This document shows, one piece after another, positions 1 through 64,000 of a stretch of DNA of 64,000 nucleotides. Under the pieces are notes generated by a model. The model saw only the letters and a program-made list of their open reading frames with translations. It made no database searches and was not told the DNA's origin. The position numbers and the translations under genes are program-made. Origin of the DNA: Candidatus Shapirobacteria bacterium. GTDB lineage: Bacteria > Patescibacteriota > Microgenomatia > UBA12405. The stretch's first letter is position 1. The number at the start of each line of letters is the position of its first letter. The stretch is from contig JAGOQF010000001.1 of assembly GCA_017991615.1 (NCBI GenBank), positions 53,019 to 117,018 on the forward strand, read 5' to 3'.

Positions 1-39
1 TAGAAAAGAAGTTAATAAACTGGTAGAATATGACTGCTT

Positions 40-234
40 TGGCTCCGTCGTTCCACCAGGGCGGATCCAAGACTTAGTGGCCTAGGACTTCCGCCTTTGG
101 CGGACAATCGAGGGTTACAGATGGTGGTTAAAAATATGGCTCCGTCGTTCCACCAAGGCGGATCCAAGACTTAGTGGCCTAGGACTTCCGCCTTTGGCGG
201 ACAATCGAGGGTTACAGATGGTGGTTAAAAATAT
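40..234 (+). repeat. Two tandem ~98-bp degenerate tRNA-Glu-like units (40-137 and 138-234, one SNP apart). They share the 5' acceptor/D-arm and T-stem start with the downstream tRNA-Glu, but have a 24-nt insertion, a variant anticodon hairpin (tccgcc-ttt-ggcgga) and no 3' acceptor strand.
   Basis: Direct alignment by eye of units to each other and to the tRNA at 235-308. The variant arm cannot form a 7-nt anticodon loop. Confidence 0.8.
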
Positions 235-308
235 GGCTCCGTCGTCTAGTGGCCTAGGACTCCTGGCTTTCATCCAGGCAATCGAGGGTTCGAATCCCTC
301 CGGAGTCA
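235..308 (+). tRNA. tRNA-Glu (anticodon TTC)
   Basis: Manual cloverleaf: acceptor ggctccg/cggagtc, D-stem gtct/ggac, anticodon stem cctgg/ccagg with loop cTTTCAt, T-arm gaggg-ttcgaat-ccctc, discriminator A. Confidence 0.85.
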
Positions 309-309
309 C

Positions 310-549
310 ATGTATTATGTGTATGTATTGAGAAGCTTGAGGAGTGGAAAGTTTTATAAAGGTCAGACAGCTGATATAGATGATAGGTTGGATAGGCATT
401 TTAAAGGTCAAAGTATTGCCACTAAAAGTTTATTGCCGTTAGAGTTAGTTTTTGTTCAAATTTGTGAAAGTCGCAGTGAAGCGATGATTTTGGAAAGGTA
501 TTTAAAATCAGGAGTTGGGAGAGAATTTATAAAATATATTGTAGTCTAG
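310..549 (+). CDS. Small GIY-YIG nuclease domain protein (79 aa). It starts 1 nt after tRNA-Glu.
   Basis: N-terminus YVYVLRSLRSGKFYKGQTADIDDRLDRH matches the GIY-x10-YIG motif plus conserved Arg/His. The stop codon lies inside the downstream tRNA-fragment repeat. Confidence 0.7.
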   Translation: MYYVYVLRSLRSGKFYKGQTADIDDRLDRHFKGQSIATKSLLPLELVFVQICESRSEAMILERYLKSGVGREFIKYIVV

Positions 550-596
550 GACTTCCGCCTGTGGCGGACAATCGAGGGTTTTTATCTTGGAGTCAT
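543..596 (+). repeat. tRNA-Glu-like 3' fragment carrying the same variant anticodon hairpin (ttccgcctgtggcggac) plus a degenerate T-arm/acceptor (ttggagtca).
   Basis: Shares a ~40-nt core (taggacttccgcc-t/g-tggcggacaatcgagggtt) with the units at 40-234. Confidence 0.7.
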
Positions 597-851
597 AAAT
601 ATTTTAAGAAATGTGAAATAATGGATACAGTTTTAGGAGTGTTTTATTTTTATTTGTTATATCTTATAATATTGATTTTTTACATAATTGTTGCTATAAT
701 ATGTGATGTTTAGATATATTATTTATCAATAGCGATTAATATTATATATAAACAGAACGTTGACAATTTTACAAGCAATTTTGATCAGGTTTTATTAGAA
801 ATTAAAACTTGATTTTTAATATAAAGATGTCTTAGGTCAAAAAGAAAGGAA

Positions 852-1580
852 GTGTTTGGAGTGGTGGAAAATATTGGGTTGATGGAATTGCCGAGTGGTT
901 TATGTGAGTACCTGCGGTCTTTGCCTATGGAGGGTAAAGATGAGATTCCGGTGTATTATCGGAACAATAAAGAGGAGGTTTTTTTTGTAAGCGATTTTAT
1001 CTTAAGAGATGTAAAGACTTTTGAAAAAACTGCTGTTTCGGGCCTTTATCGAGGCGGTGGTTTGCTCAGATTACGAACTAAAAATGGTCAAGTAGTAATC
1101 TACGATGACCGTTATAAGTGGTTTCGTCTGATTGGCGGAATTGCTCATTATAGTGAGGGTTCCGATTTGTTTAAGACCGCTGTACGGGAATCAGTGGTCG
1201 AAGAATTGAGTGTACTAACTAAAAATGAAAATTTTCGGTTGGTACCAAAAGGTTTTAAGAGTTTTGTTAAAACAGAGATTCCTGGATGGGGAATTACTGT
1301 TAAAGATGTTGTCGAAACTGGTTCGTTGTTCCAACTTCAACACTTTTTCAATGATGATAATAAATCATTTGAGGTGGTGGTGGAGTGGGATTTGAGTAAC
1401 TACAATAATGGTGATTTCATAATTTTACACAATGAAGACTGGTTTCGTGGTGGACGAAGTGGGTTTACCCCTTTCGTCATAAACGAAACTGGTCTTATTG
1501 TAGGCCTATATGATGGTCGGCATGGTTATGTGCCTATGTCAGTACAGGCATTCCATCCGACGCTTAAAGCTTGCTTGTAA
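852..1580 (+). CDS. Hypothetical protein (242 aa) with a weak, non-canonical Nudix-box-like segment.
   Basis: Long ORF after an AT-rich promoter-like region. No confident family recognised. Confidence 0.4.
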   Translation: MFGVVENIGLMELPSGLCEYLRSLPMEGKDEIPVYYRNNKEEVFFVSDFILRDVKTFEKTAVSGLYRGGGLLRLRTKNGQVVIYDDRYKWFRLIGGIAHYSEGSDLFKTAVRESVVEELSVLTKNENFRLVPKGFKSFVKTEIPGWGITVKDVVETGSLFQLQHFFNDDNKSFEVVVEWDLSNYNNGDFIILHNEDWFRGGRSGFTPFVINETGLIVGLYDGRHGYVPMSVQAFHPTLKACL

Positions 1581-1584
1581 AGAC

Positions 1585-1650
1585 GGGCGACCGATATCAA
1601 AATGCATTTGCAAATTGATTATCAACGGTCGCCCTTCTTCGTTTAATTTA
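1585..1650 (+). terminator. Candidate stem-loop (gggcgaccg ... cggtcgccc, 9-bp stem with long loop) followed by a T-rich tract.
   Basis: Inverted repeat 1585-1593 / 1626-1634, then ttcttcgtttaattta. The loop is unusually long, so this is weak. Confidence 0.25.
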
Positions 1651-1723
1651 TTAATATTTAAATTAGTTGATTTTATTTTGGTTAGATATTTAATTATGAG
1701 AAGGTTTTGGAGTTGAGGTAGAA

Positions 1724-2395
1724 TTGGTGGTGGATGTCAAAATAGAACCAGGTTGGAAACAAGTTTTAGAAAAAGAGTTTAATGAGTCTTATTTTGAGGC
1801 GTTGGTGGCGTTTGTTAAGGAGGAGTATAAAAAATCAACGGTTTATCCGCCGGCAAAGTTTATTTTTAATGCTTTTGAGTTGACTCCTTTTGAGAAAGTT
1901 AAGGTGGTGATTTTGGGTCAAGATCCGTATCATGGGCCAAAACAAGCAAATGGGTTGGCATTTTCAGTAAATGACGGAATAGCTATTCCCCCATCGTTGG
2001 TTAATATTTACAAAGAAATAGAGACGGATTTGGGGATAAAGACGAAAAACAAAAATGGTAATTTGGAAAATTGGGCAAAACAAGGAGTATTGATGTTAAA
2101 TGCAACTTTGACGGTAAGAGCGGGGATGGCGGGGTCGCATCAAAATAAGGGTTGGGAGAGGTTTACTGATGCAGTGGTTAGAATTTTGTCGGAGCAAAAA
2201 GAAAATTTAGTGTTTATTTTATGGGGAGCTTACGCGCAAAAAAAAGGTAGGGTGATTGATGAAAACAAACATCTAGTAATCAAGTCAGTGCATCCCTCAC
2301 CATTGTCGGCATTCAACGGATTTTTTGGATCTAAACCATTTTCACAAACTAATGCTTATTTGATTTTTAGTGGTCAGGATCCAATTGAATGGTAA
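1724..2395 (+). CDS. ung: Uracil-DNA glycosylase (family 1 UDG)
   Basis: GQDPYH motif, LLLNATLTV-like segment and HPSPLSA C-terminal motif. Confidence 0.9.
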   Translation: MVVDVKIEPGWKQVLEKEFNESYFEALVAFVKEEYKKSTVYPPAKFIFNAFELTPFEKVKVVILGQDPYHGPKQANGLAFSVNDGIAIPPSLVNIYKEIETDLGIKTKNKNGNLENWAKQGVLMLNATLTVRAGMAGSHQNKGWERFTDAVVRILSEQKENLVFILWGAYAQKKGRVIDENKHLVIKSVHPSPLSAFNGFFGSKPFSQTNAYLIFSGQDPIEW

Positions 2396-3481
2396 TTAGG
2401 TGTAGGTTTTGACAGTTTCTTGGCCATTTAATACCCGAATAGCACCGTCACGAAGAGCTTCAAGTTCTTTTTCACCAGGGTAGACAGTGATACCAACATC
2501 AATGGTATATAAATCATGTTTCACTTTTTCAACAACTAGAGGCCAACGAACAACTCCGCCGGTTAAAATAATTTGATCAACTTTTTCACCTTCGAAGTCG
2601 GGAATTAAACAGCAAATATTTCGGGAAATACCGGCAATCATTTCGTCAACGATATCTTTTTTTTCGGCATCCAAACTAGGATATTTATTTTCAAGATCAA
2701 TCATATCTTTAGTTCCTAGAAGAGCAAATAGTCCGCCACCACCAAGAGTTTTATAACTGATTTCTTCTTTAGTATATTTGCCGGAAAAACATAAATCGAT
2801 TAACCCTTGAGCAGGAATTTGACCAGAACGTTCAGGAGTTATTGGACCTTCACCAGTAGTAGCGTTGATAACATTAATGGTTTTGCCTTTTTTGTGAGCA
2901 CCAAAGGAGAAACCGCCACCAAGATGAGCGCAGATTAAATTCAAATCTTTATATTTTTTATTGATTGATTTGGCATATTCGCGACAGACAGCTTTTTGGT
3001 TGAGAGCGTGCCAGCCGGGAGCTCTTTTTATTTCAGGAAAACCAGTGATTTTATGTTTTGGTTCAATTTCGTCAGTAGTAACCGGGTCAACGATAAAAGC
3101 TTTATCGGTGATGTTGAATTTTTTGGCAATTTCTAAGGCAATAGGAGCACCTAAATTTGAGGCATGATTGGCTTGAGGACGGTCGCGTAAATCATCAAGC
3201 ATTTTTTGATTTACTTGATAAGTTCCAGAACTAATAGGAGGTAACATGCCGCCACGACCGACAACGGCATCAAGTTGAGTAATATTTTTTTCAGTTAAAA
3301 TTTTTAGAATTTGTTCGAGGCGGTAGGGATATTGATCAAAAACGTTGCCAATTTTACCAAACTGTTGTTGGAAGTTTTGATCAATGGCATGATCGAGTTT
3401 GTGTTCAAAAACGAGATCTTCATTGTTGAACAGGGCAATTTTGGTGCTGGTGGAACCGGGGTTAATGACGAGAATTTTCAT
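2396..3481 (-). CDS. buk: Butyrate kinase / acetate-propionate kinase family (ASKHA)
   Basis: N-terminus MKILVINPGSTSTKIALF is typical of butyrate kinase. ~360 aa length fits. Confidence 0.6.
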   Translation of the reverse strand: MKILVINPGSTSTKIALFNNEDLVFEHKLDHAIDQNFQQQFGKIGNVFDQYPYRLEQILKILTEKNITQLDAVVGRGGMLPPISSGTYQVNQKMLDDLRDRPQANHASNLGAPIALEIAKKFNITDKAFIVDPVTTDEIEPKHKITGFPEIKRAPGWHALNQKAVCREYAKSINKKYKDLNLICAHLGGGFSFGAHKKGKTINVINATTGEGPITPERSGQIPAQGLIDLCFSGKYTKEEISYKTLGGGGLFALLGTKDMIDLENKYPSLDAEKKDIVDEMIAGISRNICCLIPDFEGEKVDQIILTGGVVRWPLVVEKVKHDLYTIDVGITVYPGEKELEALRDGAIRVLNGQETVKTYT

Positions 3482-4088
3482 ATTTAATAAAAATTAGTCC
3501 GAAGACGATAAAAATTAAACTTGTAATTTGAGCTAAACTTAGGACAAACACAGGAATAGTGTCTGTTCTAATAAACTCTAATATAAAACGTATTATACCG
3601 TAACTAATAAGATAAATACTGGTTTGATGACGATTAATTTTTTTGAAAATTAAATAAAGAAGGAAAAGACTAATGGATTCATATAACCAAATTGGTTGTT
3701 GATTTGGGCCATAAATTTCATGGTTGAAATAATTTCCCCAGCGACCAAGACTTTGACATAAAGGTACAATCGGAGCTAAGGTATCAGTGATTTTGAGAAA
3801 TTTAAGTTGATTCTTTTTGGCGAAAAAGTAGATAAAAATTAAACTGAAACTGAGAGCGCCAATGATACCCAGTCCCCCACCCCGGAGATTTAGAATTTGG
3901 AGAGGATTTTGAGAAAAGTAATTCCAGGCGGCAATAACACCATAAACTCTGGCGCCAATGATGCCTGATAAGATAAGCAAAAAAATGAATTTATTTTCTT
4001 TGGTTTTGGGGATGATTTGGTTATGGCGATAGAAATATTCAATGCCAACGACTAATGAAATTCCAAGTATAAACCCATAGATTGACAT
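3462..4088 (-). CDS. lgt: Prolipoprotein diacylglyceryl transferase
   Basis: Polytopic membrane protein with Lgt-like segments (GARVYGV, GRWGNYFNHEIYGP). The start ATG abuts the tRNA-like fragment at 4089-4160. Confidence 0.65.
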   Translation of the reverse strand: MSIYGFILGISLVVGIEYFYRHNQIIPKTKENKFIFLLILSGIIGARVYGVIAAWNYFSQNPLQILNLRGGGLGIIGALSFSLIFIYFFAKKNQLKFLKITDTLAPIVPLCQSLGRWGNYFNHEIYGPNQQPIWLYESISLFLLYLIFKKINRHQTSIYLISYGIIRFILEFIRTDTIPVFVLSLAQITSLIFIVFGLIFIKYENSRH

Positions 4089-4160
4089 GAGTGGGTCTGT
4101 GCGGGGCCAAACCCGCGACCAATCCCGATAAATCGGGACTGTTCTACCTGCAGACTGACA
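4089..4160 (-). repeat. tRNA-Lys-like 3' fragment (D-stem 3' strand through acceptor 3' end) with variant anticodon hairpin tcccgatttatcggga.
   Basis: Reverse complement caggtagaacagtcccgatttatcgggattggtcgcgggtttggccccgcacagacccactc aligns to tRNA-Lys at 4431-4503. It shares a 36-nt core with the copy at 4640-4675. Confidence 0.7.
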
Positions 4161-4214
4161 AGTTTATTTATAAAATTTAATTGTTTGAGAGGTAATTATT
4201 AATTTGATGATTTT

Positions 4215-4427
4215 TTAACTTTTTAGGCTTTTTAGATATTTTTCGGTTTTTAGAGCATCGGAATGATTATCAAATTTTTGGCTATATTTTAGTTTAACTG
4301 GAAGATATTTACTAGTAAATCCACTTTTACCATTTTGATGATCGTAGATTCTTTGTTTAAGATTGCGAGTGCTGCCTATATAATATTTTCCGTTTGATAA
4401 TTTTAGAATGTAAACCCAAGAGGACAT
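4215..4427 (-). CDS. Small GIY-YIG nuclease domain protein (70 aa). It starts 3 nt after the tRNA-Lys 3' end.
   Basis: WVYILKLSNGKYYIGSTRNLKQRIYDHQNG: GIY / YIG motifs, conserved Arg, His. Confidence 0.7.
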   Translation of the reverse strand: MSSWVYILKLSNGKYYIGSTRNLKQRIYDHQNGKSGFTSKYLPVKLKYSQKFDNHSDALKTEKYLKSLKS

Positions 4428-4430
4428 GAG

Positions 4431-4503
4431 TGGGTCCTGCGGGACTCGAACCCGCGACCAATTGCTTAAAAGGCAACTGCTCTACCGACTGAGCTAAAGA
4501 CCC
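4431..4503 (-). tRNA. tRNA-Lys (anticodon TTT)
   Basis: Reverse complement GGGTCTTTAGCTCAGTCGGTAGAGCAGTTGCCTTTTAAGCAATTGGTCGCGGGTTCGAGTCCCGCAGGACCCA folds as a cloverleaf. Anticodon loop cTTTTaa. Confidence 0.85.
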
Positions 4504-4740
4504 TGATTGTTAATGCGATTAAAGATTATCGCGACTGCTGTCCGACTGACCTGCCTGCCGGCAGGCAGGGCTAAAGACCCTGATTGTTAAATTTGTAGCA
4601 ATCTTTAGCGCTGAATCTGTTGATTCAGGCGACCAATCCCGATAAATCGGGACTGCTCTACCTGTTCGCAATCGCTGAAGCGATAGCTGATGCAGGCGGG
4701 CCGACTGATCTGCCTATCGGCAGACAAGGCTAAAAATTCT
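4504..4740 (-). repeat. Two degenerate tRNA-Lys-like copies (A 4504-4575, B 4576-4740) upstream of tRNA-Lys. They carry palindromic insertions: a perfect 20-nt palindrome cctgcctgccggcaggcagg and hairpins gcgat..atcgc, ctgaatc..gattcag, tctgcc..ggcaga.
   Basis: Both copies retain gggtctttagc / tcagtcgg / ttggtcgc tRNA segments interrupted by hairpins. Copy B carries the variant anticodon hairpin tcccgatttatcggga. Confidence 0.7.
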
Positions 4741-4764
4741 TAAAAATTTTAGGTGCGAAATGAC

Positions 4765-5076
4765 TTAAATAGTTTTAGCTTTTGGATTTCTAAGATAGTA
4801 TAGTTTTGATCGGCGGACTTTTGTTTTTGGTCCACGTAATTTTTTGATACTATCAATCCAAGGAGAATTAATCGGGAAAATTCTTTCAACAACCACAGCA
4901 TCTGAGGCTTGCTTTTGGACGGTGAAGTTTTTGTTGTCACCACGACCTTTGATAGCCAAAATAAGGCCATCGAAAGCTTGAAGTCTTTCTTTGTCTTTTT
5001 CTTTGATTTTGTAGTTGACCCTGATAGTGTCGCCTACAAAAAATGTCTGATCTTTGTGTGTTATTTTTATTGCCAT
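4765..5076 (-). CDS. rplS: 50S ribosomal protein L19
   Basis: GDTIRVNYKIKE...RLQAFDGLILAIKGRG...FTVQK...VERIFPINSP.IDSI matches the L19 consensus. Confidence 0.9.
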   Translation of the reverse strand: MAIKITHKDQTFFVGDTIRVNYKIKEKDKERLQAFDGLILAIKGRGDNKNFTVQKQASDAVVVERIFPINSPWIDSIKKLRGPKTKVRRSKLYYLRNPKAKTI

Positions 5077-5132
5077 AGTTTCTAAAAAATGCTTTGAAAT
5101 TATATCAAAATAAACTCTGGTAGTCTAGCAAG

Positions 5133-8100
5133 CTAGCTTGGATTTGACAAGAGGATGCTATCAATTTGTTCTTGGAGTTCTTGATTATAGTTAACACCAT
5201 AACTTAACGGCAGATTTTTACCGTTTGGCAGAATAATCAAACCGCGGTGACCGTTGGGGTTATTTTTTAGAAGACTATTTAATTTCATAAGTTGATTCTG
5301 AGTAGCAGTTTTGGGGATATTAATGACAAAGTCATATTTGCTGCTATTTTCTGGAACTTGATTGGTTAAAACATCAACTAAAATTGACGGGTTGTCATCT
5401 CTAATATTGATTTTACCTTCGATATAAACAGCTTTGTTTTCTTCTAAGAGATCTGATACTTTATCGTATATTTTTGGGAAAATGACAGCTTCGATTGAAC
5501 CAGTTTCATCTTCAAGGGTCACGAAGGCCATTTTGGCATTGTTTTTTTTAGTTAAAATAGTTTTAAATTTTTTAATAACAGCGACAGTTTTAATTGGAGA
5601 GTCATTAGGTTTTTGGCTGATTTCTTCGATTTTTGGTAGGTCAAGATCAAGGAAGGGTTGAAGAATTTTATTGATAGGATTTTCGGTAACAAAGACTCCA
5701 ATCAATTCTTTTTCCATAATTAGGCGTTGACTTTCACTCATAGGCTCAACATTAAGAAATTGATCTGGTGGAGCAGAAATTTTGTCTCCGGATTCATGAG
5801 GTGAGTCAAACAAACTAAATTGACCGCTATTTTTTTTGGAATTTAGTTTTTCGCAATCAGAACGGATTTTATCCAAGGAAGCCAAAATAGCGTTGCGTTC
5901 ACCGAACTGGTCTAAGGCACCGACTTTAATAAGGCTTTCCAAAACTCTTTTGTTAACTTTTTGACTATCAACTCTGATGCAAAAGTCACTAACGCTTAGA
6001 AAAGGACCATTTTTGTTTCTTTCAGCAAGGATATTGTCGATGGCGGCATTACCGACATTTTTGATAGCGCTTAAACCAAAACGAATAGCAGTGCCTTCAA
6101 GTGATTCTGGATTTTTCTCCATTTCAAAACCACTATCGGATTTGTTGATATCTGGTGGATTGACAATAATACCTAAGTGACGGCATTCATTGACACCATC
6201 GGTAATAGTTTCGGTATCACCAGATTCGGCAGTTAATAGGGCACACATATATTCAGCGGGAAAATTAGCTTTCATGTAGGCAGTACGGTAGGCTAACATT
6301 CCATAAGAAGCGGCATGAGCTTTGTTGAAACCGTAAGAAGTAAATGGTTCGATAAGTTTAAAAATTTCTTCAGCTTTGGTTTTGGTATAACCATTGGCAA
6401 TACAACCGGAAATGAATTTTTCTTTTTGAGCAGCCATTTCTTCGGGGATTTTTTTACCGATGGCTTTTCTAAATTTATCAACTTCAACCCAGTTGTAGCC
6501 AGCTAATTCGATGGCGGTGTACAAACAGTCGTCTTGATAGACTAAAAGTCCATAAGAACTTTGAAGGAATTTTTCCATTTTTGGGTCAAAATAAGAAACT
6601 TTAGAAGGGTCATTTTTGCGAGCAATATATTCGGGAATAATGGCCATAGGTCCGGGGCGGTAAAGAGCGACCATGGCCATAAGGTCTTCGACTCGGTTAG
6701 GTTTGAGTTCTTTGATCCATTTGGTCATACCTTCACCGGCTAGTTGAAAAACTCCCATGGTGTTGCCGCTAGATAACATATCAAAAGTTTTCTGGTTATC
6801 GAGAGGAATTTTACGGATATCGATGTCTAATCCACGGTTTTTTTTGACGTTTAAAACTGATTGACCTAGAAAAGATAAATTACGGATTCCTAAAATGTCA
6901 TATTTAATCAAGCCAACATCTTCACAGGCGTGCATTTCGTATTGAGTGATAGGTTTGTCACCACCAGTTTCGGTTTGAACTGGAGAAAAATCAGTGATAG
7001 TAGTGGGAGAAATAACAATAGCACAGGCGTGGACACTGATGTGTCGAGCACAGCCTTCAATTTGTTTAGCGGTGTCAATAATTTTTTTAGCATCAGCGTC
7101 AGTATCATACATTTGTTTAAGTTCTGGAGTGGTATTTAGGGCTTTGTCAATAGACATAGGGAAACCTTGGGAACCAAGAGGAATAATTTTACTGATTCTG
7201 TCACCAACAGCATATTCGTATCCTAAAACTCTAGCAGTATCTCGAATGGCGCCTTTGGCCATCATTCGACCAAAAGTACAGATTTGGGCGACGGCGTCTT
7301 GGCCATACTGCTCAATGATATGGTAAAGCATGCTTTGACGTTTATCGTCGGCAACATCGAGATCAATATCTGGCGGTGAAGGACGGTCTTTGTTGAGAAA
7401 TCTTTCAAAAGGGAGTTGATAGATTAAAGGATCAACAGAGGTAATACCCAAGACAAAGGCGACCAAACAACCACCAGCGGAGCCTCTAGTATTGGTGGGA
7501 GTGTTATGTTTTTCGGTCCAACAGATAAAGTCATACATAATTAAAAAGTAAGCGGCATAACCTTTGGGATTGATAACATTGAGTTCATAGTTAAGCCGTT
7601 CTTTGACTTCTGGAGTTAATTTTCCATAATGTTTCTTGGCTCGTTGAAAGACTAAATCATGAAGAGTTTCTTCAGCGGTTTTATTGGGGGGAAGTTTAAA
7701 CTTGGGAAAATACCACTTACCGAGTTCAATTTCCAATTGACATTTGTCGGCGATTTTTTGAGTGTTTTCTAGAGCGTCGGGATAATCGGCAAATTGTTCG
7801 GCCATTTCTTCGGGAGATTTGATATAGAAATCAGGAATATTAATCATAGTGAGACGCTTAGAATCGTTGATAGTGGTTTGAGTATTAATCATCATCAAAA
7901 CATCTTGAGCAAAAGCATCTTCTTTTTTGAGATAGTGAGCGTCGTTGGTGGCAACCAAGGGAATTCCTAGTTCACGGCTGATTTTGATGATACCTTCGTT
8001 AGCTTTTTCCTGGCCGTCTAGGTTAGGATGACGTTGGATTTCCAAGTAATAGTCTTCGCCAAATAAATTTTGAAAATCTTTAGCTCTGATTTTGGCTTGG

Positions 8101-8552
8101 TCGTAATTGTCGTTTAAAATTAATTGAGGAATCTCGCCTTCAATGCAGGCGCTGGTGCAAATTAAACCGTTACTATATTTTTTTAGAGTTTCCCAATCAA
8201 TACGAGGTTTATAGTAAAAGCCTTCGATATGGCTGATACTGACTAATTTCATTAAATTTTTGTAACCTTGTTGGTTTTTGGCTAATAAAATAAGGTGTTG
8301 GTTGTGGCGGTTGGTGGAAGTTTTGTCAAGACGACCGTTAGGAGCCAAATAAGTTTCACAACCAATAATAGGTTTGATGTCAGCTTTTTGACAAGCTTTA
8401 TAAAATTCGATGGCGCCGTACATATTGCCATGGTCGGTGATAGCCAAAGAATTCATTCCCATATCTTTGATAGTGGAGACAAGATTTTTGATTTTGTTTA
8501 AACCGTCTAAAAGAGAGTATTCGGTATGAACATGAAGATGAACAAAAGACAT
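5133..8552 (-). CDS. dnaE: DNA polymerase III alpha subunit
   Basis: N-terminal PHP domain (FVHLHVHTEYSLLDG), ~1139 aa, polymerase core motifs. Confidence 0.95.
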   Translation of the reverse strand: MSFVHLHVHTEYSLLDGLNKIKNLVSTIKDMGMNSLAITDHGNMYGAIEFYKACQKADIKPIIGCETYLAPNGRLDKTSTNRHNQHLILLAKNQQGYKNLMKLVSISHIEGFYYKPRIDWETLKKYSNGLICTSACIEGEIPQLILNDNYDQAKIRAKDFQNLFGEDYYLEIQRHPNLDGQEKANEGIIKISRELGIPLVATNDAHYLKKEDAFAQDVLMMINTQTTINDSKRLTMINIPDFYIKSPEEMAEQFADYPDALENTQKIADKCQLEIELGKWYFPKFKLPPNKTAEETLHDLVFQRAKKHYGKLTPEVKERLNYELNVINPKGYAAYFLIMYDFICWTEKHNTPTNTRGSAGGCLVAFVLGITSVDPLIYQLPFERFLNKDRPSPPDIDLDVADDKRQSMLYHIIEQYGQDAVAQICTFGRMMAKGAIRDTARVLGYEYAVGDRISKIIPLGSQGFPMSIDKALNTTPELKQMYDTDADAKKIIDTAKQIEGCARHISVHACAIVISPTTITDFSPVQTETGGDKPITQYEMHACEDVGLIKYDILGIRNLSFLGQSVLNVKKNRGLDIDIRKIPLDNQKTFDMLSSGNTMGVFQLAGEGMTKWIKELKPNRVEDLMAMVALYRPGPMAIIPEYIARKNDPSKVSYFDPKMEKFLQSSYGLLVYQDDCLYTAIELAGYNWVEVDKFRKAIGKKIPEEMAAQKEKFISGCIANGYTKTKAEEIFKLIEPFTSYGFNKAHAASYGMLAYRTAYMKANFPAEYMCALLTAESGDTETITDGVNECRHLGIIVNPPDINKSDSGFEMEKNPESLEGTAIRFGLSAIKNVGNAAIDNILAERNKNGPFLSVSDFCIRVDSQKVNKRVLESLIKVGALDQFGERNAILASLDKIRSDCEKLNSKKNSGQFSLFDSPHESGDKISAPPDQFLNVEPMSESQRLIMEKELIGVFVTENPINKILQPFLDLDLPKIEEISQKPNDSPIKTVAVIKKFKTILTKKNNAKMAFVTLEDETGSIEAVIFPKIYDKVSDLLEENKAVYIEGKINIRDDNPSILVDVLTNQVPENSSKYDFVINIPKTATQNQLMKLNSLLKNNPNGHRGLIILPNGKNLPLSYGVNYNQELQEQIDSILLSNPS

Positions 8553-8599
8553 AGATTAGTTTATCAAGTTACAGAGTTTAAAATAGATAAAGTTTTTGA

Positions 8600-9490
8600 T
8601 CAAAGCATTTGACTGAGAGCCTTGATCCGGTCTTCTATCGGGGGGTGGGTAGAAAACAAGCTGGCAATTTTATTGTTTTTAAAAGGATTACTAATATAAA
8701 GTGAGGTGGTGGCGGTGGAAGCGGTTTGCAGTTGATTATGGTCGGAGGAAATTTTAACGAGAGCATTGATAAGGCCTTTAGGTTGACGAGTAAGTTTAAC
8801 AGCGGAAGCGTCGGCAAGAAATTCGCGGCGGCGGGAAATGGCAAGTTGAATCAATTGAGCAATAATAGGAGCAAAGATAACTAGAATCATACCGATAATA
8901 CCCAGAAGACCATTTTCTTGTTTGTCGTCGTCGCGACGGCGGGAACCAGAAAAGAAAGAGTATCTAGTAGTAAAATCAATAAGGATAGATAAGCTGCCGA
9001 TTAAAACACTAACCAGGGTCATTAATAAGGTGTCATAATTTTTGATATGAGAGAGTTCGTGGGCAACAACACCTTCAAGTTCAGTGCGATTAAGTTCATT
9101 TAACAGACCGGTAGTGACACAAATAGAAGCATGTTGAGGGTTGCGACCGGTGGCAAAAGCATTTAGAGCGGGGCTGTCGATAACATAGGCTTTAGGAATT
9201 GGAGTCTGATTAACTTGGCTAAGATTTTCGACAACGGTATAAAGATCAAAATGGCTTTTTTTGTCGGCAGGTTTGGCGCCATTAAGGTTTAAAACCATCT
9301 TATCGCCGATAAAATAACTAGAAAGTGAAGAAATAATAGAGAAAATTAAGGCACCAATAATTAAACCGTTATCGAGATTAAAAGAAACAGTAATAAAATA
9401 AGCAGCAACTAAAATGAAGGCGACAAACAGAGTTAGAACAAACCCGGAACGGATCTTATTATTGTTTATTTGTTGATAAAAATTGGCCAT
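8600..9490 (-). CDS. htpX: M48 family zinc metalloprotease HtpX
   Basis: HELSH zinc motif in GVVAHELSHIKNYD, transmembrane segments, adjacent to lemA. Confidence 0.8.
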   Translation of the reverse strand: MANFYQQINNNKIRSGFVLTLFVAFILVAAYFITVSFNLDNGLIIGALIFSIISSLSSYFIGDKMVLNLNGAKPADKKSHFDLYTVVENLSQVNQTPIPKAYVIDSPALNAFATGRNPQHASICVTTGLLNELNRTELEGVVAHELSHIKNYDTLLMTLVSVLIGSLSILIDFTTRYSFFSGSRRRDDDKQENGLLGIIGMILVIFAPIIAQLIQLAISRRREFLADASAVKLTRQPKGLINALVKISSDHNQLQTASTATTSLYISNPFKNNKIASLFSTHPPIEDRIKALSQML

Positions 9491-10071
9491 TAGAGATTTA
9501 CTTTGGGATTTTTCATATCTTCTGAGGAGACTTCAAGTTGATTTTTGTCATCAGGAGTATTTAATCCCTTTTCTTCTTTGAAGCCGAATATTTGAGCCAC
9601 CCAGACACCAGGAATGGTAACAATGGCAGTATTGTAGTCGGCGCTGAGATCAATTAAGGTTCGACGAGCATACATAAGTTTATCGGCGGTGTCGCGGAGT
9701 TCGTCCATGAGATTATTAACCAGACCGGAGGTTTGAATTTGAGGGTTACTTTCAACGACAACTTTGAGTCCTGACAAAGCTTTGTTTAGGCTGGCTTGAG
9801 CTTTATCAATAAATTTTGGGTCGTTATTGTTAATGGCGGATTCAATTGATTTTCTAGCATCAGTTAATTGGTCAAAAATACCTTTTTCGTGTTTCATATA
9901 ACCTTTGACAGAGTCGACCAGATTGGGAATAAGGTTTGCTTGACGTTTGAGTTGATTGCCAATTTCCTGAACGGAGGCTTTGATGAGAACCTGGAGACGT
10001 TTGAGTTTGTTGTAAAAAGAAACTAAAACAAGAGTCAGGATAATAATGATGCCTAAGAGATAAAATATCAT
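9490..10071 (-). CDS. lemA: LemA family protein
   Basis: N-terminal TM helix plus QLKRQANLIPNLVDSVKGYMKHEK matches the LemA consensus. Confidence 0.8.
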   Translation of the reverse strand: MIFYLLGIIIILTLVLVSFYNKLKRLQVLIKASVQEIGNQLKRQANLIPNLVDSVKGYMKHEKGIFDQLTDARKSIESAINNNDPKFIDKAQASLNKALSGLKVVVESNPQIQTSGLVNNLMDELRDTADKLMYARRTLIDLSADYNTAIVTIPGVWVAQIFGFKEEKGLNTPDDKNQLEVSSEDMKNPKVNL

Positions 10072-11126
10072 TTTTTAGATTTAATCTTTAACAATTGATT
10101 ATAGCATTTTTGAGCGGTTTCGATTTCGGTAGTGCCGGTCCGATTTTGGGGTGGAATAAAACAAAGTTTGAGAAAATTATATAATTTTTCTTCGGAAGTA
10201 AATGTATTGATCTTACCGGTTTTAAGGTCTTTTATACCGTATTCTGAAATTGATAAACCTAAAGACAGGGCATATTTCCTCAAAAGAATATTATGTTGTT
10301 TGGAGCCGGTAAAATGTTGAACCAGAGAATAAAAGTTTTTTGACGGTTGGATCATAAGATCAACTCTGATATCAGGATAAATTCTGATGGAAGCTTTTTT
10401 GGGTCCGCGGTTGATGGTTTGAATATTTTTGGGGTAAGTCAAAAAATAATCCAAAATATCTTTGGTTTGGGTTGATTTGGCAGCTAAATCAATATCACCG
10501 ACGGTTTTGGTTTGACGGCGAAGGCTTCCCAGAGCTTCGATTTCAATGTGAGGAAATTTTTTATGTAAATAATTAATGATTTTATCAGCGGCAGTTTTGG
10601 CTTCTTGATAGCTTAGACGGCGGTGACGACCTAAAAAAGCCAAGGTGTTATCTAAAATCATTTTTTCTGATTTAATGCCAAACCTAGGTAAATTTCTGAT
10701 TTTGCCTTTTTGGGCATAAATTGTTAGTTGATTTAGAGCTTTGATGGGATCTTGGGAAAATTTAAGTTTTTTGGTTAGGGTGTGGGCGATTTTGGGACCG
10801 ATGCCATTGATTTTGGTAAAAGTAAAAACTATGGGAGAAATATTTTTGAAGGCACGGATAATGTGGGGATGAAGTTTACCAGTTTCAAACAAATAAACGA
10901 TTTTGGAAAAGATATTGGGACCAATACCAGGGATATCATCCAGTAGTTTGGGATCTTTTTGCCAGAGGGAGTGGACTGATTTTGGGTAGGTTAAAATAGT
11001 GTCGGCGGCATCTTGATAGGAGCGGATTCGAAAAAAGTTTTTATTTTTGATTTCGTAGGCGGTGGCAATATTTTGGAGAATTTCGGCGATTTCAGCGTTG
11101 GAATAAATCTTTTTGATTTTGGTCAT
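10068..11126 (-). CDS. Family X DNA polymerase (Pol beta-like core, no PHP domain)
   Basis: HhH motifs (IPGIGPNI, INGIGPKIA) and nucleotidyltransferase motif GSLRRQTKTVGDIDL. Confidence 0.7.
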   Translation of the reverse strand: MTKIKKIYSNAEIAEILQNIATAYEIKNKNFFRIRSYQDAADTILTYPKSVHSLWQKDPKLLDDIPGIGPNIFSKIVYLFETGKLHPHIIRAFKNISPIVFTFTKINGIGPKIAHTLTKKLKFSQDPIKALNQLTIYAQKGKIRNLPRFGIKSEKMILDNTLAFLGRHRRLSYQEAKTAADKIINYLHKKFPHIEIEALGSLRRQTKTVGDIDLAAKSTQTKDILDYFLTYPKNIQTINRGPKKASIRIYPDIRVDLMIQPSKNFYSLVQHFTGSKQHNILLRKYALSLGLSISEYGIKDLKTGKINTFTSEEKLYNFLKLCFIPPQNRTGTTEIETAQKCYNQLLKIKSKK

Positions 11127-11188
11127 AATTGATTATAACGTTGTTTAAAAAGGAAGTTTTTGGTATATTAACAGAAGTTTTAGACCAA

Positions 11189-11265
11189 GGGCTCGTGGTG
11201 CAGCGGTCTAGCACATCCGCCTGTCACGCGGAAGATCGTGGGTTCGAATCCCATCGGGCCCGCCA
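11189..11265 (+). tRNA. tRNA-Asp (anticodon GTC), CCA encoded
   Basis: Cloverleaf: acceptor gggctcg/cgggccc, anticodon stem tccgc/gcgga with loop ctGTCac, T-arm gtggg-ttcgaat-cccat. Confidence 0.85.
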
Positions 11266-12714
11266 TACTGAAAAATCGTCATTTTTCCCCATATTTTCGA
11301 GATAAGAAAATGGTTGTTTATACGTAACCTTTTGAAGTTTTTGATTTTCTATTGTAGCGTTCCAAAGTGTTGATTTTAGTAAATTGTCTTTTACTTCCCT
11401 ATCGCCAGAGTCATACATTTTTTTGAGGGAAATAGCGGTGTTTTTAAATTTTTTTAAAAGTTCCAAGATTGTATTAAGGTCATTAAATTTTGAGTGGTTT
11501 TTTTGATTTTCAAGTGCGGTAATTTCAGTTTCAATTTCTAGTTTTTTACTATCGTAAGTTTGGTTGTCAATTTGTTGGTTTAGTAATAAATCAAGTAGTC
11601 TATTTTTCTTTTTATTCAAATTATTAATTTGATTGTCGATGGTTTGATCAATGATGGTTTTATTTGAATTTCCTCTTTTTAGATCGTCTATGTATAGATT
11701 TAAAGATAATTCTGCTATTTCTGGGTCTATGGTGATTTTAGACATAATTTGGGACATGAGAATATCAACGGATTTTTCGGTTAGGTATTTTAGGTGTTGA
11801 TCACAATTGTGACGACTGTTAGTGCAGTAGTAGTAAACGTGTTTTCCCTTTTTTATGGTGGCAGTTAATTTACAGTTACATTTATTACAGGTCAGATAAT
11901 TGCTAAAGAGAAAATTATGTTTTTGTTTTTTTTGGTGATTGCTTCTATTTAACAGATATTGTGCTTTAGTAAATAGAGATCTGGAAATTAAAGGTTTAAA
12001 GCTACCTTGATATTCTTTACCCTTGCTGACTATTATGCCACAGTAAAGAGGATTGGTTAGAATTCGGTGAATTACTGACCTGTGGACCTTTTTGTTAGCT
12101 CTGTAGGTTCTAAAACCCTCTAAATAAAGTTTATTAGTGATTTGGCTAATAGAATAATCGCCGGTGGTGTAAAGTTTAAAGATTTCTTTAATGAAATGTG
12201 AATTATTTTTGTTGGGAATAATATTCCCGTTTTTGTTTTTGTAGCCAAGAGGAGCAGGGGCGCCGTATTCACCTTTTTTAAGTTTGGTTTCAATCCCCTC
12301 TTTAACTCTTTGTGAAAGATTTCGAGAATAATATGTTGCTGAAGCTAACTCAATTCCCATCATAAACATATCGTTGGGAGTATTGTAGGTTTTTGCAGGA
12401 GTTCTGATTTCTTTAATGATACCCAAATCATGTAATTTGCTTATCTGTCCTGCTTCTATCCAATTTCGACTAATTCGGTCTATATGACAGACAAGAAGAC
12501 CTTCGGCTTCTCCTTTTTGAAATTTGTCTAACATTTTTTCAAACTCAGGTCTATTACCGTCATCTTTAGCACTTTTAGTTTCAATAAAAGTTTCAATTAT
12601 TTCGAGATTATTGGTTTTAGAAAATTCGTTGAGAATTCTTTTTTGGGTTTCTATTGATTGAGTTTGATGTGACTCGTCCTCTGATGATTTTCGACAGTAG
12701 GAAAAATATTTCAT
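11224..12714 (-). CDS. Large serine recombinase (resolvase-domain N-terminus, recombinase domain, zinc-ribbon region). Its 3' end runs antisense into tRNA-Asp.
   Basis: N-terminus YCRKSSEDESHQ...SIETQ (catalytic Ser region), ~496 aa, Cys cluster (CNKCNCK...C). Confidence 0.75.
   Translation of the reverse strand: MKYFSYCRKSSEDESHQTQSIETQKRILNEFSKTNNLEIIETFIETKSAKDDGNRPEFEKMLDKFQKGEAEGLLVCHIDRISRNWIEAGQISKLHDLGIIKEIRTPAKTYNTPNDMFMMGIELASATYYSRNLSQRVKEGIETKLKKGEYGAPAPLGYKNKNGNIIPNKNNSHFIKEIFKLYTTGDYSISQITNKLYLEGFRTYRANKKVHRSVIHRILTNPLYCGIIVSKGKEYQGSFKPLISRSLFTKAQYLLNRSNHQKKQKHNFLFSNYLTCNKCNCKLTATIKKGKHVYYYCTNSRHNCDQHLKYLTEKSVDILMSQIMSKITIDPEIAELSLNLYIDDLKRGNSNKTIIDQTIDNQINNLNKKKNRLLDLLLNQQIDNQTYDSKKLEIETEITALENQKNHSKFNDLNTILELLKKFKNTAISLKKMYDSGDREVKDNLLKSTLWNATIENQKLQKVTYKQPFSYLENMGKNDDFSVWRARWDSNPRSSA
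11259..11591. repeat. Left 333-bp direct repeat (contains the 3' end of the recombinase gene)
   Basis: Identical to 15882-16213 at every position compared. Confidence 0.85.
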
Positions 12715-13578
12715 TTAGATTGCTTCTTTTATATAAAACCTAGTATATTTTACATTACCGTTGAATTGACTTGTATATTCACTTTTGAAGTAAGGGGTAA
12801 TCTTTTTTTGATTTAACCTTTCAATTATTTTTTCAGCGAAATCTCCATATTTAATTTTAGGTTTCTTAAGTCCTTTAGAAGTAAAAAAGGATCTTCTTCC
12901 ATAAAGTCTTGGATCATTGCTATTTTTAGTTAAATATTTAGTAAAATAGCTTCCCATTCCTTCGATATAATAGATATCTTTGAGTTTAATAAAACCATAT
13001 TTCCAAAGTTTTTTAACGATTTTTTTCTCAATAAAAGGAACGTTGATTATTAGATGGTAATGAACAGCTCCTCTTTTTTGAAATTCTGGAACAGCTAAGT
13101 ATTTTAAATTTAAATTTTTAAAATTATTTTTAAGACTTACCATAAAATTATGAAACTTGAGGTTACAAATTTTTAAATCAGTAATGTCGAAATTATTTTT
13201 ATTATCAAAAGTTAATGTGAGAAAAACAGAATCTTTATTGAAATTTGATTCAATCAATCTTCTTACTTGACCAATAACTCTAGTTTTAGTTCGTTCTCTG
13301 TATTCCTCTTTTCTGCTAATAAAAACATCAAAATCATATGGTCGTGGTTCTCTATTTTTCTTTACTTTTTCTTTTGGTGGTTTGTTTATAAGTAATGGTT
13401 TTTCATATTGGTAAATTTCGATATGATGACCACAAAGGATAACTTTAGTATTTACCGATGTAATTGGATCTGTTTTATAAATTACATCGAATATTTTTTT
13501 CTTATTTGTGACGGTATAATCAAGTCTAGGGTTGAGACTCTTTGGACTGGCGCCAGAAATTTTGTTTCGAATGCTCAT
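12715..13578 (-). CDS. Rolling-circle replication initiator (HUH endonuclease, pC194/pUB110-like Rep)
   Basis: Motif 1 FLTLTFD, motif 2 HYHLIINVP (HUH), motif 3 YFTKYLTK (catalytic Tyr). Start chosen at MSIRNK with AGGAGG RBS 5 nt upstream. Confidence 0.7.
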   Translation of the reverse strand: MSIRNKISGASPKSLNPRLDYTVTNKKKIFDVIYKTDPITSVNTKVILCGHHIEIYQYEKPLLINKPPKEKVKKNREPRPYDFDVFISRKEEYRERTKTRVIGQVRRLIESNFNKDSVFLTLTFDNKNNFDITDLKICNLKFHNFMVSLKNNFKNLNLKYLAVPEFQKRGAVHYHLIINVPFIEKKIVKKLWKYGFIKLKDIYYIEGMGSYFTKYLTKNSNDPRLYGRRSFFTSKGLKKPKIKYGDFAEKIIERLNQKKITPYFKSEYTSQFNGNVKYTRFYIKEAI

Positions 13579-13733
13579 TTGAACCTCCTTTTTTTGAATG
13601 AGGAGATACAAATGGCTTTACCTAAATAAATTAAGGATTGTCTACATTCTTCAAAATCTTTTTTCGACAGATTAATCTCTGGGAATCGATCTTTGAATAT
13701 TTGTCTTAATTTTTCTTCTGCCAATACTGACAT
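13575..13733 (-). CDS. 52-aa ORF (MSVLAEEKLRQIFKDRF...) translationally coupled to rep by an ATGA overlap
   Basis: Open frame by manual translation. Stop overlaps the rep start; too short for the ORF track. Function unknown. Confidence 0.3.
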   Translation of the reverse strand: MSVLAEEKLRQIFKDRFPEINLSKKDFEECRQSLIYLGKAICISSFKKRRFK

Positions 13734-13815
13734 GACGGAAGAATAAGAGCTTTACTAGGGGTAGCTTCAAACTGTTTTTTTATTCGTAATTTGGGGTATG
13801 AAAAGGGGGTAGTTT

Positions 13816-14646
13816 TTAGAGTGTTGTTAGAAGATAAACTTTTTTATTTTCATCGTGTTTTATCGTAAGTTTTATATTTTTGATTCTATTTTTTATTTGA
13901 CGAATATTGGTTTTAAAAAGATAATGATTCATTTCGAGTTTTTTTCTAATGTCTTTTGAACTAATACCTTGATTATTTTTAATCAGTAATTTAATTATTT
14001 TTAATCTTATACTGCCTTTTTTAAAGGTTATCTCTTTTTTATTAAACGATAAGATGTTGTTCTTTAAACGAATTCCATTTGTTTTGATTGGTGAATATTG
14101 TGATTTTTGTTTTTCTAAAGCCTTGTCTGTTTCTTCTAAAATAAACTCAATTCTAGTTGGTATCGGAAATTTTTTACTACCGTTTATAGCAAACAAAGTT
14201 TCTATATCTCCTTGAAAATTTAAGTAATTTGCTCGATTATTTACCCAATTACCAATCATAGTTTTTGGATCTCCTAATAAGTTAGGAATCTCATCGAAGG
14301 TTATATCTTTATCCATTATTTGACTTAGGAACTTACCTCTCTTAAAGCCAATTTCTTTTAATACAAATAGAAATAGAGGATAGGCTATGTTAATATCTCG
14401 ATTTGGTTTAATAAATATGTTTTGATTATCTTTTAGAACACAATCTAAAATTTCTATTGTTTTTGAAAGTATTAATTTGTATATAAATAAGTATTGTTGG
14501 TATGTAAATTTACATTTTGTATAGATTTTTGTATTGCAAAGTGTTGCCATTGACTTATCATTTTTAGGGATTGTTGTTAATAAGAGATCGACTGTTTTTG
14601 GGGTCCATCCAGTGGTTAATATTTGATTTATGTAGGATTTAAGCAT
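13816..14646 (-). CDS. Hypothetical protein (276 aa) with a basic, possibly DNA-binding C-terminus
   Basis: Long ORF within the element. No family recognised. Confidence 0.4.
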   Translation of the reverse strand: MLKSYINQILTTGWTPKTVDLLLTTIPKNDKSMATLCNTKIYTKCKFTYQQYLFIYKLILSKTIEILDCVLKDNQNIFIKPNRDINIAYPLFLFVLKEIGFKRGKFLSQIMDKDITFDEIPNLLGDPKTMIGNWVNNRANYLNFQGDIETLFAINGSKKFPIPTRIEFILEETDKALEKQKSQYSPIKTNGIRLKNNILSFNKKEITFKKGSIRLKIIKLLIKNNQGISSKDIRKKLEMNHYLFKTNIRQIKNRIKNIKLTIKHDENKKVYLLTTL

Positions 14647-14723
14647 GGATAAATTATATCAAAGGGTATCATTGTGCCCATAGACTCCATAAGCAATAAA
14701 GTGTTTCCGTTGGCTTTTATAAA

Positions 14724-14802
14724 TCACCCCAACCCAAAGTCGTATTATCTCACGCCGTCCGGCGCGGCCGGACGTGAGGACGACTTTTAAGGTTGGGGGT
14801 GA
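14724..14802. other. GC-rich 79-nt imperfect palindrome with nested core hairpin gtccggc-gcg-gccggac. Candidate replication origin / nick-site hairpin, or regulatory structure.
   Basis: Arms tcaccccaacccaaagtcg...ctcacg and cgtgag...cgacttttaaggttgggggtga are reverse-complementary with bulges. Local GC far above the flanks. Confidence 0.5.
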
Positions 14803-14815
14803 GTTTAGGGAGAAA

Positions 14816-15028
14816 TTAAGAAAACAAATCTCTGATGTTGGTTTTTAGGGCTTTAGCTAATTTATCAATTGTATTTAATGTTGGATTTCTTTTGCCGTTT
14901 TCAATAGCTACTACTGTTCTAGGATCTCTGTAAATTTTCTCTGCCAATTGTTCTTGTGATAATCCGTTTTCTTTTCTTAATTCTCTAATTCTTTCGCCAA
15001 ACTTCTGATAAATATTTGCCATTGACAC
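14816..15028 (-). CDS. XRE-family helix-turn-helix transcriptional regulator
   Basis: IRELRKENGLSQEQLAEKI...RTVVAIENGKRNPTLNTIDKLAKAL matches the Cro/C1 HTH. Confidence 0.8.
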   Translation of the reverse strand: MSMANIYQKFGERIRELRKENGLSQEQLAEKIYRDPRTVVAIENGKRNPTLNTIDKLAKALKTNIRDLFS

Positions 15029-15088
15029 AATCTGACATAAATGTCACTATTACAACAGGAAATATATTTCGTATTTTTATATTAAATT

Positions 15089-15829
15089 ATGGTATTTAAG
15101 GAAATTAATACTAAAAATATACCGCATATAAATTCCCTACTTGAAAGATTGAATGAGTTTAATATGTCTGAAGTTGAAAAGATTCAAAGACAGACATTTT
15201 TAAACTGGATAAAGAAACTAAAGTTATCTAAAAATTCAATTGTTTTATCTGTGTCTGTTGGGAATGGTATTTGGGATTATTTGGCTTTTTTACATAATAA
15301 AACTATTAGAAAAATAGTAGCGACAGATGTGATTGAAAATCCAGTTAGAAAAAATGATGTTGAAATTTTAAGAAGAATTGGAGATTGGAAATTTAAAAGA
15401 GTAATCCCAGAGGGAAAACTACCGTTTAAAAGTAATTCGTTTGATTTAATTTTTCATCAAGATGTGATTGAACATACTAAGAAACCTCATTTATTTTTAT
15501 CGGAGCAATTTAGGGTTTTAAAAAAGGATGGGTTTTTGATATTTGGAACTCCAAATTTATTAAGACCAGCTAATATAATTAAATTAATTTTTAATAAACT
15601 ACATTTTCCTGTCACTTTAGGATCTACGATTGAATTGGGAGATTGCACTCATATTCAAGAATTTAACTCCCAACAAATTGTAGTTATGTTGAAGGAAATA
15701 GGATTTAAAGATATTGAAGTTAAAAATTGTTTTTTTGGTATTCATTTATTGAATATAGTGTTTAAGGATTATTTGAGAAAAGATAATTGCAATTTATGTC
15801 ATTTTTTAATGTTTAAGTGTAAAAAATAA
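15089..15829 (+). CDS. Class I SAM-dependent methyltransferase
   Basis: Motif I-like VLSVSVGNGIWD, motif post-I VATDV, and FDLIF...LKKDGFLIFGTPN. Confidence 0.6.
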   Translation: MVFKEINTKNIPHINSLLERLNEFNMSEVEKIQRQTFLNWIKKLKLSKNSIVLSVSVGNGIWDYLAFLHNKTIRKIVATDVIENPVRKNDVEILRRIGDWKFKRVIPEGKLPFKSNSFDLIFHQDVIEHTKKPHLFLSEQFRVLKKDGFLIFGTPNLLRPANIIKLIFNKLHFPVTLGSTIELGDCTHIQEFNSQQIVVMLKEIGFKDIEVKNCFFGIHLLNIVFKDYLRKDNCNLCHFLMFKCKK

Positions 15830-15836
15830 TTTATAT

Positions 15837-16088
15837 CTATTTGTTTACAAATAAATCTATTCTAATTTTGTCCCATATTGTCCGCCATACTGAAAAATCG
15901 TCATTTTTCCCCATATTTTCGAGATAAGAAAATGGTTGTTTATACGTAACCTTTTGAAGTTTTTGATTTTCTATTGTAGCGTTCCAAAGTGTTGATTTTA
16001 GTAAATTGTCTTTTACTTCCCTATCGCCAGAGTCATACATTTTTTTGAGGGAAATAGCGGTGTTTTTAAATTTTTTTAAAAGTTCCAA
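15837..16088 (-). pseudogene. Duplicate of the 3' end of the serine recombinase gene (inside the right direct repeat)
   Basis: Translation ELLKKFKNTAISLKKMYDSGDREVKDN...DDFSVWR is identical to the C-terminus of 11224..12714. Confidence 0.75.
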
Positions 16089-16213
16089 GATTGTATTAAG
16101 GTCATTAAATTTTGAGTGGTTTTTTTGATTTTCAAGTGCGGTAATTTCAGTTTCAATTTCTAGTTTTTTACTATCGTAAGTTTGGTTGTCAATTTGTTGG
16201 TTTAGTAATAAAT
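15882..16213. repeat. Right 333-bp direct repeat
   Basis: Identical to 11259-11591. Confidence 0.85.
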
Positions 16214-16357
16214 AAGGTGAAATGGTTGAGTGTTGGCTCGATGTTCAGTTGAATATTTGGAATAGAGAAAAATAACTTGATCCAGGGCTTTTTTATAAAT
16301 ATTGTTCACTGCTTGGATTATACAATTGTTACTGGATTTTTAATATATAATGTGTTT

Positions 16358-16786
16358 ATGGCAAAAAGGGAAGTTTCGATTGTAATTTTTTATGACACTA
16401 ATGGTAATGTTGCTGTTCAAGAAAGAGGTTTACATTCTAAGATAGGTGAAAAATATGGATATTTTGGAGGGGGTATTGAGCCTAATGAATCACCACAAAT
16501 GGCTATAAGAAGAGAATTAAAAGAGGAGTTGGGATACATACCAGATAGTTTAAAACTATGGACTGAACATAAATTTTATCCGACTGACGGAAAATATAAA
16601 GGTTGGTTAATTAAACTGTATGTATTTTTGTCTCCAATAACGGCAAAATTATTTAAAACGAGAGTAAATGAAGGTAATAAGGTGGTGAAAATGAGTATTG
16701 ATGATGCTATTAATAATGAGGGATTTCATTCTGGGGATATAGAGTTATTACAAAAGTTTAAGTTAAGATTTAGAGATATTACATAA
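16358..16786 (+). CDS. NUDIX hydrolase
   Basis: Canonical Nudix box GGGIEPNESPQMAIRRELKEELG. Start taken at MAKREV, after a TATATAAT -10-like element. The ORF track extends to 16277. Confidence 0.75.
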   Translation: MAKREVSIVIFYDTNGNVAVQERGLHSKIGEKYGYFGGGIEPNESPQMAIRRELKEELGYIPDSLKLWTEHKFYPTDGKYKGWLIKLYVFLSPITAKLFKTRVNEGNKVVKMSIDDAINNEGFHSGDIELLQKFKLRFRDIT

Positions 16787-16855
16787 AGTAAATCTATATT
16801 TTGATTAAATGGAAAAACTTTAATTCGTTATTTCAGGGGATTTTTAGTAAGTTTT

Positions 16856-17734
16856 TTAGGCTTTTACTCCGTGGCGTTCATATATTTCTTTATTATTAGT
16901 GGACAAAGCAGATTCTGAAATTCTCCAAGGTTCGGTTGGCCTAACTCCAGCTTGGTAACATGCTTGCACAAAAACGTGAAGTTTAAGTTTATTGTCGTAT
17001 AAAGGTAATAGTTTGAGTATGGTGTTACCCAGTATCGCCATTCTAGCTGAGTGAGTATAACCATTTAAACCGGCTATGGGTTCTTGGACTAATCCAATAT
17101 GATTTTCAGATATACCAGGGATTGGTCTTTGAAAGGGGTGATTTACACTAGACCAAATTTCGGAAAATTTTTGGTCTTGATATAGATCTTTTAAAATACG
17201 AGCCATAGTTATTGGTTGCCAAGTATATACGTCTGGATTGTCATAAGGATGGTCTTCGTTTTTTGTTAGAAGTGCCACTTTTTTTTCGGTACATCTTTTG
17301 GCAAATTCTAAAAAAAACAAATTTATTTTCTTTCTTTGTTCTGTCGTTTTGTTTTCCATTGATAAGTAGAATTTCCACCGATCATTTGGATAATTAGTTA
17401 TTAGGTGATTAATATCAACATTAGTATTCCATGGTTTTGAAAATCCATTAAGGAGGTGAATTGTTTCTGGATATCCAGTTGGAGGAATTAAATCAACTGG
17501 AAAAATTTGTTTATCTGGTTGTAAATTTCCACTAAGTGCAAAAGAAAGGTCGCGTCTTTCTTTTCTAGCTTTTTTAGTTAATTCGATAATTTGTGGTAAA
17601 TGTCTTTTTTCTATTATTGATGTGTCTTCAATGCAGGGAACTAATTCAGGTTGGGTTTTGTTTAAAATGATATGGGATTTGTTTTCTGAATTTATAAAAT
17701 CTCTTTTAATTTCGTTCATAAAAGATTTTATCAT
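16856..17734 (-). CDS. Hypothetical protein (292 aa)
   Basis: Long ORF, no recognised motifs. Confidence 0.4.
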   Translation of the reverse strand: MIKSFMNEIKRDFINSENKSHIILNKTQPELVPCIEDTSIIEKRHLPQIIELTKKARKERRDLSFALSGNLQPDKQIFPVDLIPPTGYPETIHLLNGFSKPWNTNVDINHLITNYPNDRWKFYLSMENKTTEQRKKINLFFLEFAKRCTEKKVALLTKNEDHPYDNPDVYTWQPITMARILKDLYQDQKFSEIWSSVNHPFQRPIPGISENHIGLVQEPIAGLNGYTHSARMAILGNTILKLLPLYDNKLKLHVFVQACYQAGVRPTEPWRISESALSTNNKEIYERHGVKA

Positions 17735-17768
17735 GTGGGTGATTGTTAAATGGTAGTTTGTTATTTTG

Positions 17769-17798
17769 TTGACAAAATCGATAAATAATGATATTATA
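17769..17798 (+). promoter_or_regulatory. Sigma70-like promoter (TTGACA-18-TATTAT) upstream of 17912
   Basis: Consensus -35 and near-consensus -10 read from the sequence. ~110-nt leader. Confidence 0.4.
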
Positions 17799-17911
17799 GG
17801 ATAATAATATAGTGGTTTTAGCTATATTAAAGAAAATAATGGCGTTTGGACGAAGCGTTCAAAAGAGCCTTTGTATAAAGCCCTTTTAAATCAAAAAAAA
17901 GGAGAAATGAT

Positions 17912-18133
17912 ATGAGTGGTTTTTTGGTCATAGTAGTGATTGGTCTTTTGTGGGTGATTGTTTTTTCGATTATGGAATATAGACAGGAGAAGAACGATAA
18001 AAATGTTTACATTCCAAGAGATTATGATAGAAAGATGGAAGAATGGAAGGAGATGTTATATAGGTCAAGGTGTGAATGTCATAGACCTATAATTCTTAGG
18101 AGAAGGAGGGATAATAGATGGGTTTGGCGTTAA
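17912..18133 (+). CDS. Small membrane protein, hypothetical
   Basis: N-terminal TM helix. Downstream of the promoter. Confidence 0.3.
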   Translation: MSGFLVIVVIGLLWVIVFSIMEYRQEKNDKNVYIPRDYDRKMEEWKEMLYRSRCECHRPIILRRRRDNRWVWR

Positions 18134-18495
18134 ATTATTGCCAACAGAGACTTATTTCTTGTTTGGTATGGATAATTTTGATTGGTTCAGTGGTAGTTGT
18201 TTTGATTGCGATAATTTGGTTGATTATAAAAAGATTAAGGATTTTATCTGACTTGGAAAGAGATTTGAATAAAAGATTGGTTATTGTTAAATCTGGTCAG
18301 TGTTTGAGTGTACAGGATGCGATTATTTTAGAGAAAGACCTAAATTCTTTACTTAATCTTTTTGAAGAGAGTTATAAAATTGACAAAAACCCAAAATTAA
18401 AAGATCGATTTTTGAATTGGAATAATATTCATCTCAATTTACAAAAATATCTCAGAAAGGAGATAAATTTTTCAGAATTAAAGTGTTTGATTTAA
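18118..18495 (+). CDS. Hypothetical membrane-anchored protein
   Basis: TM helix, then coiled/basic region. Confidence 0.3.
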   Translation: MGLALNYCQQRLISCLVWIILIGSVVVVLIAIIWLIIKRLRILSDLERDLNKRLVIVKSGQCLSVQDAIILEKDLNSLLNLFEESYKIDKNPKLKDRFLNWNNIHLNLQKYLRKEINFSELKCLI

Positions 18496-18568
18496 AAGGT
18501 TGGCGGTTGGCGCTACTAATGATATATTTATATCTTAGTTACGTTAGCCGCCTTCTTTTTGGAAAAAT

Positions 18569-19180
18569 TTATTCCAAAATGCCGTCAAGATTGACGTCAT
18601 AGATGATTTCTTCGGCAACCAGACGATAATTGAGGATTTCTTTTTTGTCAAACCAAATGGGAATTTCTTTGGCGGCTTCTTCAACAGAGCCAGAGGCGTG
18701 AATAATATTTCTGACGGCTCTGGCGTCAGCATCAGCAGAGGTGTAAGAATCGATAGTATAATCGCCGCGAATGGTGCCGGGAGCAGAAGTGAGAGGTTCA
18801 GTGGAACCGGTTATTTTGCGAACAACAGCTACAGCTCCCATCCCTTGCCAAATCATAGCAACTACTGGTCCACTACTCATAAAATCCATAAGTTTGCGAC
18901 GAATACCTTCAGCAAACTCAACTGGGTCTTTTCCAGGGAGGGGTAATCCTTTGGCTTTGTATGATTCAAAAGTTTTAGTGCCGCTTTTGATAGCCCAATC
19001 TGGATCGATAGAATAATGATCGAGGGTTAATTTTTTGGTAGGGATAAGCATTTTAAGGCCGACTAGTTTGAGACCGCATTGTTCGTAGCGGTGGATAACA
19101 TCCCCTATCAGGCCGCGTTGGACACCGTCAGGTTTAACAATAACTAAAGTTTGTTCTTGTTTGTTGTCAAAGTTTTTCAT
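18569..19180 (-). CDS. ndk: Nucleoside diphosphate kinase with an internal insertion and C-terminal extension
   Basis: VIVKPDGVQRGLIGDVI, SGPVVAMIWQG, Kpn-loop region with NIIHASGS (active-site His). Confidence 0.8.
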   Translation of the reverse strand: MKNFDNKQEQTLVIVKPDGVQRGLIGDVIHRYEQCGLKLVGLKMLIPTKKLTLDHYSIDPDWAIKSGTKTFESYKAKGLPLPGKDPVEFAEGIRRKLMDFMSSGPVVAMIWQGMGAVAVVRKITGSTEPLTSAPGTIRGDYTIDSYTSADADARAVRNIIHASGSVEEAAKEIPIWFDKKEILNYRLVAEEIIYDVNLDGILE

Positions 19181-19220
19181 ATTAGGGTATTTTCTATAAT
19201 ATTTGGTTAATAATCAAGTA

Positions 19221-19260
19221 ATAGATAGGTATTGAATATATTGATATTTATCTATATAAT
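19221..19260 (+). promoter_or_regulatory. Inverted repeat atagata-N21-tatctat overlapping a TATAAT -10 box upstream of the arsR-family gene. Candidate autoregulatory operator.
   Basis: Palindrome ends 7 nt before the ATG at 19267. Confidence 0.35.
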
Positions 19261-19266
19261 GTAGGT

Positions 19267-19572
19267 ATGGATAAAATATTTAAGGCATTGGCAGATAAAA
19301 ATAGACGAAAAATACTAACCTTATTAAAAGATAGAGAGATGTCGGTGAATGAATTATTGACTAGTTTTGAGATTAGGCAAGCGACATTATCAAATCATTT
19401 GTCTATTTTGAGAAAATCAGGATTAGTTTATTTTAAAGTAGTGGGAAAACAAAGAATTTATAGGATAAATTATGATCTGTTGGATGCATTTGCGGAGAAT
19501 ATGCGTAGATTTGTTGGAAGGTTGGACAAATCATTTATGGATGATATTGCAATTCGTTCCAAAATGGTGTAA
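19267..19572 (+). CDS. ArsR/SmtB-family transcriptional regulator
   Basis: LADKNRRKILTLL...SVNELLTSFEIRQATLSNHLSILRKSGLV matches the winged HTH. Confidence 0.8.
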   Translation: MDKIFKALADKNRRKILTLLKDREMSVNELLTSFEIRQATLSNHLSILRKSGLVYFKVVGKQRIYRINYDLLDAFAENMRRFVGRLDKSFMDDIAIRSKMV

Positions 19573-19611
19573 ATTAGGTTTAATTTATAATTAATTATTA
19601 TACTAGTTTTT

Positions 19612-20163
19612 ATGAAATTTTCTGATATCCGAAAAAAATATTTTAAGTCAACTGAGGAAATTGTGAGTATGTTTTTGGGTTTGATAATTGTGGTGGTGGT
19701 TGGAGGATTAATTTTTAGTTATTTTCAAAAAAATAAAGGGAATATTAATATTCCGGGGTCAAGTGATATTAGTTTAAGTGATAAAAGTGACGGTGATAGA
19801 TCTGATTTTTATGAGGTGGAATTGGGAGATAGTTTGTGGAAAATAGCCGAAAAAAAATATAATAACGGTTATGCTTGGACAGAAATTGCTAAAGCTAATA
19901 ATATAAAAAATCCATCAGTGATTGAGGTGGGGCAGAAGATTGTTTTGCCAGAAGTGGAGGTGACTGAGAAAATTGAGGTAGATAAAATTTTGGTGGGTAG
20001 TGAATATAAAGTGGTTAGAGGAGATAGTTTGTGGAAAATAGCGGTGAGGGCTTATGGTGATGGTTATCAGTGGGTAAAAATTTGGGAAGAGAATAAATCA
20101 AAGATTTATAATCCCAATGGTTTGGAAATTGGGATGATGATCAGTATTCCTCAGATAAACTAA
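19612..20163 (+). CDS. Membrane-anchored protein with two LysM domains
   Basis: Two copies of Y.V..GDSLWKIA...Y.....W..I...N.I.NP..I..G..I.IP. Confidence 0.75.
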   Translation: MKFSDIRKKYFKSTEEIVSMFLGLIIVVVVGGLIFSYFQKNKGNINIPGSSDISLSDKSDGDRSDFYEVELGDSLWKIAEKKYNNGYAWTEIAKANNIKNPSVIEVGQKIVLPEVEVTEKIEVDKILVGSEYKVVRGDSLWKIAVRAYGDGYQWVKIWEENKSKIYNPNGLEIGMMISIPQIN

Positions 20164-20187
20164 GCTGCGTGTTAAAATGTTTTGAGT

Positions 20188-20258
20188 GCGGCTATAGTTT
20201 AATGGTAAAATGTGTCCTTCCCAAGGATATGTTGAGGGTTCGATTCCCTCTAGCCGCT
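20188..20258 (+). tRNA. tRNA-Gly (anticodon CCC)
   Basis: Cloverleaf: acceptor gcggcta/tagccgc, anticodon loop ttCCCaa, T-arm gaggg-ttcgatt-ccctc. Confidence 0.8.
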
Positions 20259-20262
20259 CAAG

Positions 20263-20335
20263 GCCGAAGTAGCTCAGTTGGTAGAGCATGGCTTTCGTAA
20301 AGCTAGGGTCGGGAGTTCGACTCTCCCCTTCGGCT
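20263..20335 (+). tRNA. tRNA-Thr (anticodon CGT)
   Basis: Cloverleaf: acceptor gccgaag/cttcggc, anticodon stem tggct/agcta with loop ttCGTaa, T-arm gggag-ttcgact-ctccc. Confidence 0.8.
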
Positions 20336-20356
20336 CTGATAAAATAGGATACAGTT

Positions 20357-21076
20357 ATGGCAGAGTTTAAACGCTCTAGACTTGAAAGACAGGCTGAAGA
20401 GCAGATAACAAAAAAGACAGTGGTTTTGGGTTTGTTGACGGTAATTTTGGTGATTGTATTATTGGTATTTGGTTTGCCACTTTTGATTAAGTTTTCGATT
20501 TTGTTGGGTGAGGGTAAGGTTAAAAAATCAGTTGAAGTGGAAGAAAAAGTTTTGCCGCCGTTGGCGCCAAGATTAGTGTTACCCTATGAAGCAACTAACA
20601 GTGCGACTATAAAAATAACTGGGTTTGCTGAGTCTAAAGTAACGGTGGAACTGATGAAAAATCAAGTATCAATAGGGACAACTGAGGTGACGGAAAATGG
20701 TGATTTTGAATTTGATAAGATTCCTTTGGATGAAGGTAAAAATGAGTTTACGGCGGTGGCTAGTACAGAAAAATCTGGTAGTGGTGATGATTCAAAAACT
20801 ATAACTGTTGTTTATGACAATGAGCCACCGGAGTTGTTGTTGACTAATCCGAGTGAGGAAAGTTTGAATATAGATTATGCCGATTTTGATATTGTAGGAA
20901 AGACAGAACCGGGGTGCAGTGTGTCGATAAATAATCGGATTACAACCGTTGATAGTGAAGGAAATTTTAAGTTGAAGTGGCAGTTGAATATGGGTAAAAA
21001 CGATTTGGAAATTACATCAACTGATTTAGCCGGCAATTCAACCAAGAAAAAAATTTCGATTACCTACAGCCTTTAA
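20357..21076 (+). CDS. Membrane-anchored surface protein with Ig-like beta-rich repeats
   Basis: N-terminal TM helix, Thr/Ser/Glu-rich repeated beta-strand segments. Confidence 0.4.
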   Translation: MAEFKRSRLERQAEEQITKKTVVLGLLTVILVIVLLVFGLPLLIKFSILLGEGKVKKSVEVEEKVLPPLAPRLVLPYEATNSATIKITGFAESKVTVELMKNQVSIGTTEVTENGDFEFDKIPLDEGKNEFTAVASTEKSGSGDDSKTITVVYDNEPPELLLTNPSEESLNIDYADFDIVGKTEPGCSVSINNRITTVDSEGNFKLKWQLNMGKNDLEITSTDLAGNSTKKKISITYSL

Positions 21077-22149
21077 AAAAGAATTAGAGATAATAGTATC
21101 CAAGGGTATAGTAGAGAATTGGCAAAAAGGGAATGTAATAAGATTGTCCAAATAAAAGTTTGTTTTAGTAGGTTTGATTGGATATAAAGTTGTTTTAGAC
21201 CGAGGATAAATAAAGTGGTACCGATTAGTCCAGTAGTAACCAATAGAGTTAAAATACTACCGTCGAAGCCGGAATTGGCGTGGGAAATGGGGTTTTTATT
21301 ATTTCTAACAAAAGGAATGTGGTTGTAACCAAAACCGATCAGAGGTGATTTGATAAACAGATTGATGCCTTCATGATAGTTTTCAATTTTGGCAATAATA
21401 GAGGAAGTTCTTTCCAGTTTAGTCCCCTCTCCTGGGCGTCGAGGAAGTAAAAAGAGACTAAGAGTGATAATCAAAAGACTAAATAAAAATATTTTTGGTT
21501 TTTTTGTTTTGTGGGAAATGAAGGCAAAAGCTAATAAAAAGCAAAGGTAGGTGGCTCGACTGTAAGTGAGAATCATGGCCAGATAAGAAATTGTTAGTAT
21601 AGGTAAGCGATAAGGGAAATTTTGATTAAGAAAGACGGTGATGATAAAGAAAAGATAAATTAGGCCGGTAAAAGTGGGGTCAAAAAAAGTACTGACTAAA
21701 CGGTATAAATGAGGATCCCATTGGTAAACATCAAAGTAGGTGAAATCTGGCCAAAAGAGATATTGAATGAGCCCAAAGATAATATTGGCAAAAAGCGCTA
21801 AGTAAAAGAAATTTTTAGTTTTTTTATTAATTTGTGGGGGAAAAATAATTAGAGATAGAATAGAGGTTAATCTGACTAGATAAAAAGTTGGTCGAAGAGA
21901 GTTTATGTTGTACTTAATAGTGGTAATTCCAAGAGTGGTCCAGGCAAAAATTAAAAAATAAGTAAAAAATTTATTGTTATTTTTTAGTTTTTTACTGGTA
22001 AGATGGTTAATAAAATTAATCAAACTTAAAAATACAATAGCAATGTCGATTAAGGGAAATTGAAGGTTGAATAAATTTAGTCTAGCTATCTGACCGATAA
22101 AAAAAGCAAAAATAGTTAGGCCTAGGACTGTTGTTTGAATAAATGCCAT
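21073..22149 (-). CDS. O-antigen ligase / Wzy-like polytopic membrane protein
   Basis: Roughly ten TM segments, with a loop segment ISYLAMILTYSRATYLCFLL typical of Wzy_C. Confidence 0.5.
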   Translation of the reverse strand: MAFIQTTVLGLTIFAFFIGQIARLNLFNLQFPLIDIAIVFLSLINFINHLTSKKLKNNNKFFTYFLIFAWTTLGITTIKYNINSLRPTFYLVRLTSILSLIIFPPQINKKTKNFFYLALFANIIFGLIQYLFWPDFTYFDVYQWDPHLYRLVSTFFDPTFTGLIYLFFIITVFLNQNFPYRLPILTISYLAMILTYSRATYLCFLLAFAFISHKTKKPKIFLFSLLIITLSLFLLPRRPGEGTKLERTSSIIAKIENYHEGINLFIKSPLIGFGYNHIPFVRNNKNPISHANSGFDGSILTLLVTTGLIGTTLFILGLKQLYIQSNLLKQTFIWTILLHSLFANSLLYPWILLSLILF

Positions 22150-22907
22150 AGTTTAGCCTTGTTAAGGAAGACATGAAAGCTCATACATAAAGACATAATA
22201 ATTCCTGGGGTGCCGTCAAGAAAGCCTAATCTGAAAAAGTAATTTTGAAAAAATTTACCAATAGGATAAAAAATTATTTGAAACATATTAGTTTTTATAC
22301 CTTGATCGAACAATTCTTTAGCTCGAATATCGGTATAAAAGTTTATTTTTTGGATTAAAGATTTAACTGTCGGGTGAGAATAATGATAGATGATTAAATT
22401 GGTATTTTTGGTAATTTTTTTGGTTTTCCAAATTTCATGAACTCGACCAAAAAAAGAGCCGTAGTTTTTACTAAATAATCGAGTAAAATTTAATGAAGCG
22501 TTTTCGCCGTGTTTAAGAGTGTGGTTTAAAAAAATATCTTGACGTTTGAAGGAATAAGCTTTATATTTGTTTTTATCGAAATGATTGAAGAATCGGATTA
22601 ATTTTTGGCTTGGTTTTTCGTCGGCGTCTAACCAGAGAATCCAATTGTTGGTAGTTTTAGAAATGGCAAAGTTTCGTTGAGAGGCGAAATTCTGATCTAA
22701 CTTTCTAGAAAAAACCTTGACTTTTCTATATTTTGAAGCGAGTTTTTTTGCTATAGCGGTGGTTTGATCGGTAGAATAGTCGTCAACAACAATTATTTCA
22801 TTGACGGCGTGACATTTCTTAAGCCAGTCAAAGTTTTTTTTGATATTTTCTGCTTCGTTTTTAACTATGAGGATAAGGGAAATATTAGTAGTTTTATTTT
22901 GGATCAT
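22122..22907 (-). CDS. Family 2 glycosyltransferase
   Basis: LILIVKNEAENI...IIVVDDYSTD...WLDADE (DxD-like). Confidence 0.75.
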   Translation of the reverse strand: MIQNKTTNISLILIVKNEAENIKKNFDWLKKCHAVNEIIVVDDYSTDQTTAIAKKLASKYRKVKVFSRKLDQNFASQRNFAISKTTNNWILWLDADEKPSQKLIRFFNHFDKNKYKAYSFKRQDIFLNHTLKHGENASLNFTRLFSKNYGSFFGRVHEIWKTKKITKNTNLIIYHYSHPTVKSLIQKINFYTDIRAKELFDQGIKTNMFQIIFYPIGKFFQNYFFRLGFLDGTPGIIMSLCMSFHVFLNKAKLWHLFKQQS

Positions 22908-23140
22908 GGTTTATGTGTTGACAAATTTTAAGTATAGTTTCTTCAAAGTTGAATATTAATAAGAATATTATACTTTGAATTATATTTATTTTTTTTTTGA
23001 TATTTTTTTATTAAAAGATTTAGATAATAATCATCTTTTTGAGATATTTATTAATTAATTTAAGAGATTTTGGAAAGTATTTATAATTACTATCGTTGTT
23101 AATAAATTACTCTTTGACATGCTAGTGGTGCGTTAATTTG

Positions 23141-23214
23141 TGGTTGTTAGAGGATTCGGACCTCTGACCTCTTCGATGTGAACGAAGCGCTCTAACCAGC
23201 TGAGCTAAACAACC
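23141..23214 (-). tRNA. tRNA-Val (anticodon CAC)
   Basis: Reverse complement GGTTGTTTAGCTCAGCTGGTTAGAGCGCTTCGTTCACATCGAAGAGGTCAGAGGTCCGAATCCTCTAACAACCA folds with a perfect acceptor stem. Confidence 0.75.
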
Positions 23215-23300
23215 GAATATGCTTATTATAACTTATGATGGGTAAAACTTGTAAAAAAATAAACAGAATCTATCTTTTTTTTGGGGAATAAGTTAGAATT

Positions 23301-23897
23301 TTGAGTATGAAAAGTAAATATTTGAGTCAAGGTGGTTTTAGTTTTGGTAATTTTCTGTTGGAGTTTATTCAGTCAATTGTGTTGGCTTTGTCGGTGTTTG
23401 TACTTCTATATTTGTTTGTAGCCCAACCAAACGAAGTTAAAGGAACATCAATGTTTCCAAATTTTAAGGATAAAGAATATTTACTGACGGAAAAAATATC
23501 TTATCAAGTGGGTCAGCCAGAACGGGGTGATGTAGTTATTTTTAAGGCACCTCCGTCTGAGCCATGTGCTGCAGATGAGTGTGAATATATTAAGAGAGTT
23601 ATTGGAGTTCCAGGAGATAAAGTGATGGTATCTAAGGGTGATGTTTATGTAAACGGACAAAAGTTGGTCCAGGATTTTTTGCCAGAGATGGTATATACCT
23701 CACCAGGTGATTATATGAAGGAGGGGGTAGAGCGAGTAGTTCCAGATGGACAATATTTATGTTTTGGTGATAATCGACCTAATTCTAGGGATAGTCGTGA
23801 GTTTGGACCGATTGATAGGAGCTTGATTATAGGTAAAGCGTTTATGAAATATTGGCCAATTAGTGCTATCGAGATGGTTCCTAAGGTTAGGTTTTAG
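23301..23897 (+). CDS. lepB: Signal peptidase I (S26)
   Basis: GTSMFPNF (catalytic Ser), RGDVVIF, KRVIGVPGD (Lys box), GDNRPNSRDSR. Confidence 0.85.
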   Translation: MSMKSKYLSQGGFSFGNFLLEFIQSIVLALSVFVLLYLFVAQPNEVKGTSMFPNFKDKEYLLTEKISYQVGQPERGDVVIFKAPPSEPCAADECEYIKRVIGVPGDKVMVSKGDVYVNGQKLVQDFLPEMVYTSPGDYMKEGVERVVPDGQYLCFGDNRPNSRDSREFGPIDRSLIIGKAFMKYWPISAIEMVPKVRF

Positions 23898-24738
23898 TTT
23901 TAGGATCAGTAAGATCTTTTTGACAGATTTGTTTGTATAAATCTTTGAGATTGTTAAATCTTTGATCGACAGTGCCTTTGAATTGGAAAGTTACTTGGGT
24001 AGCAACGTTGGTTTGGGTGATTTTGACATGGGTAGTGGTATCGTTGAAAAAACTTTTCATATCAAGACTGATATTGTCTAGTCGAGATTTGAGGAACTGA
24101 GGAATATTTTCTTTAGTAATAGGTACAGAACCTTCTTCAATTTTTTTCTTCATCCTTCTGGCAATATCTTCGGTTCGTCTAACAGAAGCTTTTTCTTTGA
24201 GGACAATTTTGTAGGCTTCAATCATTAACCGAGTATCACCAATACTAGATAAGGCTCGAGCATGACCTTCACTAATAAGTTCAGACAAAAGACCATCTTT
24301 AATAGCATCTGGTAGGGTTAGAAGTTTAAGACAATTGATGACATAAGGGACGCTTTTGCTGACTTTTTTGGCAATTTGGTGATTATCAAAATTAAATTCG
24401 TCTTTGAGTCTAAGGAAGGCTTTAGCTCTTTCGATAGGATTTAGATCTTTTCTTTGAACATTTTCAACAATGGCCATCTCTAACATTTGTTGAGGATTGG
24501 TTTGTTTGATGATGGCTGGGACGTATTCGAGTTTAAGAATTCTAGCAGCCCGCCAGCGGCGTTCGCCAGCAATAATTTGATAACCGGCGGGAGTTTTAGC
24601 AATGATTAGTGGTTCTAAAATACCATGTTCTTTGATAGATTCGACCAATTCGGAAATTGATTCTGGAGAGATAATACCGCGGGGTTGAAGTGGATTAGGT
24701 TCAAGTTGATTAGTAGGTATTTGAGTGATTTGTTTCAT
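23887..24738 (-). CDS. parB: ParB/Spo0J-like partition / nucleoid-binding protein (no adjacent parA)
   Basis: ParB box GERRWRAARIL, N-terminal LEPNPLQPR. Confidence 0.8.
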   Translation of the reverse strand: MKQITQIPTNQLEPNPLQPRGIISPESISELVESIKEHGILEPLIIAKTPAGYQIIAGERRWRAARILKLEYVPAIIKQTNPQQMLEMAIVENVQRKDLNPIERAKAFLRLKDEFNFDNHQIAKKVSKSVPYVINCLKLLTLPDAIKDGLLSELISEGHARALSSIGDTRLMIEAYKIVLKEKASVRRTEDIARRMKKKIEEGSVPITKENIPQFLKSRLDNISLDMKSFFNDTTTHVKITQTNVATQVTFQFKGTVDQRFNNLKDLYKQICQKDLTDPKTKT

Positions 24739-24806
24739 AGATAAAGGTTACTATGAAAACATCCGTGAAAAAAGAGTGATAAACTGTGTCAAAAGAAATC
24801 AATCAG

Positions 24807-25058
24807 TTATTTTTTAGTGACTGAAACAAACCTTTTACCCATTCTTTTGAAAAATTTTACCAGACCAGGTTTGATGGCATAGATAGTGTAATCTTTGCCA
24901 AGTTTAGTGCCTTTACCGGCGTGAAAGCTAGAACCAACTTGTCTAACAATAATTTGGCCAACTTCAGCTCTTTGACCACCGAATTTTTTGACACCGCGTC
25001 TTTGACCAGGGCGATTAGATTTTTGATTGGTTTTACCTTGTGATTTTGTATGTGCCAT
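24807..25058 (-). CDS. rpmA: 50S ribosomal protein L27
   Basis: MAHTKSQGKTNQ...RPGQRRGVKKFGGQ consensus. Confidence 0.9.
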   Translation of the reverse strand: MAHTKSQGKTNQKSNRPGQRRGVKKFGGQRAEVGQIIVRQVGSSFHAGKGTKLGKDYTIYAIKPGLVKFFKRMGKRFVSVTKK

Positions 25059-25078
25059 AAATTATCGTAGATCGTGGA

Positions 25079-25393
25079 TTAAAAATTAATTTTTGAAATC
25101 TGAATTTCGGTTAGTTGGGGTCGGAAACCTTTAGTTTTGCGATATCTTGATTTAGCTTTGTATCGGAAAACACGAACTTTTTTACCTTTATAATTTTTGA
25201 GAACAGTAAAATCAACAGTAGCACCTTTGACAATTGGAGTACCGACTTTAATATTCTTGTCGTCGGCGACTAGCAGGACTTGATTAGTACTGCTTTTATT
25301 ACCTTCTTTTAGATTGAGATTGTTGGTAGATAGTTTCTGGTTTTCAGTAACTTTAAATTGAGAACCAGAAAGGGCAATAACGGCGTATTTCAT
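25079..25393 (-). CDS. rplU: 50S ribosomal protein L21
   Basis: MKYAVIALSGSQFKV...; start set at the internal Met matching the L21 N-terminus. Confidence 0.8.
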   Translation of the reverse strand: MKYAVIALSGSQFKVTENQKLSTNNLNLKEGNKSSTNQVLLVADDKNIKVGTPIVKGATVDFTVLKNYKGKKVRVFRYKAKSRYRKTKGFRPQLTEIQISKINF

Positions 25394-25431
25394 ACTTTTG
25401 TAGTATAACACAGGAAAAAAGGTTGACAAGA

Positions 25432-26430
25432 TTATGAGGAATAGATGATACCGATGGAAAAAAGCAGGGTTAAAATAGATGATCCACCGACGGAAAGGAA
25501 TGGTAGAGGAATTCCGGTGATAGGAAGAATACCGATATTCATTCCGATATTAACAAAAACCTGCATCCAAATTTGAAGAGTAATGCCGAGAGTAAATAAA
25601 AATAGAACCCGGTTATTGCGAACCAGAAAGGCTTTGTCTAAAAGAGTTTTGATAAGAAAATAGTAGGCGGTTAAAATGATAAATATACCAACAAAACCAA
25701 GTTCTTCGGCAGTGGCAGCAAACATAAAATCAGTGTGTTTTTCGGGGAGGAACAAAAGTTGTCCTTGTGTCCCTTTTTTGTAACCTTTGCCAAGAAAGCC
25801 GCCAGAGCCAATGGCTATTTTTGACTGAATAACATTGTAACCTTTATCGAGTGGATCTGAGGCAGGATTGAGAAAAGTAACAATTCTTTCTTTTTGGTAA
25901 TCATGAAGAGCGAAGTTATAAATCATGGGCGAGATAACTAAAAAAATAGTGGTAATAACTAGAGAAATTTTAAGGAATTTTGGATTATAAATAATAATTG
26001 GAGCCATGAGAAATAAAACTGATAAAGCACTGCCAAGGTCAGGTTGGAGAGCGATTATGCCGACAGGGATAAGGTGAAGGAGAGGAAATTTGGTATTGCT
26101 TAAAAATAGTAATAACCAGGGTTTGACAATCTCTGAAGGTTGAATAGAAACGAAACCAAGATCAATCCAGCGACAGGAACCTCGAGTGATAGAATTTAGA
26201 ACGATAGGAAGTAAAAGCAGAGCGCAACTAGTAAAGAAGATTAGTCGTTTAGAGGAAGAAATTTGTTTAGGATTTATTTGACGACCGATAAAAAACAAGA
26301 TTAAACCGATAATCCAGGCGATAAGTTGTTTTTTGACTAAATTTGGTGCCAGAGAGCTGACCATAAGAATATTGATAGCAAATAAAAAAACTAGGCTGAT
26401 TAAAACTGGTAACCAAGGAGATTTAGACAT
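25432..26430 (-). CDS. SEDS family protein (RodA/FtsW-like peptidoglycan glycosyltransferase)
   Basis: KHTDFMFAATAEELGFVG and C-terminal GGSSILTLL, ten TM helices. Confidence 0.8.
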   Translation of the reverse strand: MSKSPWLPVLISLVFLFAINILMVSSLAPNLVKKQLIAWIIGLILFFIGRQINPKQISSSKRLIFFTSCALLLLPIVLNSITRGSCRWIDLGFVSIQPSEIVKPWLLLFLSNTKFPLLHLIPVGIIALQPDLGSALSVLFLMAPIIIYNPKFLKISLVITTIFLVISPMIYNFALHDYQKERIVTFLNPASDPLDKGYNVIQSKIAIGSGGFLGKGYKKGTQGQLLFLPEKHTDFMFAATAEELGFVGIFIILTAYYFLIKTLLDKAFLVRNNRVLFLFTLGITLQIWMQVFVNIGMNIGILPITGIPLPFLSVGGSSILTLLFSIGIIYSS

Positions 26431-26439
26431 TAATAAATT

Positions 26440-29247
26440 TTAGCTGACTTTTTCGATTTTTAGTTGATCAGCTTTAGTGATAGATTCAGCTAGAGTTTTA
26501 GATTTGATTTCAGCCTCAAAATCTGAAGGCCAATTTGGTGAATAAATGTTGATTTTGTCTTTAAGATTAAGGTTTAATTCTTTTCGTAGATTTTGGATTT
26601 GTCTGACTAGATCTCGGGCATCACCTTCAGCTTTTAGTTGGGGAGTAATGTTGGTATCCAAATCAATGGTTAAACTTTTGTTGGATTTGATAAATTTAAT
26701 ATCTTTGACATTGATTTCGTTTTTGATGATTTCAATTAAGTCTTGGTTAAGTTTCAAATTTTGAGACGAAGAAACTGTTAGCAGTGATAGTGGTTGGCGG
26801 GTACTAATTTGTTTGGTTTTACGAATCATATTTCCTTGTTCACAGATTTGTTGGATTAAAAACATATCGTTGGTGATTTTTTGATCGATAGGTTTGGTTT
26901 CGGGGTAAAATTCCAAATGAATGGATTCTGGTTTGGTTGGGTCGATAGGAATAACTAAATTTTGCCAAAAATATTCGGTAATAAAAGGAATTATGGGAGC
27001 AGTCGAAAGGCTGAATTGGATAATGACTTGCCAAAGGGTTTGAAGAGCTTTGGTATCGCCAGAGACAAACCGATCGCGGGATTGGCGGATATACCAGCGT
27101 GATAAATCGTTGACAAACGGTTCGATAGATCTGGTGGCGGTAACCAAGTTATATTTTTCAAGTGATTGACTGATATGATGAGTAAGATTATTAGCTTGAT
27201 TAATAATCCAACGGTCAAGTGGATGATCGGATTCAGGGGCGTCTTTTTGAGGAGACCATTGATGGAGATTGGCGTAGGTAATAAAGTATTTGAAGGAATT
27301 AAATAAAGGTAGGAGAATATTTTTATATTGATTTTCAAATTCTTTTTCGTCGATGTTGATATTTTCACTGACCATAACGACACTGCTCATAAGACAAAGT
27401 CGGTAAGCATCACCACCATATTGTTGGAGAGTGGTTTTGGGATCGGGATAATTTTTGAGTAGTTTGCTCATTTTACGACCGTCATTGCCCATAATGACAC
27501 CGGTAACGACACAATTTTTGAAAGATTCGGAATCGAAGAGAGCGTTGGATAGGACATGAAGGGTATAGAACCAACCTCTGGTTTGAGCAATATATTCGAT
27601 GATATAGTCTGCGGGGAAACTTTTTTTAAAAAGATCTTTATTTTCGAATGGATAGTGAAATTGGGCATAGGGCATGGAGCCAGATTCGAACCAGCAATCT
27701 AAGACTTCGGGAACGCGATGAACAGTTTGATGGCATTTATCGCATTTTATAGTGATTTCATCAATGTCTGGTTTGTGAAGGTTGGTGATTTTTTGGCCTG
27801 ATTTGGTTTCCAGATCAGCAATACTTGAGGGGACGTATCGATAACCGCAGCTACATTCCCAAATAGGAATAGGAGAAGCCCAATATCTGGATCGAGATAA
27901 ACACCAGTCGGGAGCAGTGCTTATCCCCTGTCCAAAGCGACCATCTTTGATATGATCAGGGATCCAATTAATTTTTTGGTTGGTGGCAATCATTTGATCT
28001 TTAATTTTTTGAACATCAAGATACCAAGCATTTTGAGTTTTGTAGATTAAAGGGGTGTTGCAGCGATAACAAAAAGGATAACTATGATTGATAGTTTCTT
28101 GTTTTAAGAGTAGTTTTCTGGATTTAAGATCGTCAATAATCAACGGATCGGCTTTTTTGACAAATAAATTAGCAAAGGGAGTGACGGTGGAACTGATTTT
28201 ACCTTCATCGTCGACGTGGCTGATAACTGACAGGTTGACAGATTTTCCTAAAGCGGCGTCGTCTTCGCCAAAACCGGGAGCGATGTGAACAACTCCGGTA
28301 CCTTCAGTCATAGTAACTAAATCACCGTGATAAATATGATAGTCGTTTGGAGTGGTATCGTAAAAATGATACAGGGGTTCGTACTCTAAACCAACAAGAT
28401 CTTTACCGGAGAATTCTTTGATGATTTTGTAATCAGTGTGATTAAAAACGGCTTCAATTCTGGATTTGGCAAAAATAAGAGTTTGATTGTCGGCAATAAC
28501 TTCGACATAGGTTTCATTTTGGTTGACTGCTAAGGCTAAATTGGCGGGTAATGTCCAAGGAGTGGTGGTCCAGGCAATGATATATTTATCTTGATTTTTT
28601 AGTTTAAATTTGATGAAAATTGCCGGATCATCAACCATCTTGTAGGAGTTATCCATGGCAATTTCAAAATTTGACAGAGGTGTGGAACATCGGGGACAAA
28701 AAAGCGATACCCGATGGCTTTTGTAGATAAGACCACGGCGATAGATTTCGGAAAATGACCACATAACACTTTCCATATAATCTAAATCCATGGTTTTGTA
28801 GGCATTTTCAAAATCAACCCAGCGACCGGTGCGATCGATGTACCAAGGCCATTCTTTGGAAACGTTTTGGACATAAGAATAACAGGCGTCAATATATTTT
28901 CGGATGCCGATAGCTTCAATATCTTTTTTACTTTTAAGTCCTAAAAGTTCTTCGACTTTATTTTCGGCGGGGAGACCGTGACAATCCCAACCCCAAACTC
29001 GTCGAACTCGTTTGCCTTTCATAGTCCAGTAGCGAGGAATGATATCTTTGGCAATTCCTGGCAAAAGACTGCCATGGTGAGGAGTCCCGGTGATAAAAGG
29101 CGGACCATCGTAAAAACTGTAGTTGTTATCTTTTGGGCGTGAAGAAACTGATTTTTCAAAAATTTTTTTATCTTTCCAAAACTTTATAGTTTCTTCTTCA
29201 AGATTAGTGAGTTTGATATTTTGAGGGATATTTTTAAATTTAGACAT
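26440..29247 (-). CDS. ileS: Isoleucyl-tRNA synthetase
   Basis: Class I aaRS, 935 aa. KMSKL motif (GRKMSKLLKNYPDP), editing domain, Zn-finger-like C-terminal Cys pairs. HIGH-region variant TPHHGS. Confidence 0.9.
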   Translation of the reverse strand: MSKFKNIPQNIKLTNLEEETIKFWKDKKIFEKSVSSRPKDNNYSFYDGPPFITGTPHHGSLLPGIAKDIIPRYWTMKGKRVRRVWGWDCHGLPAENKVEELLGLKSKKDIEAIGIRKYIDACYSYVQNVSKEWPWYIDRTGRWVDFENAYKTMDLDYMESVMWSFSEIYRRGLIYKSHRVSLFCPRCSTPLSNFEIAMDNSYKMVDDPAIFIKFKLKNQDKYIIAWTTTPWTLPANLALAVNQNETYVEVIADNQTLIFAKSRIEAVFNHTDYKIIKEFSGKDLVGLEYEPLYHFYDTTPNDYHIYHGDLVTMTEGTGVVHIAPGFGEDDAALGKSVNLSVISHVDDEGKISSTVTPFANLFVKKADPLIIDDLKSRKLLLKQETINHSYPFCYRCNTPLIYKTQNAWYLDVQKIKDQMIATNQKINWIPDHIKDGRFGQGISTAPDWCLSRSRYWASPIPIWECSCGYRYVPSSIADLETKSGQKITNLHKPDIDEITIKCDKCHQTVHRVPEVLDCWFESGSMPYAQFHYPFENKDLFKKSFPADYIIEYIAQTRGWFYTLHVLSNALFDSESFKNCVVTGVIMGNDGRKMSKLLKNYPDPKTTLQQYGGDAYRLCLMSSVVMVSENINIDEKEFENQYKNILLPLFNSFKYFITYANLHQWSPQKDAPESDHPLDRWIINQANNLTHHISQSLEKYNLVTATRSIEPFVNDLSRWYIRQSRDRFVSGDTKALQTLWQVIIQFSLSTAPIIPFITEYFWQNLVIPIDPTKPESIHLEFYPETKPIDQKITNDMFLIQQICEQGNMIRKTKQISTRQPLSLLTVSSSQNLKLNQDLIEIIKNEINVKDIKFIKSNKSLTIDLDTNITPQLKAEGDARDLVRQIQNLRKELNLNLKDKINIYSPNWPSDFEAEIKSKTLAESITKADQLKIEKVS

Positions 29248-29294
29248 ATTTATCTTGAGAGATGATTATATAACAAAATTAGGTTTGAGTAAAT

Positions 29295-30458
29295 TTAGCC
29301 TTTTTTTCTGAGAAAGGCAGGAATGTCAAACTCGTCAACAATATCAACTCCGGCGGGAATTTCTTTGTCGCCTAAGAATTTTTCGATATCTTTGTTGTCA
29401 ATGGGGGTGGGTTGAGTCTCTTCAGTTTTGGTTTGAGGAAGGGGGTTTGATTCAACTACAGGGGTGGGTTTTTTAAGAGATTGATAAAAATTGGCTTTAG
29501 TAGTGTCAAAGCCAGTGGCGATAACAGAAATTTTGATTTTACCTTTGAGTTCATGATCAATGGTGGCACCAAAGATAATGTTGGCGTCGGGAGCAGCTCT
29601 TTGGGTGATATTTTTGGCTGACTCTTCGATTTCGGCCATAGTTAGGTCGGGTCCGCCGGTGACATTGATGAGAACCCCCCTGGCGCCTTCAATAGTGGCT
29701 TCGACTAGTGGTGATTCAATGGCGGCTTCAACGGCTTTTCTAGCTCTGTCTTCACCGTCGGCTTCGCCAACTCCCATGAGGGCAGAACCAGCATTGCTCA
29801 TAACGGATTTTATGTCAGCAAAATCGAGATTAATAAGTCCGGGAACGGTAATTAGGTCGGCAATGGCTTTGGTGCCTTTGTTAAGAACTGAGTCAGCGAT
29901 TTTGAAGGCTTCAAGCAAAGTGGCTTTGTCGTTGACTACTTCCATAACTTTTTGGTTGGGAATTACGATTAAGGTGTCGACGTGATTGCGGAGTTGAGAA
30001 ATTCCCTCTTCGGCGTTGGTCATGCGGCGGGTACCTTCAAAAAGAAAAGGTTTAGTAACGACAGCAATAGTTAGAATACCTAACTCTTTTTTGGAAATTT
30101 CGGCAATAATTGGGGCCGCTCCAGTACAAGTGCCACCGCCCATACCACCGGTGATAAAAACCATATCGGTACCAACAAGCATTTCTTTGATTCTTTCTCT
30201 TGATTCTTCAGCGGCTTTTTGACCCATTTGTGGATTACCACCAGCGCCTAGACCTTTGGTTAATTTCTCACCAATTTGGATTTTGATAGAAGCTTGAGAA
30301 TTTAACAGGGCTTGAGAGTCAGTATTGACAGCAATAAAATCGACACCTTTGATACTGTCTTCAGCAATCATAGAATTGATAGCGTTGTTACCACCGCCAC
30401 CAATACCGATGACTTTAATTTTAGCAAATTGTCCGGCGAGAGTTTTTATCAGGGCCAT
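29295..30458 (-). CDS. ftsZ: Cell division GTPase FtsZ
   Basis: GIGGGGNNAIN and tubulin signature GGGTCTGAAP. Confidence 0.95.
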   Translation of the reverse strand: MALIKTLAGQFAKIKVIGIGGGGNNAINSMIAEDSIKGVDFIAVNTDSQALLNSQASIKIQIGEKLTKGLGAGGNPQMGQKAAEESRERIKEMLVGTDMVFITGGMGGGTCTGAAPIIAEISKKELGILTIAVVTKPFLFEGTRRMTNAEEGISQLRNHVDTLIVIPNQKVMEVVNDKATLLEAFKIADSVLNKGTKAIADLITVPGLINLDFADIKSVMSNAGSALMGVGEADGEDRARKAVEAAIESPLVEATIEGARGVLINVTGGPDLTMAEIEESAKNITQRAAPDANIIFGATIDHELKGKIKISVIATGFDTTKANFYQSLKKPTPVVESNPLPQTKTEETQPTPIDNKDIEKFLGDKEIPAGVDIVDEFDIPAFLRKKG

Positions 30459-30459
30459 A

Positions 30460-31707
30460 TCAAGGCATTAGAGGTTCGATTAATTTTTTAATTTTTCCGA
30501 ATATAGTGCCGACTTGAATTTTTGGTCTTTTGACTGACGTGGCGGTTATTTTTTTATTTTCATTGATAAACATAAGCAAACCAATGGCGCTACTGTAAGC
30601 AGGATTGATAATGTCATCGATAATGCCACCAACTTTTGGTGGGCTGGCAATTCGTAAAGGTAGAGGAATAACCTTTTCACAGACTTCTTTGATATTGATG
30701 GTTTGAGCTCCGCCTCCGGTGAGAACAATTCCAGCGGGAATGGTTTGATGGAATCCACTTTCTTCTATTTTGTCGTAAATTAGGTGAAATAATTCTTCAA
30801 GCCGAGGATTGATAATGCCATTGATGGCGGTGCGGAGGGAAATTTTTCTTTTGTCATCGGCGGGAAGTCCAAAACTGGAAAGATCAACTTCATCTTCAAA
30901 TTTTTTGGAATCATTAACTTTATTAAGACGGAGTTTAATTTTTTCGGCATCTTCAAGAGAGAATCTGAGACCGATAGCTAGATCGTTGGTAACATTACTG
31001 CCACCGACAGGAATGACGGAGGAATAGACAGGGGAACCTTCATTAAAAATAGTAATGGTGGTAATACTGCCACCAATGTCGACAAGAGCAACCCCAAGTT
31101 CTTTTTCGGTTTCAGTGAGAGTAGATTTGGCGGTGGCCAGACCAGAGTAAACTAATTGATCAATTTTGATACCGATATCTTCAAGACATTTTTTGAGATT
31201 TTTGAGAGAAGGGGTAGAGGCGATAATAATGTGAGATTCGACTTCAAGGCGGACTCCATTCATACCAATAGGATCAACGACACCTTCTTGACCATCAACG
31301 GTGTAACGAATGGGGATAATATGAATAATTTCTTTGCCGTTGGGAATAGCAACAGCTTTGGCAGCTTCGATGACACGATCAATATCGGTGGCTTCAATTT
31401 CATTGTTGGGACTACTGATGGCCACTACTCCATGTGAGTTAATAGATTCGATATATGGGGCTGATAAACAGATGGAGGCTGAATTTATCTGAAAACCAGC
31501 CATTCTTTCGGCTGATTCTATACTTTGGACGATGGTCGAAGTAGCTTGTTCTAAGTTGATAATTTGGCCTTTACGAAAACCTAAAGACGGGATTGAGGAG
31601 ACGGCAATAATATTAAATTTATCTTCATTATCGGAGTATTGACCGATAATAGTGGTTATTTTTGAGGTACCAATATCGATACCGCTAATTATTTTTGAAT
31701 GTGACAT
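30460..31707 (-). CDS. ftsA: Cell division protein FtsA
   Basis: Actin-like ATPase; GIDIGTSKI, DIGGSITTITIF. Confidence 0.9.
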   Translation of the reverse strand: MSHSKIISGIDIGTSKITTIIGQYSDNEDKFNIIAVSSIPSLGFRKGQIINLEQATSTIVQSIESAERMAGFQINSASICLSAPYIESINSHGVVAISSPNNEIEATDIDRVIEAAKAVAIPNGKEIIHIIPIRYTVDGQEGVVDPIGMNGVRLEVESHIIIASTPSLKNLKKCLEDIGIKIDQLVYSGLATAKSTLTETEKELGVALVDIGGSITTITIFNEGSPVYSSVIPVGGSNVTNDLAIGLRFSLEDAEKIKLRLNKVNDSKKFEDEVDLSSFGLPADDKRKISLRTAINGIINPRLEELFHLIYDKIEESGFHQTIPAGIVLTGGGAQTINIKEVCEKVIPLPLRIASPPKVGGIIDDIINPAYSSAIGLLMFINENKKITATSVKRPKIQVGTIFGKIKKLIEPLMP

Positions 31708-32062
31708 ATGGTTTGACAGGGCTTAGGTCAACAAGCATTAATTGTTGTTGATTCATTTTAGCGGTTTTTAGTAATTCTTGCAAAGAAGAAATCTGCCAAA
31801 ATGGGTCTTTTTGGCTGGAGAGAATAACTCGAATGGGTTGAGAAGAAGATTGAACATAAAATTCAACTTGGTGATGAAAGTCTCTAACGTCAATAGATGA
31901 TGTTTCTAAATGACTTGTTTTTAGGGCTAGATTTAGTTTTTGATAAAAGTCACTTTGATTGGCGACAGGATTAAAGCTTTCTGGTGGGCGAATATTGGTG
32001 GTGACAAAAATAAAAAGGCTGACGAGAGAAAAAAGCAGAACAGTGATTTTAAATAATTTCAT
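31685..32062 (-). CDS. Short FtsQ/DivIB-like membrane-anchored protein
   Basis: TM helix plus ~95-aa domain, located between murG and ftsA where ftsQ normally sits. Confidence 0.4.
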   Translation of the reverse strand: MKLFKITVLLFSLVSLFIFVTTNIRPPESFNPVANQSDFYQKLNLALKTSHLETSSIDVRDFHHQVEFYVQSSSQPIRVILSSQKDPFWQISSLQELLKTAKMNQQQLMLVDLSPVKPYVTFKNN

Positions 32063-33137
32063 AAATTAATTTAAGAAGTTTTTGGTTGGGTTTAATTTTT
32101 GTTTTGACAATTTGGTTTGGAATTTGAGACAGTTGATTGATAGCTGATAATAGACTCTTTGGGGTAAGATCTTTTTGATTGATAATTATGGTTTGCTTAT
32201 TTAATTTTTTTTGAACCCAGAGAGCATTGAGAAGTTGTTCATCTTGTTGACTTTGAGGTAAGGGAATCAAAATTGATTTTTTAGAGAAAGCCACAATTTC
32301 TTGACTGGTGTTGGCGCCAGCACGACCAATAATGATATCGGCAAAATTTATAATCCAGGCAAAATCTTGGGTATCAAAGTAGTCGGAAGCAAAATAGTTA
32401 GATTTATTTATTTTTTTAAATAAAGGTAAATCTGATTTACCGGTTTGATGAATTATATTGTAATTATCAAGTTTTTTAATAAGAGATTTAATGCAGAGGT
32501 TAATACTATGAGAACCTTGATTGCCAGCGGTGATATAGATTAAAGGAAGGTGTTTTTTGAAATTTATTTTTTGGGGGCGTTGGGGGTGAGGTTGAAACAG
32601 TTGAGATCTAAGTAAATTGCCAGTGATGGCTATTTTTGATGAAGGTAATTGAGTCATTTGACGTTCGTTTTCAAAAGAGAGAGCGATTTTATCAACAAAA
32701 CGGCTGTTAATTTTAGTAGTTAAGCTGTTGGTTAGGGTTTGTTCGTGGGTAATGGTTTTGATATTTTTTAGACGGGCGTTAATAATGACGGGGACAGAAA
32801 CATAACCACCGAATGAAACTACAATTTGCGGTTTTATTTTTTTAATAAGACGATAGGATTGAAAAAAGCCATAAATGGTTTTTGGAATGCCAGCAAGAGT
32901 GTTAGGCCAATAGCGTCGGTCGAATTTACCGCAGTAAATTGGGTAAAATTTTATCCCTAGATTAGGAATGACTTTTGATTCAATTGAAGTATCGTTGATA
33001 TTGTTGGAATTGGAATGACGACCAAGATAATTAATTTGCCAGTTAGTTTTTGGATCTGACTGGAGTTGTCGGATTAGTTCGAGAGCGGGAGTGAGATGAG
33101 TGCCGGTGATGATAATGGTTTTTTTTGGTTTGGTCAT
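32049..33137 (-). CDS. murG: Undecaprenyldiphospho-muramoylpentapeptide beta-N-acetylglucosaminyltransferase
   Basis: GT28 fold. C-terminal IIGRAGANTSQEIVAF...IPLP matches MurG. dcw context. Confidence 0.75.
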   Translation of the reverse strand: MTKPKKTIIITGTHLTPALELIRQLQSDPKTNWQINYLGRHSNSNNINDTSIESKVIPNLGIKFYPIYCGKFDRRYWPNTLAGIPKTIYGFFQSYRLIKKIKPQIVVSFGGYVSVPVIINARLKNIKTITHEQTLTNSLTTKINSRFVDKIALSFENERQMTQLPSSKIAITGNLLRSQLFQPHPQRPQKINFKKHLPLIYITAGNQGSHSINLCIKSLIKKLDNYNIIHQTGKSDLPLFKKINKSNYFASDYFDTQDFAWIINFADIIIGRAGANTSQEIVAFSKKSILIPLPQSQQDEQLLNALWVQKKLNKQTIIINQKDLTPKSLLSAINQLSQIPNQIVKTKIKPNQKLLKLIYEII

Positions 33138-34236
33138 TATCAGAGTATAGCAGCAGTGAGTGGTTTTTTTCGACGTTACGAACTAGACCAATGGCAGTCA
33201 TCAGTGTTAAAAGAGAGGAGCCACCATAGGAGACAAAGGGTAAAGGTACACCAGTTAATGGGATAATGTTGGCAATGGCGGAGATATTTATTAATCCTTG
33301 ATATCCGATCCAACAAGCAATGCCGGCAACTAAAAGTGAGGAGAAAGTGTCCTGATGAACTAAAGAAGCCAGTTTAATAAGGTAAGTCAAAAGGAGAATA
33401 TAAATTAAGATAAGGGTGAAAGTACCTAAAAATCCGGTTTCTTCACCGATAATGGCTAGAATAGAATCGGTGGATATTTTGGGAAGAAAGCGGTATTTTT
33501 GGTCAGAGTTGGCAAAACCTTTACCAAAAAATCCGCCAGATGAAAGAGATAAGATGATTTGACTGTTATGGTAAGAGGTGGTTTCTAATTCTTGATCGGG
33601 ATTGAGAAAAGTCTGTAGTCGTGCCAGGCGATAAGGTGAATTGATGATTAGAATAAAAGAAAGACCAATAAGACCTAAACAAAGTAGAAATAGAGGAATA
33701 ACTTTGCCACCAGATAAATAAAAAATGGAAATGATGATGGCTGAAACTAGAATGGCAGTGCTAAGATTTGGTTGAATAATTATGAGGGTAAAAATTATAA
33801 AGAGATGGATAATGAGATTGGTAAAATTACGTTTTGATGGTTGGGTAAATAGGTAAGAAAAATAGAGAACTGAACTAAGTTTAAGTAATTCGGAAGGTTG
33901 GAAACTTAATGGGCCGAGATTGAGCCAGCGGCTGGCGCCAAGAGTTTGATGACTAAATCCTGGGATTAAAACTAGAATTAATCCTAAAATTGATAGAAAA
34001 TAGATGATTGGGGAAAGTTTTTTAATAGAATCGAGTTTAATTTTTGAGGCAATATAAAAGGCTACTAAGCTGATAGATAACCAAAAAAATTGTTTTCTGA
34101 GGAAATAGAATTTGTCACCAGTAGTGATGTTGGCTTCAGTGAGGGAAGAAATAGAAATAAAAATAATACCGGTGATGACGAGAAAAAAAACTAGAGGTAG
34201 AAGTGGAGATTTAGTTAGTTTCATGGAGCAGGTCAA
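33043..34236 (-). CDS. ftsW: SEDS protein FtsW
   Basis: FGKGFANSDQKYRFLPKISTDSILAIIGEETGFLG; dcw context next to murG. Confidence 0.8.
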   Translation of the reverse strand: MTCSMKLTKSPLLPLVFFLVITGIIFISISSLTEANITTGDKFYFLRKQFFWLSISLVAFYIASKIKLDSIKKLSPIIYFLSILGLILVLIPGFSHQTLGASRWLNLGPLSFQPSELLKLSSVLYFSYLFTQPSKRNFTNLIIHLFIIFTLIIIQPNLSTAILVSAIIISIFYLSGGKVIPLFLLCLGLIGLSFILIINSPYRLARLQTFLNPDQELETTSYHNSQIILSLSSGGFFGKGFANSDQKYRFLPKISTDSILAIIGEETGFLGTFTLILIYILLLTYLIKLASLVHQDTFSSLLVAGIACWIGYQGLINISAIANIIPLTGVPLPFVSYGGSSLLTLMTAIGLVRNVEKNHSLLLYSDNDQTKKNHYHHRHSSHSRSRTNPTTPVRSKN

Positions 34237-35386
34237 TAATATGAGGAGGAATAGTCACTGGATTGGTAGATTGACTGAAGGCAACAAAGTCGTTGTATTT
34301 TTTAATGGTTTGATTACTTTTATTTTTTAAGGTAATTTCGGAACCGATAATGTCAGTTTGGTTAATTAACTGTTGATGTTGATTAATATCAATATGAGGA
34401 TTTAGATTGGTAAATTCGGCAAGATGGAACAAAAATAAGGGGTTGAGAGAGTGATTAATTTCGATACGAGTATAAAAAGCAAAGGAGGCAGTCAGTCGTG
34501 GGTTACATTCCAGTAGATAAACTGAATTTTGATTGACAAAAAAGTCTAAACCAAAAAAGCCGCGGTAGTTTAATGATTTTATAAGTTGACTAAATTCTTG
34601 GGTGATTTTAATAACTTGCTGATTAATATTTTGGGGAGCCATAGATGGCCATTGACGACCAACGGTAGTAAAGGGATTTGGGGTTAAAGTTTTAAGACCG
34701 GTGTATTGTAGGGCAGGTGGGCTTTGGATAAGTCCTGATGAAGTTAGACAACAATTGTTAATGAGTGAATAACCTTGTAAGAGAGGTGAAAATTTGACAG
34801 TAGTTTCGGAAGGAATTTTATCAGAAACATCGTGCCAATTTTCGGCTAAATGAGTGCTGTTGCCTGCCCAACCAAAATGGGTTTGGATGACTAATTTAGA
34901 ATCTAGTTTTTGTTGATATTTAGTAAAATTTGATTGATTAAATTTATCAATAAAACCTTTGATTATAGGCAGGTTATTTTTTTGGCAAAAGTTAAAAAAT
35001 TCATTTTTATTTTCAAGAAAACGATTGAGTTGATGGGAAACAGCGGCACAAATCCAATTATGTTGACGGCAGATAATTTCGATTTTTGCTGAAGGTTTAA
35101 AAGGAATAATAACTGGAGTTTTTTTGCCGGCAGTGGAATTGATATAGTTGATAACTTGGGGCGAAGATAGTAGTCGACCGGTATTTTTTTGAGCTAGGGA
35201 AATATTTTTTTCTTCAAGACAAAAATAAGGAATTTGTTGTTGTCTAAGTGAAGTAAAAATGGGACTGCTAAAAGCGTAAATGAGGTGAAAATTTTTCAGT
35301 TGAGGTAATTGGATGTCCAGGAAGTTGTCAACAACTAAAAAATAAAAAATATAGTTTGACTGATTAAGAATTTCAAATAAATCCAT
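34211..35386 (-). CDS. ATP-grasp family ligase (divergent: Ddl-like / carboxylate-amine ligase)
   Basis: C-terminal RGFFGLDFFVNQNSVYLLECNPRLTAS matches the ATP-grasp motif (D..F....G..YLLE.N..P..T). Confidence 0.6.
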   Translation of the reverse strand: MDLFEILNQSNYIFYFLVVDNFLDIQLPQLKNFHLIYAFSSPIFTSLRQQQIPYFCLEEKNISLAQKNTGRLLSSPQVINYINSTAGKKTPVIIPFKPSAKIEIICRQHNWICAAVSHQLNRFLENKNEFFNFCQKNNLPIIKGFIDKFNQSNFTKYQQKLDSKLVIQTHFGWAGNSTHLAENWHDVSDKIPSETTVKFSPLLQGYSLINNCCLTSSGLIQSPPALQYTGLKTLTPNPFTTVGRQWPSMAPQNINQQVIKITQEFSQLIKSLNYRGFFGLDFFVNQNSVYLLECNPRLTASFAFYTRIEINHSLNPLFLFHLAEFTNLNPHIDINQHQQLINQTDIIGSEITLKNKSNQTIKKYNDFVAFSQSTNPVTIPPHIIDLLHETN

Positions 35387-35388
35387 AG

Positions 35389-36210
35389 TTATCTTTTGGC
35401 TCCAGTTAAAAGGATAACTGGGAAGTCTCCAACAGAAAAATTATTCTGGAGAGCTTTTTTATAGGCGGCAAAGGCGAGAGCTCCCTCAAGAGAGGTAGTA
35501 ATTCCAGAACGGCAAAAATAGTCATCGGCAGAAATTATGGCTTTGTTTTGGATAGTAAAGGAGTGGCCGTTAAATTTTTTGATAGTTTGAATAATTTGAT
35601 TTTTATGGGGTAAAAACTTGGCGGATAAAGCATCGGTGATAAGTCTGGTTTCGGGGGTAAAATTGGTATCAAAAATACGGCTGATAGGTGAATTAGCAAC
35701 TGATTGACAACCAAAAAGATGGACATAGGGTGGCAGTTTTTGGGAAATTCCCAAAAGGGTGGTGCCGCTGCCGATAGGGACAAAAAGACTGCTAATTTGA
35801 GGTAATTGCTTGGTAAGCTCAATAGCTATTTGTTGGTAACCGATTTGAGCTATTGGATCGGTGGATTGTCTAAGGAGATAACTGGAGTTATTTTTAGAGA
35901 ACTTAACAGCATCACTGATGGGTTGAGGGGAAATAATAATTTCGACTTCGTATTTTTTGAGAAGATTGAGTTTATTAGGGTTTATTTTTGGTGATAAGAA
36001 GATAATTAGTTTGATCTGGTGTTGGCGACAAAAATGAGCTGCAGAAATAGCGGCGTTGCCAGTGCTAGAGATAACGGCTTGCTGATAGCCTTGTTTTTTG
36101 AGATTTTTGATTTGGAGAGGAATAGCTCTGTCTTTGGCAGAACCGGTTAAATTTTGGTCTTCGCGTTTGAGGTAGAGATTATCTAGTTTGACTAAGGGAG
36201 TATTTGCCAT
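35389..36210 (-). CDS. Fold-type II PLP-dependent enzyme (cysteine synthase / threonine synthase / SbnA-like)
   Basis: PLP-lysine motif KREDQNLTGSAKDR, glycine loop GSGTTLLG. Start set at MANTPLV. Confidence 0.7.
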   Translation of the reverse strand: MANTPLVKLDNLYLKREDQNLTGSAKDRAIPLQIKNLKKQGYQQAVISSTGNAAISAAHFCRQHQIKLIIFLSPKINPNKLNLLKKYEVEIIISPQPISDAVKFSKNNSSYLLRQSTDPIAQIGYQQIAIELTKQLPQISSLFVPIGSGTTLLGISQKLPPYVHLFGCQSVANSPISRIFDTNFTPETRLITDALSAKFLPHKNQIIQTIKKFNGHSFTIQNKAIISADDYFCRSGITTSLEGALAFAAYKKALQNNFSVGDFPVILLTGAKR

Positions 36211-36243
36211 ATAATGTTGCCTAGACTTTATTATATATTTTTT

Positions 36244-36414
36244 ATGTTTATGACACAAATGAATAAAATTATTTGTCCTGATTGTGAGGCAGAAATTAAA
36301 CAACCGGAGAGGTTGATGATTGGTGATATTTTGGAATGTAGTGAGTGTGGCACTGAAGTGGAAATATTATCTTTAGAACCGCTTCAATATAGAGAATTAA
36401 TTGAGGAGAAGTAA
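36244..36414 (+). CDS. LysW-like zinc-ribbon protein (amino-group carrier protein homolog)
   Basis: CPDCEAEIKQPERLMIGDILECSECGTEVEILSLEPLQ matches the LysW pattern CP.CG.E......G..V.C..CG.E.EV..L.PL, but the C-terminus ends EEK rather than EDWGE. Confidence 0.55.
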   Translation: MFMTQMNKIICPDCEAEIKQPERLMIGDILECSECGTEVEILSLEPLQYRELIEEK

Positions 36415-36966
36415 ACGATAGATTCCTTGATTGTCGAAAGTGGGGTCGGTGATGTCAAACTGACCGTAATGAACTCCCCTACCCCAAAAGGAACTGTCAA
36501 CATAACTGATGTTTTTGCCGGTTTTTTCGATGATAAATAAGAGATGACGGCCGTTTTTTTGACGGACAAGGTCGCCGGTTTGGATTTGGTTGTAATCTGT
36601 AATTTTTATAGATAAAGGGGCGGAGGTAAGCATATCAGCTGAAGTTCGTCGGGGGTTAAGATTGATTTTTTTACCTAAAATATGGCCATAGAATATGAGT
36701 AATTGGCTGGCTAGTCCGGAACAGTCAATACCAATTTTGTGTTTTTTTTGAAATTGATAAAGTTGTTTTGGGGTTAGTTTTTTTAAATTTAAGTTTTGTG
36801 AGGCGGCTATTTTTTTGGTTTCTTTTTTGATGTCTTTCCAGTGACCTTTGCCGCCAAGGACTCGTTCTTTGATAATTTTGCCGTTGCGGATGATGTTGGT
36901 CATATAAGGTAGGCCAATATAATTATCAATTTCTTGTTTTAGTTTTTTTAGTTTAGGCCCAACCAT
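36397..36966 (-). CDS. NlpC/P60 family cysteine peptidase (gamma-glutamyl / cell-wall peptidase-like)
   Basis: Catalytic Cys motif IGIDCSGLASQLL with downstream His (GRHLLFI). Confidence 0.6.
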   Translation of the reverse strand: MVGPKLKKLKQEIDNYIGLPYMTNIIRNGKIIKERVLGGKGHWKDIKKETKKIAASQNLNLKKLTPKQLYQFQKKHKIGIDCSGLASQLLIFYGHILGKKINLNPRRTSADMLTSAPLSIKITDYNQIQTGDLVRQKNGRHLLFIIEKTGKNISYVDSSFWGRGVHYGQFDITDPTFDNQGIYRLLLLN

Positions 36967-37982
36967 AGTCCAAAAATAGCGAGAATAATTCCGGCTAACC
37001 AGGCTCGGGTAACAATTTTAGGTTCTTCCCAACCCATACTTTGGAGAGTTAGATGGATTGGGGCGGCGGGAAAGATTTTCTTTTTAAAATATTTTTTACT
37101 AATCATTTGGGCAGCACTACTAATTCCTTCAATAATAAAGGGAGAACCAACAATAATTAAAGGAACTATTTTGCCAAGCATGAGGGCAATAACAGCAAAG
37201 GTGGCTCCAAAGGAAAGAGCACCGACATCACCTAGCCAAATTCTGGCTGGATAAACATTGAAGTAAAGAAAAGCGATAAGAGAGCCGATCCAGAGGGTGA
37301 GAAAAATAGAAATAGGAGTATCCATGGAAGTGTTAGATAAAATCCAGAAAGCAAATAAGGCAATCATTAATAAGCCGCAAGAAAGGCCATCAAGACCATC
37401 GGTAATATTAAAGAAATTAGCAAAACCAGTAATAATAATAGTAGAGATGGGGATAAAAAACCAATTTAACCTGATGGCACCAATAATAGGGATGTAAATA
37501 AAATCAATTTTAAGTTGAAAGTATATTGCTAAAGAAATGATTAGTGATAGAAATATTTGGAGGAAAAATTTATGTTTCATTCTCAAACCAAAAAATCCGG
37601 TTTGTTTGAAACCAAAAAATTTATAAACGTCGTCGTATAGACCGAGTAATCCAAAGCTGATGAAGGTAAAAAATATAATTGAAACTTCACTGGCAATTTG
37701 GTAATTTGAGGAAATAAAAATTTTGGAAAATTTAATGATGGGAAATAGAACAAAAAAGAGAGTGGTAACGGTGACGATGATTAAGACTCCCCCACCGACG
37801 GGAGTGCCTGTTTTACTATTATGAAACTTGTCAAAAATTGGAGTTTTTTTGTTAAGAAAATCGGTAGTCTGTTGCTTTTGGCGTTGAAATTTGAGTTTGT
37901 AAAGAATGTTAATAAAAGGAATAACCAAAATACTGGTAATTAAAAAAGAAAACAACAGCAGTCCTAAGTATAAATGAATCAT
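36948..37982 (-). CDS. mraY: Phospho-N-acetylmuramoyl-pentapeptide transferase
   Basis: Polytopic; NVYPARIWLGDVGALSFGATFAVIAL. Confidence 0.85.
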   Translation of the reverse strand: MIHLYLGLLLFSFLITSILVIPFINILYKLKFQRQKQQTTDFLNKKTPIFDKFHNSKTGTPVGGGVLIIVTVTTLFFVLFPIIKFSKIFISSNYQIASEVSIIFFTFISFGLLGLYDDVYKFFGFKQTGFFGLRMKHKFFLQIFLSLIISLAIYFQLKIDFIYIPIIGAIRLNWFFIPISTIIITGFANFFNITDGLDGLSCGLLMIALFAFWILSNTSMDTPISIFLTLWIGSLIAFLYFNVYPARIWLGDVGALSFGATFAVIALMLGKIVPLIIVGSPFIIEGISSAAQMISKKYFKKKIFPAAPIHLTLQSMGWEEPKIVTRAWLAGIILAIFGLWLGLN

Positions 37983-37984
37983 AT

Positions 37985-39313
37985 TTAAGTTTTTATATAT
38001 TCTATGTTAGCACCCAAAGAGTAAAGTCTTTCAGCCAGTTTTTCGTAGCCACGTTCAATATATTCGACTCCATCAATAATGGAAGTGCCTTCGGCGGTAA
38101 GAGCGGCTAGAGTGGTTGAGGCGCCGGCGCGGAGATCATTGATAATAAAATTGGCTGGTTTTAATTTGGTGGGGCCATAAATTTTGACTCCGTGAAAATA
38201 TTCTGGCTTATCATTTTCAGGGTTAAATTGGTAATAAGTTTCGGGATTGTCAACTTTGGGATTAAAAAATTTGGCCTTAACACCCATTTTTTTAAGATTT
38301 TCGATATGTTGGAAACGGTATGGGTAAACTCTTTCGATAACGGTGCTACAACCGACAGTTTGAGTGAGGAGAACCGAAAATATGGCTTGCCAATCGGTCA
38401 TAAATCCGGGTTCTGGTCCAGTTTCGATATTGATATTTTTTAAAGGTTTAATCCAGGAGATAGTAATTTCATCGCGACCAGGAATAATTTTGGCACCCAT
38501 AGTTTCAATAGTATTTAAAAATGTTTGAACAATTTCTGGATTGCTACGAAGAATATTGATTGAGCCTTTGGTAGCCAAGGCAGCACAGGCAAAAGTAACA
38601 ATTTCGTTTCTGTCGGCAATAATTTGATGGTTGGTGCCCTTAAGTTGTCGGACACCGTTGATAACAATTCTTTTGGGATCCTTGAGGTCGCGGTGGATAT
38701 TGGCACCCATATTGTTAAGCATCAATATAAGATCATCAATTTCGGGTTCTTGAGCTGAATTATCAAGAATAGTTTCACCGTGAGCAAAAGCGGCGGTCAT
38801 AATGACGGTTTCGGTAACAGTGTGACTGGGTTTGTTAAAAACATAATGAACAGCTTTGATTTTGTCGGTATTAAAAGTGATATTGGTATCAGTAACTTCG
38901 GTTTTTATACCCATTTTGTTGAAACAATCAAAAAGACGATCCAGAGGTCTGGCGCCAAGTTTGTCACCTCCCGGAGTAGGCACAATAGCTTGACCGGTTC
39001 TAACTAAAAGTGGGGCAGAAAACATAAATGAGGTTCGGGATTTTTCGCCGGTGCCAGCAGGAACAATTGAACTGGTGATTTTGGGAGTAGTGATTTCCAA
39101 ACAGTGTTCGCCATAATAATTAATAGTCGAACCAATACTTTTAGCAATACTTTCGGTTATTTTTATGTCAGAAATTTTAGGAACATTAGTCAGTTGAGTT
39201 GTTTGAGGACTAAGGATGGAGGCAATAATTTGTTTATAACTAGCGTTTTTGGCACCGCGAATAGAAACTTCGCCGTTTAGTTCTTTACCACCAGTAACTA
39301 TATATCTAGACAT
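37985..39313 (-). CDS. murA: UDP-N-acetylglucosamine 1-carboxyvinyltransferase
   Basis: GEVSIRGAKNASYK N-terminal signature, ~440 aa EPT fold. Confidence 0.8.
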   Translation of the reverse strand: MSRYIVTGGKELNGEVSIRGAKNASYKQIIASILSPQTTQLTNVPKISDIKITESIAKSIGSTINYYGEHCLEITTPKITSSIVPAGTGEKSRTSFMFSAPLLVRTGQAIVPTPGGDKLGARPLDRLFDCFNKMGIKTEVTDTNITFNTDKIKAVHYVFNKPSHTVTETVIMTAAFAHGETILDNSAQEPEIDDLILMLNNMGANIHRDLKDPKRIVINGVRQLKGTNHQIIADRNEIVTFACAALATKGSINILRSNPEIVQTFLNTIETMGAKIIPGRDEITISWIKPLKNINIETGPEPGFMTDWQAIFSVLLTQTVGCSTVIERVYPYRFQHIENLKKMGVKAKFFNPKVDNPETYYQFNPENDKPEYFHGVKIYGPTKLKPANFIINDLRAGASTTLAALTAEGTSIIDGVEYIERGYEKLAERLYSLGANIEYIKT

Positions 39314-39316
39314 ATT

Positions 39317-40714
39317 TTATTTAAATAAATTAATAATTGATTTAAAGATTCGGTTGCCTTCAAGTCCCCCAGAACTCATGTAGATTAAAATATCATTTGA
39401 CGTTAGGCTATGTTTATAATACTGTATAATTTGGGTTTTAAGTGGAAGATAGATTAGTTTTGGACCGAGACAGTCACGAAAATCTTTAGCAGTATTTCTA
39501 TTTTTTTTATCGATATTGCGGTTAAATTTGAGTTGAGTTAGAACCACTTCGGTGGCTAAATCAAAAGCATGTTTGAGTTCATTAAGACTGCTTTTGTATT
39601 GACAAAAAGAGGCGTGAGCTTGGTAGAGAACTTTTATTTTCCTTTTGGGATAATGTTGTCTAATGGCTTCTAAGGTTGATTTGATACGGTTGGCTGATTG
39701 GGCAAAATCATCAAAAAAGAGAATATTTTTAAGTTTGGCGATTAATTCGAGGCGACGTTTAATTCCACGATAAGAGAAAATAAATTTGGAGATAGTTTTA
39801 GAACTAACATTAAGGTAGTCACTGAGAGCAACAGCGGCTAAAATATTTTCAAAATTAAACTGACCAATAAGGGTAGTATTGACTTTAATAATACCAGATG
39901 GGGTACGGATAATGAGGGTGGTGAAATTTTTTTGAGGGATTATTTTTTCTAAAAAATAATCTGATTTGGGAGTGTTGTAAGTGATGATTTTGGCCGGTGA
40001 GTAATGACTAAGTTTTGAGGCAGATTGACTTTGTTGGTTGATTAACAAGACTCCGTTTGAGGGTAGATTTTGGACAAGTTTTTTGTAGGCTTGAAAATTT
40101 GATGAGGCGGAGGAGTAGGAATCTTTGTGTTCCCAGTCAGCGCTGGTAATAAGGAGATATTTGACCGGATAGTAAAGAAATTTGGCATGTTTGTCTAGTC
40201 CGTGGATAGATTCGTCGCCTTCAACTATTGACCAAGTAGATGTTGATATTTTAATGGGATTAAATTTATTTTTAGGACTACCACCAAACATATAACTTGG
40301 TTTAAATTTGGTGTGACGAAAAATCCAGGCTAGAAGACTAGTGATAGTAGTTTTGCCAAAACTACCAGCGACAACAATAGAGTTGGATTTGACGATGTTT
40401 TTGGCGATATACTTAGTGGCGGATAGGTAGGGAATTTTTTGTTGTTTGATTTGTTTAAATTCTTCTTTGGTGTTTTCAAACAAATCATAAGATGAGCCGA
40501 TAATAGCTTGATCAATTTGATGATTAATGTCGGTAATGTTGATTTTTATGCCAGCTTTTTTGAGAGTAGTACTGATGGGAGGAAAAATTTTGGGTTGGTC
40601 GGAACCAGTGACTTTGGCACCGGCTTGTTTGAGAGCAATAGCAAGATTGGCAGTCATGGTGCCGGCAATTCCCAGAATGTGAATATGGAGATTAGATAAA
40701 GGTTGATTTGTCAT
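39317..40714 (-). CDS. murC: UDP-N-acetylmuramate--L-alanine ligase
   Basis: HIHILGIAGTMTANLAIALKQAGAKVTGSD (MurC N-domain) and P-loop GSFGKTTITSLL. Confidence 0.75.
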   Translation of the reverse strand: MTNQPLSNLHIHILGIAGTMTANLAIALKQAGAKVTGSDQPKIFPPISTTLKKAGIKINITDINHQIDQAIIGSSYDLFENTKEEFKQIKQQKIPYLSATKYIAKNIVKSNSIVVAGSFGKTTITSLLAWIFRHTKFKPSYMFGGSPKNKFNPIKISTSTWSIVEGDESIHGLDKHAKFLYYPVKYLLITSADWEHKDSYSSASSNFQAYKKLVQNLPSNGVLLINQQSQSASKLSHYSPAKIITYNTPKSDYFLEKIIPQKNFTTLIIRTPSGIIKVNTTLIGQFNFENILAAVALSDYLNVSSKTISKFIFSYRGIKRRLELIAKLKNILFFDDFAQSANRIKSTLEAIRQHYPKRKIKVLYQAHASFCQYKSSLNELKHAFDLATEVVLTQLKFNRNIDKKNRNTAKDFRDCLGPKLIYLPLKTQIIQYYKHSLTSNDILIYMSSGGLEGNRIFKSIINLFK

Positions 40715-41408
40715 ATTTTAACCATTGATGATTATAAAAGTGTTCAAATCCGGGCATATTTCTTTTGTAATAACCGGTTGATAAAGAGAATCGACCTAGA
40801 TAGCAATAATCTAAATTTAGGTCATAACTATCAATGATAGTCTGTAAAACCAATCTTATAGGGAGATTACCATGATTATAGTTAGGGTGATAAAAGACAT
40901 AAGCGATATGGCTGATTTGATCAGAAAAATAGCAAATTGAATAAGCGACGATGTTATTTTGCTCATCTTTCCATATATATAGATAATTAAAAATATGTTT
41001 ATTAAAAATGGTTTTAACAGAATTTATAGGAAAATCCCAACCCAATTGTTTAATCCAAGAAGAGATTTGTTTTTGGGTATCGGGAGTAAGTTTAAATTCA
41101 TTTAAAGAAATTTTTTGGTAAGTAAAATGCTGAGTTTTACTGAGAATGCGGCGGTTTTCGGAATTGAGTTGAAATGATTGTTTTAGGTTGGAGCGGCAAC
41201 TAGTGTCGGAATACCAAAAACCGGCTTGATTTCTTTGGGGTAGGAGCCCTTGGGAGTAATTAATTTCAGGAGATTGATTGTTTTTGAGATTATATTGAGG
41301 CATCAGCTTGGCGTAATTTAAAGGCAGTTCTGAAAGCTTCGGCTTCAGACCAAGGATATTCAGTATTGCCGTCAAGAATGGTAGTTTCATGACCTTTACC
41401 CATAGCAA
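40692..41408 (-). CDS. ATE/Bpt-like aminoacyl-tRNA--protein transferase homolog. Its real start may be an internal Met near 41303.
   Basis: C-terminal DYCYLGRFSLSTGYYKRNMPGFEHFYNHQWL resembles the ATE_C consensus (YLGY....YK..F.P.E....W). N-domain has a Cys-containing segment. ~238 aa fits Bpt. Confidence 0.45.
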   Translation of the reverse strand: MLWVKVMKLPFLTAILNILGLKPKLSELPLNYAKLMPQYNLKNNQSPEINYSQGLLPQRNQAGFWYSDTSCRSNLKQSFQLNSENRRILSKTQHFTYQKISLNEFKLTPDTQKQISSWIKQLGWDFPINSVKTIFNKHIFNYLYIWKDEQNNIVAYSICYFSDQISHIAYVFYHPNYNHGNLPIRLVLQTIIDSYDLNLDYCYLGRFSLSTGYYKRNMPGFEHFYNHQWLKYDKSTFI

Positions 41409-42675
41409 TGATAATATCTTTGGCTTGAGCTAAACTGACAGCTAAATTGAAAGCGTCTTGGCGATTAGGAATGTTGAAATAAATAAATTTATTTTTATTA
41501 TTTCTGATGGTTTTTTTAATTTCAGAGAGTGGTTGGTTATGATCAATTAAAATTGAATCATTGGAGATACCACTAATGATTTGTTGATTAATCTGGTTAA
41601 TATTTTCGTTGCGGGTATCATCGGCGGTAATAAAAGCGATGTCGGCTAGTTGAGAAACAATATTACCCATAATAGGACGTTTGGTTTGATCTCGGCCGCC
41701 AGTAGCACCGAAAATGGTTAAGATTCGGTTTTGTCCGATTTTACGGAGAGAAGAAAGGGTATTTTTGATGGCATTTGGAGTGTGAGCAAAATCAATTAGT
41801 GCTAGAATATCTAATTGATTGCTGACTTCTTCACGTCGACCTTTGGTATCAGGGAAGTTTTTGATAGTTTCTAGGGCATATTTAGGATTAATTTTGAGTT
41901 GTTCGATAACAGCGATGGCGGCTAGAATATTATAAGTCTGGTAGTAATAAGGACTATTAGTTTTTATTTTGAGATTATTAAGATTGAAGCTAAGTGAATT
42001 TTTATTTAATTTAATTTTTTTGGCCTGATAATCTGATGGTTGTTTAATACTGTAAGTTATTATTGATTTGCTAACCAAACTATTTTTAATAGTTTGATAA
42101 GAGTCGTCATCGCGATTGAGAATAGAGATCTTTGATTGGGAAAAGATGAGACTTTTGGTTTTAATATAACGATTCATATCATGGAAATAATCTAAGTGTT
42201 CGTGAGAAGTATTAGTGATAACAGAAACTTCAAAATTACAACCGTAGTAACGAAATTGGTCAAGAGCATGGGCAGTAACTTCACAGACAACATGAGTAAC
42301 GCCAGCATCAACCATTTTTTTGAAGATCTTTTGAATGACTGAGGGATCAGGACTGGTTATATGAAGACCGGTGTCAATTTCTTCATTGCCATATTTAGCA
42401 CCGATGGTGGTAATAACACCGGCATTAATGCCTGATTTTTTGAGGATTTCATAAAGTAGAATTGAAGTAGTGGTTTTGCCATCAGTGCCGGTAACGCCAA
42501 TTAAAGTTAGTTTTTTGGAAGGCCAATGATAGTAGTAATTGTAAAAAATACTTTTAGAAAGATGAAAGAGGCGGTTTTTGATTTTTTGCCACATTTTGAA
42601 TGATTTAATTATAACAAACCGTTGATTTTTGAGACCATTTTGAACCAAATTGGGGCGGCGGTGTTTGAACCCCAT
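41290..42675 (-). CDS. murE: Mur ligase, most likely UDP-MurNAc-tripeptide synthetase MurE (short N-domain)
   Basis: P-loop GVTGTDGKTTT, C-terminal GKGHE motif. Follows ftsI in the dcw order. Confidence 0.65.
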   Translation of the reverse strand: MGFKHRRPNLVQNGLKNQRFVIIKSFKMWQKIKNRLFHLSKSIFYNYYYHWPSKKLTLIGVTGTDGKTTTSILLYEILKKSGINAGVITTIGAKYGNEEIDTGLHITSPDPSVIQKIFKKMVDAGVTHVVCEVTAHALDQFRYYGCNFEVSVITNTSHEHLDYFHDMNRYIKTKSLIFSQSKISILNRDDDSYQTIKNSLVSKSIITYSIKQPSDYQAKKIKLNKNSLSFNLNNLKIKTNSPYYYQTYNILAAIAVIEQLKINPKYALETIKNFPDTKGRREEVSNQLDILALIDFAHTPNAIKNTLSSLRKIGQNRILTIFGATGGRDQTKRPIMGNIVSQLADIAFITADDTRNENINQINQQIISGISNDSILIDHNQPLSEIKKTIRNNKNKFIYFNIPNRQDAFNLAVSLAQAKDIIIAMGKGHETTILDGNTEYPWSEAEAFRTAFKLRQADASI

Positions 42676-44258
42676 GATGATGATTTAGGATTGTTGATGG
42701 TGACCATCATAGTAAATTTTGGTTGAGAACAAGGCCAAAATCCGATATAAGATCCGATAGTGGCTGAATCGGTATATCCGCCTTTAATGGCTACTTGGGC
42801 GGTACCGCTTTTAGCACAAACTTCAAGATTTTTAGGTTTAAAAATGGAGACGGCGCCGGTGTCAACGGCATATTTTAAGATAGATTTGATTTCAGAAACA
42901 GACTCGTGTTTAAAAACACGAGATTCTTTTTTACCCTTGACAGGGTAAGAGCGATTTAATTGGTCAGAAAAAGATTGAGCAACTTTAGGATTGACTAAAA
43001 TACCATCATTGGCAATGGTATTGAAAGCCTGAAGCATGCCGATTTGAGTGACAACAATCCCCTGCCCGAATGAAGCTGTGGCTAAATCAATTTCAGGCCA
43101 ATTGTTTTTGACAGCAGCTTTGACTTCGCCTTGAAGGTCAATACCGGTTTTTTGGTTTAAACCTAAACGTTGGTAGTATTTGAGGAAATTATTTAAACCT
43201 AATTCTCGGATAATATGGCTCATACCGATGTTATCGGAATTTTTGATAATATCTTTTAAGGTTGATTCAGGGTGAGTGGATTTATCCCAATTATTGATGG
43301 TGTACTGACCAATGGTTAATGGTTGAGAACATTGGTGACAAATATAGTCTGGGGTGATTGATTTTTGATCTAAGGCCATGGTAACAACTATGGGTTTAAA
43401 GATAGATCCAGGTTCAAATAGGTCAGATATGGCTGGGTTTCTGGAAGCGCTAGGAGTGGCAATGGTATCGGCGGTTTGACTGGTCATGGCTACGATTTGA
43501 CCGGTTTTGGTTTCCATAACGATGATTGAGCCAGAATCAGCTTGGTATTGACTGATACCGTGAGCTAATTCTGTTTCGGCTTGGTACTGAATATAGCGAT
43601 TGATAGAGGTGAGAATAGTGTGACCATCGATTGATGGGGAACTCCAACTTTTTTTAGTAAGGATAGTTTTACCGACAGCGTCTTGGGGTGACCAAGTAAA
43701 TCCGGTTCGGCCGGTGAGTTGTTTGTTGTAATAAGCTTCAAGACCACCATAGCCAGTTTGGTAACCGTAATGATCGTTGGCAACAAAGCCGAGCATGTCA
43801 GCAGCTAACTTGTTTTCAGGATAATATCGGGAACTATATTTTTTAAAAGTGAGTCCATTGATGTTTTGAAGTTGATCTTTTTCAGATTCAGAAAAATCAG
43901 TGGTAAGATCAAGCCATTTTTGGTTGGGATTAGTTTTGAAATTATTAAGGTGAGGATTTTGATTAATAAATTCGGGATGAACAGAATCAATTTTGTTTAA
44001 AATATCATCGATATTTTCAGTCATATTTGGCTTATATATAGAGAGTCGATAACTAGTTTGATTGAGAACCAGAGGGAAATTGTCAGAGGCCAAAATTTGG
44101 CCTCGAGAAGGGTTTTTGATTTCAAGTTTGTAAGTTTGACTAAGAGCTTTTTCTTTTAACTCTGGACTTTTGATGACTTGCCAATAAAAAAGTCTGCCAG
44201 TGACAGCTAGAAAAGAAAAGATAAATGAAAATAATAAAATGCGATAGCGATGGATCAT
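42609..44258 (-). CDS. ftsI: Penicillin-binding protein transpeptidase (FtsI / PBP3-like)
   Basis: N-terminal TM anchor, SxxK (GSIFKP), KSGTA motif. Confidence 0.85.
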   Translation of the reverse strand: MIHRYRILLFSFIFSFLAVTGRLFYWQVIKSPELKEKALSQTYKLEIKNPSRGQILASDNFPLVLNQTSYRLSIYKPNMTENIDDILNKIDSVHPEFINQNPHLNNFKTNPNQKWLDLTTDFSESEKDQLQNINGLTFKKYSSRYYPENKLAADMLGFVANDHYGYQTGYGGLEAYYNKQLTGRTGFTWSPQDAVGKTILTKKSWSSPSIDGHTILTSINRYIQYQAETELAHGISQYQADSGSIIVMETKTGQIVAMTSQTADTIATPSASRNPAISDLFEPGSIFKPIVVTMALDQKSITPDYICHQCSQPLTIGQYTINNWDKSTHPESTLKDIIKNSDNIGMSHIIRELGLNNFLKYYQRLGLNQKTGIDLQGEVKAAVKNNWPEIDLATASFGQGIVVTQIGMLQAFNTIANDGILVNPKVAQSFSDQLNRSYPVKGKKESRVFKHESVSEIKSILKYAVDTGAVSIFKPKNLEVCAKSGTAQVAIKGGYTDSATIGSYIGFWPCSQPKFTMMVTINNPKSSSWGSNTAAPIWFKMVSKINGLL

Positions 44259-44512
44259 TAAAAACTAATTTTAATAGATTTGGTAATTGGTTTGAGGTTG
44301 GCTGAAGGAGTGCTTTCAGTAAGAAATTTGATAGAAGTAAGATCGGCAACTTTTTTCCAGGCCGACTCAACTTCCAGTTGAAGTTGATCGGCTTCTTTTT
44401 GGTAAAGATCAAGTTGATTGTTTTGGGTAACGATACTGCTGGAATAAAAAAAAGAAAAAATAATTTGAATAAGGAGACTGATGATAATTATGCCGGTAAA
44501 TATTTTGGACAT
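44258..44512 (-). CDS. ftsL: FtsL-like small membrane protein
   Basis: 84 aa, N-terminal TM helix followed by a coiled-coil. Sits between rsmH and ftsI. Confidence 0.4.
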   Translation of the reverse strand: MSKIFTGIIIISLLIQIIFSFFYSSSIVTQNNQLDLYQKEADQLQLEVESAWKKVADLTSIKFLTESTPSANLKPITKSIKISF

Positions 44513-45387
44513 TAAACTATTTTATACGATCTAAGGATACTTGAGCGAGATAAAGGATTGAATTTGATTTCTGAAGGTGATGGTCTGATAAACTTTTGTT
44601 TTAAAACCAAGTCTTGGTGATGGTTTAAAAACTGTTTAACGAGACGATCTTCGCCAGAATGAAAAGTTATAATGGCAACGTGACCACCAGGTTTGACAAC
44701 TTCAAGACTTTGAGATAAAAGTTGGGATAAATTTTGAAATTCTTGATTGACAGCAATTCTTAGACTGAGAAAAATTTTAGTGGCGGGATCAATTTTGGTT
44801 TTGAGATGGCGTTCACGATAATATTCTCTAATGATGTTAGCTAGTCTTAGACTATCTTTAAAGGGAGATTTTTGTCTTTCTTTAATAATTTTTAAGGCAA
44901 TTGGTTTGCTGTAGAGCTCTTGACCGAGTTTGGAAAAAATCTCAAACAATTGTTCAAATGAATAAGTGTTGATAATTTCTTCGGCGGTTAGGGTTTGAGT
45001 TTTGGGGTTTAGTCGCATATCCAAAGATTGAGAGTCATTGAAAGAAAATCCTCGGTTTATGCCGGTTTGTTGGTTTTGGCTTAAACCAAGATCGGCAATA
45101 AGACCGTCAATTTTTGATTTTATTTTTTTGGAGACAACCGAACTTAAGTTGACAAAATTTTGATTGATAGGAAAAAATTTTTTTGATAGGTTGTGATCTT
45201 TGATGCGATTGATGGCAATGTTGAGATTGTCAGAATCGAGATCAAAACCGTAGACAATACCGCCTTTTTTGAGAATTTCTAGGGTATGACCGCCGTGACC
45301 GACAGTGGCATCGACATAAATATGATCAGGTTTGACAGCAAGAGCATCAATTGCCTCTGTTAGTAAGACAGGATGGTGAAAATTCAT
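44512..45387 (-). CDS. rsmH: 16S rRNA (cytosine1402-N4)-methyltransferase
   Basis: HHPVLLTEAIDAL...YVDATVGHGGH. Confidence 0.9.
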   Translation of the reverse strand: MNFHHPVLLTEAIDALAVKPDHIYVDATVGHGGHTLEILKKGGIVYGFDLDSDNLNIAINRIKDHNLSKKFFPINQNFVNLSSVVSKKIKSKIDGLIADLGLSQNQQTGINRGFSFNDSQSLDMRLNPKTQTLTAEEIINTYSFEQLFEIFSKLGQELYSKPIALKIIKERQKSPFKDSLRLANIIREYYRERHLKTKIDPATKIFLSLRIAVNQEFQNLSQLLSQSLEVVKPGGHVAIITFHSGEDRLVKQFLNHHQDLVLKQKFIRPSPSEIKFNPLSRSSILRSYKIV

Positions 45388-46082
45388 TAATTAATCAAAT
45401 AGTCTCCGACTAGACTGTTGATATTTTCTTTAATAACAGTTTCAGGAGAGATTTTGGTAATTTTAGCGGCGCCGTTACCGTTGGAAAAAACGGAGTAATA
45501 AGGACGATAATTCTTGATAAGAATAAAGAAATCGTTTTTAGTGGTAGTAGTGGCGTTGATGGAAAAATTTTCTAAGTCTAAAGATAAACTTCCGGATTTT
45601 TTGATATCAGTCGAGGTAGCCAAAGTAAAAGGAGTTTCAAAGACGGCAGTTTGATTATCTTCGGTATAGAAAGTTAGGGATAGAACTCCACCGACGACTC
45701 CTTCGTCAAATTTGTATTTGCAGCCGTTAGTACAGCTTTCGGTACCTAAGAGAAGATCTTTTTCAAAACTGTTGGAAGTTAGTTTGACAGTATCACCAAC
45801 ACCTTTTTCCATTTCCAGACCATTATCTTTGGCAGAATAAATAAGTTCGTATTCTACTTGAGTAATAACGGTGGGGATATTAGTGACTTTAAGCTTGAGT
45901 TCGTGACCGTCGGCTCGGGGAATGAGGGCGATAATAGGTTTTTCGTTGTCAGCAATAGTCAATTCTTTTGGAATCGTTCTGGTTTCGGTTTGAGCTGGAG
46001 GAGTTTTTTTACGACAACCTGACAAAATGAATGATGAAAGAAAAACTACCAAGGTGAGAGAAATAATTTTAAATTTGTTCAT
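45387..46082 (-). CDS. Putative lipoprotein
   Basis: Signal peptide with lipobox (ILSGC). Confidence 0.5.
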   Translation of the reverse strand: MNKFKIISLTLVVFLSSFILSGCRKKTPPAQTETRTIPKELTIADNEKPIIALIPRADGHELKLKVTNIPTVITQVEYELIYSAKDNGLEMEKGVGDTVKLTSNSFEKDLLLGTESCTNGCKYKFDEGVVGGVLSLTFYTEDNQTAVFETPFTLATSTDIKKSGSLSLDLENFSINATTTTKNDFFILIKNYRPYYSVFSNGNGAAKITKISPETVIKENINSLVGDYLIN

Positions 46083-46083
46083 A

Positions 46084-47403
46084 TTAACTATTTAACCTTT
46101 TTTCTAGCCAAGTGTCAATTTCATCTGATTTAAGACGAATTTGTTCCATAGTATCGCGATCGCGGATAGAGACGGTATCATCTTCTAAGGTTTGATAATC
46201 GACCACTAAGCACCAAGGAGTGCCGATTTCGTCTTGACGGCGGTATTTTTTGCCAATACTACTACTGTCGTCCCAGTCGACACTATATTTGTTATTTAAT
46301 GACTGATAAATAGATTCGGCTTTGGAAATTAGTCTAGGTTTGTTGGCAGCTAACGGTAAGATAGCCATTTTGTAGGCGGCAATTTTGGGGTTGATTTTAA
46401 GATAAATTCGGGTTTCTTTGCTGGGAGTGGTTTCTTCGCGATAGGCGTCAAGAAGAAGGAAAAAGAAACTGCGATCAATTCCGCCGGATGTCTCGGTGAT
46501 CCAAGGAAGATATTTTTCTTGGGTGACAGGATTAGTATAAGATAGGTCTTGACCACTGAATTTGGTGTGTTGACTTAGATCATAGTCAGAGCGCCAATGA
46601 ATTCCTTCCATTTCGGCCCAACCCCAAGGAGCTTGATATTCGATATCAAAAGCTTTTTTAGCATAAAAAGCTAGTTCGTCTTTTTGGTGTTGACGGAAAC
46701 GAAGATTTTCGGGTTGATTAAAATATTTTTGATACCAAGTCATCCGGTTCTCTTTCCAGTATTCATACCATTTGTCCATTTCGGAGGGGTGGACAAAATA
46801 TTGGATGTCCCACTGTTCAAATTCGCGGGTGCGGTAAAGAAAGTTTTTGGGAGTAATTTCATTTCTGAAAGCTTTGCCGATTTGAGCAATTCCAAAAGGA
46901 ATTTTGATGCGGGTGGAATCAATAATATTTTTAAAGTTGAGATAAATAGTTTGGCAAGCTTCTCCCCTGAGATAAGCATGTTGTTTTTCGCCATCAATAA
47001 CGCCAATTTTGGTTTCAAACAATATGTTGTATTTTCGACCTTCAGTGAATTCTCCACCACAATCAGGACATTTATTAGGATTATCCAAAAGATCAGGACG
47101 GAAGCGTTTGTGGCATTTTTTACACTCCACCATAATATCAGCAAAATTTTTGATGTGACCTGATGCCTGCCAGACGGTGGGATGAGTGATAATTGAACCA
47201 TCAATACCAACAATATCGCGACGGTGGATAACATTTTCTTGCCACCATAAATTTTTCCAATTAAGTTTCATTTGAGAACCAACTGGGCCGTAATCATAAA
47301 AACCTTGAACTCCACCATAAATTTCGGAATTTTGAAAAACGATTCCTCGACGCTTACAGAGGCTAACAACTTTACTGACAAGGTCATTTTTAGATTCTGA
47401 CAT
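46084..47403 (-). CDS. glyQS: Glycyl-tRNA synthetase (dimeric alpha2 type)
   Basis: Class II motifs, Cys-rich insertion CPDCGGEF, ~440 aa. Confidence 0.85.
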   Translation of the reverse strand: MSESKNDLVSKVVSLCKRRGIVFQNSEIYGGVQGFYDYGPVGSQMKLNWKNLWWQENVIHRRDIVGIDGSIITHPTVWQASGHIKNFADIMVECKKCHKRFRPDLLDNPNKCPDCGGEFTEGRKYNILFETKIGVIDGEKQHAYLRGEACQTIYLNFKNIIDSTRIKIPFGIAQIGKAFRNEITPKNFLYRTREFEQWDIQYFVHPSEMDKWYEYWKENRMTWYQKYFNQPENLRFRQHQKDELAFYAKKAFDIEYQAPWGWAEMEGIHWRSDYDLSQHTKFSGQDLSYTNPVTQEKYLPWITETSGGIDRSFFFLLLDAYREETTPSKETRIYLKINPKIAAYKMAILPLAANKPRLISKAESIYQSLNNKYSVDWDDSSSIGKKYRRQDEIGTPWCLVVDYQTLEDDTVSIRDRDTMEQIRLKSDEIDTWLEKRLNS

Positions 47404-47417
47404 AGGAGTATTATAAC

Positions 47418-47978
47418 TTATGTAAATAATTTGTTGCTTTGGAGAGGTTTTTCAATAATCGATTCAAAAAATCTTTTGATAAGTTTTTGACTGGTTTTAT
47501 AGTCTTTTTGAGCAAAAGAGGTTTTAATATCTAAAGGAACACCAAAGCCGAGAGTTTCTAGAAAATAAATCTCGTTTTGGATATATTGACGAATGAGATT
47601 TTTGTTGATGGCGGTGATAATATTTTGGGAAATTTCAAAAATTCTATCGAGGTGTTGGTTTTCGGCGATAAGAAGATTGACTATTTCTAAAAAATAGAAA
47701 AGAAGATTGAGTTGGGCTAGATTTTTGGTATCTTGGAGGAAAGGAGAAATATTTTCTGACTCTGAAATCCAGGTAAAATCTCCTTTTTGATAGAGTTGGA
47801 CTTTGATAGTGTTACCGAGTTGAAGGTTTCCCAAACGACTGCTTTTGATATTTTTAGCGCCTTTGGCGATGGCAGTGATTTTACCCATTTTTGGGGTTAA
47901 TAGGGTAACAAGTAGATCTGACTCTTTGGAAGTTTTTTTGTTGATAACAATTCCTAAAGTTGATTTGTATCGTTCCAT
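47418..47978 (-). CDS. recO: RecO-like DNA repair protein (short form)
   Basis: N-terminal OB-fold pattern GIVINKKTSKESDLLVTLLTPKMGKITAIAKGAKN resembles RecO. Confidence 0.4.
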   Translation of the reverse strand: MERYKSTLGIVINKKTSKESDLLVTLLTPKMGKITAIAKGAKNIKSSRLGNLQLGNTIKVQLYQKGDFTWISESENISPFLQDTKNLAQLNLLFYFLEIVNLLIAENQHLDRIFEISQNIITAINKNLIRQYIQNEIYFLETLGFGVPLDIKTSFAQKDYKTSQKLIKRFFESIIEKPLQSNKLFT

Positions 47979-49907
47979 TTAGAGACTGAATCTGATGGTT
48001 TTGTCGGCAACCCATTGAAAGGTGGGTTGTTTAGAACCATTGATGGTGAGTTCATAATCAACCGGTTTGGTGCCGGGTTGCTTTTGGAGCATAAGATTGT
48101 AAACAGAACCGATTTGAGCTCCAGAAGTATATTCAATTGAAGTTTTAAGATTTGATTGAGGATTGAGACCAAACTTGTTACCATAGAAACCTTCAAAAAC
48201 TTGTTTGTTAAGCTCTTCGTATTGGACAGGTTCAATTTCAGAGCCGGTCATTTTGATAAGTTGTGAACCTTTGGGGGTATAGAAGCGAAATAAATTTCTG
48301 TAGGTGGAAGCATTAAGACAAAGACCACCTTTTTCTAGATTACAGTTGGAACCAGGGGCAGAATTGGTATAGGTAATGTTAATTTTGTGTTGAGCTTGAC
48401 CGTTTTTAACAGTGATATCGTGTTTGATTTTCTGGGTGATAAAAATGTTACTTTTGGCACTAGCAAAATTAGTATCATTGAGATGGAGATAATCAATCGA
48501 GTTGTCAGTATCATATATTTTGCCGGTAATGTTGGCTAGGTCGCCCATTTTTTGATTTTCTTCTTCAGGAAAATAGAAGAGGACGTGTTTTTCATTGATA
48601 CTTTTGAAACCGGCTTGAATCAATTGACCCATTTTGTTTTTTTCTGAACCCATGACGTTGGCTAAAAGGGCCGACATTAGCGGGTTCATAAAGTCTTTTC
48701 GGTTTTTTTCGATATAGTCTCGGGGGCGGCCAGACATCCATTGCATTTCGTAAATAATTTGAGGACAACCATGACATCTTTTGTCGGGTTCAGTGGTAAA
48801 AGTGCCAACTCGAGTGTCTAGTTTACCTAAAACAGTCACCATATCAACTAGAAGTTGAGTATCAATGGCAATAATGGCGTCAAATTTTTCTTTACTGCCG
48901 GTGGCTTTGAGATATTGATCTAAGAATATTTTGGCATCGGTGGGAAAGTCGGGAGAAAGATTGCTGTCGCGGAGATTAAGATAAGGAACATTGATATGAT
49001 AGTTTTTGATAAGTCGGGGAGCGGGAGTGCGACTGTTGATACGATCATCAAGATCATAAATATTGCTAGCAACTCCAGTTTTAATTTTGCCATTGTCGAC
49101 TGTCATAGTACTGTAAGCCGTCCAAAAACCACCGCTAGGTCGAAGTTCACCATCATTTTGAAAGATCATTAGATATTTTCGAGGAGAATCTTTACCCAAA
49201 AGCCAGGAAACTTTTGACAAGAGAGGTTTACCATCTCTTATCATTTTATGAGATTGAGACAAGAGTTCTTGAATTTTGATAATATTTGATTTGAGTTGAT
49301 AACCACGGAATTCTTCCGGATATCGAGAGGGGTCAATTTCGGCAGCAGATTTATCAATTTGGGCAATTTTGGTTTCAATAGTGTCCAAATATGGGATCAA
49401 GCCTTCAACTGATTGGGTTAAAAAAGCAATTCTGTCTTGGGTAGTTTCTTCACTAGAAGTGGCTGAGCCGGTCATACCTAGAAAATCTTTATAAGGTTCG
49501 ATAGCTTTAATTAAAATATCACCGGTATCAAGACTATTTTTGGCGATACTAATAAACCTGAGACCATCTTGGTAATAATTATTAATAACAGGGAGAAAAC
49601 CGATGATTTTGAGTTTGGAATAGGTACTTTCAATGGAATGAGTCTGATCCCTAAGATTACTGAGATTGATTTTAATTTTTTCTAAATCTTTTTCGTTGAT
49701 GGATTGTTTAAGATGGTCAACTTCGATTTTAGTAGATTCAATTTTAGTTTTGAGCTCTTGGGTTGGCAGATAGACAGTAAAAAATAAAATTGAGGTTAGT
49801 ATAAAAATGGACGTAAAAACAAAACCGATAATTTTAAGCCATTTTCGGTTGTTTTTGACAACTTTTTTACCCGGTCGAGTGTTGGCAGTTTTAGTGATTA
49901 AATCCAT
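47979..49907 (-). CDS. DUF4012 domain membrane-anchored protein
   Basis: N-terminal TM, ~640 aa, hallmark segment DGELRPSGGFWTAYS. Sits upstream of the polysaccharide locus. Confidence 0.55.
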   Translation of the reverse strand: MDLITKTANTRPGKKVVKNNRKWLKIIGFVFTSIFILTSILFFTVYLPTQELKTKIESTKIEVDHLKQSINEKDLEKIKINLSNLRDQTHSIESTYSKLKIIGFLPVINNYYQDGLRFISIAKNSLDTGDILIKAIEPYKDFLGMTGSATSSEETTQDRIAFLTQSVEGLIPYLDTIETKIAQIDKSAAEIDPSRYPEEFRGYQLKSNIIKIQELLSQSHKMIRDGKPLLSKVSWLLGKDSPRKYLMIFQNDGELRPSGGFWTAYSTMTVDNGKIKTGVASNIYDLDDRINSRTPAPRLIKNYHINVPYLNLRDSNLSPDFPTDAKIFLDQYLKATGSKEKFDAIIAIDTQLLVDMVTVLGKLDTRVGTFTTEPDKRCHGCPQIIYEMQWMSGRPRDYIEKNRKDFMNPLMSALLANVMGSEKNKMGQLIQAGFKSINEKHVLFYFPEEENQKMGDLANITGKIYDTDNSIDYLHLNDTNFASAKSNIFITQKIKHDITVKNGQAQHKINITYTNSAPGSNCNLEKGGLCLNASTYRNLFRFYTPKGSQLIKMTGSEIEPVQYEELNKQVFEGFYGNKFGLNPQSNLKTSIEYTSGAQIGSVYNLMLQKQPGTKPVDYELTINGSKQPTFQWVADKTIRFSL

Positions 49908-49935
49908 ATTACCAGTTTAGCAAAGATGTAACGAT

Positions 49936-50577
49936 TTACCAACGAGAAATCATCGACATGGGAGTTTTGAGAATGATGAGAAGCTCTTGGCGGATAGATT
50001 GATTGCGGATGTATTTGGAATCAAGTTTGGCTCGTTGTTCAAAATTGAGTTCATTTCTGCCGGATGTTTGCCAAAGACCAGTAATGCCTGGTTTGACGGA
50101 TCGGATGTCATCAATATATTTTTTGGTGTTTGGATATTTCTTTTCGTATTCTTGAAGTTCTTCTTCGCGATAGGCTCGAGGGCCAACCAAACTCATTTCT
50201 CCTTTGAGAACGTTGACTAATTGAGGAAATTCATCGATTGATGAGGCTCGGATAATTTTACCGATGGGAGTAATACGAGGATCTTCCGACATAGGTAATT
50301 TCCATCCGCTTTCTTTGTATTTTTTCCATAATTCAGGATAATTTTCTCGGAGACGTTTGTCGTTGTCGCCAGTGTACATGGAACGAAATTTGTACATCCA
50401 AAATTCTTTGCTATCCTTGGTAACTCGTTTTTGTTTGAAGAAAACTGGTCCAGGTGAAGTGATTTTGATTAAGATGGTAGTTATCAAAAATATGGGAGAA
50501 AAAATAATCATCAGAACGATAGAACTGATGATATCAAGTATTCGTTTAAAAACGTTGAAATAGGGTTTATTTTTCAT
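49936..50577 (-). CDS. Polyprenyl-phosphate sugar-1-phosphate transferase (PglC/WbaP C-terminal-domain type initiating enzyme)
   Basis: KRILDI...PGPVFFKQKRV...KFRSM...DEFPQLVNVLKGEMSLVGPRA. Confidence 0.85.
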   Translation of the reverse strand: MKNKPYFNVFKRILDIISSIVLMIIFSPIFLITTILIKITSPGPVFFKQKRVTKDSKEFWMYKFRSMYTGDNDKRLRENYPELWKKYKESGWKLPMSEDPRITPIGKIIRASSIDEFPQLVNVLKGEMSLVGPRAYREEELQEYEKKYPNTKKYIDDIRSVKPGITGLWQTSGRNELNFEQRAKLDSKYIRNQSIRQELLIILKTPMSMISRW

Positions 50578-51662
50578 GATTTTTTAAGAAAAAATGATTT
50601 ATATTTTTTATTTTTGACCATTTTACTGATAAGATCACGGACATGATAACTATTATCTAGGTGACAAATAAGCAGACCATCATTGGTATCAATAATGGCT
50701 AGATTATTAACTCCAACTAAACCGATAAGTTTATTTTTAGGACCATTAATAAGGCAATTGGTGGAATTGTAGGTAAGATAGTTGGTATCGGGGTTAAGAA
50801 CAGCATTATTGTCAAGATCTTTGTCTGATCGTTGGTGAATAGATTTCCATTCGCCAATATCACTCCAATCAAAAGTGGCGGGAATGACATAAATTTTGTC
50901 ACTTTTTTCGGAAACGGAACGATCAATAGGTAGATCGGGTGATTTGGAATAAATTTTGGTGACGATTTTGGGTTTGAGATCAGAGTTGATAAGTTGTTGA
51001 TAGAGCTTAAAATATTCCGGTTGAAGTTTTTCGATTTCGTTGATCATATCGGTTAAGGTGAAAGTATAAATACCGGAATTCCAAAGAGCACCTTTTTTGA
51101 TTAAGTTTTGAGTCGTTTCTTTGTCAGGTTTTTCAATAAATAAACTGACATTGGAAAAGGGTTGATTTTTTTGACGAGGAATAATATAACCGTAGGAAGT
51201 GTTGGCAAAAGTTGGTTTGATACCGATAGTGATAAGGCGATGATGATCTTGAGCTAATTTTTGAGAGTCAGAAATGTTTTTCTTAAAGTTGATGATTTTT
51301 TTGATGTAGTGATCGGCAGGAGTAGTAGTAACTACGGCTTGAGGATCAATTTTTTGAATATGGGCTAGGCTGAGAAGAATGGCCATGGTGGTGTTTTTTT
51401 TGCTAGGTTCGTAGATAAAGTTTTGAGGTGGAAGTTTTTTGCCGAGGATTTTATCAATTTTTGGTTGATATTTTTGGTTGGAGACAATAAAAATATTTTT
51501 GTTAGGGCAAAGTTTTTGGCAACGAGAAAAAGTTTGTTCTAAAAGAGTTTTTTTACCTAAAATTTTGAGAAATTGTTTGGGATGACCGGCGTGAGAAAGT
51601 GGCCAGAGGCGAGGACCACTACCACCACAGAGAATAACTACATACTGATTTGATTTCGCCAT
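50574..51662 (-). CDS. NDP-sugar pyrophosphorylase (mannose-1-phosphate guanylyltransferase-like)
   Basis: VVILCGGSGPRLWPLS nucleotidyltransferase motif. Confidence 0.75.
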   Translation of the reverse strand: MAKSNQYVVILCGGSGPRLWPLSHAGHPKQFLKILGKKTLLEQTFSRCQKLCPNKNIFIVSNQKYQPKIDKILGKKLPPQNFIYEPSKKNTTMAILLSLAHIQKIDPQAVVTTTPADHYIKKIINFKKNISDSQKLAQDHHRLITIGIKPTFANTSYGYIIPRQKNQPFSNVSLFIEKPDKETTQNLIKKGALWNSGIYTFTLTDMINEIEKLQPEYFKLYQQLINSDLKPKIVTKIYSKSPDLPIDRSVSEKSDKIYVIPATFDWSDIGEWKSIHQRSDKDLDNNAVLNPDTNYLTYNSTNCLINGPKNKLIGLVGVNNLAIIDTNDGLLICHLDNSYHVRDLISKMVKNKKYKSFFLKKS

Positions 51663-52735
51663 AGTTGATTGATTGTTTGTTTAAAGTTTAGCATAAAATT
51701 TTTTCGAGAAAATTTAGCGGCGTTTTGGGTACAATCTGTAGTTGAGAAATTTTGGGGATTGAACTTGATTAAAGCTTGAGCTAGAGAGTTGGTGGTTTGA
51801 TGGTTAAAAAAGATACCGGTTTTATCGCTAATAACGGTTTCGGTTAGTCCTCCTTTATTGAAAGCAATGACGGGTTTGCCGCAAGCTTGGGCTTCAAGCG
51901 GGGTTAAGCCAAAATCCTCAATTTGAGGACAAATTAAGGCTTGACAATTTTGGTAGAGATAGAGGAGTTTTTTTGGTGAAACTTTGCCGGTAAAAGTAGT
52001 TTGGGAGTGGGGTGATTTATCGGCCAGTTTAATTAACTGGCGTCGACAGCGACCATCTCCGACAATAATTAGTTTTTTATTAGTTTGTTGGCAGGCACGA
52101 ATAGCTAAATCAATCTTTTTATGTTCGACTAGTCGGGAAACGATTAAAAAATAATCGGAGTTTTGGGGTTTTTTGGCGGGGACAAAAAATGAAGTGTCAA
52201 CTCCAGGATAAATAACTTGAGCTGGTCGATGGTAAGCTGATTGAATGCGGTTTTTGACAGTGTTGGAATTGCAGAGACAATAATCGGGTCTTTGACCGTA
52301 GATAAAATCGATTTGTTGGTAGTGTTTGAGAAAAGGAGTTAGAAACTTAAATTGTTTGGGGGTTTGATAAAGATAACGATTGACATTGTGAAAGTAACAA
52401 ACAAACAGAGTTGATGGTGGGGTTAAGAGACAATGGCCAACGGTGGAAGTAGTAGAAATGACGATATCAAATTGAGAAAAATCAAACTTTTCCAAGACTA
52501 AGGGATAAAAAGGGGTGTAAATGAGAGGATTTTGATGACTTAGAGGCAAGCGATCGATTGAGGAAGGAATTACTTTGATAGAAGATGATAGCCAGGGGGT
52601 GTTTTTGGCAGAATAATTTAGGGTAAAAATGGGAGAATCTGGAAAAATTTTGATAAGGTCAAGAAGAACTTTTTCGGCACCACCCCATTGATTTAACCAG
52701 TCGTAAAAAATGGCAATTTTAGGTTTGGTGGTCAT
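51638..52735 (-). CDS. GT4 family glycosyltransferase
   Basis: C-terminal GT-B domain with E..G....EA.A.G.P motif. Confidence 0.7.
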   Translation of the reverse strand: MTTKPKIAIFYDWLNQWGGAEKVLLDLIKIFPDSPIFTLNYSAKNTPWLSSSIKVIPSSIDRLPLSHQNPLIYTPFYPLVLEKFDFSQFDIVISTTSTVGHCLLTPPSTLFVCYFHNVNRYLYQTPKQFKFLTPFLKHYQQIDFIYGQRPDYCLCNSNTVKNRIQSAYHRPAQVIYPGVDTSFFVPAKKPQNSDYFLIVSRLVEHKKIDLAIRACQQTNKKLIIVGDGRCRRQLIKLADKSPHSQTTFTGKVSPKKLLYLYQNCQALICPQIEDFGLTPLEAQACGKPVIAFNKGGLTETVISDKTGIFFNHQTTNSLAQALIKFNPQNFSTTDCTQNAAKFSRKNFMLNFKQTINQLWRNQISM

Positions 52736-53852
52736 TTAAAAGTCGTTGATAAACCGATAAGGTTTTTTTGGCGGTATTTTCCCATGAATATTTATTGACT
52801 TGACGACAACCCTTTTGAATAAGTTGTTGACGTAGATGTGGATTTTTGATAAGACGATTGATTTGTTTGACTAGCTGGCGACTGTCGTGGGGGTCAAAAT
52901 AAAGGACTGAATCCTGATAAATTTCGGGGAGACAGCTGCTATTGGAGGAAATAACTGGACAACCTAAGGCCATAGCTTCGAGACCGGTTAGACTAAAACC
53001 TTCCATAAAGGAAGGATGAACCAAAGCAATGGCGCGGGAATAGAGTTGTTTAAATTGGTTGTCGGGGATGTAACCAAGAAAATCTATTTGATGATTAACT
53101 TTGGCCTTTTTGGCTTCATTTTTGACTTGGTTGGTAAAAAAACTGCGAGCACTAATTATTTTTAGTCTTAGATTTGGTAGGTTTTTTAGAGCCTGAAGGA
53201 TGATAGTAATATTTTTGTGAGGATAAAGGTTGCCGGTGTAGAGGAGGTAATCCCCTACCGGTTTGGAGTTGGGGTTGATTTTGTCAAGATTTTTTTTGAA
53301 ATCGGGATCAACGGCTTCGTGGGTGGTGGTGATTTTTAAAGGAGAAATATTAAAATGTTTAATAATATATCGACGCCAAAAATTGCTAGGAACTATGAGA
53401 GTATTGGTTTTGATAGTGATATGAGTGATTAGTAAATAAAACAAATATTTTGGCCAATAAAAAAAAGAATTTTTGGTAGTATTGGCTTTACCTCGAAAAA
53501 AATGTTTAATCAGATCATGAATAGTGACGACTGATCGACCAAAGTAAAGCAAAGGTTTATTAAAATGAGTAAAGTGGACTAAATCGGGTTTAAGTCGGAA
53601 AATAACAAAAGGTAAAAATAATTGTTCTTTGAGAGAATAGTGGCGAATATTGGTGGTTAAGTAATTAAAATTGTCACCTAAATCAGTTTTAATTTCTGAG
53701 AGAAGTTCGGGATAAACAATGAGACTGAAGCGGTAGCAAGAAAAATGAGGTTGATGGGTTAGGGAGAGAAGAATATTTTTGGTATAACGACCGATGCCAG
53801 TATGTTTGGGGCCATAAAGCCTGGCGTCAATAACAATATGTTTTTTGGTCAT
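52719..53852 (-). CDS. GT4 family glycosyltransferase
   Basis: EGFSLTGLEAMALGCPVISSN. Confidence 0.75.
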   Translation of the reverse strand: MTKKHIVIDARLYGPKHTGIGRYTKNILLSLTHQPHFSCYRFSLIVYPELLSEIKTDLGDNFNYLTTNIRHYSLKEQLFLPFVIFRLKPDLVHFTHFNKPLLYFGRSVVTIHDLIKHFFRGKANTTKNSFFYWPKYLFYLLITHITIKTNTLIVPSNFWRRYIIKHFNISPLKITTTHEAVDPDFKKNLDKINPNSKPVGDYLLYTGNLYPHKNITIILQALKNLPNLRLKIISARSFFTNQVKNEAKKAKVNHQIDFLGYIPDNQFKQLYSRAIALVHPSFMEGFSLTGLEAMALGCPVISSNSSCLPEIYQDSVLYFDPHDSRQLVKQINRLIKNPHLRQQLIQKGCRQVNKYSWENTAKKTLSVYQRLLNDHQT

Positions 53853-54772
53853 AAATATTTGGCTTTGAAGAGACGTTTGAATTCTAAAAGTTTGATGCCG
53901 CCGAGGACTAGCTGTCGGGTCAGAAAATTGTATTTTGAAAATAAGTTTTGTTTATAGAAAATTCTCATTGCTTCGGTGCTGGATTTGGCGGCTAAAATTT
54001 TGGTATGGCGGTCGGCGGAGGACAGTTTTTGACTCTGAGATTTGATACCGGATGAAATACCTTGAAAATGGGTGATTTGACAGTGAGGATTGAAATATAA
54101 TTTGTATTCGCGTTGATAAAGTTGGTAACAAAAATCGAGATCTTCACCGTAGAAAAAATACGCTTCGTTCCACCAATTTATTGTTTGACCGACATTCTTT
54201 TTAACCATTAGAAAGGCGCCAACACAAGCTTCGATAGGATGAACTTTGGTGGTGTCAAGATGACCTAGAAAGTAACCGTTAAAAAATTTGGATTTGGGAA
54301 AGAGTTTAGAAATACCACTAAAGTAACAAAAAGAGCGCCAAGGAGTGGGAAAACCGCGATGACATTCCGGTTGCATCTTTCCAGTTTTAGCCAGTTTAAT
54401 ATAACAGGTGGCGGCAGAAACAGTTGAATTTTGATTGAAAAAATCAATCATAACTTTTAGAGTGTTGGTTTGAACGATAGTATCGGGATTAAGAAACAAA
54501 ACATATTTGGTGTCAGGAGAGATAATCTTGATACCTTGATTGTTGCCGGCGGCAAAGCCGAGGTTTTTTTTGAGGACTAAATATTTGACTGATTGAGGAT
54601 GATGTTTTTTGGCGAGATCAAGACTTTGGTCAGTTGAAGCATTGTCGACGACAATAATTTCTATTTTATAGTCCCCTAGTTTGGACTTAAAAAGGCTGTT
54701 TAGGCAACGGTTAAGATAATCGGCGGAATTGTAGTTGAGAATAATAACTGAAAGATCAATTTTTTTTGGCAT
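53849..54772 (-). CDS. GT2 family glycosyltransferase
   Basis: LSVIILNYNSADYL...VVDNASTDQS. Confidence 0.8.
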   Translation of the reverse strand: MPKKIDLSVIILNYNSADYLNRCLNSLFKSKLGDYKIEIIVVDNASTDQSLDLAKKHHPQSVKYLVLKKNLGFAAGNNQGIKIISPDTKYVLFLNPDTIVQTNTLKVMIDFFNQNSTVSAATCYIKLAKTGKMQPECHRGFPTPWRSFCYFSGISKLFPKSKFFNGYFLGHLDTTKVHPIEACVGAFLMVKKNVGQTINWWNEAYFFYGEDLDFCYQLYQREYKLYFNPHCQITHFQGISSGIKSQSQKLSSADRHTKILAAKSSTEAMRIFYKQNLFSKYNFLTRQLVLGGIKLLEFKRLFKAKYL

Positions 54773-55982
54773 TGGTAATTTTTTGATAAATTTTATTCAA
54801 ACCATTGACGCTGTTTTGGTAAGAATATTTTTGGGCGATTAATTTATTGGCGGCTTTGCCCATAGCTTGACGTTGTTTGTGGTTGGTAAGCAAGTTAATG
54901 GCATTTTTTGGGACATCGTTGTAGTTGCAAACAATAGACTCTTGGAAATTTTTAATTTTGATGCCACCCATACCTTCGGGGGTGGTAACGATTGGAAGTT
55001 GGCAGGCCATAGCCTCCAAAAATTTGTTTCGAGTGCCACCGCCACTGCCCATAGGAGCAAGTAAAATCCAACAATATTGATAGAAGTACATAGGATCTTT
55101 GGGTTGACCGTCAAAATCAGCTTCTTGAACAATGACATCTGATGATCGATAGTGACCATAATAATCAGGAGCGTGTCGGCCGATAATATAAAGTTTGCAA
55201 TCAGGGATAGCTTTTTTAATAGCTGGCCAGGAGTCTTTGATAATCATCTCTACGGATTCGCGATTTTGCATCCATTTCATATTGGAAACGCCAAATAAGA
55301 CTGAAGGAAATTTACTTCTGGGAGTTTTGGGTTTGGACTCGAAAAATTTATTATCAACTCCGTTCTGAAACAATTCAATGTCAGTTCGGCCGGTAATTTT
55401 AGAGATTAATTCACGGTCTTCTTCAGCAAAAGCGACAACGGTATGAGTATTTTTCCAATAATGGGTTTCCCAATATTTGAGTTTGAAGACATCAATCCAA
55501 AGAAGAGGTTTAAGAATTTTTTTCCAACCTGTAAGAGTCTCGACATAATGTTGATAAACGGCGTATTCAACAGTTAGATCAACTAAAACAATCGGAGTTT
55601 TAGTTTTGGGGATATTGGGCATAGGATAGAAGCAATCGCAGTGAATCAGGTCAAATTTGTTATGGTCTAATTCGTGTTTGATGGCTTGGCGAAAGTTTTT
55701 ATTAATATGTTTTACAACTAAAAAAGGGTATTTGCTAAATCCAGTGAGAAGAACTTTTTTGGGATCCCAGGTTTTACCCCGTTTGACAACAATGACTTTG
55801 GAACAATACTTTTTAATATCTTCCAAACCTTCTTCATCGGGACTGAGACAAATAAGAGTAATATTGTTGTCGGGGGATAAATATTTGATAGAGTAAAAAG
55901 AACTGTTTTGACCACCGGATTGGGAAAGTCTGGGAATATAGGGAGTAATCATTAAAATGTTTCGTTTATTTTTTTGAGTCAT
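54756..55982 (-). CDS. GT4-like glycosyltransferase
   Basis: LEAMACQLPIVTTPEGMGGI. Confidence 0.65.
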   Translation of the reverse strand: MTQKNKRNILMITPYIPRLSQSGGQNSSFYSIKYLSPDNNITLICLSPDEEGLEDIKKYCSKVIVVKRGKTWDPKKVLLTGFSKYPFLVVKHINKNFRQAIKHELDHNKFDLIHCDCFYPMPNIPKTKTPIVLVDLTVEYAVYQHYVETLTGWKKILKPLLWIDVFKLKYWETHYWKNTHTVVAFAEEDRELISKITGRTDIELFQNGVDNKFFESKPKTPRSKFPSVLFGVSNMKWMQNRESVEMIIKDSWPAIKKAIPDCKLYIIGRHAPDYYGHYRSSDVIVQEADFDGQPKDPMYFYQYCWILLAPMGSGGGTRNKFLEAMACQLPIVTTPEGMGGIKIKNFQESIVCNYNDVPKNAINLLTNHKQRQAMGKAANKLIAQKYSYQNSVNGLNKIYQKITNAKKN

Positions 55983-57465
55983 TTTTGTGTTTAATGTTTA
56001 AAGATTGATGGTAACAGCCTAACATGATCCAAAAGAGATAAGCGGTCTTTGAGGCTTCAAAAACATCGATAAAAATGGCATTTGCCAGAGTTGTAATCAA
56101 GCCACCAAGGCAGATTAAAGAAATCATATCATAGTTGGTTTTTGATTTTTTGAAAACGATAGGGACAGTTTTGACAATAAAGTAGAGCATGATGGCAGAA
56201 AAGGTGATGAGACCCAGTAAACCGCTTTCACCCAGACAACGGAGATAATCGTTGTCGGTAGCTAAGGTAATAGAACCTAATCCGCTACCAACAAGAAGAT
56301 TGCGATGCCAAGCGGTGATGGCTCGTGGCCATTCAGCATTGAAACGGATTTCACCGGATCGGGCGACACCGACATCGGCATCGACTGGTGGGTAGGTTTC
56401 AAGTTGGTGTCGAATGACGGTAGGAGTGGGTTTAATAACTTGCTTGGGAGTGGGAGTTAGTTTGGAGATGAGAGTGGGGGTAGGAATAATGGTGGGTTTA
56501 GGGGTTTCGATGGTTTGACCGGTTTGATTGAATTGGTTTTTGAGAGCCGGAATGGTAGCAATCAGGCGTTGATTGAGATCGTTGGAGTTGAAAATACTAA
56601 AGACAACCAGACTAGTGATGGGGATAATCCAGAAATATTTTTTAATAAATATAAGAGTGAGACAAACTCCGCCTAAAAAGGCAAAAATAGAAATTCGGGA
56701 AGCAGTCAGAGTCAAAATATGATACGAAGGCAGCCAAACTAAAAGACTGATAATTTTGGTAAACCGATTTTTAGTTAATAGAAAAACTGTGAAAATAATA
56801 ATAAGAGCGACACTAAGAAAAGCGGCTAAGTCGTAGTGGCCAGCAAAGGTGGAGCTGATACGAGTCCAAATGTTCATTTGTAATAGTTGACCTTTGGAAA
56901 ATTCGGAATTCATAGTGGAAATGACGGGAAAGTGAAGATATTTTTGACCATAGCCGTAAAAAGAAATCAAACTGGTGGCGACTAGAAAAAAATAATAAAT
57001 GAATTTAAAATCGGTAAACGATTTAACAGCATCAAGGGTAATAAAAAATAAAGACATATATTCAAAACGTCGGAAAAGATGGAGAAGTAGAATGTTGACG
57101 GGTTCGGTTTGGTAGATAAGGTAAGCGTGAATAAAACTGACAAAAATGGCTAAAAAATAAAGGAAAAACAGTTTAGTTATTTTTTGTTTTAAAAAGGGAA
57201 AACCAAGACTGATTTGATAGATAAACCAAATCGAAACTGCCAGAGCGACGACAATATCGTCTAAACGAATAGCCACATAGGTATTGGGGACATTAAATAG
57301 AGGAAACTTGGGATAAAGAGGAATAAAAACTAGTAAAATAGCGATAATGGATTTGATAAGGTTTATATTTTTGAACATGCCTGAAGATAGACGGGTGAAA
57401 AATGAATAATTGAGCGGATGAGAGCATTGATTTTGAGCAAAACTTTGACGAGAGGATATTGCCAT
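55966..57465 (-). CDS. Wzy/O-antigen polymerase-ligase family membrane protein with a Pro/Thr-rich linker
   Basis: ~11 TM helices. TPKPTIIPTPTLISKLTPTPKQVIKPTPT low-complexity segment. Confidence 0.6.
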   Translation of the reverse strand: MAISSRQSFAQNQCSHPLNYSFFTRLSSGMFKNINLIKSIIAILLVFIPLYPKFPLFNVPNTYVAIRLDDIVVALAVSIWFIYQISLGFPFLKQKITKLFFLYFLAIFVSFIHAYLIYQTEPVNILLLHLFRRFEYMSLFFITLDAVKSFTDFKFIYYFFLVATSLISFYGYGQKYLHFPVISTMNSEFSKGQLLQMNIWTRISSTFAGHYDLAAFLSVALIIIFTVFLLTKNRFTKIISLLVWLPSYHILTLTASRISIFAFLGGVCLTLIFIKKYFWIIPITSLVVFSIFNSNDLNQRLIATIPALKNQFNQTGQTIETPKPTIIPTPTLISKLTPTPKQVIKPTPTVIRHQLETYPPVDADVGVARSGEIRFNAEWPRAITAWHRNLLVGSGLGSITLATDNDYLRCLGESGLLGLITFSAIMLYFIVKTVPIVFKKSKTNYDMISLICLGGLITTLANAIFIDVFEASKTAYLFWIMLGCYHQSLNIKHKNDSKK

Positions 57466-58295
57466 TTGGGTTTGTGTTTTTTGAAAAATGAAAGGAAGCC
57501 TTTATATTCATTGAGAATCGGGTCAAGTTTTTTGACGGCTGAAGCCCGACCAAAATGAATTATTTGCGGACCGATAAGGTACCAAACTTGGTTGTTGGGA
57601 GTGATTTGATGAATTCGATAAGCCAGTTCCAATTCTTCGCCATACATAAAATAATTTTCATCGAAACCGTTGACTTTGTCCAACAGTGGTTTGCGAGTGA
57701 GAAAAAAAGCGCCGGTAACCCAATCTTGGCGGTGATCTGAGAGATAAAATTTGTCTTTGGTATAAAACTGGGGAGTGTGGGGATGAATTGGTTTAATGAT
57801 TTTATTGACCAAAGGAAGGTCGTCAAGGCTGAGACACCAAGTGAAAATATTGGCAAGATTGGGAAAAAATCCACCTGATGCTTGGATGGTTTTGTCGTGA
57901 TTTAAAAGTTGGGCGGTGCAAATGGAACTTTCGGGATGAGAACAAAGCCAATCAAGTGATTGGCTGATGGCGGAGTGAAGAATGAGAGTATCGGAGTTGA
58001 GAAATAAAATGTAATTGCCGGAAGCGATTTTTAAGCCTTGATTGTTGGCTTTACCAAAGCCATGATTGGTCTTGTTGATAATGAGTTTTAGGGAGATGTT
58101 TTTTTTGGATTTGATATCAGTTTTGAATTGATTGATTTTGGTTAGACTGTCGTCGGAGGAGTTGTTGTCAACAACAATAATTTCATAGTCAATTTGAGCT
58201 AAACCCTTATCTTGGATAATCGATTTGAGACAATTTAAGGTCAGATCGGCGGTATTGTAGGAGACGATGATAATGGATAGGATAGGATTGGTCAT
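57363..58295 (-). CDS. GT2 family glycosyltransferase
   Basis: LSIIIVSYNTADLTLNCL...VVDNNSSDDS. Confidence 0.8.
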   Translation of the reverse strand: MTNPILSIIIVSYNTADLTLNCLKSIIQDKGLAQIDYEIIVVDNNSSDDSLTKINQFKTDIKSKKNISLKLIINKTNHGFGKANNQGLKIASGNYILFLNSDTLILHSAISQSLDWLCSHPESSICTAQLLNHDKTIQASGGFFPNLANIFTWCLSLDDLPLVNKIIKPIHPHTPQFYTKDKFYLSDHRQDWVTGAFFLTRKPLLDKVNGFDENYFMYGEELELAYRIHQITPNNQVWYLIGPQIIHFGRASAVKKLDPILNEYKGFLSFFKKHKPKWQYPLVKVLLKINALIRSIIHFSPVYLQACSKI

Positions 58296-58840
58296 TTTTT
58301 AACAAAGGATTTGAGGACTAATATAATGGTGATTAAGGAGATTTCGGTAGCAAAAAAAGTGATGAGGCGGTTGGGAACACTGACAGGAAAACGACGGAGA
58401 GTGATTTTGGCGTGATATTCTTTATCTTCGTAGATAAGTTTATTTTTGATGCGGTTTTCGGGTTTAGTGAAAACATCTTGTTCCCATTCAAAACCGTTGA
58501 TATAAAGAGATTCTTTGAAAGGAAGGACAATCTCTTCAAGATAATAACTGGGGATGGTATTGACAATAATTTCTTTGGCCTTTTCGGGAGGGTGATTTAA
58601 ATTAATTCGGAAAAGTCCGGTATAGTAGGCTTTGTAAAAATTCATAACTTCGGTTCGGCTCATATTGGTGTAATAGGCGGTGACATGGCTGATTTGGGTG
58701 GTGTCGCCGGGAAGATTTGATTTGACACTATTTGGGAGATCAGGGAGGGTGGGGGTAGGAGAAATTAGATAGATGATGGCAAGGAGATTGAAAATTATAA
58801 GGAGGAATGGATAAATTTTTCGGGTCATTATTGAAACCAC
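58292..58840 (-). CDS. Hypothetical membrane-anchored protein
   Basis: N-terminal TM helix; within the polysaccharide locus. Confidence 0.4.
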   Translation of the reverse strand: MVSIMTRKIYPFLLIIFNLLAIIYLISPTPTLPDLPNSVKSNLPGDTTQISHVTAYYTNMSRTEVMNFYKAYYTGLFRINLNHPPEKAKEIIVNTIPSYYLEEIVLPFKESLYINGFEWEQDVFTKPENRIKNKLIYEDKEYHAKITLRRFPVSVPNRLITFFATEISLITIILVLKSFVKK

Positions 58841-59421
58841 ATGGCTCTTCCAAGCTGATAATTTGGTTTAGTTATCTTTCGGTCAGAAATTTTTTTGGCC
58901 GGAACTCCACCCCAAATTTCGAATTCAGGAACATTTTTGGTGACGACGGCGCCAGCAGCGATAACGGCGCCGTTGCCAATGGTGATATTGGGTAAAATTA
59001 TGGCTCGGGGACCGATAAAAACATAATCACCGATAGTGACTGGTCCAAATGAGTTACTATATTCGGGAGAATTGATGTCATGTTCGTCGTTGTAAATTAG
59101 TACTTGACTAGCAATACCGACGTGGTTGCCAATTTTAAGAGGTGCTCGACCGTCCAAAAAACAATGATCACCGATAATGGTGTCTTGACCAATGGTAATG
59201 TTGGTAGGTTTAAAAAAATTAGCGCCAATATGAATAGTTGAATTCCAAGGCATATTGATACCGGAGAGGATATAAAAAATTTTACGGACAGTATGGATGG
59301 GGATGTAACCGACAAATCGGAGAATCATTAGCCAGAACTCTAAAAAAGTAGTGGAAATTCTAGTGATTGTTTTTTGGATGATTTGATTGGGAGAAAGTTT
59401 CTTACCGGTACGGTCTTTCAT
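58828..59421 (-). CDS. Hexapeptide-repeat (LbH) sugar O-acetyltransferase
   Basis: Repeated [LIV]G..[LIV] hexapeptides: IGDHCFL...IGNHVGI...IGDYVFIGP...IGNGAVIAAGAVV. Confidence 0.8.
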   Translation of the reverse strand: MKDRTGKKLSPNQIIQKTITRISTTFLEFWLMILRFVGYIPIHTVRKIFYILSGINMPWNSTIHIGANFFKPTNITIGQDTIIGDHCFLDGRAPLKIGNHVGIASQVLIYNDEHDINSPEYSNSFGPVTIGDYVFIGPRAIILPNITIGNGAVIAAGAVVTKNVPEFEIWGGVPAKKISDRKITKPNYQLGRAMWFQ

Positions 59422-59465
59422 AGACAGATTATAGTTAAATTGTTGGCTTTATGCCAGTAGCGGGA

Positions 59466-60620
59466 TTAGAGGTTTTCAAAAACTTTGATAACTGAGGTGG
59501 CGGTGTTATGCCAACTGAATTTATCGGCTTGGGTTTTGCCAAGTTTTGAATAACGCTGATGAGTTTTTTTGTCGGTAATTTTTATCATTTTTTGACAGAG
59601 GTCGGATTCGTTGGTGGGATTTACAAATAAACCGTTGGTTTGGACGACTTCTTTGAAAGGAGGAATGTTGGAGACGATAACCGGAGTGCCAACTTTCATA
59701 GACTCGATGGCGGGAATACCAAAGCCTTCGTAGGTGCTAGGTAAAATTGAGGCAGTGGCGTGTCGGTAGAGAGTCCATTTTTGATCTTCGGTGACAAAAT
59801 CGGTAAAAATAACTCGGTCTGTAATTCCCTGCTGTTTGACGGTGGCAAAAATTTCATCAAAAAGCCAGCCTTTTTTACCGGCAATGACTAGTTTGGGAGT
59901 TGAACGGTAGTTGGTAGATTTTAGGAATAAAGCAAAGGATTTGACCAGGAAAGGAATATTTTTGTTGGGTTTGAGAGTTCCTAAATAAAGGAAATAGTTG
60001 CCAGGTTGGAGTTGATAGGTTTTTAGGATTTTTTGTTGAGCCAAACGATTTATTTTTGGCGGCGAATTGACTCCATTGTAAGCAATGGTGATTTTGTCGG
60101 GGTTGAGATGATAGGTTTTAATGATTTCGTCTTTGGAAAATTGAGAAACAGTGATGATGTGTTTGGCGTGTCGAAGAGACTGTTTGGTCCAATGAATTAG
60201 TTGGTGCAAATCTTTTCGATTGAATTGGTCTTGAAATTGAAGGTAGCCGATATCGTGAATGGTAGGAATGGTGGGAAATTTGGAAAAAATTGGTGAATAA
60301 TGACTGGGGGAGAAAAACAAGTCCAAAGGAATTTTATCGATAAAAAGATGTAAAGGCAGAGCAAATCGAGTCCAGAGTTTGGCAGGACCGAAAACACGAT
60401 ATTGCCAATTTGATCGGGTCGGTGGCAGATCGGTGGCGGGTTGATCTTTGAGGTAGATAAGATAATTATTTTTTTTATCTAATTGGTAAAGATGCCAGAG
60501 AAGTTGAAAAGCATATTGACCGACACCGACTTTGTTGGCAATATTGGCTTCGTTGCCGTCGATTCCAATTAACATAGAGAAGTGTAAACCATTAAAGTTT
60601 GTTTGGCGGCGGTTTGCCAA
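59466..60620 (-). CDS. GT4 family glycosyltransferase
   Basis: EGFGIPAIESMKVGTPVIVSN. Confidence 0.8.
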   Translation of the reverse strand: MANRRQTNFNGLHFSMLIGIDGNEANIANKVGVGQYAFQLLWHLYQLDKKNNYLIYLKDQPATDLPPTRSNWQYRVFGPAKLWTRFALPLHLFIDKIPLDLFFSPSHYSPIFSKFPTIPTIHDIGYLQFQDQFNRKDLHQLIHWTKQSLRHAKHIITVSQFSKDEIIKTYHLNPDKITIAYNGVNSPPKINRLAQQKILKTYQLQPGNYFLYLGTLKPNKNIPFLVKSFALFLKSTNYRSTPKLVIAGKKGWLFDEIFATVKQQGITDRVIFTDFVTEDQKWTLYRHATASILPSTYEGFGIPAIESMKVGTPVIVSNIPPFKEVVQTNGLFVNPTNESDLCQKMIKITDKKTHQRYSKLGKTQADKFSWHNTATSVIKVFENL

Positions 60621-61702
60621 CTGAACTTTTTGGCAATTTCGATGCCTCGGCGACTAAGTTGCTGGCGAAGTTTTTTGGAGTGGACAATTTTTTCGATAGC
60701 CTTGGCAATACTTTCAGTAGAATTAGGATCAACTAGAATAGCGGCTCCTTGGGAAATTTCTATAAGCGAGGAATTGTGGCTGGTGATGACAGGAACGCCG
60801 ACTTTGAGTGATTTGACTACCGGTAGGCCAAAGCCTTCATAAAGTGAGGGATAAGCTAGACAGATAGCACTGGCGTGGAGGCCAACCATATCTTTTTCTG
60901 GAATAAATCCAAGTATTTTTATACTTGGGTCTTTGGTGGTGACATCTTGACCCCAACCATATTTACCAGTAATTGCCAATTGAACTCTAGTTTTGGGATA
61001 TTTTTGCTTAAACTTAAGAAAGGCATCAATAAGTCGGTTGAGGTTTTTGCGGGGTTCTCTGGTTCCTTGGGCTAAAATAAAATTATTTAAACCGTATTGT
61101 TTTTTGATGACAGATTTTTTCTTGGCTTGAGCGGCGGCGGGTAGTTTTAGAAATTGGCTGTATTTGGTTTCGGCAGATTCGTAGATAACACTGGTTTTGG
61201 CTGGGTCGACTTGAGGAAAAAGTTTAAACAAATCGGATTGAGTGTTTTGGGAAACACAAATCAAGTGGCAACATTTTTTGACGGCATGGCGCATTTTATT
61301 TTGATGAGCTTTGATGACCTTAGGGTGATGCCATTGAGGATACAAAAATGGGGTAAGATCGTGGATGGTGGCGATGGTTTTGGCAGAAATGGTTGGTGGT
61401 TGAGTCCAGTCGGAAGTGTGAAAAATGTCGCATTTGCCAATAAAAAGTTCGATGGGTAAAATTCGAAGACGGTTCCAGAGAATTTCAAGCAAGGTTGGCG
61501 GTAGACGGTGGTGATAGATAGTGACGTGGGGTTTTTTGCCAAGAACTTTGATGGATTCGGGTAGAGGCATTCGGAGGGAGGAATAAAAGAGTTTGTAGTG
61601 ATTGGTTTTGTCGAGATTGATGAGATTTTTGACAATATTGAGAGTATAGTTGCTGACGCCGGTTTGGTAGCAAACAGAGGAAACATCGATGCCAATAATC
61701 AT
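60569..61702 (-). CDS. GT4 family glycosyltransferase
   Basis: EGFGLPVVKSLKVGVPVITSH. Confidence 0.8.
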   Translation of the reverse strand: MIIGIDVSSVCYQTGVSNYTLNIVKNLINLDKTNHYKLFYSSLRMPLPESIKVLGKKPHVTIYHHRLPPTLLEILWNRLRILPIELFIGKCDIFHTSDWTQPPTISAKTIATIHDLTPFLYPQWHHPKVIKAHQNKMRHAVKKCCHLICVSQNTQSDLFKLFPQVDPAKTSVIYESAETKYSQFLKLPAAAQAKKKSVIKKQYGLNNFILAQGTREPRKNLNRLIDAFLKFKQKYPKTRVQLAITGKYGWGQDVTTKDPSIKILGFIPEKDMVGLHASAICLAYPSLYEGFGLPVVKSLKVGVPVITSHNSSLIEISQGAAILVDPNSTESIAKAIEKIVHSKKLRQQLSRRGIEIAKKFSWQTAAKQTLMVYTSLC

Positions 61703-61714
61703 AAGTGTGTAGAT

Positions 61715-62710
61715 TTAATGACTATATTTTATCATTTTTTGGATGTGACGGCGTTTTTGGATCATGGTTGGAAAATTGATGATAACTTCGCCGTAGGTGC
61801 GGATAATATCAAAAGGAAGGTAAAAAATTGATTTTAAACGGTAAATTTTTAGAGTTTGTTTAATAAGGTACGATAAGTTTCTTAATCTTTCAACGAAAAT
61901 TGACCAAAAATTTTTTTGGATTTCTTTTGAGGAGTAATTTTTGATGATGATGTAAATCCAGTTTTTGGCGTCCATGCGATGACGGAAGTTTCCCATTGAT
62001 TTGCTGGTAGCGCCACCCCAATGATAAGAAATGGCTTGAGGAACATAAATTGTTTGATAACCGAGTTTGTGAAAACGGAGAGCCATGTCAACATCTTCTT
62101 CATAAGCAAAGAAATCAGAATCGAAAAGACCAACAGATTGGATAATTTTTTTGGGGTAAACTGCTAAGGCGGCGGAAGCACCCCAGACAACTTGAGGGTT
62201 TTGAGGAAGTTTTGAAGTCAGATATTTTTGGCCGTTGGCAAGATTGTGACACCGTCCGTTTGGATAAAATTTCAGGCCTTGAGATTCAAATCGAGTACCG
62301 TCACGAGTGAGGATGGTACCAAAAAAGGTGGAAACTTTTGGGGTTTTGTTTTTGACAATAACTTTGGAAACAATTTGAAACCAATCGGGTTTGATGACAA
62401 TATCGTTGTTGGTGACAACCACATAAGGGCAAGCAGCGTGATTGATACCATAGTTAATAGCAGCGGCAAAACCGGTGTTTGATTGTTGATAGTAAACAGC
62501 GGATTGAAGATGGGAGAGTTTGTTTTGAGAAAAGAAATCTTTAAAAATGGACGGACTATGGTCATGAGAGTTGTTGTCGACCAAGATGATTTCAAATTGG
62601 TTTTGGGGACAGTTTTTGACGGCAGCAAAAATAGATTTAAGACAATCTGGAATAAAAGCGGAACCGTTGTAGTTGGGAATGATGATGGAATAGTTTGGAG
62701 TCGGTGTCAT
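61715..62710 (-). CDS. GT2 family glycosyltransferase
   Basis: SIIIPNYNGSAFIPDCL...ILVDNNSHDHS. Confidence 0.8.
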   Translation of the reverse strand: MTPTPNYSIIIPNYNGSAFIPDCLKSIFAAVKNCPQNQFEIILVDNNSHDHSPSIFKDFFSQNKLSHLQSAVYYQQSNTGFAAAINYGINHAACPYVVVTNNDIVIKPDWFQIVSKVIVKNKTPKVSTFFGTILTRDGTRFESQGLKFYPNGRCHNLANGQKYLTSKLPQNPQVVWGASAALAVYPKKIIQSVGLFDSDFFAYEEDVDMALRFHKLGYQTIYVPQAISYHWGGATSKSMGNFRHRMDAKNWIYIIIKNYSSKEIQKNFWSIFVERLRNLSYLIKQTLKIYRLKSIFYLPFDIIRTYGEVIINFPTMIQKRRHIQKMIKYSH

Positions 62711-62715
62711 TTTAT

Positions 62716-63204
62716 TTATGATTCACCGGTGATATTTGACAGTTGGATGGTATCGCCTTTTTTTAGATTAAGTTTAAAAACTTCGTTGGCATTGAGTTCG
62801 ATGACATACATAGCCGGTTGGCTGTTGGCAAAGCTTTTGATGGAATCGGTTTCGGTGGCAGTGACAAAATCGACAACTTCAAATTTGGAATTGAGCCAGA
62901 TAATATCAAGAGGAATTTTAGTGTCTTTCATCCAAAAGGGATGTTTACCTTCCCGATCAAAAACAAAAAGCATGCCACAATTGGAACAAAGCTGGGTGCG
63001 ATGAGAAAGTCCGGTTTGTCGGGTAGAGTAAGTTTTGGCAACTTCCAAATAATAAGGAGTGTCTTTGATAACAGCGCTGACATTATCACCAAAATTTTCG
63101 GGTTTAGGGTGAGGGTGGGAAACAAAATAAAATATAGCGACGGCAATAAGAATGAGGATTAGGAGAGTGATTTTGGGCATATTTTTTGTCAGATCTTGGT
63201 CCAT
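62716..63204 (-). CDS. DUF192 domain protein
   Basis: Signal/TM plus the conserved DUF192 pattern GL......C..CGMLFVF...PFWMKDT.IPLDIIWL. Confidence 0.6.
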   Translation of the reverse strand: MDQDLTKNMPKITLLILILIAVAIFYFVSHPHPKPENFGDNVSAVIKDTPYYLEVAKTYSTRQTGLSHRTQLCSNCGMLFVFDREGKHPFWMKDTKIPLDIIWLNSKFEVVDFVTATETDSIKSFANSQPAMYVIELNANEVFKLNLKKGDTIQLSNITGES

Positions 63205-63391
63205 AGATAATTATTTTTAACATATTTTTTGCCGTTTTGCCCGAGTTTAAAAGTGGTGGTTTGAGGGAATTAAAGATAAATTTTAAGGTCGATGAAAGCG
63301 GTGATAAATAGGAAGGTGAAAAAATATGGCTGATGGGCAAATTGATCATGTTTATTTGAATTTATTATACGTGCTATCCTAATGAATAATC

Positions 63392-64000
63392 ATGTTTAAG
63401 AAAATAATAAATTCAAAATTGGTTAAGTTGTCGGTTTCATTAGTGTTGATTTATTTTGCTTTTAAAAAGGTGGATGTGGCAGTGTTGGCAAGAGATTTGT
63501 CTAAGATAGAGTGGTGGTTTTTGGTAGCGAATATCGTAATAAGTTTGATATTATCGTGTTTGGTTTCTTGGCGGTGGAGTTTGCTGTTGATCAAAAAACC
63601 GAGGTTTAAAGAAGTGTTATTGTTTTTTAAATCCAGCTTATCAGCCTCTTTTTACGGTTTGTTTTTACCGTCGTCGGCGGTAGCCGGGGATGCGTTGAAA
63701 TGGATTATTATTGATGAGAAATATCCAGAAATTCCAAAATCAAAATTGTTAGGATCGATATTATTGGACAGATTTGTAGGTTTGACGGTATTTGTGGTTT
63801 TAGGGTCAGTAATGATTTTTTTGGCAGGAACCAGAGGGATAGAAATACCTTTGATTTTGCAAATAGTTTTTGTGGGATTATTGGTAGGGTGCGTAGTATT
63901 TTATGTGATAGTTATTTTTTTTGATATTAAAAAAATTTTAAAGTTTAAGTGGTTGAACAAATTTAGCGGAGTTTTAGATTTGGTGGATCGGGGAAATTTG
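63392..64000 (+). CDS. Lysylphosphatidylglycerol-synthase-TM-like / flippase-like membrane protein (UPF0104); 3' end truncated by the window
   Basis: Multiple TM helices with LPG_synthase_TM-like spacing. ORF runs off the window. Confidence 0.45.
   Translation, partial: MFKKIINSKLVKLSVSLVLIYFAFKKVDVAVLARDLSKIEWWFLVANIVISLILSCLVSWRWSLLLIKKPRFKEVLLFFKSSLSASFYGLFLPSSAVAGDALKWIIIDEKYPEIPKSKLLGSILLDRFVGLTVFVVLGSVMIFLAGTRGIEIPLILQIVFVGLLVGCVVFYVIVIFFDIKKILKFKWLNKFSGVLDLVDRGNL

Follow-up and report, generated by a model that had tools for sequence, protein, structure and literature searches.

Why should a small integrated element of Candidatus Shapirobacteria carry a long, strongly folded palindrome between two of its genes? 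The structure is a 79-nt imperfect hairpin at 14724–14802, minus strand, of the window, by which we mean the whole 64,000-nt stretch of DNA that was analysed. Its letters are as the first-pass annotation had described them, with the core GTCCGGC-GCG-GCCGGAC; its GC content of 0.53 stands above the 0.31 of the kilobase around it, and it is placed between two minus-strand ORFs, one for an XRE-family HTH regulator (14816–15028) and one for a 276-aa protein (13816–14646). The same annotation had proposed that the hairpin serves the Rep protein encoded at 12715–13578, as either its double-strand origin (dso) or its single-strand origin (sso). The link to a rolling-circle Rep stood up to scrutiny and the dso half of the proposal did not, while the sso half is consistent with the indirect tests run. 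Judging from sequence comparison and folding, we lean, with slightly better than even confidence, towards reading the hairpin as an sso of a new type, serving a small, integrative rolling-circle replicon found in Candidatus Shapirobacteria.

An integrated element at tRNA-Asp

The hairpin lies within an element of about 4.6 kb that is integrated at tRNA-Asp and encodes a serine recombinase, an HUH Rep, a winged-helix (wHTH) protein, an XRE regulator and a methyltransferase. The integration site is a tRNA-Asp (GTC) gene at 11189–11265 on the plus strand, and a 300-nt direct repeat bounds the element, the left copy at 11249–11548 and the right copy, 99% identical to it, at 15871–16170, with a spacing of 4622 nt. 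The right repeat includes the 3′ end of the tRNA as well as a piece of the recombinase 3′ end (83-aa ORF, 15837–16088). The large serine recombinase itself (496 aa; 11224–12714, minus strand; PF00239, PF07508 and PF13408) is encoded by a gene that runs with its final codons into the 3′ end of tRNA-Asp. AICEs of the pSAM2 type, from actinomycetes, are characterized by integration at a tRNA 3′ end, a tyrosine recombinase, an RCR Rep and an FtsK-like transfer gene. The element resembles them in its position at a tRNA 3′ end and in combining a site-specific recombinase with an RCR Rep, but it differs from them in its serine recombinase, in having no FtsK-like transfer gene, in its size of 4.6 kb and in its CPR host.

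The rolling-circle initiator Rep (287 aa; 12715–13578, minus strand) starts at an ATG at 13578 that is preceded by the Shine–Dalgarno sequence AAGGAGG. Its assignment to the rolling-circle initiators, and with it the proposed connection of the hairpin to such a Rep, is supported by matches to PF23343 (6e-20) and to PHROG rolling-circle initiators (replication initiation) and by its HUH motif, present as HYH (H173-Y-H175), and YxxxY motif, present as YFTKY (Y211/Y215), both of which are invariant; a weak match to PF20199 RepSA, at 27.8 bits, lies under the cut-off of 34. An identical Rep is on record from Candidatus Shapirobacteria, roughly 950 Reps of PF23343 are more distant, and the characterized relatives of the protein belong to small RCR plasmids of Bacillales and Fusobacterium and to Microviridae-like genomes. 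The related elements compared here, designated by L numbers, are metagenomic contigs encoding Reps 53–76% identical to the window Rep; most were obtained through exact-protein look-ups, a metagenome scan yielded four loci, and searching genome_contigs and viral_contigs for loci by means of Rep returned no relatives.

Overlapping the rep start is a 52-aa ORF (13575–13733, minus strand), and a small ORF is also there in L006, L014, L018 and L029. The region that follows (13734–13815, minus strand) is the promoter region of the rep operon: it contains three (C/A)TACCCC direct repeats, at 13812–13805, 13799–13793 and 13764–13758, together with TTGAAG (13770–13765) separated by 17 nt from CTTATT (13747–13742), which stands 8 nt before the ATG.

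The 276-aa protein (13816–14646, minus strand) had no Pfam and no PHROG match. Its AF2 model has a pLDDT of 70 overall, with a low-confidence N-terminal half and a C-terminal domain above 85 that superposes on a ScpB-like wHTH (67 residues, rmsd 1.4). A role as primase was considered and rejected, the model showing a generic C-terminal winged helix only, and no primase-like domain was found in the element by Pfam, PHROG or the structure model of this protein. A promoter-like sequence, TGGGCA-16-TATAAT with a TG, precedes the gene at 14653–14680 (minus strand) and stops 6 nt short of the ATG, a spacing that makes a leaderless mRNA probable. The sequence TTTGATATAAT before this ATG (about 14665–14653) was also entertained as a phiX/pC194-like nick site and dropped, given that the distant relatives L018 and L020 have CGGTATAAT; the conserved feature at the site is TATAAT, 6–8 nt before the leaderless ATG, that is, a promoter. 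This conservation of TATAAT 6–8 nt before leaderless ATGs shows that the host uses a TATAAT-type −10 element.

The XRE-family HTH regulator (14816–15028, minus strand) has its stop codon 13 nt 5′ of the hairpin. Beyond it, a SAM-dependent methyltransferase (15089–15829, plus strand) occupies the variable cargo part of the element, a slot whose content changes among relatives and in which defence-like genes are found. A search for circular contigs by terminal overlap found none in the element family, and for this reason its rolling-circle replication is deduced from gene content.

The predicted nick site within rep

A k-mer screen for sequence common to the elements outside the hairpin identified CTAGACTTGAT, 49 nt into rep, the full block being CTAGACTTGAT(A/T)ATACCGTYACA. 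In the window, the candidate nick region reads CTAGACTTG^ATTATACCGTCACA (13507–13529, minus strand; rep codons 17–24), with the CTTGAT core at 13524–13519 on the minus strand, and Rep is predicted to nick between G13521 and A13520. The CTTG^ATA core of the block is the nick sequence of the pC194/phiX174 type. The block is identical in 12 of 13 elements, the exception being L009 with CTTGTT, and nowhere else in the rep alignment is an 18-nt window so well conserved (0.98; median 0.79). Each of the residues R18, L19, D20, T22 and T24 is encoded by a single codon in all 13 elements, four of these five being 4- or 6-fold degenerate.

Directly before the nick block, every relative has a GC-rich hairpin, with folding energies of −10 to −19.5 kcal/mol. 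Its sequence differs by lineage while its pairing is kept, and it codes for the variable N-terminus of Rep; in the window, a weak remnant of it is the short palindrome CTGGCGCCAG at 13546–13555 (minus strand). The Reps of pHT926 (Brevibacillus) and pGTG5 (Geobacillus), 31–32% identical to the window Rep over 84% of its length, offer a point of comparison. The two plasmids and the element have the nick-region sequence ACTTGATTATA(G/C)(C/T)G in common, and in both plasmids ACTTGATTATAG(C/T)GA is found directly upstream of rep, with long GC-rich hairpins likewise located 5′ of the nick. The element differs from them in that its nick region falls within the rep coding sequence, the preceding hairpin encoding the Rep N-terminus. 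From this evidence we conclude that the double-strand origin is most plausibly placed at 13529–13507 on the minus strand, inside rep, a location for which the pT181 family provides a precedent (PMC5703833).

A conserved hairpin on the Rep-sense strand

Folding calculations, which the first-pass annotation had suggested as a check, gave −27.6 kcal/mol for the plus strand of the hairpin as ssDNA (z = −6.9), against −12.1 ± 2.3 for dinucleotide shuffles, none of 200 of which reached this value. As RNA, the minus strand folds at −45.5 kcal/mol (z −6.6). The hairpin is the sole large structure of the element, at −27 kcal/mol compared with −13 for the next, the tRNA, and its architecture includes conserved one-sided bulges and a 5x1 internal loop. 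Rfam 15 assigned no family to it, only tRNAs passing the gathering threshold, and the best sub-threshold match was CC0196, with 13 bits where 35 are needed (E 1.5); the idea of a 6S-RNA-like open-promoter mimic was set aside, having no Rfam support. About 9 nt 3′ of the hairpin, an AGCC-N3-GGAA motif (14705–14715, minus strand) is present in 10 of 13 elements, one of which has AGAC in place of AGCC.

With a covariance model, CM R1, built from six hairpins, the 13 distinct elements that span the region each yielded exactly one strong match (37–107 bits), the match in the window extending over 14703–14805 at 106 bits. Thus, the palindrome is kept throughout the 13 region-covering elements, and the Rep-bearing homologue devoid of it, against which the annotation had wished to see its proposal checked, was not encountered; contigs without a CM R1 match stop short of the hairpin region. 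Standard pairs make up 86.8% of the pair cells of the hairpin, compared with 31–43% when partners are slid by 1–3 columns, and both sides have changed in 10 of 28 pairs, as in CUCACG/CGUGAG to CUCAUG/CAUGAG. The covariation score of 0.204 was reached by none of 500 shuffles (mean 0.117). The alignment used for this score was fitted with the covariance model and therefore leans to the model structure, a bias offset by the slid-partner control and by independent single-sequence folds, which returned the same architecture in every element. In a MAFFT alignment (A2), the distant group was misaligned and RNAalifold support was weak, and the CM-based alignment was used instead. A degenerate DNA pattern of the hairpin, searched in genome_contigs and viral_contigs, gave seven matches in Clostridia, a cyanobacterium and viral contigs, which we regard as chance, since none fits the covariance model. 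The hairpin is more than a chance palindrome, given its covarying conservation in 13 related elements, and its structure is under selection.

The upstream neighbour of the hairpin varies and may be an HTH gene, a 119-aa gene paired with one of the proteasome family, a methyltransferase-like gene or a divergent gene, and homology between elements starts at the 5′ base of the hairpin. Elements devoid of the 276-aa gene (L008, L009/L016 and L019) retain the hairpin as well. Being kept without that gene and alongside differing upstream cargo, it forms part of the core with Rep and the recombinase and is not tied to a neighbouring gene.

All 13 copies of the hairpin lie on the Rep-sense strand, that is, on the strand bearing CTTG^AT, and because the nick motif reads on this strand, it is the Rep-sense strand that would be displaced. 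With DNA parameters, the Rep-sense hairpin is as stable as its complement or more stable in 13 of 13 elements; with RNA parameters, it is favoured by 4–14 kcal/mol in nine of the 13, the asymmetry being missing in the other four, the window included (−45.1 vs −45.8 kcal/mol). G.T pairs number 21 in the minimum-energy structures of the sense strand and seven in those of the antisense strand. In the 12 elements in which the distance was measured, the hairpin always stands 5′ of the nick, by 0.5–2.1 kb (1.2 kb in the window), from which it follows that it would be displaced late.

The stability of the fold as RNA and the G.U-type pairs that favour the transcribed Rep-sense strand would also suit a cis-acting RNA on the Rep-sense transcript, whether it stabilizes the 3′ end, marks a processing site or, independently of a U-tract, terminates transcription of the upstream gene (HTH, proteasome-like or methyltransferase), or whether it serves the downstream gene as a 5′ leader. 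The spacing in seven of the 13 elements, in which a co-oriented gene ends 0–40 nt before the hairpin, and the location of the stop codon of that gene inside the 5′ arm in L004, would fit such a role. We nonetheless regard it as unlikely. The sequence has no U-tract, many relatives have A-rich tails (e.g. GAAAUAUAAU), and no terminator-like site was called on either strand between 13400 and 15200, in agreement with the view of the first-pass annotation that the hairpin is not an intrinsic terminator; the lack of an Rfam family weighs in the same direction. Moreover, the upstream gene is divergent in L001, L009/L016, L018, where it starts 23 nt from the hairpin, and L019, so that an upstream transcript would miss the hairpin and little room is left for a promoter transcribing it as RNA. 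A leader function is further opposed by the downstream gene having its own promoter by the leaderless ATG and being absent in some relatives that bear the hairpin.

The 3′ arm contains TGAGATAAT (14744–14752, minus strand), the window copy of a TG-N-NANAAT sequence that is invariant in alignment A5. In the fold, TG lies within the stem and ATAAT within the 5x1 internal loop. The TG pairs are invariant among elements, the adjoining pairs covary, and the ANAAT stretch is unpaired in every element, within a one-sided internal loop. By sequence and predicted fold, TG-N-NANAAT resembles a pre-melted extended −10 element with bases −11 to −7 unpaired. A −35 element cannot fit, as only about 14 nt separate the −10-like sequence from the hairpin apex. 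This −10 reading is post hoc: a rough estimate puts at a few per cent the chance that a conserved 9-mer in an 80-nt hairpin matches TGNNANAAT, and such a match would be likelier in AT-rich loops.

TG-N-NANAAT is also a fair sigma-70 extended −10 element as a duplex, and this opens a quite different reading, in which the hairpin acts as dsDNA, either as a palindromic site for the dimeric XRE repressor, the wHTH protein, Rep or the recombinase, or as an extended −10 promoter with TGAGATAAT directed at the 276-aa gene and rep, or as both. The intergenic, regulatory position beside genes for DNA-binding proteins would be appropriate for it, and the CACCCC/GGGGTG at the stem base resembles the (C/A)TACCCC repeats of the rep promoter region. 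We consider a duplex function rather improbable, in its operator and promoter versions alike, because the arms are asymmetric, with conserved bulges, the 5x1 loop and G.T pairs on one strand, and would poorly accommodate symmetric half-sites, because the compensatory changes preserve pairing and not sequence, and because 79 bp far exceeds the usual operators. The 276-aa gene already has a second, better-placed promoter, and the hairpin persists where that gene or the co-oriented HTH gene is missing.

The hairpin as a putative single-strand origin

Single-strand origins are non-coding and highly structured, function in one orientation on the displaced strand and are flexible in their position relative to rep (PMC5703833, PMC4595007, PMC5714925). 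Those of the ssoA and ssoU types are primed by the host RNA polymerase (PMC5703833; PMC4595007), and the ssoA, ssoU, ssoT and ssoW types have the RSB sequence in common (PMC5703833). An sso helps ssDNA to become dsDNA and limits the build-up of ssDNA, an activity shown by plasmid stability or ssDNA blot assays (PMC4595007). In an HUH-Rep replicon, the hairpin combines non-coding, selected pairing with a conserved orientation on the putative displaced strand. Our preference for an sso derives from this conservation, from the fixed orientation, from the folding on the displaced strand, from the location 5′ of the nick and from the hairpin being the sole large one in the element. [quoted passage not shown]

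The differences from these types are also clear. The hairpin is one 79-nt rod, about half the size of ssoA, which has about 160 nt and several stems (PMC5703833). Here, the host belongs to the Patescibacteria/CPR and the replicon is integrative, in contrast to the Gram-positive RCR plasmids from which the described ssos come. The terminal loops of the hairpin vary among elements (CGC, AAC, GAA, ATA, AAA, TTT and others). The CS-6 consensus of ssoA is a TAGCG(T/A) terminal loop, and direct reading of the window and the aligned relatives found no CS-6-like TAGCG in the hairpin. A scan of the Rep-related plasmids pGTG5 and pHT926 with CM R1 gave no match, indicating no homologue of the large hairpin there. 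[quoted passage not shown]

We infer a course of events comprising excision, rolling-circle replication, sso function and priming by RNA polymerase. The serine recombinase would excise the element, and Rep would then nick the Rep-sense strand at CTAGACTTG^AT within its own gene, so that leading-strand synthesis would displace this strand. Lying 1.2 kb 5′ of the nick, the 79-nt hairpin would be one of the last parts exposed as a single strand; it would fold into a mostly duplex rod, where host enzymes would prime the complementary strand. More speculatively, the rod may offer a duplex TG and an unpaired A-N-A-A-T, equivalent to an already melted extended −10 element, to which the host sigma-70-type RNA polymerase might bind without a −35 element and make a short G-rich primer. 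The C-rich 5′ arm would then serve as template, and transcription would exit at the hairpin base, in the direction needed for complementary-strand priming. The 5′ end of the primer is predicted about 6–9 nt 3′ of TGAGATAAT, near 14737–14735, into GGGUUGGGG.

This last part of the model has parallels in known cases of promoter mimicry. At the M13 minus origin, the template is promoter-like and sigma region 4 is dispensable (PMC7948647), and Frpo is a hairpin ssDNA promoter (PMC11541004); in f1/M13 minus origins and in Frpo/ssi, an ssDNA hairpin mimics a promoter, and the host sigma-70 holoenzyme binds it and makes RNA (PMC7948647, PMC11541004). In the hairpin, a duplex TG and an unpaired ANAAT may play a comparable part. 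It differs from Frpo, which has both −35 and −10 elements in a longer stem, in showing an extended −10-like element only; given the dispensability of sigma region 4, the lack of a −35 element is compatible with the M13 minus origin. It is possible, though we hold this only tentatively and think it doubtful, that the hairpin is a minimal ssDNA promoter, an 80-nt rod with a duplex TG, a pre-flipped −10 (A-11...T-7) and no −35 element.

Some other signal on the displaced strand would make use of the same features. A site for packaging or transfer, or one recognized by a helper element, would also be strand-specific, fixed in orientation and conserved, as an sso would be. The packaging hairpin of f1 measures about 78 nt, close to the size of the one described here, and relatives of Rep are found in Microviridae-like genomes. 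This alternative appears very unlikely to us, considering that neither the element nor its relatives have capsid, morphogenesis, relaxase or coupling-protein genes, that the viral contig collection held no relative, and that an RCR replicon requires an sso, for which the element has no other candidate.

As for the hairpin being the double-strand origin, a cruciform nicked by Rep, many HUH initiators do nick in or beside hairpins (PMC5714925) and the hairpin is conserved along with Rep, but we judge this highly improbable, because the canonical CTTG^AT motif of the family, which is invariant at degenerate codon positions, is preceded by a covarying hairpin of its own and also occurs in pHT926 and pGTG5, is conserved elsewhere, in the 5′ end of rep, an outcome that the first-pass annotation had itself named as contrary to its proposal, and also because the search of 14700–14810 for such a motif found no CTTGAT, the distance of the large hairpin to rep ranges over 0.5–2.1 kb and, in several relatives, A.C mismatches on the opposite strand would make the extrusion of a cruciform less favourable.

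The replication of mobile elements has hardly been described in CPR/Patescibacteria, which cannot be grown alone. With the hairpin as its candidate lagging-strand origin, the family would represent a complete replicon of about 4.6 kb, with a recombinase and a tRNA-Asp att site, a phiX174-like Rep and an intragenic nick site. If these assignments are correct, the replicon might serve as a starting point for genetic tools in CPR/Patescibacteria, and the hairpin would offer a compact natural case in which to study how RNA polymerase recognizes folded ssDNA in a promoter-like manner. Should the hairpin be a minimal ssDNA promoter, no smaller RNA-polymerase-dependent lagging-strand origin would have been described, and this sso and the intragenic dso, whose hairpin encodes the Rep N-terminus, would be the first origin pair defined for a mobile element of uncultivated CPR/Patescibacteria. 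Even if the hairpin is not an sso, there is still an 80-nt structure with strong covariation and a tight link to an RCR Rep.

Element boundaries and chromosomal setting

A 300-nt direct repeat (window 11249-11548 and 15871-16170), 99% identical between its two copies, marks both ends of the element. This repeat combines the last ~17 nt of the tRNA-Asp gene (window 11189-11265) with ~283 nt from the 3' end of the recombinase gene, so that a complete recombinase gene overlaps the tRNA on the left, whereas on the right an ORF (window 15837-16088) encodes only an 83-aa C-terminal fragment. The tails of the complete recombinase and of the fragment differ (…VWRTIWDKIRIDLFVNK versus …VWRARWDSNPRSSA). 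Crossover by a serine recombinase requires far less than 300 nt; the repeat could be the leftover of an earlier copy of the element or, alternatively, could allow the recombinase C-terminus to be switched upon excision.

The recombinase 3' end is also the point at which the contigs of many related elements stop (L004, L005, L011, L012 and L028). Such stops would be expected if this stretch occurred in two contexts, either as a repeat or in integrated and excised forms, thereby breaking assemblies. A terminal-overlap test found no circular contig. In two relatives, L014 and L016, the element occupies the same chromosomal site as in the window, adjoining PolX-LemA-M48 peptidase and DNA polymerase III alpha genes (window 8600-11126). 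L020 carries the same LemA-M48 run, but with an HTH/HAD hydrolase gene in the PolX position, and in L018 the element adjoins NDK-ArsR-LysM genes, which in the window lie 3 kb away on the other side (18569-20163).

Cargo genes adjoining the Rep core

Defence-like genes adjoin the Rep core in relatives (L004 2423-3489, L030 2653-3728, L011 43-1782, L028 2909-3694, L019 9857-10426 and L029 875-1504). Upstream of the large hairpin, the candidate single-strand origin, relatives carry a 119-aa gene with a Proteasome-family (PF00227) gene, TIR with DUF2726, SMODS or NYN genes, and L019 has an SLFN_AlbA_2 gene past the recombinase. The same slot in the window element holds only the methyltransferase and HTH genes, the proteasome pair being absent precisely between the HTH gene and the large hairpin.

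Conserved non-coding blocks and internal promoters

The motif AGCC-N3-GGAA (window 14705-14715, minus strand), located ~9-24 nt 3' of the large hairpin, is conserved in 10 of the 13 elements covering this region, one of them having AGAC in place of AGCC. It is lacking in L018, L020 and L030, and ATCACCGA is found at that place in L020 and L018. Upstream of the promoter of the 276-aa winged-helix gene lies a conserved non-coding block, rTGGAGTyyyTGGnGmc (window ~14686-14670, minus strand), comprising two TGG(A/T)G half-repeats, which may be an operator. The block recurs in L008, L009 and L019, relatives in which the 276-aa gene is missing. These relatives have another conserved palindrome in common, AATTCT(A/G)C-TTTT-GTAGAATT, which separates rep from the large hairpin (L008 3050-3250, L009 2125-2330 and L019 5590-5640).

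Both internal promoters (window 13734-13815 and 14653-14680, minus strand) stop 6-8 nt ahead of an ATG, in the layouts TATAAT-N6-ATG and CTTATT-N8-ATG, and this short spacing suggests leaderless or near-leaderless mRNAs. The rep gene has its own strong Shine-Dalgarno sequence, AAGGAGG. Three (C/A)TACCCC direct repeats, similar to CACCCC at the base of the large hairpin, overlap the rep-operon promoter.

The GC hairpin preceding the nick motif

Every relative has a strong GC hairpin ahead of the nick motif, the candidate double-strand-origin site (folding energy of the hairpin -10 to -19.5 kcal/mol; compared with L018, L020 and L001). In the window element this hairpin is degraded, with CTGGCGCCAG alone left (window 13546-13555, minus strand). 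Judging from this degradation, the window copy may therefore initiate replication weakly or be decaying.

Follow-up and report, generated by a model that had tools for sequence, protein, structure and literature searches.

How does a bacterium build its stem peptide when its dcw cluster carries no murD, murF, ddl or murB? An earlier note, made from the sequence alone, had pointed to the first three of these gaps, and all four genes are indeed missing from the cluster, from the scanned genes of the 64-kb window (the whole stretch of DNA that was analysed) and from ~10 kb past each end; the same genes and flanks contain no further Mur ligase, Ddl, MurB, Alr or MurI. To this list must be added murC, which is also missing from the cluster because the gene first read as murC encodes an Mpl-like ligase. 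The evidence presented below suggests that the first two wall-peptide residues may be attached in an unusual way.

The cluster and its relatives

By Pfam and NCBIfam calls, every dcw gene listed lies on the minus strand except that for the LysW-like protein (Table 1). The gene order previously given from ftsI to ftsZ stands, with two amendments, namely the opposite strand of the LysW-like gene and the Mpl-like nature of "murC"; the coordinates offered for the whole cluster, 32049-44258, span only ftsI to murG. No Pfam match was found for the 84-aa protein at the FtsL position or for the 125-aa protein at the ftsQ position. At the corresponding positions, outgroup L171 has a weak DivIC match and outgroup L170 a weak FtsQ_DivIB_C match.

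Table 1. Features of the dcw cluster, with positions in the window
Feature	Position	Strand	Basis or remark
rsmH/mraW	44512-45387	-	PF01795, E 1e-77; start of dcw cluster
84-aa membrane protein, hydrophobic N-terminus, FtsL position	44258-44512	-	Position alone
ftsI (class B PBP)	42609-44258	-	PBP_dimer and Transpeptidase domains
Short murE-like	41290-42594	-	TIGR01085 332 bits, cutoff 257
Putative ATE/Bpt-like aminoacyl-tRNA-dependent transferase	40692-41303	-	ATE_C E 3e-4, AF2 model, Foldseek
Putative Mpl-like UDP-MurNAc ligase (formerly "murC")	39317-40714	-	NCBIfam scores, trees, motifs
murA	37985-39313	-	TIGR01072 401 bits, cutoff 393
mraY	36948-37982	-	PF00953; TIGR00445 167 bits
189-aa NlpC/P60-like cysteine peptidase	36397-36966	-	PF00877 matches in family
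LysW-like zinc-ribbon protein, 50 aa	36262-36414	+	PF21344 (LysW globular domain) 42.8 bits, cutoff 27
Candidate sigma-70-like promoter 5' of LysW-like gene	36188-36215	+	Consensus match only
Fold-type II PLP enzyme, CysK/ThrC/SbnA type	35389-36210	-	PF00291 E 2e-42
Clade-specific ATP-grasp ligase	34211-35386	-	PF02655
ftsW	33043-34236	-	PF01098 E 1e-84
murG	32049-33137	-	GT28 N- and C-terminal domains
125-aa membrane protein, ftsQ position	31685-32062	-	Position alone
ftsA	30460-31707	-	FtsA and SHS2 domains
ftsZ	29295-30458	-	Tubulin and FtsZ_C domains

The E. coli order used initially for comparison (ftsI-murE-murF-mraY-murD-ftsW-murG-murC-ddl-ftsQ) is the wrong reference, the order in related CPR genomes being ftsI-murE-murC-murB-murA-(ddl)-murF-mraY-(murI)-murD-ftsW; mraY is followed by (murI)-murD-ftsW in outgroups L170, L171, L116, L117 and L128. 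With the canonical clusters of L116, L170 and L171 the window shares the frame mraW-ftsL-ftsI-murE ... murA ... mraY ... ftsW-murG-ftsQ-like-ftsA-ftsZ, the upstream recO-proS synteny and the short form of MurE. It differs from them in having the Mpl-like gene at the murC position, an ATE-like gene inserted between murE and that position, and a four-gene cassette (NlpC/P60-like, LysW-like, PLP and ATP-grasp) exactly where murI-murD lie; murB is absent, and ddl and murF have been lost from between murA and mraY.

This layout, found throughout the clade, is that of a dcw cluster remodelled in a Shapirobacteria/Woesebacteria-type lineage of the CPR (Microgenomates), and comparison with relatives confirms that it is real, the outgroups being canonical. 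The ATP-grasp query matched 119 stretches in a collection of species-representative genomes, of which 80 were fetched, and no fewer than 119 species-level genomes of the clade share the gene order. Counted over the fetched stretches and further related metagenome loci, all 69 loci with the six genes mraY-p189-lysW-PLP-ATPgrasp-ftsW have them in that order; the ATE-like gene occurs in 59 loci, and 57 of the loci with murE, ATE and "murC" all present have these three in that order. The cassette is conserved as strictly as core genes, though its ATP-grasp is 42-79% identical to that of the window across loci. Cassette-bearing loci (n = 85) have the Mpl-like gene in 62 cases and canonical MurC or MurD in none; MurC is found in 34 and MurD in 9 of 77 cassette-free loci.

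The sister lineage L168 is particularly instructive, since its ATE-like gene and complete cassette lie in the same cluster as genuine ddl (TIGR01205, 322 bits), murF and murB. The cassette is accordingly no substitute for ddl or murF: the ATE-like gene does not fill the murF slot, as had been proposed, and the suggestion that PLP and ATP-grasp genes fill the slots of murD and ddl is borne out for the first only. All six module genes (the ATE-like gene, the Mpl-like gene and the cassette) are present in L168 and in in-clade genomes, inherited as one unit, and the module was acquired while the cluster still contained murB, ddl and murF. L099 was noted alongside L168 as a sister lineage with the ATE-like gene, cassette, ddl, murF and murB.

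That a gene is not in the cluster nevertheless says little about whether the genome has it, because murB, which is needed, is missing and because murA is also absent from 10 in-clade clusters. We know of no substitute for murB, whose step must come after that of murA. Several cassette-free relatives lack one or other of murC, ddl and murB within 10 kb, and of 12 with both mraY and ftsW visible, 8 have no murD at that junction, so that among these CPR bacteria murD is often encoded away from the cluster. Most likely, murB, ddl and murF have moved elsewhere in the genome in the window's clade; murC and murD may be absent from it altogether.

The ligase at the murC position

Against the NCBIfam models the window ligase scores 238 bits for murC (cutoff 335) and 187 bits for mpl (cutoff 389). 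The other cassette-lineage ligases likewise fall below the murC (TIGR01082) cutoff (L168, 238 bits; L099, 269 bits), whereas MurC of cassette-free CPR relatives passes it (395, 373 and 374 bits). Identity to outgroup MurC is only 25-30%; between L168 and L170 it is 30% for the ligases, against 60% for MurE, 72% for MraY and 53% each for MurF and FtsI. In neighbour-joining trees, with long branches and two Mpl sequences only (PDB 3hn7 and 3eag), the ligase is sister to Mpl (bootstraps 93/100 and 95/100), and groupings that unite it with MurC but leave Mpl out never occur.

Like Mpl, it is built of three Mur-ligase domains, the N-terminal one being of MurC/Mpl type, and the two have in common [IV][YF]PPxS (IYPPMST in Mpl), DDFA (DDYAHHP in MurC) and MS[SN]GG[LF]xG, as well as a longer EPRSNTMK-type loop that replaces QPH-xYSR of MurC and is without its R377/R380. 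The arginines with which MurC binds L-Ala (PMC3060825) are thereby lost. To judge from these features, the protein is Mpl-like and not an orthologous MurC, and its substrate would be a peptide. Unlike Mpl, it falls under the Mpl equivalog cutoff, does not have the exact (S/T)AFFDKRSK motif, and lies inside the dcw cluster, where it would seem to be the main ligase rather than part of a recycling side-path. Also unlike Mpl, it has murE retained beside it, which makes a dipeptide substrate more likely than a tripeptide.

This MurE has no N-terminal domain (alignment to T. maritima MurE, 4bub, starts at residue 93), a short form common in CPR. It carries DDTR in place of the DNPR motif, a change from EDPR that is confined to in-clade sequences. 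The transpeptidase domain of FtsI is normal, and such a domain needs a D-Ala-D-Ala-type donor.

Accessory proteins

The ATE-like protein (203 aa) scores under the ATE_C gathering threshold. Its AF2 model (pLDDT 89.8) best matches ATE1, the MprF aminoacyl-PG synthase, FemX and aa-tRNA peptide synthases in Foldseek, which supports a predicted ATE fold. Its gene, like that of FemX, lies among those for peptidoglycan precursors; unlike FemX, the protein is a single ATE/Bpt-sized domain and not a double GNAT. Known ATE acceptors are N-terminal Glu or Asp.

Membership of the 189-aa protein in NlpC/P60 is supported by PF00877 matches in 18 of 23 family members (best E 1.8e-6) and by invariant D81-C82-S83 and H141; by eye, there is no N-terminal signal-like hydrophobic stretch. 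Enzymes of this family typically cleave gamma-D-Glu-diamino acid bonds, as does YkfC in murein-peptide recycling.

The LysW-like gene, antisense to its neighbours, is preceded by a candidate promoter (TTGACT-16-TATAAT) matching 11 of 12 consensus positions. The ~50-aa zinc-ribbon and acidic tail of its product, and a neighbourhood that includes both an ATP-grasp ligase and a hydrolase which might free a product, recall the LysW/LysX carrier system of Thermus and archaeal lysine/arginine biosynthesis. The differences are several: the tail ends in E-E-K (invariant at 70/70 loci), not in EDWGE with terminal Glu; the partners are a beta-replacement-type PLP enzyme and an NlpC/P60-like peptidase; LysZ, LysY, LysJ and LysK homologues are absent from the window; the ATP-grasp is not of RimK/LysX type; and the gene sits in a cell-wall cluster.

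The PLP enzyme (motif S-A-K-D-R) is nearest to archaeal-type threonine synthase and SbnA, with all scores far under cutoffs, and is not an obvious racemase. The ATP-grasp protein has 437 homologues, those with a named source coming from Shapirobacteria, Woesebacteria and Patescibacteria, and its AF2 model (pLDDT 94.7) has biotin carboxylase, PurK and ATP-grasp peptide ligases as structural neighbours; such enzymes join a carboxylate to an amine. Identification as Ddl was rejected (18.8 bits versus a cutoff of 310, and no Ddl among the structural neighbours), as was a LysX/RimK-like identity, LysX also not being among them. The roles considered below for the five accessory proteins are putative.

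Peptide first, or genes elsewhere?

Of the alternatives first envisioned, genes elsewhere or non-canonical synthesis, replacement of murF and ddl is unsupported, and the murC and murD steps have positive evidence of being non-canonical. We tentatively propose, at somewhat less than an even chance, that these first two steps proceed peptide-first through the Mpl-like ligase, with murB, ddl and murF elsewhere in the genome. A module of ATE-like transferase, Mpl-like ligase, cytoplasmic NlpC/P60-like peptidase, E-E-K LysW-like carrier, CysK/ThrC-type PLP enzyme and ATP-grasp ligase would have taken the positions of murC and murI-murD. The first two residues would then not be added singly by MurC and MurD; instead, the accessory enzymes would make or salvage a short peptide off the nucleotide, most simply an L-Ala-D-Glu-like dipeptide, which the ligase would join to UDP-MurNAc in one step, and short MurE, MurF with Ddl, MraY and MurG would act as usual. 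Gene identities, synteny, complementary distribution and Mpl affinity support this reading, and the chemistries of ATE, NlpC/P60 and ATP-grasp proteins are fitting. Against it, murC, murD and murI may lie elsewhere, given the frequent displacement of murD and the missing murB; the murC model still outscores the mpl model; Mpl stands beside MurC as a recycling enzyme in Proteobacteria; six genes for two or three is unparsimonious in a reduced genome; and the PLP enzyme, of beta-replacement type, is no obvious racemase, nor is the ATP-grasp LysX/RimK-like.

About equally likely is ordinary scattering, with murC, murD, murI, murB, ddl and murF intact elsewhere, a canonical stem peptide and the module as an add-on. 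Murein peptides would be recycled or salvaged by the ligase and peptidase, a FemX-like tRNA-dependent branch would come from the ATE-like transferase, and PLP, ATP-grasp and LysW would supply or attach a non-standard amino acid, like the Asl D-aspartate ligase and its racemase. The wide variation of CPR clusters described above, the absence of murA from some included, favours this possibility, as do the murB that must exist somewhere, the coexistence of module, ddl and murF in L168, and that of Mpl with MurC in Proteobacteria (PMC3060825). Branch-adding enzymes do enter such clusters, that of L100 containing a FemX-like gene. Scattering sits less well with the exact positions of the Mpl-like gene (in none of 85 loci alongside canonical murC) and the cassette, and a redundant recycling branch in all of at least 119 species with genomes of ~1 Mb would be unusual.

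Salvage of host peptides only is improbable. Murein peptides imported from host or surroundings would be trimmed by the NlpC/P60-like peptidase and re-attached by the ligase, making murC, murD and murI dispensable and leaving the LysW, PLP, ATP-grasp and ATE-like genes to an unrelated task, e.g., the position-3 amino acid. The two enzymes are a hallmark pair of murein-peptide recycling (for Mpl, PMC3060825), and CPR bacteria live, in general, as auxotrophic episymbionts (PMC11665869). However, the module is inherited as a unit, the cluster has no peptide transporter, some anaerobic-digester Patescibacteria parasitise archaea, which are murein-free (PMC10936435), and retained MurE means that the attached peptide is not a full tripeptide unless MurE is redundant. 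A fully non-canonical stem peptide, with murD, murF and ddl absent genome-wide and replaced by the ATE-like and PLP/ATP-grasp proteins, would agree with the failure to find them in the cluster, window and flanks and with the DDTR change, and is very unlikely given genuine ddl and murF in L168, the ATP-grasp without Ddl signature or structural neighbour, the normal FtsI and the inability of a tRNA-dependent transferase to extend a peptide C-terminus.

The peptide-first proposal has a parallel in concept in the pseudomurein synthesis of Methanobacteriales, where Mur-type ligases together with an ATP-grasp enzyme assemble a stem peptide away from the sugar, to which it is joined afterwards. The pMurC, pMurD and pMurE models, by contrast, reach only 50-77 bits in the window (cutoffs 550-610), which encodes bacterial MurA, MurG, FtsW and FtsI.

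The six-gene module and the ligase at the murC position

The dcw region is low in GC (~36%), and its co-directional, tightly packed genes lie on the minus strand of the window. Pfam and NCBIfam models give the order rsmH, an 84-aa membrane protein, ftsI, a MurE-type Mur ligase, a protein with a weak ATE_C match, a MurC/Mpl-type ligase, murA, mraY, a 189-aa protein, a PLP (PALP) enzyme, an ATP-grasp enzyme, ftsW, murG, a 125-aa protein, ftsA, ftsZ, ileS and a second SEDS gene. A LysW-like ORF, preceded by a near-consensus promoter, is set into this series on the opposite strand (see the table). Canonical dcw clusters carry murC, murD, murE and murF between ftsI and ftsQ, often with ddl and murB; of these, the cluster here has just a short murE, together with an Mpl-like ligase. 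An earlier note, made from sequence alone, had described this gene order and found no murD, murF or ddl in it. The order is confirmed, and the three genes are likewise missing from the rest of the window and from ~10 kb past each end, a span in which no additional Mur ligase, Ddl, MurB, Alr or MurI is encoded. Other genes there specify DNA polymerase III alpha, Lgt, an acetate-kinase-like protein, UDG, an inserted mobile element, ribosomal proteins, ParB, a large glycosyltransferase cluster, SAM synthetase and others.

The arrangement is real and clade-wide. Identical proteins are present in >100 metagenome assemblies, many of them from anaerobic digesters. The ATP-grasp protein, labelled "Candidatus Woesebacteria" at NCBI, has 437 homologues; the 120 listed are all at least 50% identical, and the source-named ones among them are Shapirobacteria, Woesebacteria or Patescibacteria. 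A scan over one genome per GTDB species matched this protein in 119 stretches, and local phmmer mapping of the 80 loci fetched found the layout unchanged in essentially all. The order mraY, 189-aa gene, lysW (antisense), PLP gene, ATP-grasp gene, ftsW recurs in 69/69 loci that have all six (the clade and related metagenome loci). The ATE-like gene is present in 59, and murE, the ATE-like gene and the ligase stand in order in 57 of the loci with all three. The six genes (ATE-like, Mpl-like, NlpC/P60-like, LysW-EEK, PLP and ATP-grasp) are one inherited unit, the last four forming a cassette between mraY and ftsW.

Features of the window and of comparison loci
Feature	Locus	Coordinates	Strand
ATP-grasp gene	window	34211-35386	minus
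LysW-like zinc-ribbon ORF (50 aa; flanked by the 189-aa and PLP genes; passes the LysW-domain model)	window		plus
Mpl-like ligase	window	39317-40714	minus
MurE-like ligase	window	41290-42594	minus
DDTR motif (MurE residues ~322-329)	window	41600-41640	minus
Second SEDS gene (rodA-like)	window	25432-26430	
Strain-variable insertion	window	11189-16216	
Serine recombinase	window	11224-12714	
Rep-like protein	window	12715-13611	
Direct repeat, 335 bp	window	11261-11595 = 15882-16216	
Surface-polysaccharide cluster	window	47979-62710	
Positive plus-strand GC skew	window	1-64000	
MurD-FtsW fusion	L170	12291-15544	
murF with N-terminal extension, and neighbours	L100	11621-15403	
Duplicated MurE-type and NlpC/P60-like genes	L113	6400-14054	
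MurE/MurF-type ligase without N-terminal domain	L116	14930-16165	
MurE/MurF-type ligase without N-terminal domain	L099	15720-16919	

The ligase called murC in the earlier note was mis-identified. It scores 237.8 bits against the MurC model TIGR01082, below the cutoff of 335.1, as do the ligases of all module-bearing lineages (238-269 bits, against 373-395 for MurC of cassette-free CPR relatives), and the margin of the murC over the mpl model shrinks from 144-197 bits in cassette-free MurC to 44-51 bits in module-bearing lineages. The Mpl model TIGR01081, presumably built chiefly on proteobacterial sequences, is likewise not reached (187.4 bits, cutoff 388.7). Between the sister-lineage locus L168 and the cassette-free outgroup L170, the ligases are only 30% identical, compared with 53-72% for MurE, MraY, MurF and FtsI.

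The best PDB match of the window ligase is 3hn7, Mpl of Psychrobacter arcticus (PMC3060825); for the ligase of L099, also of the sister lineage, 3hn7 and the MurC structure 9ir5 tie at 147 bits. L-Ala is bound in Haemophilus influenzae MurC by Y346/H348 (DDYxHHP) and H376/R377/R380 (QPHRYxR) (PMC3060825). At these sites the window ligase has DDFAQS and QAHASFCQYK and so lacks the MurC residues, and L099 and L168 read DPAATALK and DPSATGLK; outgroup MurC retains DDYAHHP and QPH-TYSRTK. The loop that replaces the QPH-xYSR of MurC is one residue longer and is without the L-Ala-binding arginines (listed in PMC3060825). The ligase alignments carry GSDxx[IV][YF]PPxS (IYPPMST in Mpl), DDFA (DDYAHHP in MurC) and a C-terminal MS[SN]GG[LF]xG (MSNGGFEG in Mpl, MGAGD in MurC). 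An AFFDKRSK insertion was dropped as an Mpl diagnostic, since many CPR MurC carry an insertion at that site. Neighbour-joining placed the ligase group sister to Mpl in 93/100 bootstraps (full length, one Mpl) and in 95/100 (N and M domains, with 3hn7 and 3eag), and with MurC to the exclusion of Mpl in 0/100; these trees are distance-based, include only two Mpl sequences and have long branches. For the family now annotated as "murC" in this cluster, Mpl-like is the better description.

From outgroup to sister lineage to clade

Metagenome loci were fetched through short MurE proteins from outside the clade and then annotated, which gave the neighbourhood's own canonical layout: ftsI-murE(short)-murC-murB-murA-(ddl/alr)-murF(short)-mraY-(murI)-murD-ftsW-murG-ftsQ-ftsA-ftsZ, with an upstream recO-proS-p231-mraW synteny that the relatives and the window have in common. 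Among the cassette-free outgroups, L116 has murC (395 bits), murB (306), murF (263) and murD (403), and L170 has a glutamate racemase followed by a MurD-FtsW fusion, with L171 similar. The fusion of L170 is a single 815-aa protein with MurD-like_N, Mur_ligase_M/C and FTSW_RODA_SPOVE domains. Set against this layout, the Mpl-like gene occupies the relatives' murC site and the cassette their murI-murD site.

The sister-lineage genome of L168, labelled Ca. Shapirobacteria CG09_land, is transitional in a clear evolutionary series that leads from the outgroups through the sister lineage to the clade, and L099 is of the same type. Its order is mraZ-mraW-ftsI-murE-ATE-like-ligase-murB-murA-ddl-murF-mraY-p240-lysW(antisense, ...EEEK)-PLP-444-aa protein-ftsW-murG, in which p240, the PLP enzyme and the 444-aa protein are homologous to the window's 189-aa protein, PLP enzyme and ATP-grasp (41, 196 and 172 bits). 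Genuine ddl (322-342 bits) and genuine murF stand beside the module. Because the module entered a cluster still holding murB, ddl and murF, neither the ATE-like gene nor the cassette can have replaced ddl or murF. The earlier note had placed the ATE-like gene in the murF slot and the cassette in the ddl slot; L168 counters that mapping, so that of its account of this cluster the observed layout stands, and the murC identity and the slot assignments need correction.

Afterwards murB disappeared from one flank of murA in the window clade and ddl-murF from the other; murA itself is missing from the cluster in ten in-clade loci. We know of no substitute for murB, which is required after murA, and for this reason murB, ddl and murF have most probably been relocated elsewhere in in-clade genomes. 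No in-clade murF was found among homologues of sister-lineage MurF, the four examined (L168-L171) all coming from sister or outgroup clusters, in a search without power for this purpose: the proteins of the clade lie on a long branch (their MurE shares 45% identity with that of L099), so an in-clade MurF would rank below the 120 homologues listed.

In L100, another related CPR dcw cluster, murF has a long N-terminal extension and is accompanied, between murE and mraY, by a DegT/PseC-type aminotransferase and a FemX-like transferase; the last of these indicates that genes for stem-peptide branching do enter such clusters. In L113, two MurE-type genes (495 and 421 aa) and two NlpC/P60-like genes flank the ATE-like/Mpl-like pair, an arrangement that may be another intermediate.

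The MurE-like protein of the window belongs to the TIGR01085 subfamily (332.1 bits, cutoff 257.3) and is without the N-terminal domain, its alignment to 4bub starting at target residue 93. When it was searched against 1.84 billion representatives, the P-loop fell within the first 60 residues in 76 of the best 150 50%-identity representatives, which makes loss of this domain a general CPR trait and not one special to the clade. A special free-peptide enzyme was accordingly rejected as an explanation of the missing domain, the short form being widespread and found also beside canonical murF and murD (L116, L170). MurF, too, lacks its N-terminal domain in this CPR neighbourhood. The DNPR-type diamino-acid motif (DNPR in Escherichia coli) is replaced by DDTR in the clade only, and relatives, cassette-bearing ones included, have EDPR. 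The change to DDTR postdates acquisition of the module, in the same clade that has no ddl or murF in its cluster. Covariation with this motif had been considered as a sign that the cassette makes the substrate of MurE; retention of EDPR in cassette-bearing sister lineages does not support this.

Module proteins and possible routes to the stem peptide

The ATE-like protein has 535 homologues, the source-named ones being Shapirobacteria. It scores 21.9 bits against ATE_C (gathering score 25), and many homologues have a precomputed PF04377 match. Its predicted structure (pLDDT 89.8) has the GNAT-like aminoacyl-tRNA transferase fold; the top Foldseek match is human ATE1 (E 9e-8, TM 0.66), followed by yeast ATE1, MprF (aminoacyl-phosphatidylglycerol synthase) and FemX, with aminoacyl-tRNA-dependent peptide synthases among the other matches. 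The model thus supports a putative tRNA-dependent aminoacyl transferase. In the 189-aa family PF00877 is matched by 18/23 members (best E 1.8e-6; the window member only E 0.045), and DCS and H141 are invariant, as expected of an NlpC/P60 domain with catalytic Cys and His; by eye there is no signal peptide. The PLP enzyme is of fold-type II with an S-x-K-D-R lysine motif as in cysteine synthase, threonine synthase and SbnA. It is far from all curated families, its best matches being threonine synthase and cysteine synthase, and both motif and matches disfavour a racemase. The ATP-grasp model (pLDDT 94.7) has as neighbours biotin carboxylase, PurK, PurT and Streptomyces ATP-grasp peptide ligases (TM ~0.6), with no Ddl, LysX or RimK among the top 50. 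Its one Ddl model match is 18.8 bits (cutoff 310). A divergent Ddl or LysX is rejected on the model scores, on these neighbours and on the genuine Ddl beside the homologous ATP-grasp in L168.

Functionally, the most economical interpretation assigns the first two steps of stem-peptide synthesis to the module, with a reaction order and amino acids that we infer. A short peptide would be made or salvaged off the nucleotide and joined to UDP-MurNAc by the predicted activity of the Mpl-like ligase, and MurE would act next, then Ddl/MurF, MraY and MurG. What is known of the parent families agrees with this route: ATE enzymes transfer an aminoacyl group to N-terminal Glu/Asp, those of the NlpC/P60 family cut gamma-D-Glu-diamino acid bonds, ATP-grasp enzymes join carboxylates to amines, and LysW-type carriers hold an amino acid during modification. 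Across 162 loci the module and canonical murC/murD are mutually exclusive, and neither MurD nor canonical MurC occurs within 10 kb in any of 85 cassette-bearing loci (0/85). About equally likely is that murC, murD and murI lie elsewhere in the genome, like murB, ddl and murF, and that the module is accessory. In favour of this, murD is missing at the mraY-ftsW junction in 8/12 cassette-free relatives, and Proteobacteria have Mpl alongside MurC. The earlier note had allowed for either genes elsewhere or a non-canonical synthesis, an interpretation that these data support in part only.

A bolder proposal, which we regard as improbable, is that MurC, MurD and glutamate racemase are absent altogether and that the stem-peptide backbone is started on a protein carrier. 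The ATP-grasp enzyme would tether an amino acid, Glu or Lys, to the LysW-like protein at its E-E-K tail, the PLP enzyme would modify the tethered amino acid, the ATE-like enzyme would add an N-terminal residue from aminoacyl-tRNA, the NlpC/P60-like peptidase would free the short peptide, and the Mpl-like ligase would couple it to UDP-MurNAc. The LysW-like protein exceeds the gathering score of the zinc-ribbon domain PF21344 (42.8 bits against 27), is almost invariant and ends in E-E-K (rarely E-Q-K) in 70/70 loci. A genuine LysW tail ends ...EDWGE, and the known carrier system uses this acidic tail with its terminal Glu as the attachment site, unlike the E-E-K of the window protein. As to partners of the LysW system, the ATP-grasp has no RimK match and the cluster contains no LysZ, LysY, LysJ or LysK.

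To our knowledge, the MurC-MurD-MurE-MurF sequence, a drug-target pathway, is regarded as universal in wall-bearing bacteria. Full-text literature searches returned no report that places Mpl-like, LysW-like or ATE-like genes in the dcw clusters of CPR bacteria, and none on missing Mur ligases in Microgenomates. Were a large CPR clade to start its stem peptide with an Mpl-type peptide ligase that a tRNA-dependent transferase and a LysW-like carrier cassette supply, this would be the first case in which non-orthologous proteins stand in for MurC and MurD; it would tie peptidoglycan synthesis to amino-group carrier proteins and bear on the D-glutamate supply of ultrasmall, auxotrophic episymbionts. 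Synthesis started on a carrier would be categorically new, as the first tRNA- and carrier-protein-dependent route to the stem-peptide main chain. Even with canonical genes elsewhere, >100 species have a strictly conserved module of six genes within their dcw cluster, and the step-by-step series of outgroup, sister lineage and clade opens the question to direct testing.

Other features of the window

The second SEDS gene follows ileS, which directly follows ftsZ, a synteny held in many clade loci; neither mreB nor PBP2 is found near it. Adjoining tRNA-Asp is a 4.6-kb strain-variable insertion (GC 28-31%), flanked by the direct repeat, whose genes encode the serine recombinase, the Rep-like protein, an HTH protein and a methyltransferase. 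The insertion is missing from another strain's contig (L087), and its recombinase occurs on only 6 contigs, the neighbouring genes each being present in 76-131 indexed blocks of the collection. Upstream of the dcw cluster, the surface-polysaccharide cluster encodes a DUF4012 protein, Bac_transf, a sugar nucleotidyltransferase, about nine glycosyltransferases and a hexapeptide acyltransferase, and further glycosyltransferases, a UDP-glucose dehydrogenase and an epimerase follow past the window end. Plus-strand GC skew is positive throughout (0.07-0.39) even though almost every gene lies on the minus strand, so that the sense strands are markedly C-rich over G, and A-rich.

Follow-up and report, generated by a model that had tools for sequence, protein, structure and literature searches.

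A conserved module in the dcw cluster of uncultivated Microgenomates combines a lysine-tailed LysW-like zinc ribbon with an ATP-grasp ligase, a PLP enzyme, and an NlpC/P60 peptidase

Results

Four genes between mraY and ftsW

The 64,000-nucleotide stretch of DNA analyzed here (the window) carries four open reading frames between mraY (36948–37982, minus strand), the upstream flank, and ftsW (33043–34236, minus strand), the downstream flank, both assigned by synteny and by Pfam matches in orthologous loci (Glycos_transf_4 and FTSW_RODA_SPOVE, respectively). Reading from mraY, these encode an NlpC/P60-fold cysteine peptidase or amidase of 189 aa (P60; 36397–36966, minus strand), a LysW-homologous acidic Cys4 zinc ribbon of 51–56 aa (36244–36414, plus strand), a fold-type II PLP enzyme of 273 aa (35389–36210, minus strand), and an ATP-grasp ligase of 391 aa (34211–35386, minus strand). 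All four had been delimited at these positions in an initial annotation of the DNA, and the flanking genes bear out the peptidoglycan-synthesis context that it gave them. The ribbon gene, described there as divergently transcribed, is indeed divergent from the PLP gene but convergent with the P60 gene, which it overlaps by 18 nt. The 3′ end of the ATP-grasp gene overlaps the start of ftsW.

Gene order and strands (MraY-P60-ribbon on the opposite strand-PLP-ATP-grasp-FtsW) are identical in 66/66 loci from species-level genomes whose locus spans mraY to ftsW. The module is thus a conserved set in the cell-wall/division (dcw) operon of uncultivated Microgenomates, and a literature search returned no description of a four-gene ribbon/ATP-grasp/PLP/P60 module. 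The proposal of a cassette that includes the peptidase stands insofar as the module is conserved, but P60 is an accessory rather than a universal member, being found in 44 of 52 module loci; in two lineages (L099/L106 and L085/L088/L090) it is not adjacent to the module. In six relatives, unrelated genes separate P60 from the ribbon.

The ribbon is a LysW homologue that ends in lysine

Several lines of evidence indicate that the small plus-strand ORF is a real gene and not a chance reading frame. We found 97 homologues at 62–100% identity, and median identity across relatives is 72%, versus 52–57% for the neighboring genes. Nucleotide diversity by codon position (0.26/0.17/0.53) supports a coding function, and a search of Rfam at the ORF gave no match to an RNA family. 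The protein is 56 aa as annotated; orthologue lengths suggest alternative starts at 36250 or 36259, either of which may be the true one. A putative sigma-70-type promoter (TTGACT-16-TATAAT; 36188–36215, plus strand) matches the consensus at 11 of 12 positions and is the best site of the region by this consensus match only. Its −10 box adjoins the PLP start codon of the opposite strand, and most relatives have a TATAAT 50–66 nt upstream of the ribbon's first Cys codon.

The ribbon had been matched to the LysW carrier pattern from the sequence alone, and this proved to reflect true homology. It scores 42.3 bits against Pfam Zn_ribbon_LysW (PF21344; cut-off 27), matches LysW structures in the PDB (3wwl at 2.6e-6 and 5k2m_E at 1.1e-5), and, as a family, aligns with canonical LysW in hhalign at 99.4% (E = 9.5e-22). 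Like LysW, it is strongly acidic, with a net charge of about −8. It nevertheless falls below the LysW equivalog score (TIGR01206, 33.0 bits versus a cut-off of 53.2) and below the cut-off of NF041070 (34.1 versus 75). The difference lies in the tail: hhalign pairs '...ELIEE' of the ribbon with '...LAPEE' of LysW, beyond which LysW continues with xEDWGE and the ribbon with a single K, so that its tail ends in ...ELIEEK, lacks the C-terminal EDWGE motif, and is shorter by about 5 residues. The ...IEEK ending had been read correctly from the start. The C-terminus is nearly invariant ([YF]xEL[IV]EEK), with Glu(−2) and Lys(0) near-invariant, rare substitutions at −2, and tolerance of Q or T at −1. 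A terminal [DE]xK or [DE]K occurs in all 97 homologues, in all 74 complete ribbon ORFs from 71 genome loci, and in 46 of the 150 best representatives at 50% identity. The "K-tail" ribbons constitute a large and diverse LysW-like subfamily. LysW and ArgW carry Glu or α-aminoadipate, and LysW cargo sits on the γ-carboxyl of the terminal Glu of the EDWGE motif. Because the ribbon tail ends in Lys and not Glu, this attachment chemistry cannot apply, as the initial annotation had suspected.

In metagenomes, the loci of distant K-tail ribbons have the PLP enzyme adjacent in 46/46 cases and the ATP-grasp enzyme in 33/33, although these partners are only 32–39% identical to the window's enzymes. At canonical EDWGE LysW loci, by contrast, neither was found (0/8 and 0/5, respectively), and LysX/LysY are present instead. 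The linkage also holds where the module has been relocated away from dcw (L115, L121, L122, and L142). The K-tail ribbon is therefore genetically inseparable from the ATP-grasp and PLP enzymes, and P60 usually accompanies them; the expected conservation of the ribbon ORF beside the enzymes extends far beyond the window's clade and is not shared by canonical LysW.

The three enzymes belong to known folds but not to characterized families

The ATP-grasp ORF matches Pfam ATP-grasp_3 (E = 2.9e-8) and contains ...GLDFFVNQNSVYLLECNPRLT. Of the motif originally quoted for it, YLLECNPRLT is exact, while the spacing of 'D..F....Y' was off by one residue. LECNPR is invariant in the family and supplies the E-x-N-x-R Mg/ATP motif. 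An AF2 model (pLDDT 94.4) has the three-domain ATP-grasp fold in structure comparison and aligns over 300–329 residues with biotin carboxylase, PurK, and L-amino-acid ligases. The nearest structures are those of amino-acid- or peptide-joining ligases (8ynd, BesA, PGM1, BL00235, and PylC), and the orthologue at L142 matches BesA at 1.6e-7. The enzyme represents a new family within the biotin-carboxylase/PurK/L-amino-acid-ligase structural group. Canonical Ddl, the assignment that would have undercut the initial reading, was rejected, as the protein fails curated Ddl models and does not group with Ddl structures; a LysX/ArgX/RimK type was likewise rejected.

The PLP enzyme, in which the motif KREDQNLTGSAKDR is exactly as first quoted, matches Pfam PALP at E = 2.6e-42 and is N-terminally shortened in the window's clade. 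All of its NCBIfam matches lie below their cut-offs, including the best ThrC model (95 bits versus 358) and TIGR00260 (27.8 bits versus 167.1). The family profile nonetheless matches threonine synthase over its full length in the PDB (6cgq at 7e-31, residues 3–296), followed in order by dehydratases, SbnA, racemases, and CysK. The Schiff-base Lys26 and the SSTGNAA loop (α-carboxylate) are invariant, whereas the Arg column of ThrC's NPxR, whose Arg binds the phosphate of O-phosphohomoserine, is Ala or variable. The enzyme thus derives from threonine synthase but lacks its phosphate-binding Arg. The alternative of a housekeeping CysK or ThrC was rejected on the basis of the sub-threshold scores and the lost Arg.

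P60 is barely detected by Pfam (E = 0.045) and a sequence search of the PDB gave no match, but structure comparison supports the NlpC/P60 peptidase assignment: the protein has the papain-like fold with catalytic Cys (DCSG) and His, and its nearest structures cleave D-Ala-mDAP or γ-D-Glu-diamino-acid bonds. It carries a novel N-terminal extension of about 65 aa. No export signal or hydrophobic segment was detected (maximum 19-aa Kyte-Doolittle hydropathy 1.17), nor was an SH3b or LysM domain by Pfam; signal peptides and wall-binding domains are typical of the NlpC/P60 family but do not define it. P60 is accordingly predicted to be cytoplasmic.

The module occupies the murD slot

The module sits in the position that murD canonically takes between mraY and ftsW. 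MurC, MurE, MurF, MurB, and MurA were found in the module's dcw clusters; MurD is the only Mur ligase without an occurrence in the dcw-located versions. In the one lineage with a relocated version outside dcw, a MurD-like gene lies between P60 and the ribbon (TIGR01087, 185.6 bits). Within about 84 kb around the locus, the surroundings covered by this search, we found none of murI, dat, and murD.

Discussion

We propose that the module acts in the cytoplasm as an amino-acid pathway that depends on a carrier protein and is coupled to the synthesis of peptidoglycan precursors, a reading to which we assign a probability of roughly 40%. The ATP-grasp enzyme would load an amino acid onto the ribbon's C-terminal tail at the expense of ATP, most likely linking the cargo's side-chain carboxylate to the ε-amine of the terminal Lys, which would leave the cargo's α-amine and α-carboxylate free. 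The PLP enzyme would then alter the tethered residue at C-α or C-β, by epimerization or β/γ-replacement, and the P60 amidase would hydrolyze the isopeptide bond, freeing the product and regenerating the carrier. The product would then be fed into the Mur pathway, for which the MurD step is the most probable entry point (residue 2: D-Glu or a variant). The three enzyme classes match these steps, and PylC and BesA provide precedents for acylating a Lys ε-amine and for activating a γ-carboxylate, respectively. A tether of LysW type, through the cargo's α-amine, does not hold up, given that the invariant end is Lys and not Glu; since a fold-II PLP enzyme could not act on cargo held by its α-amine, the chemistry must differ from LysW's and probably runs through the side chain. 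Against a carrier pathway, the ATP-grasp enzyme is unrelated to LysX/ArgX, to our knowledge the only AmCP loaders; P60 is missing beside the module in the two lineages noted above; and, for a genome-reduced organism, four genes would be a high price for what a racemase achieves with one.

Other readings of the ribbon's terminus must be weighed against this one. The ribbon could be a non-covalent subunit, inhibitor, regulator, or assembly factor that docks on the ATP-grasp, PLP, or P60 enzyme and uses its C-terminal peptide to plug or complete an active site, with no cargo involved. The globular surface that it has in common with LysW is where LysW contacts its partner enzymes in the complexes 3vpb and 5k2m; the ribbon's own opposite-strand promoter suggests separate dosage control, and its gene overlaps P60 convergently. 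We nevertheless consider this unlikely, because members of the homologous family carry their cargo covalently and the last residue is near-invariant across lineages whose enzymes share only ~35% identity, which is typical of chemically reactive termini such as LysW EDWGE, ubiquitin GG, and tubulin EEY. Alternatively, the terminal Lys may itself be genetically pre-loaded cargo, as in the tubulin tyrosination cycle (TTL plus vasohibin): the PLP enzyme would modify its free ε-amine (e.g., by β-replacement as in SbnA/DabB) to give a DAP-like diamino-dicarboxylate, P60 would clip off the modified Lys, and the ATP-grasp enzyme would re-add Lys to ...EE. The K stands just past the '...EE' aligned to the LysW linker '...PEE'; the Glu that LysW uses for attachment comes six residues later. 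The latitude at position −1 indicates that attachment does not occur through the side chain there. Fold-II PLP enzymes are able to take amine nucleophiles, as SbnA/DabB demonstrate, and SbnA scores 66 bits against the profile. MurE of the locus retains, within DDTR, the Arg of the DNPR motif of DAP-type enzymes, and its best scores are with DAP-type models, while CPR bacteria, as far as we know, generally lack DAP synthesis. Even so, we regard this scheme as very improbable.

Two further alternatives place the enzymes in familiar wall chemistry. In one, which we hold to be quite improbable, the module supplies D-Ala-D-Ala: the ATP-grasp enzyme, as a divergent dipeptide ligase of the Ddl type, would work on free amino acids, the PLP enzyme would stand in for Alr as a fold-II racemase, and P60 would be a peptidase for precursor trimming or recycling, with an unrelated or minor role for the ribbon. 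Canonical peptidoglycan synthesis requires exactly one ATP-grasp enzyme (Ddl) and one PLP enzyme (Alr), neither ddl nor alr was found in the module's dcw clusters or the 64-kb window, and the PLP profile gives fold-II racemases scores close to those of CysK (63–66 bits). In the other, which seems distinctly unlikely, the stem peptide is branched: the ATP-grasp enzyme would add a (D-)amino acid made by the PLP enzyme to the diamino-acid ε-amine of the UDP-MurNAc-peptide, the ribbon's ...Glu-Glu-Lys tail would mimic the γ-D-Glu-L-Lys acceptor as a decoy, regulator, or escort, and P60 would edit the product. The ATP-grasp and PLP enzymes are here likened to Aslfm, a D-aspartate ligase that adds the branch residue, and to Racfm, its D-amino-acid-making partner.

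Within the carrier pathway, one version that we consider distinctly unlikely makes the module a deracemase, templated by a protein and driven by ATP, that provides MurD with D-glutamate (or a variant residue 2) in place of glutamate racemase. The ATP-grasp enzyme would γ-glutamylate the ε-amine of the carrier's terminal Lys, and the ThrC-derived enzyme would epimerize the tethered Glu; a γ-glutamyl amide is approximately isosteric with O-phosphohomoserine, the substrate of ThrC. NlpC/P60 enzymes typically cleave γ-D-glutamyl-diamino-acid bonds, and by this specificity the amidase would free the D-isomer only. If this is true, cell-wall synthesis would gain its first protein of the amino-group-carrier type, and D-Glu synthesis a third route.

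Comparison with known systems

LysW/ArgW AmCP systems serve lysine and arginine biosynthesis in Thermus, Sulfolobus, and Thermococcus and natural-product pathways in Streptomyces. The module resembles them in its homologous ~50-aa acidic Cys4 zinc ribbon with linker, encoded beside an ATP-grasp ligase and a PLP enzyme, and in the use of a small protein whose conserved reactive C-terminus serves several enzymes. It differs in its shorter tail (...EEK versus EDWGE-COOH), in a ligase that is not LysX/ArgX/RimK, in a fold II ThrC-like PLP enzyme instead of a fold-I aminotransferase, in a cysteine amidase in place of the metallo-hydrolase LysK, and in its location in a CPR dcw cluster rather than in amino-acid biosynthesis operons. 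At the loci examined, neither a LysX/ArgX loader nor the LysZ/LysY/LysJ/LysK set is encoded with the ribbon.

The side-chain-tethering ATP-grasp ligases BesA (γ-Glu-propargylglycine), PylC (N-ε-D-ornithyl-lysine), PGM1, and other peptide ligases share only 8–13% sequence identity with the ATP-grasp enzyme and belong to secondary metabolism or pyrrolysine synthesis; their substrates are free amino acids or short peptides rather than a zinc-ribbon protein. Cycles of ligase and amidase are known on the ...EEY protein terminus of tubulin and, for a small molecule, in glutathionylspermidine synthetase/amidase (ATP-grasp-like plus CHAP), but these are not homologous to the module and have neither a PLP step nor a link to the cell wall. 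MepS, LytE, CwlO, and YkfC have the fold and catalytic Cys/His in common with P60, which differs by its extension and by lacking their signal peptide or wall-binding domains. In Xanthomonas, MurD2/MurL carry out an ATP-driven L-to-D epimerization of tethered Glu in peptidoglycan synthesis (PMC8788868). Like the module in its proposed D-Glu role, this is a non-canonical ATP-dependent route to stem-peptide residue 2 encoded beside a murD-type gene; its tether, however, is UDP-MurNAc-L-Ala, its epimerase is cofactor-less and AMP-forming, and it operates without a carrier protein, PLP enzyme, or peptidase.

Organization of the module and reality of the ribbon gene

The module is part of a long minus-strand dcw operon of a Microgenomates CPR bacterium, which reads rsmH, PBP, murE, an ATE/Fem-fold gene, a murC-like gene, murA, mraY, P60, zinc ribbon (plus strand), PLP enzyme, ATP-grasp, ftsW, murG, a ftsQ-like gene, ftsA, ftsZ and ileS. 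All four ORFs reported in the initial annotation are present where it placed them: the putative ATP-grasp ligase (34211-35386, minus strand), the fold-II PLP enzyme (35389-36210, minus strand), the LysW-like zinc ribbon (36244-36414, plus strand) and the NlpC/P60-fold peptidase, here P60 (36397-36966, minus strand). The ATP-grasp motif quoted there is also found, with a spacing that was wrong by one residue. The ribbon gene is real, with a start at 36250 or 36259 more probable than 36244; described as divergently transcribed, it is indeed divergent from the PLP gene but convergent with P60, which it overlaps by 18 nt.

The ribbon scores above the gathering score of Pfam Zn_ribbon_LysW and has 97 homologues of 62–100% identity, with a median identity of 72% versus 52–57% for its neighbours. 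Its diversity by codon position (0.26, 0.17 and 0.53) indicates a protein under purifying selection, and a search of Rfam over the ORF returned no match. Together, homologues, codon-position diversity and the empty Rfam search rule out a chance plus-strand ORF or an RNA element. The gene has its own putative near-consensus promoter, with TATAAT at a similar distance in most relatives.

Across all related loci, the ribbon gene (36188-36414, plus strand, and equivalent sites) always lies on the opposite strand of an operon that is otherwise one-directional. The overlap with the 3′ end of P60 ranges from 0 to 50 nt, and the gene starts 14–45 bp from the PLP start codon, placing the ribbon promoter inside the PLP gene. 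This strand inversion persists even where the enzymes of different lineages share only about 35% identity.

Conservation of the arrangement

Scanning one genome per GTDB species, we recovered 80 loci with ATP-grasp identities of 42–78%, most of them from genomes named Shapirobacteria or Woesebacteria. Every locus covering the interval from mraY to ftsW, 66 in total, has the same gene order and strands (MraY, P60, ribbon on the opposite strand, PLP enzyme, ATP-grasp, FtsW). The sole covered locus without a ribbon match (L072) lacks one because the stretch is masked by a run of N at about 232-330, with the flanking P60 and PLP genes intact. Six relatives carry unrelated genes (MazG, Def, an LCP protein, a transposase) between P60 and the ribbon; the insertions at L038, L050, L067, L073 and L077 encode a MazG-like protein, a peptide deformylase, LCP-family proteins (twice) and a transposase-like ORF. 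No insertion was seen among the ribbon, PLP and ATP-grasp genes in the 66 genome loci. At a relocated metagenome locus (L121), genes are present between the PLP and ATP-grasp genes; judged by eye, this insert (5022-5490) comprises a HicA/HicB-like toxin-antitoxin pair, an EamA-like transporter and a 158-aa ORF.

We also fetched 80 metagenome loci by means of distant ribbons with a C-terminal ...EEK (K-tail), counting those with sufficient flanking DNA. K-tail ribbons adjoin a ThrC-like PLP gene in 46/46 cases and are accompanied by an ATP-grasp gene in 33/33, and P60 is present in 44/52, whereas canonical EDWGE loci from the same set have none of these (PLP 0/8, ATP-grasp 0/5, P60 0/8) and carry LysX and LysY instead. 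The distant enzymes are only 32–39% identical to those of the window (FtsZ, 53–63%), and the ribbon keeps its opposite orientation, with P60 (or MraY) on one side and the PLP gene on the other. Since distant K-tail ribbons have the same partners, the module is not a Shapirobacteria-only oddity. P60 is not adjacent to the module in two lineages (L099/L106 and L085/L088/L090); with the insertions that separate it elsewhere, this makes it the least tightly linked member. On these counts, the core of the module is ribbon, PLP enzyme and ATP-grasp, with P60 a frequent accessory.

A K-tail subfamily of LysW-like zinc ribbons

The ribbon is homologous to LysW: phmmer matches it to the Thermus and Thermococcus LysW structures, and a comparison of its profile with one of eleven canonical LysW sequences yields a probability of 99.4%. 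At the end of the alignment the ribbon's "...ELIEE" falls on the "...LAPEE" of LysW, after which LysW continues with xEDWGE and the ribbon with a single Lys. The ribbon tail hardly varies from [YF]xEL[IV]EEK: exceptions at Glu(-2) and Lys(0) are rare, and Q or T is allowed at -1. The protein is strongly acidic (13 acidic versus 5 basic residues).

Searching 1.84 billion representative proteins with the ribbon profile yielded 872 matches. Of the best 150, 46 are short ribbons with a C-terminal [DE]xK or [DE]K, usually ...ΦΦEEEK, and 12 belong to canonical ...(W/F)GE LysW; the remainder have poly-acidic tails or tandem ribbons. The K-tail ribbons make up a large sister subfamily of LysW. Public records label them "lysine biosynthesis protein LysW", a systematic mis-annotation that the present identification corrects, and give P60 as "hypothetical protein".

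The LysW-like superfamily is far wider than these two tail types (matches P0342-P0461). Among the best 150 representatives, 44 exceed 110 aa; most of these are double ribbons in tandem whose tails are basic and rich in Lys/Arg. Many single ribbons bear a long poly-Asp/Glu tail with W, Y or a similar residue at its end. We know of no function for the tandem double ribbons or the poly-Asp/Glu-tailed single ribbons.

The partner enzymes

Against curated Ddl models the ATP-grasp scores 14–19 bits, where the cut-offs are 245–310, and it has no profile similarity to a real LysX from a canonical LysW locus. Given both results, it is a new family, neither Ddl nor a LysX-type loader. Membership of the Ddl family is ruled out by these scores and by structure comparison, and a LysX/RimK identity by curated models, structure comparison and the LysX profile comparison. 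One orthologue matches BesA (1.6e-7). PDB sequence searches with the ATP-grasp and P60 profiles returned nothing useful.

The PLP enzyme family profile is closest to bacterial threonine synthases, over the full length (6cgq, E=7e-31), followed by dehydratases, SbnA, fold-II racemases and CysK; the enzyme falls widely short of every curated model. Neither the Schiff-base Lys nor the carboxylate loop SSTGNAA varies within the family, and the column of the ThrC phosphate-binding Arg is unconserved. A housekeeping ThrC, CysK or IlvA is ruled out by curated scores far under the cut-offs and by loss of the ThrC Arg. Enzymes of the window's clade are without the N-terminal ~35 residues present in distant orthologues. 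The structures nearest to P60 cleave D-Ala-mDAP or gamma-D-Glu-diamino-acid bonds.

Association with the Mur pathway

The module fills exactly the slot, flanked by mraY and ftsW, that murD has in the canonical dcw order. Distant dcw-located modules cluster with MurE, MurC, MurB, MurA and MurF (TIGR01143, 217–249 bits), and MurD was never found in these clusters. One lineage (tails ...PLEEEK, four distinct loci), a tail type that includes a Gottesmanbacteria sequence, has the module outside the dcw cluster; there the order is P60, a MurD-like ligase (TIGR01087, 185.6 bits, slightly under cut-off), ribbon on the opposite strand, PLP enzyme and ATP-grasp. Within 10 kb of the module, the only Mur ligases of the window's clade are MurC-like and MurE. 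No murD, murF, murB, ddl, murI or alr was found in the 64-kb window plus 10 kb past either end (about 84 kb of genome).

The dcw cluster of the window holds only two Mur ligases (39317-42675, minus strand). At 238 bits the MurC-like protein falls short of the MurC cut-off of 335, and its Mpl score, 187, is sizeable; MurE is above its subfamily cut-off and scores best with DAP-type models, with DDTR in place of the DAP-type DNPR. Between murE and murC lies a 238-aa protein (40692-41408, minus strand) with weak arginyl/leucyl-tRNA-protein transferase matches (ATE_C, 2.9e-4; NCBIfam arginyltransferase, 1.1e-5), which may be a tRNA-dependent, Fem-like stem-peptide transferase. Its position is kept in Shapirobacteria-type loci and in distant lineages (L099, L124).

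Other features of the window

A second SEDS protein of the RodA/FtsW family (25432-26430, minus strand; Pfam 4e-79) is encoded directly downstream of ileS and the dcw cluster, and ParB lies at 23887-24738. Adjoining the dcw region, a long minus-strand glycosyltransferase run (49936-63204; GT1, GT2, GT4) with two Wzy-like proteins, a sugar transferase, a nucleotidyl transferase and a hexapeptide acyltransferase makes up a large surface-polysaccharide locus. A tRNA gene (11189-11262) adjoins a large serine recombinase (11224-12714) and a Rep protein of ORF2/G2P type (12715-13611); the region 11189-16000, with a low G+C of 0.28–0.30 versus about 0.36, probably represents a mobile element that integrated here or the remnant of a prophage.

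Proposed mechanism and alternatives

We tentatively propose, with a probability of roughly 40%, that the ribbon serves the three enzymes as a carrier or acceptor protein, because it is homologous to a covalent carrier, its terminal residue is near-invariant, its linkage to ligase and PLP enzyme is perfect and a cysteine amidase is paired with the module. The scheme of the initial annotation, in which the ligase loads the ribbon, the PLP enzyme modifies the cargo and the peptidase releases it, is thus broadly kept. The attachment chemistry of LysW cannot be used here, since the module has an unrelated loader and a ribbon with Lys as its last residue, and since a fold-II PLP enzyme needs the free alpha-amine of its substrate; the conserved carboxylate loop suggests that a free alpha-carboxylate is needed as well. 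In the simplest scheme that fits, the ATP-grasp would activate a side-chain carboxylate of the cargo and link it to the epsilon-amine of the terminal Lys, the PLP enzyme would work on the exposed alpha-centre, and P60 would hydrolyse the isopeptide. PylC provides a precedent for acylation of a Lys epsilon-amine and BesA for gamma-carboxylate activation. The MurD association makes glutamate the most attractive cargo and D-Glu the product, although this specific version is in itself rather unlikely. In peptidoglycan synthesis, MurD2/MurL carries out an ATP-driven epimerisation of tethered Glu (PMC8788868).

Several other readings were weighed against the carrier proposal. The ribbon could act as a non-covalent regulator, which we regard as unlikely. 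On a par with the D-Glu version, and so slightly less credible, is an Asl-like stem-peptide branching ligase working with a racemase, where the ribbon tail would mimic gamma-D-Glu-L-Lys. Replacement of Ddl and Alr by the module enzymes leaves both the ribbon and the position of the module unexplained, and we consider it improbable. Least probable is a cycle in which the encoded terminal Lys would itself be the cargo, by analogy with the ...EEY of tubulin, TTL and vasohibin; such a cycle might yield a DAP surrogate, as the DDTR of MurE preserves the DAP-type Arg and the enzyme gets its highest scores from DAP-type models.

Significance and comparison with known carriers

A literature search found no description of the module, which we class as a putative carrier of the amino-group carrier protein (AmCP) superfamily whose tail, partner enzymes and cellular role are all new. 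CPR organisms are thought to possess almost no amino-acid metabolism. Here a ribbon subfamily is a fixed part of the cell-wall and division operon in a major CPR lineage; the module occurs throughout a large lineage, belongs to an essential operon and may close a gap in CPR cell-wall metabolism. If the carrier proposal is true, protein-templated small-molecule synthesis reaches an essential housekeeping pathway, and the source of a peptidoglycan building block seemingly not otherwise made is accounted for. At 51, 273, 391 and 189 aa (ribbon, PLP enzyme, ATP-grasp and P60), the module is compact for in vitro reconstitution. To our knowledge, LysW-type carriers have been described only in the biosynthesis of lysine and arginine and in a few natural-product pathways of actinomycetes. 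All of these known carriers have an EDWGE tail and a RimK-type loader, whereas the subfamily described here ends in ...EEK and is accompanied by a wholly different enzyme set.
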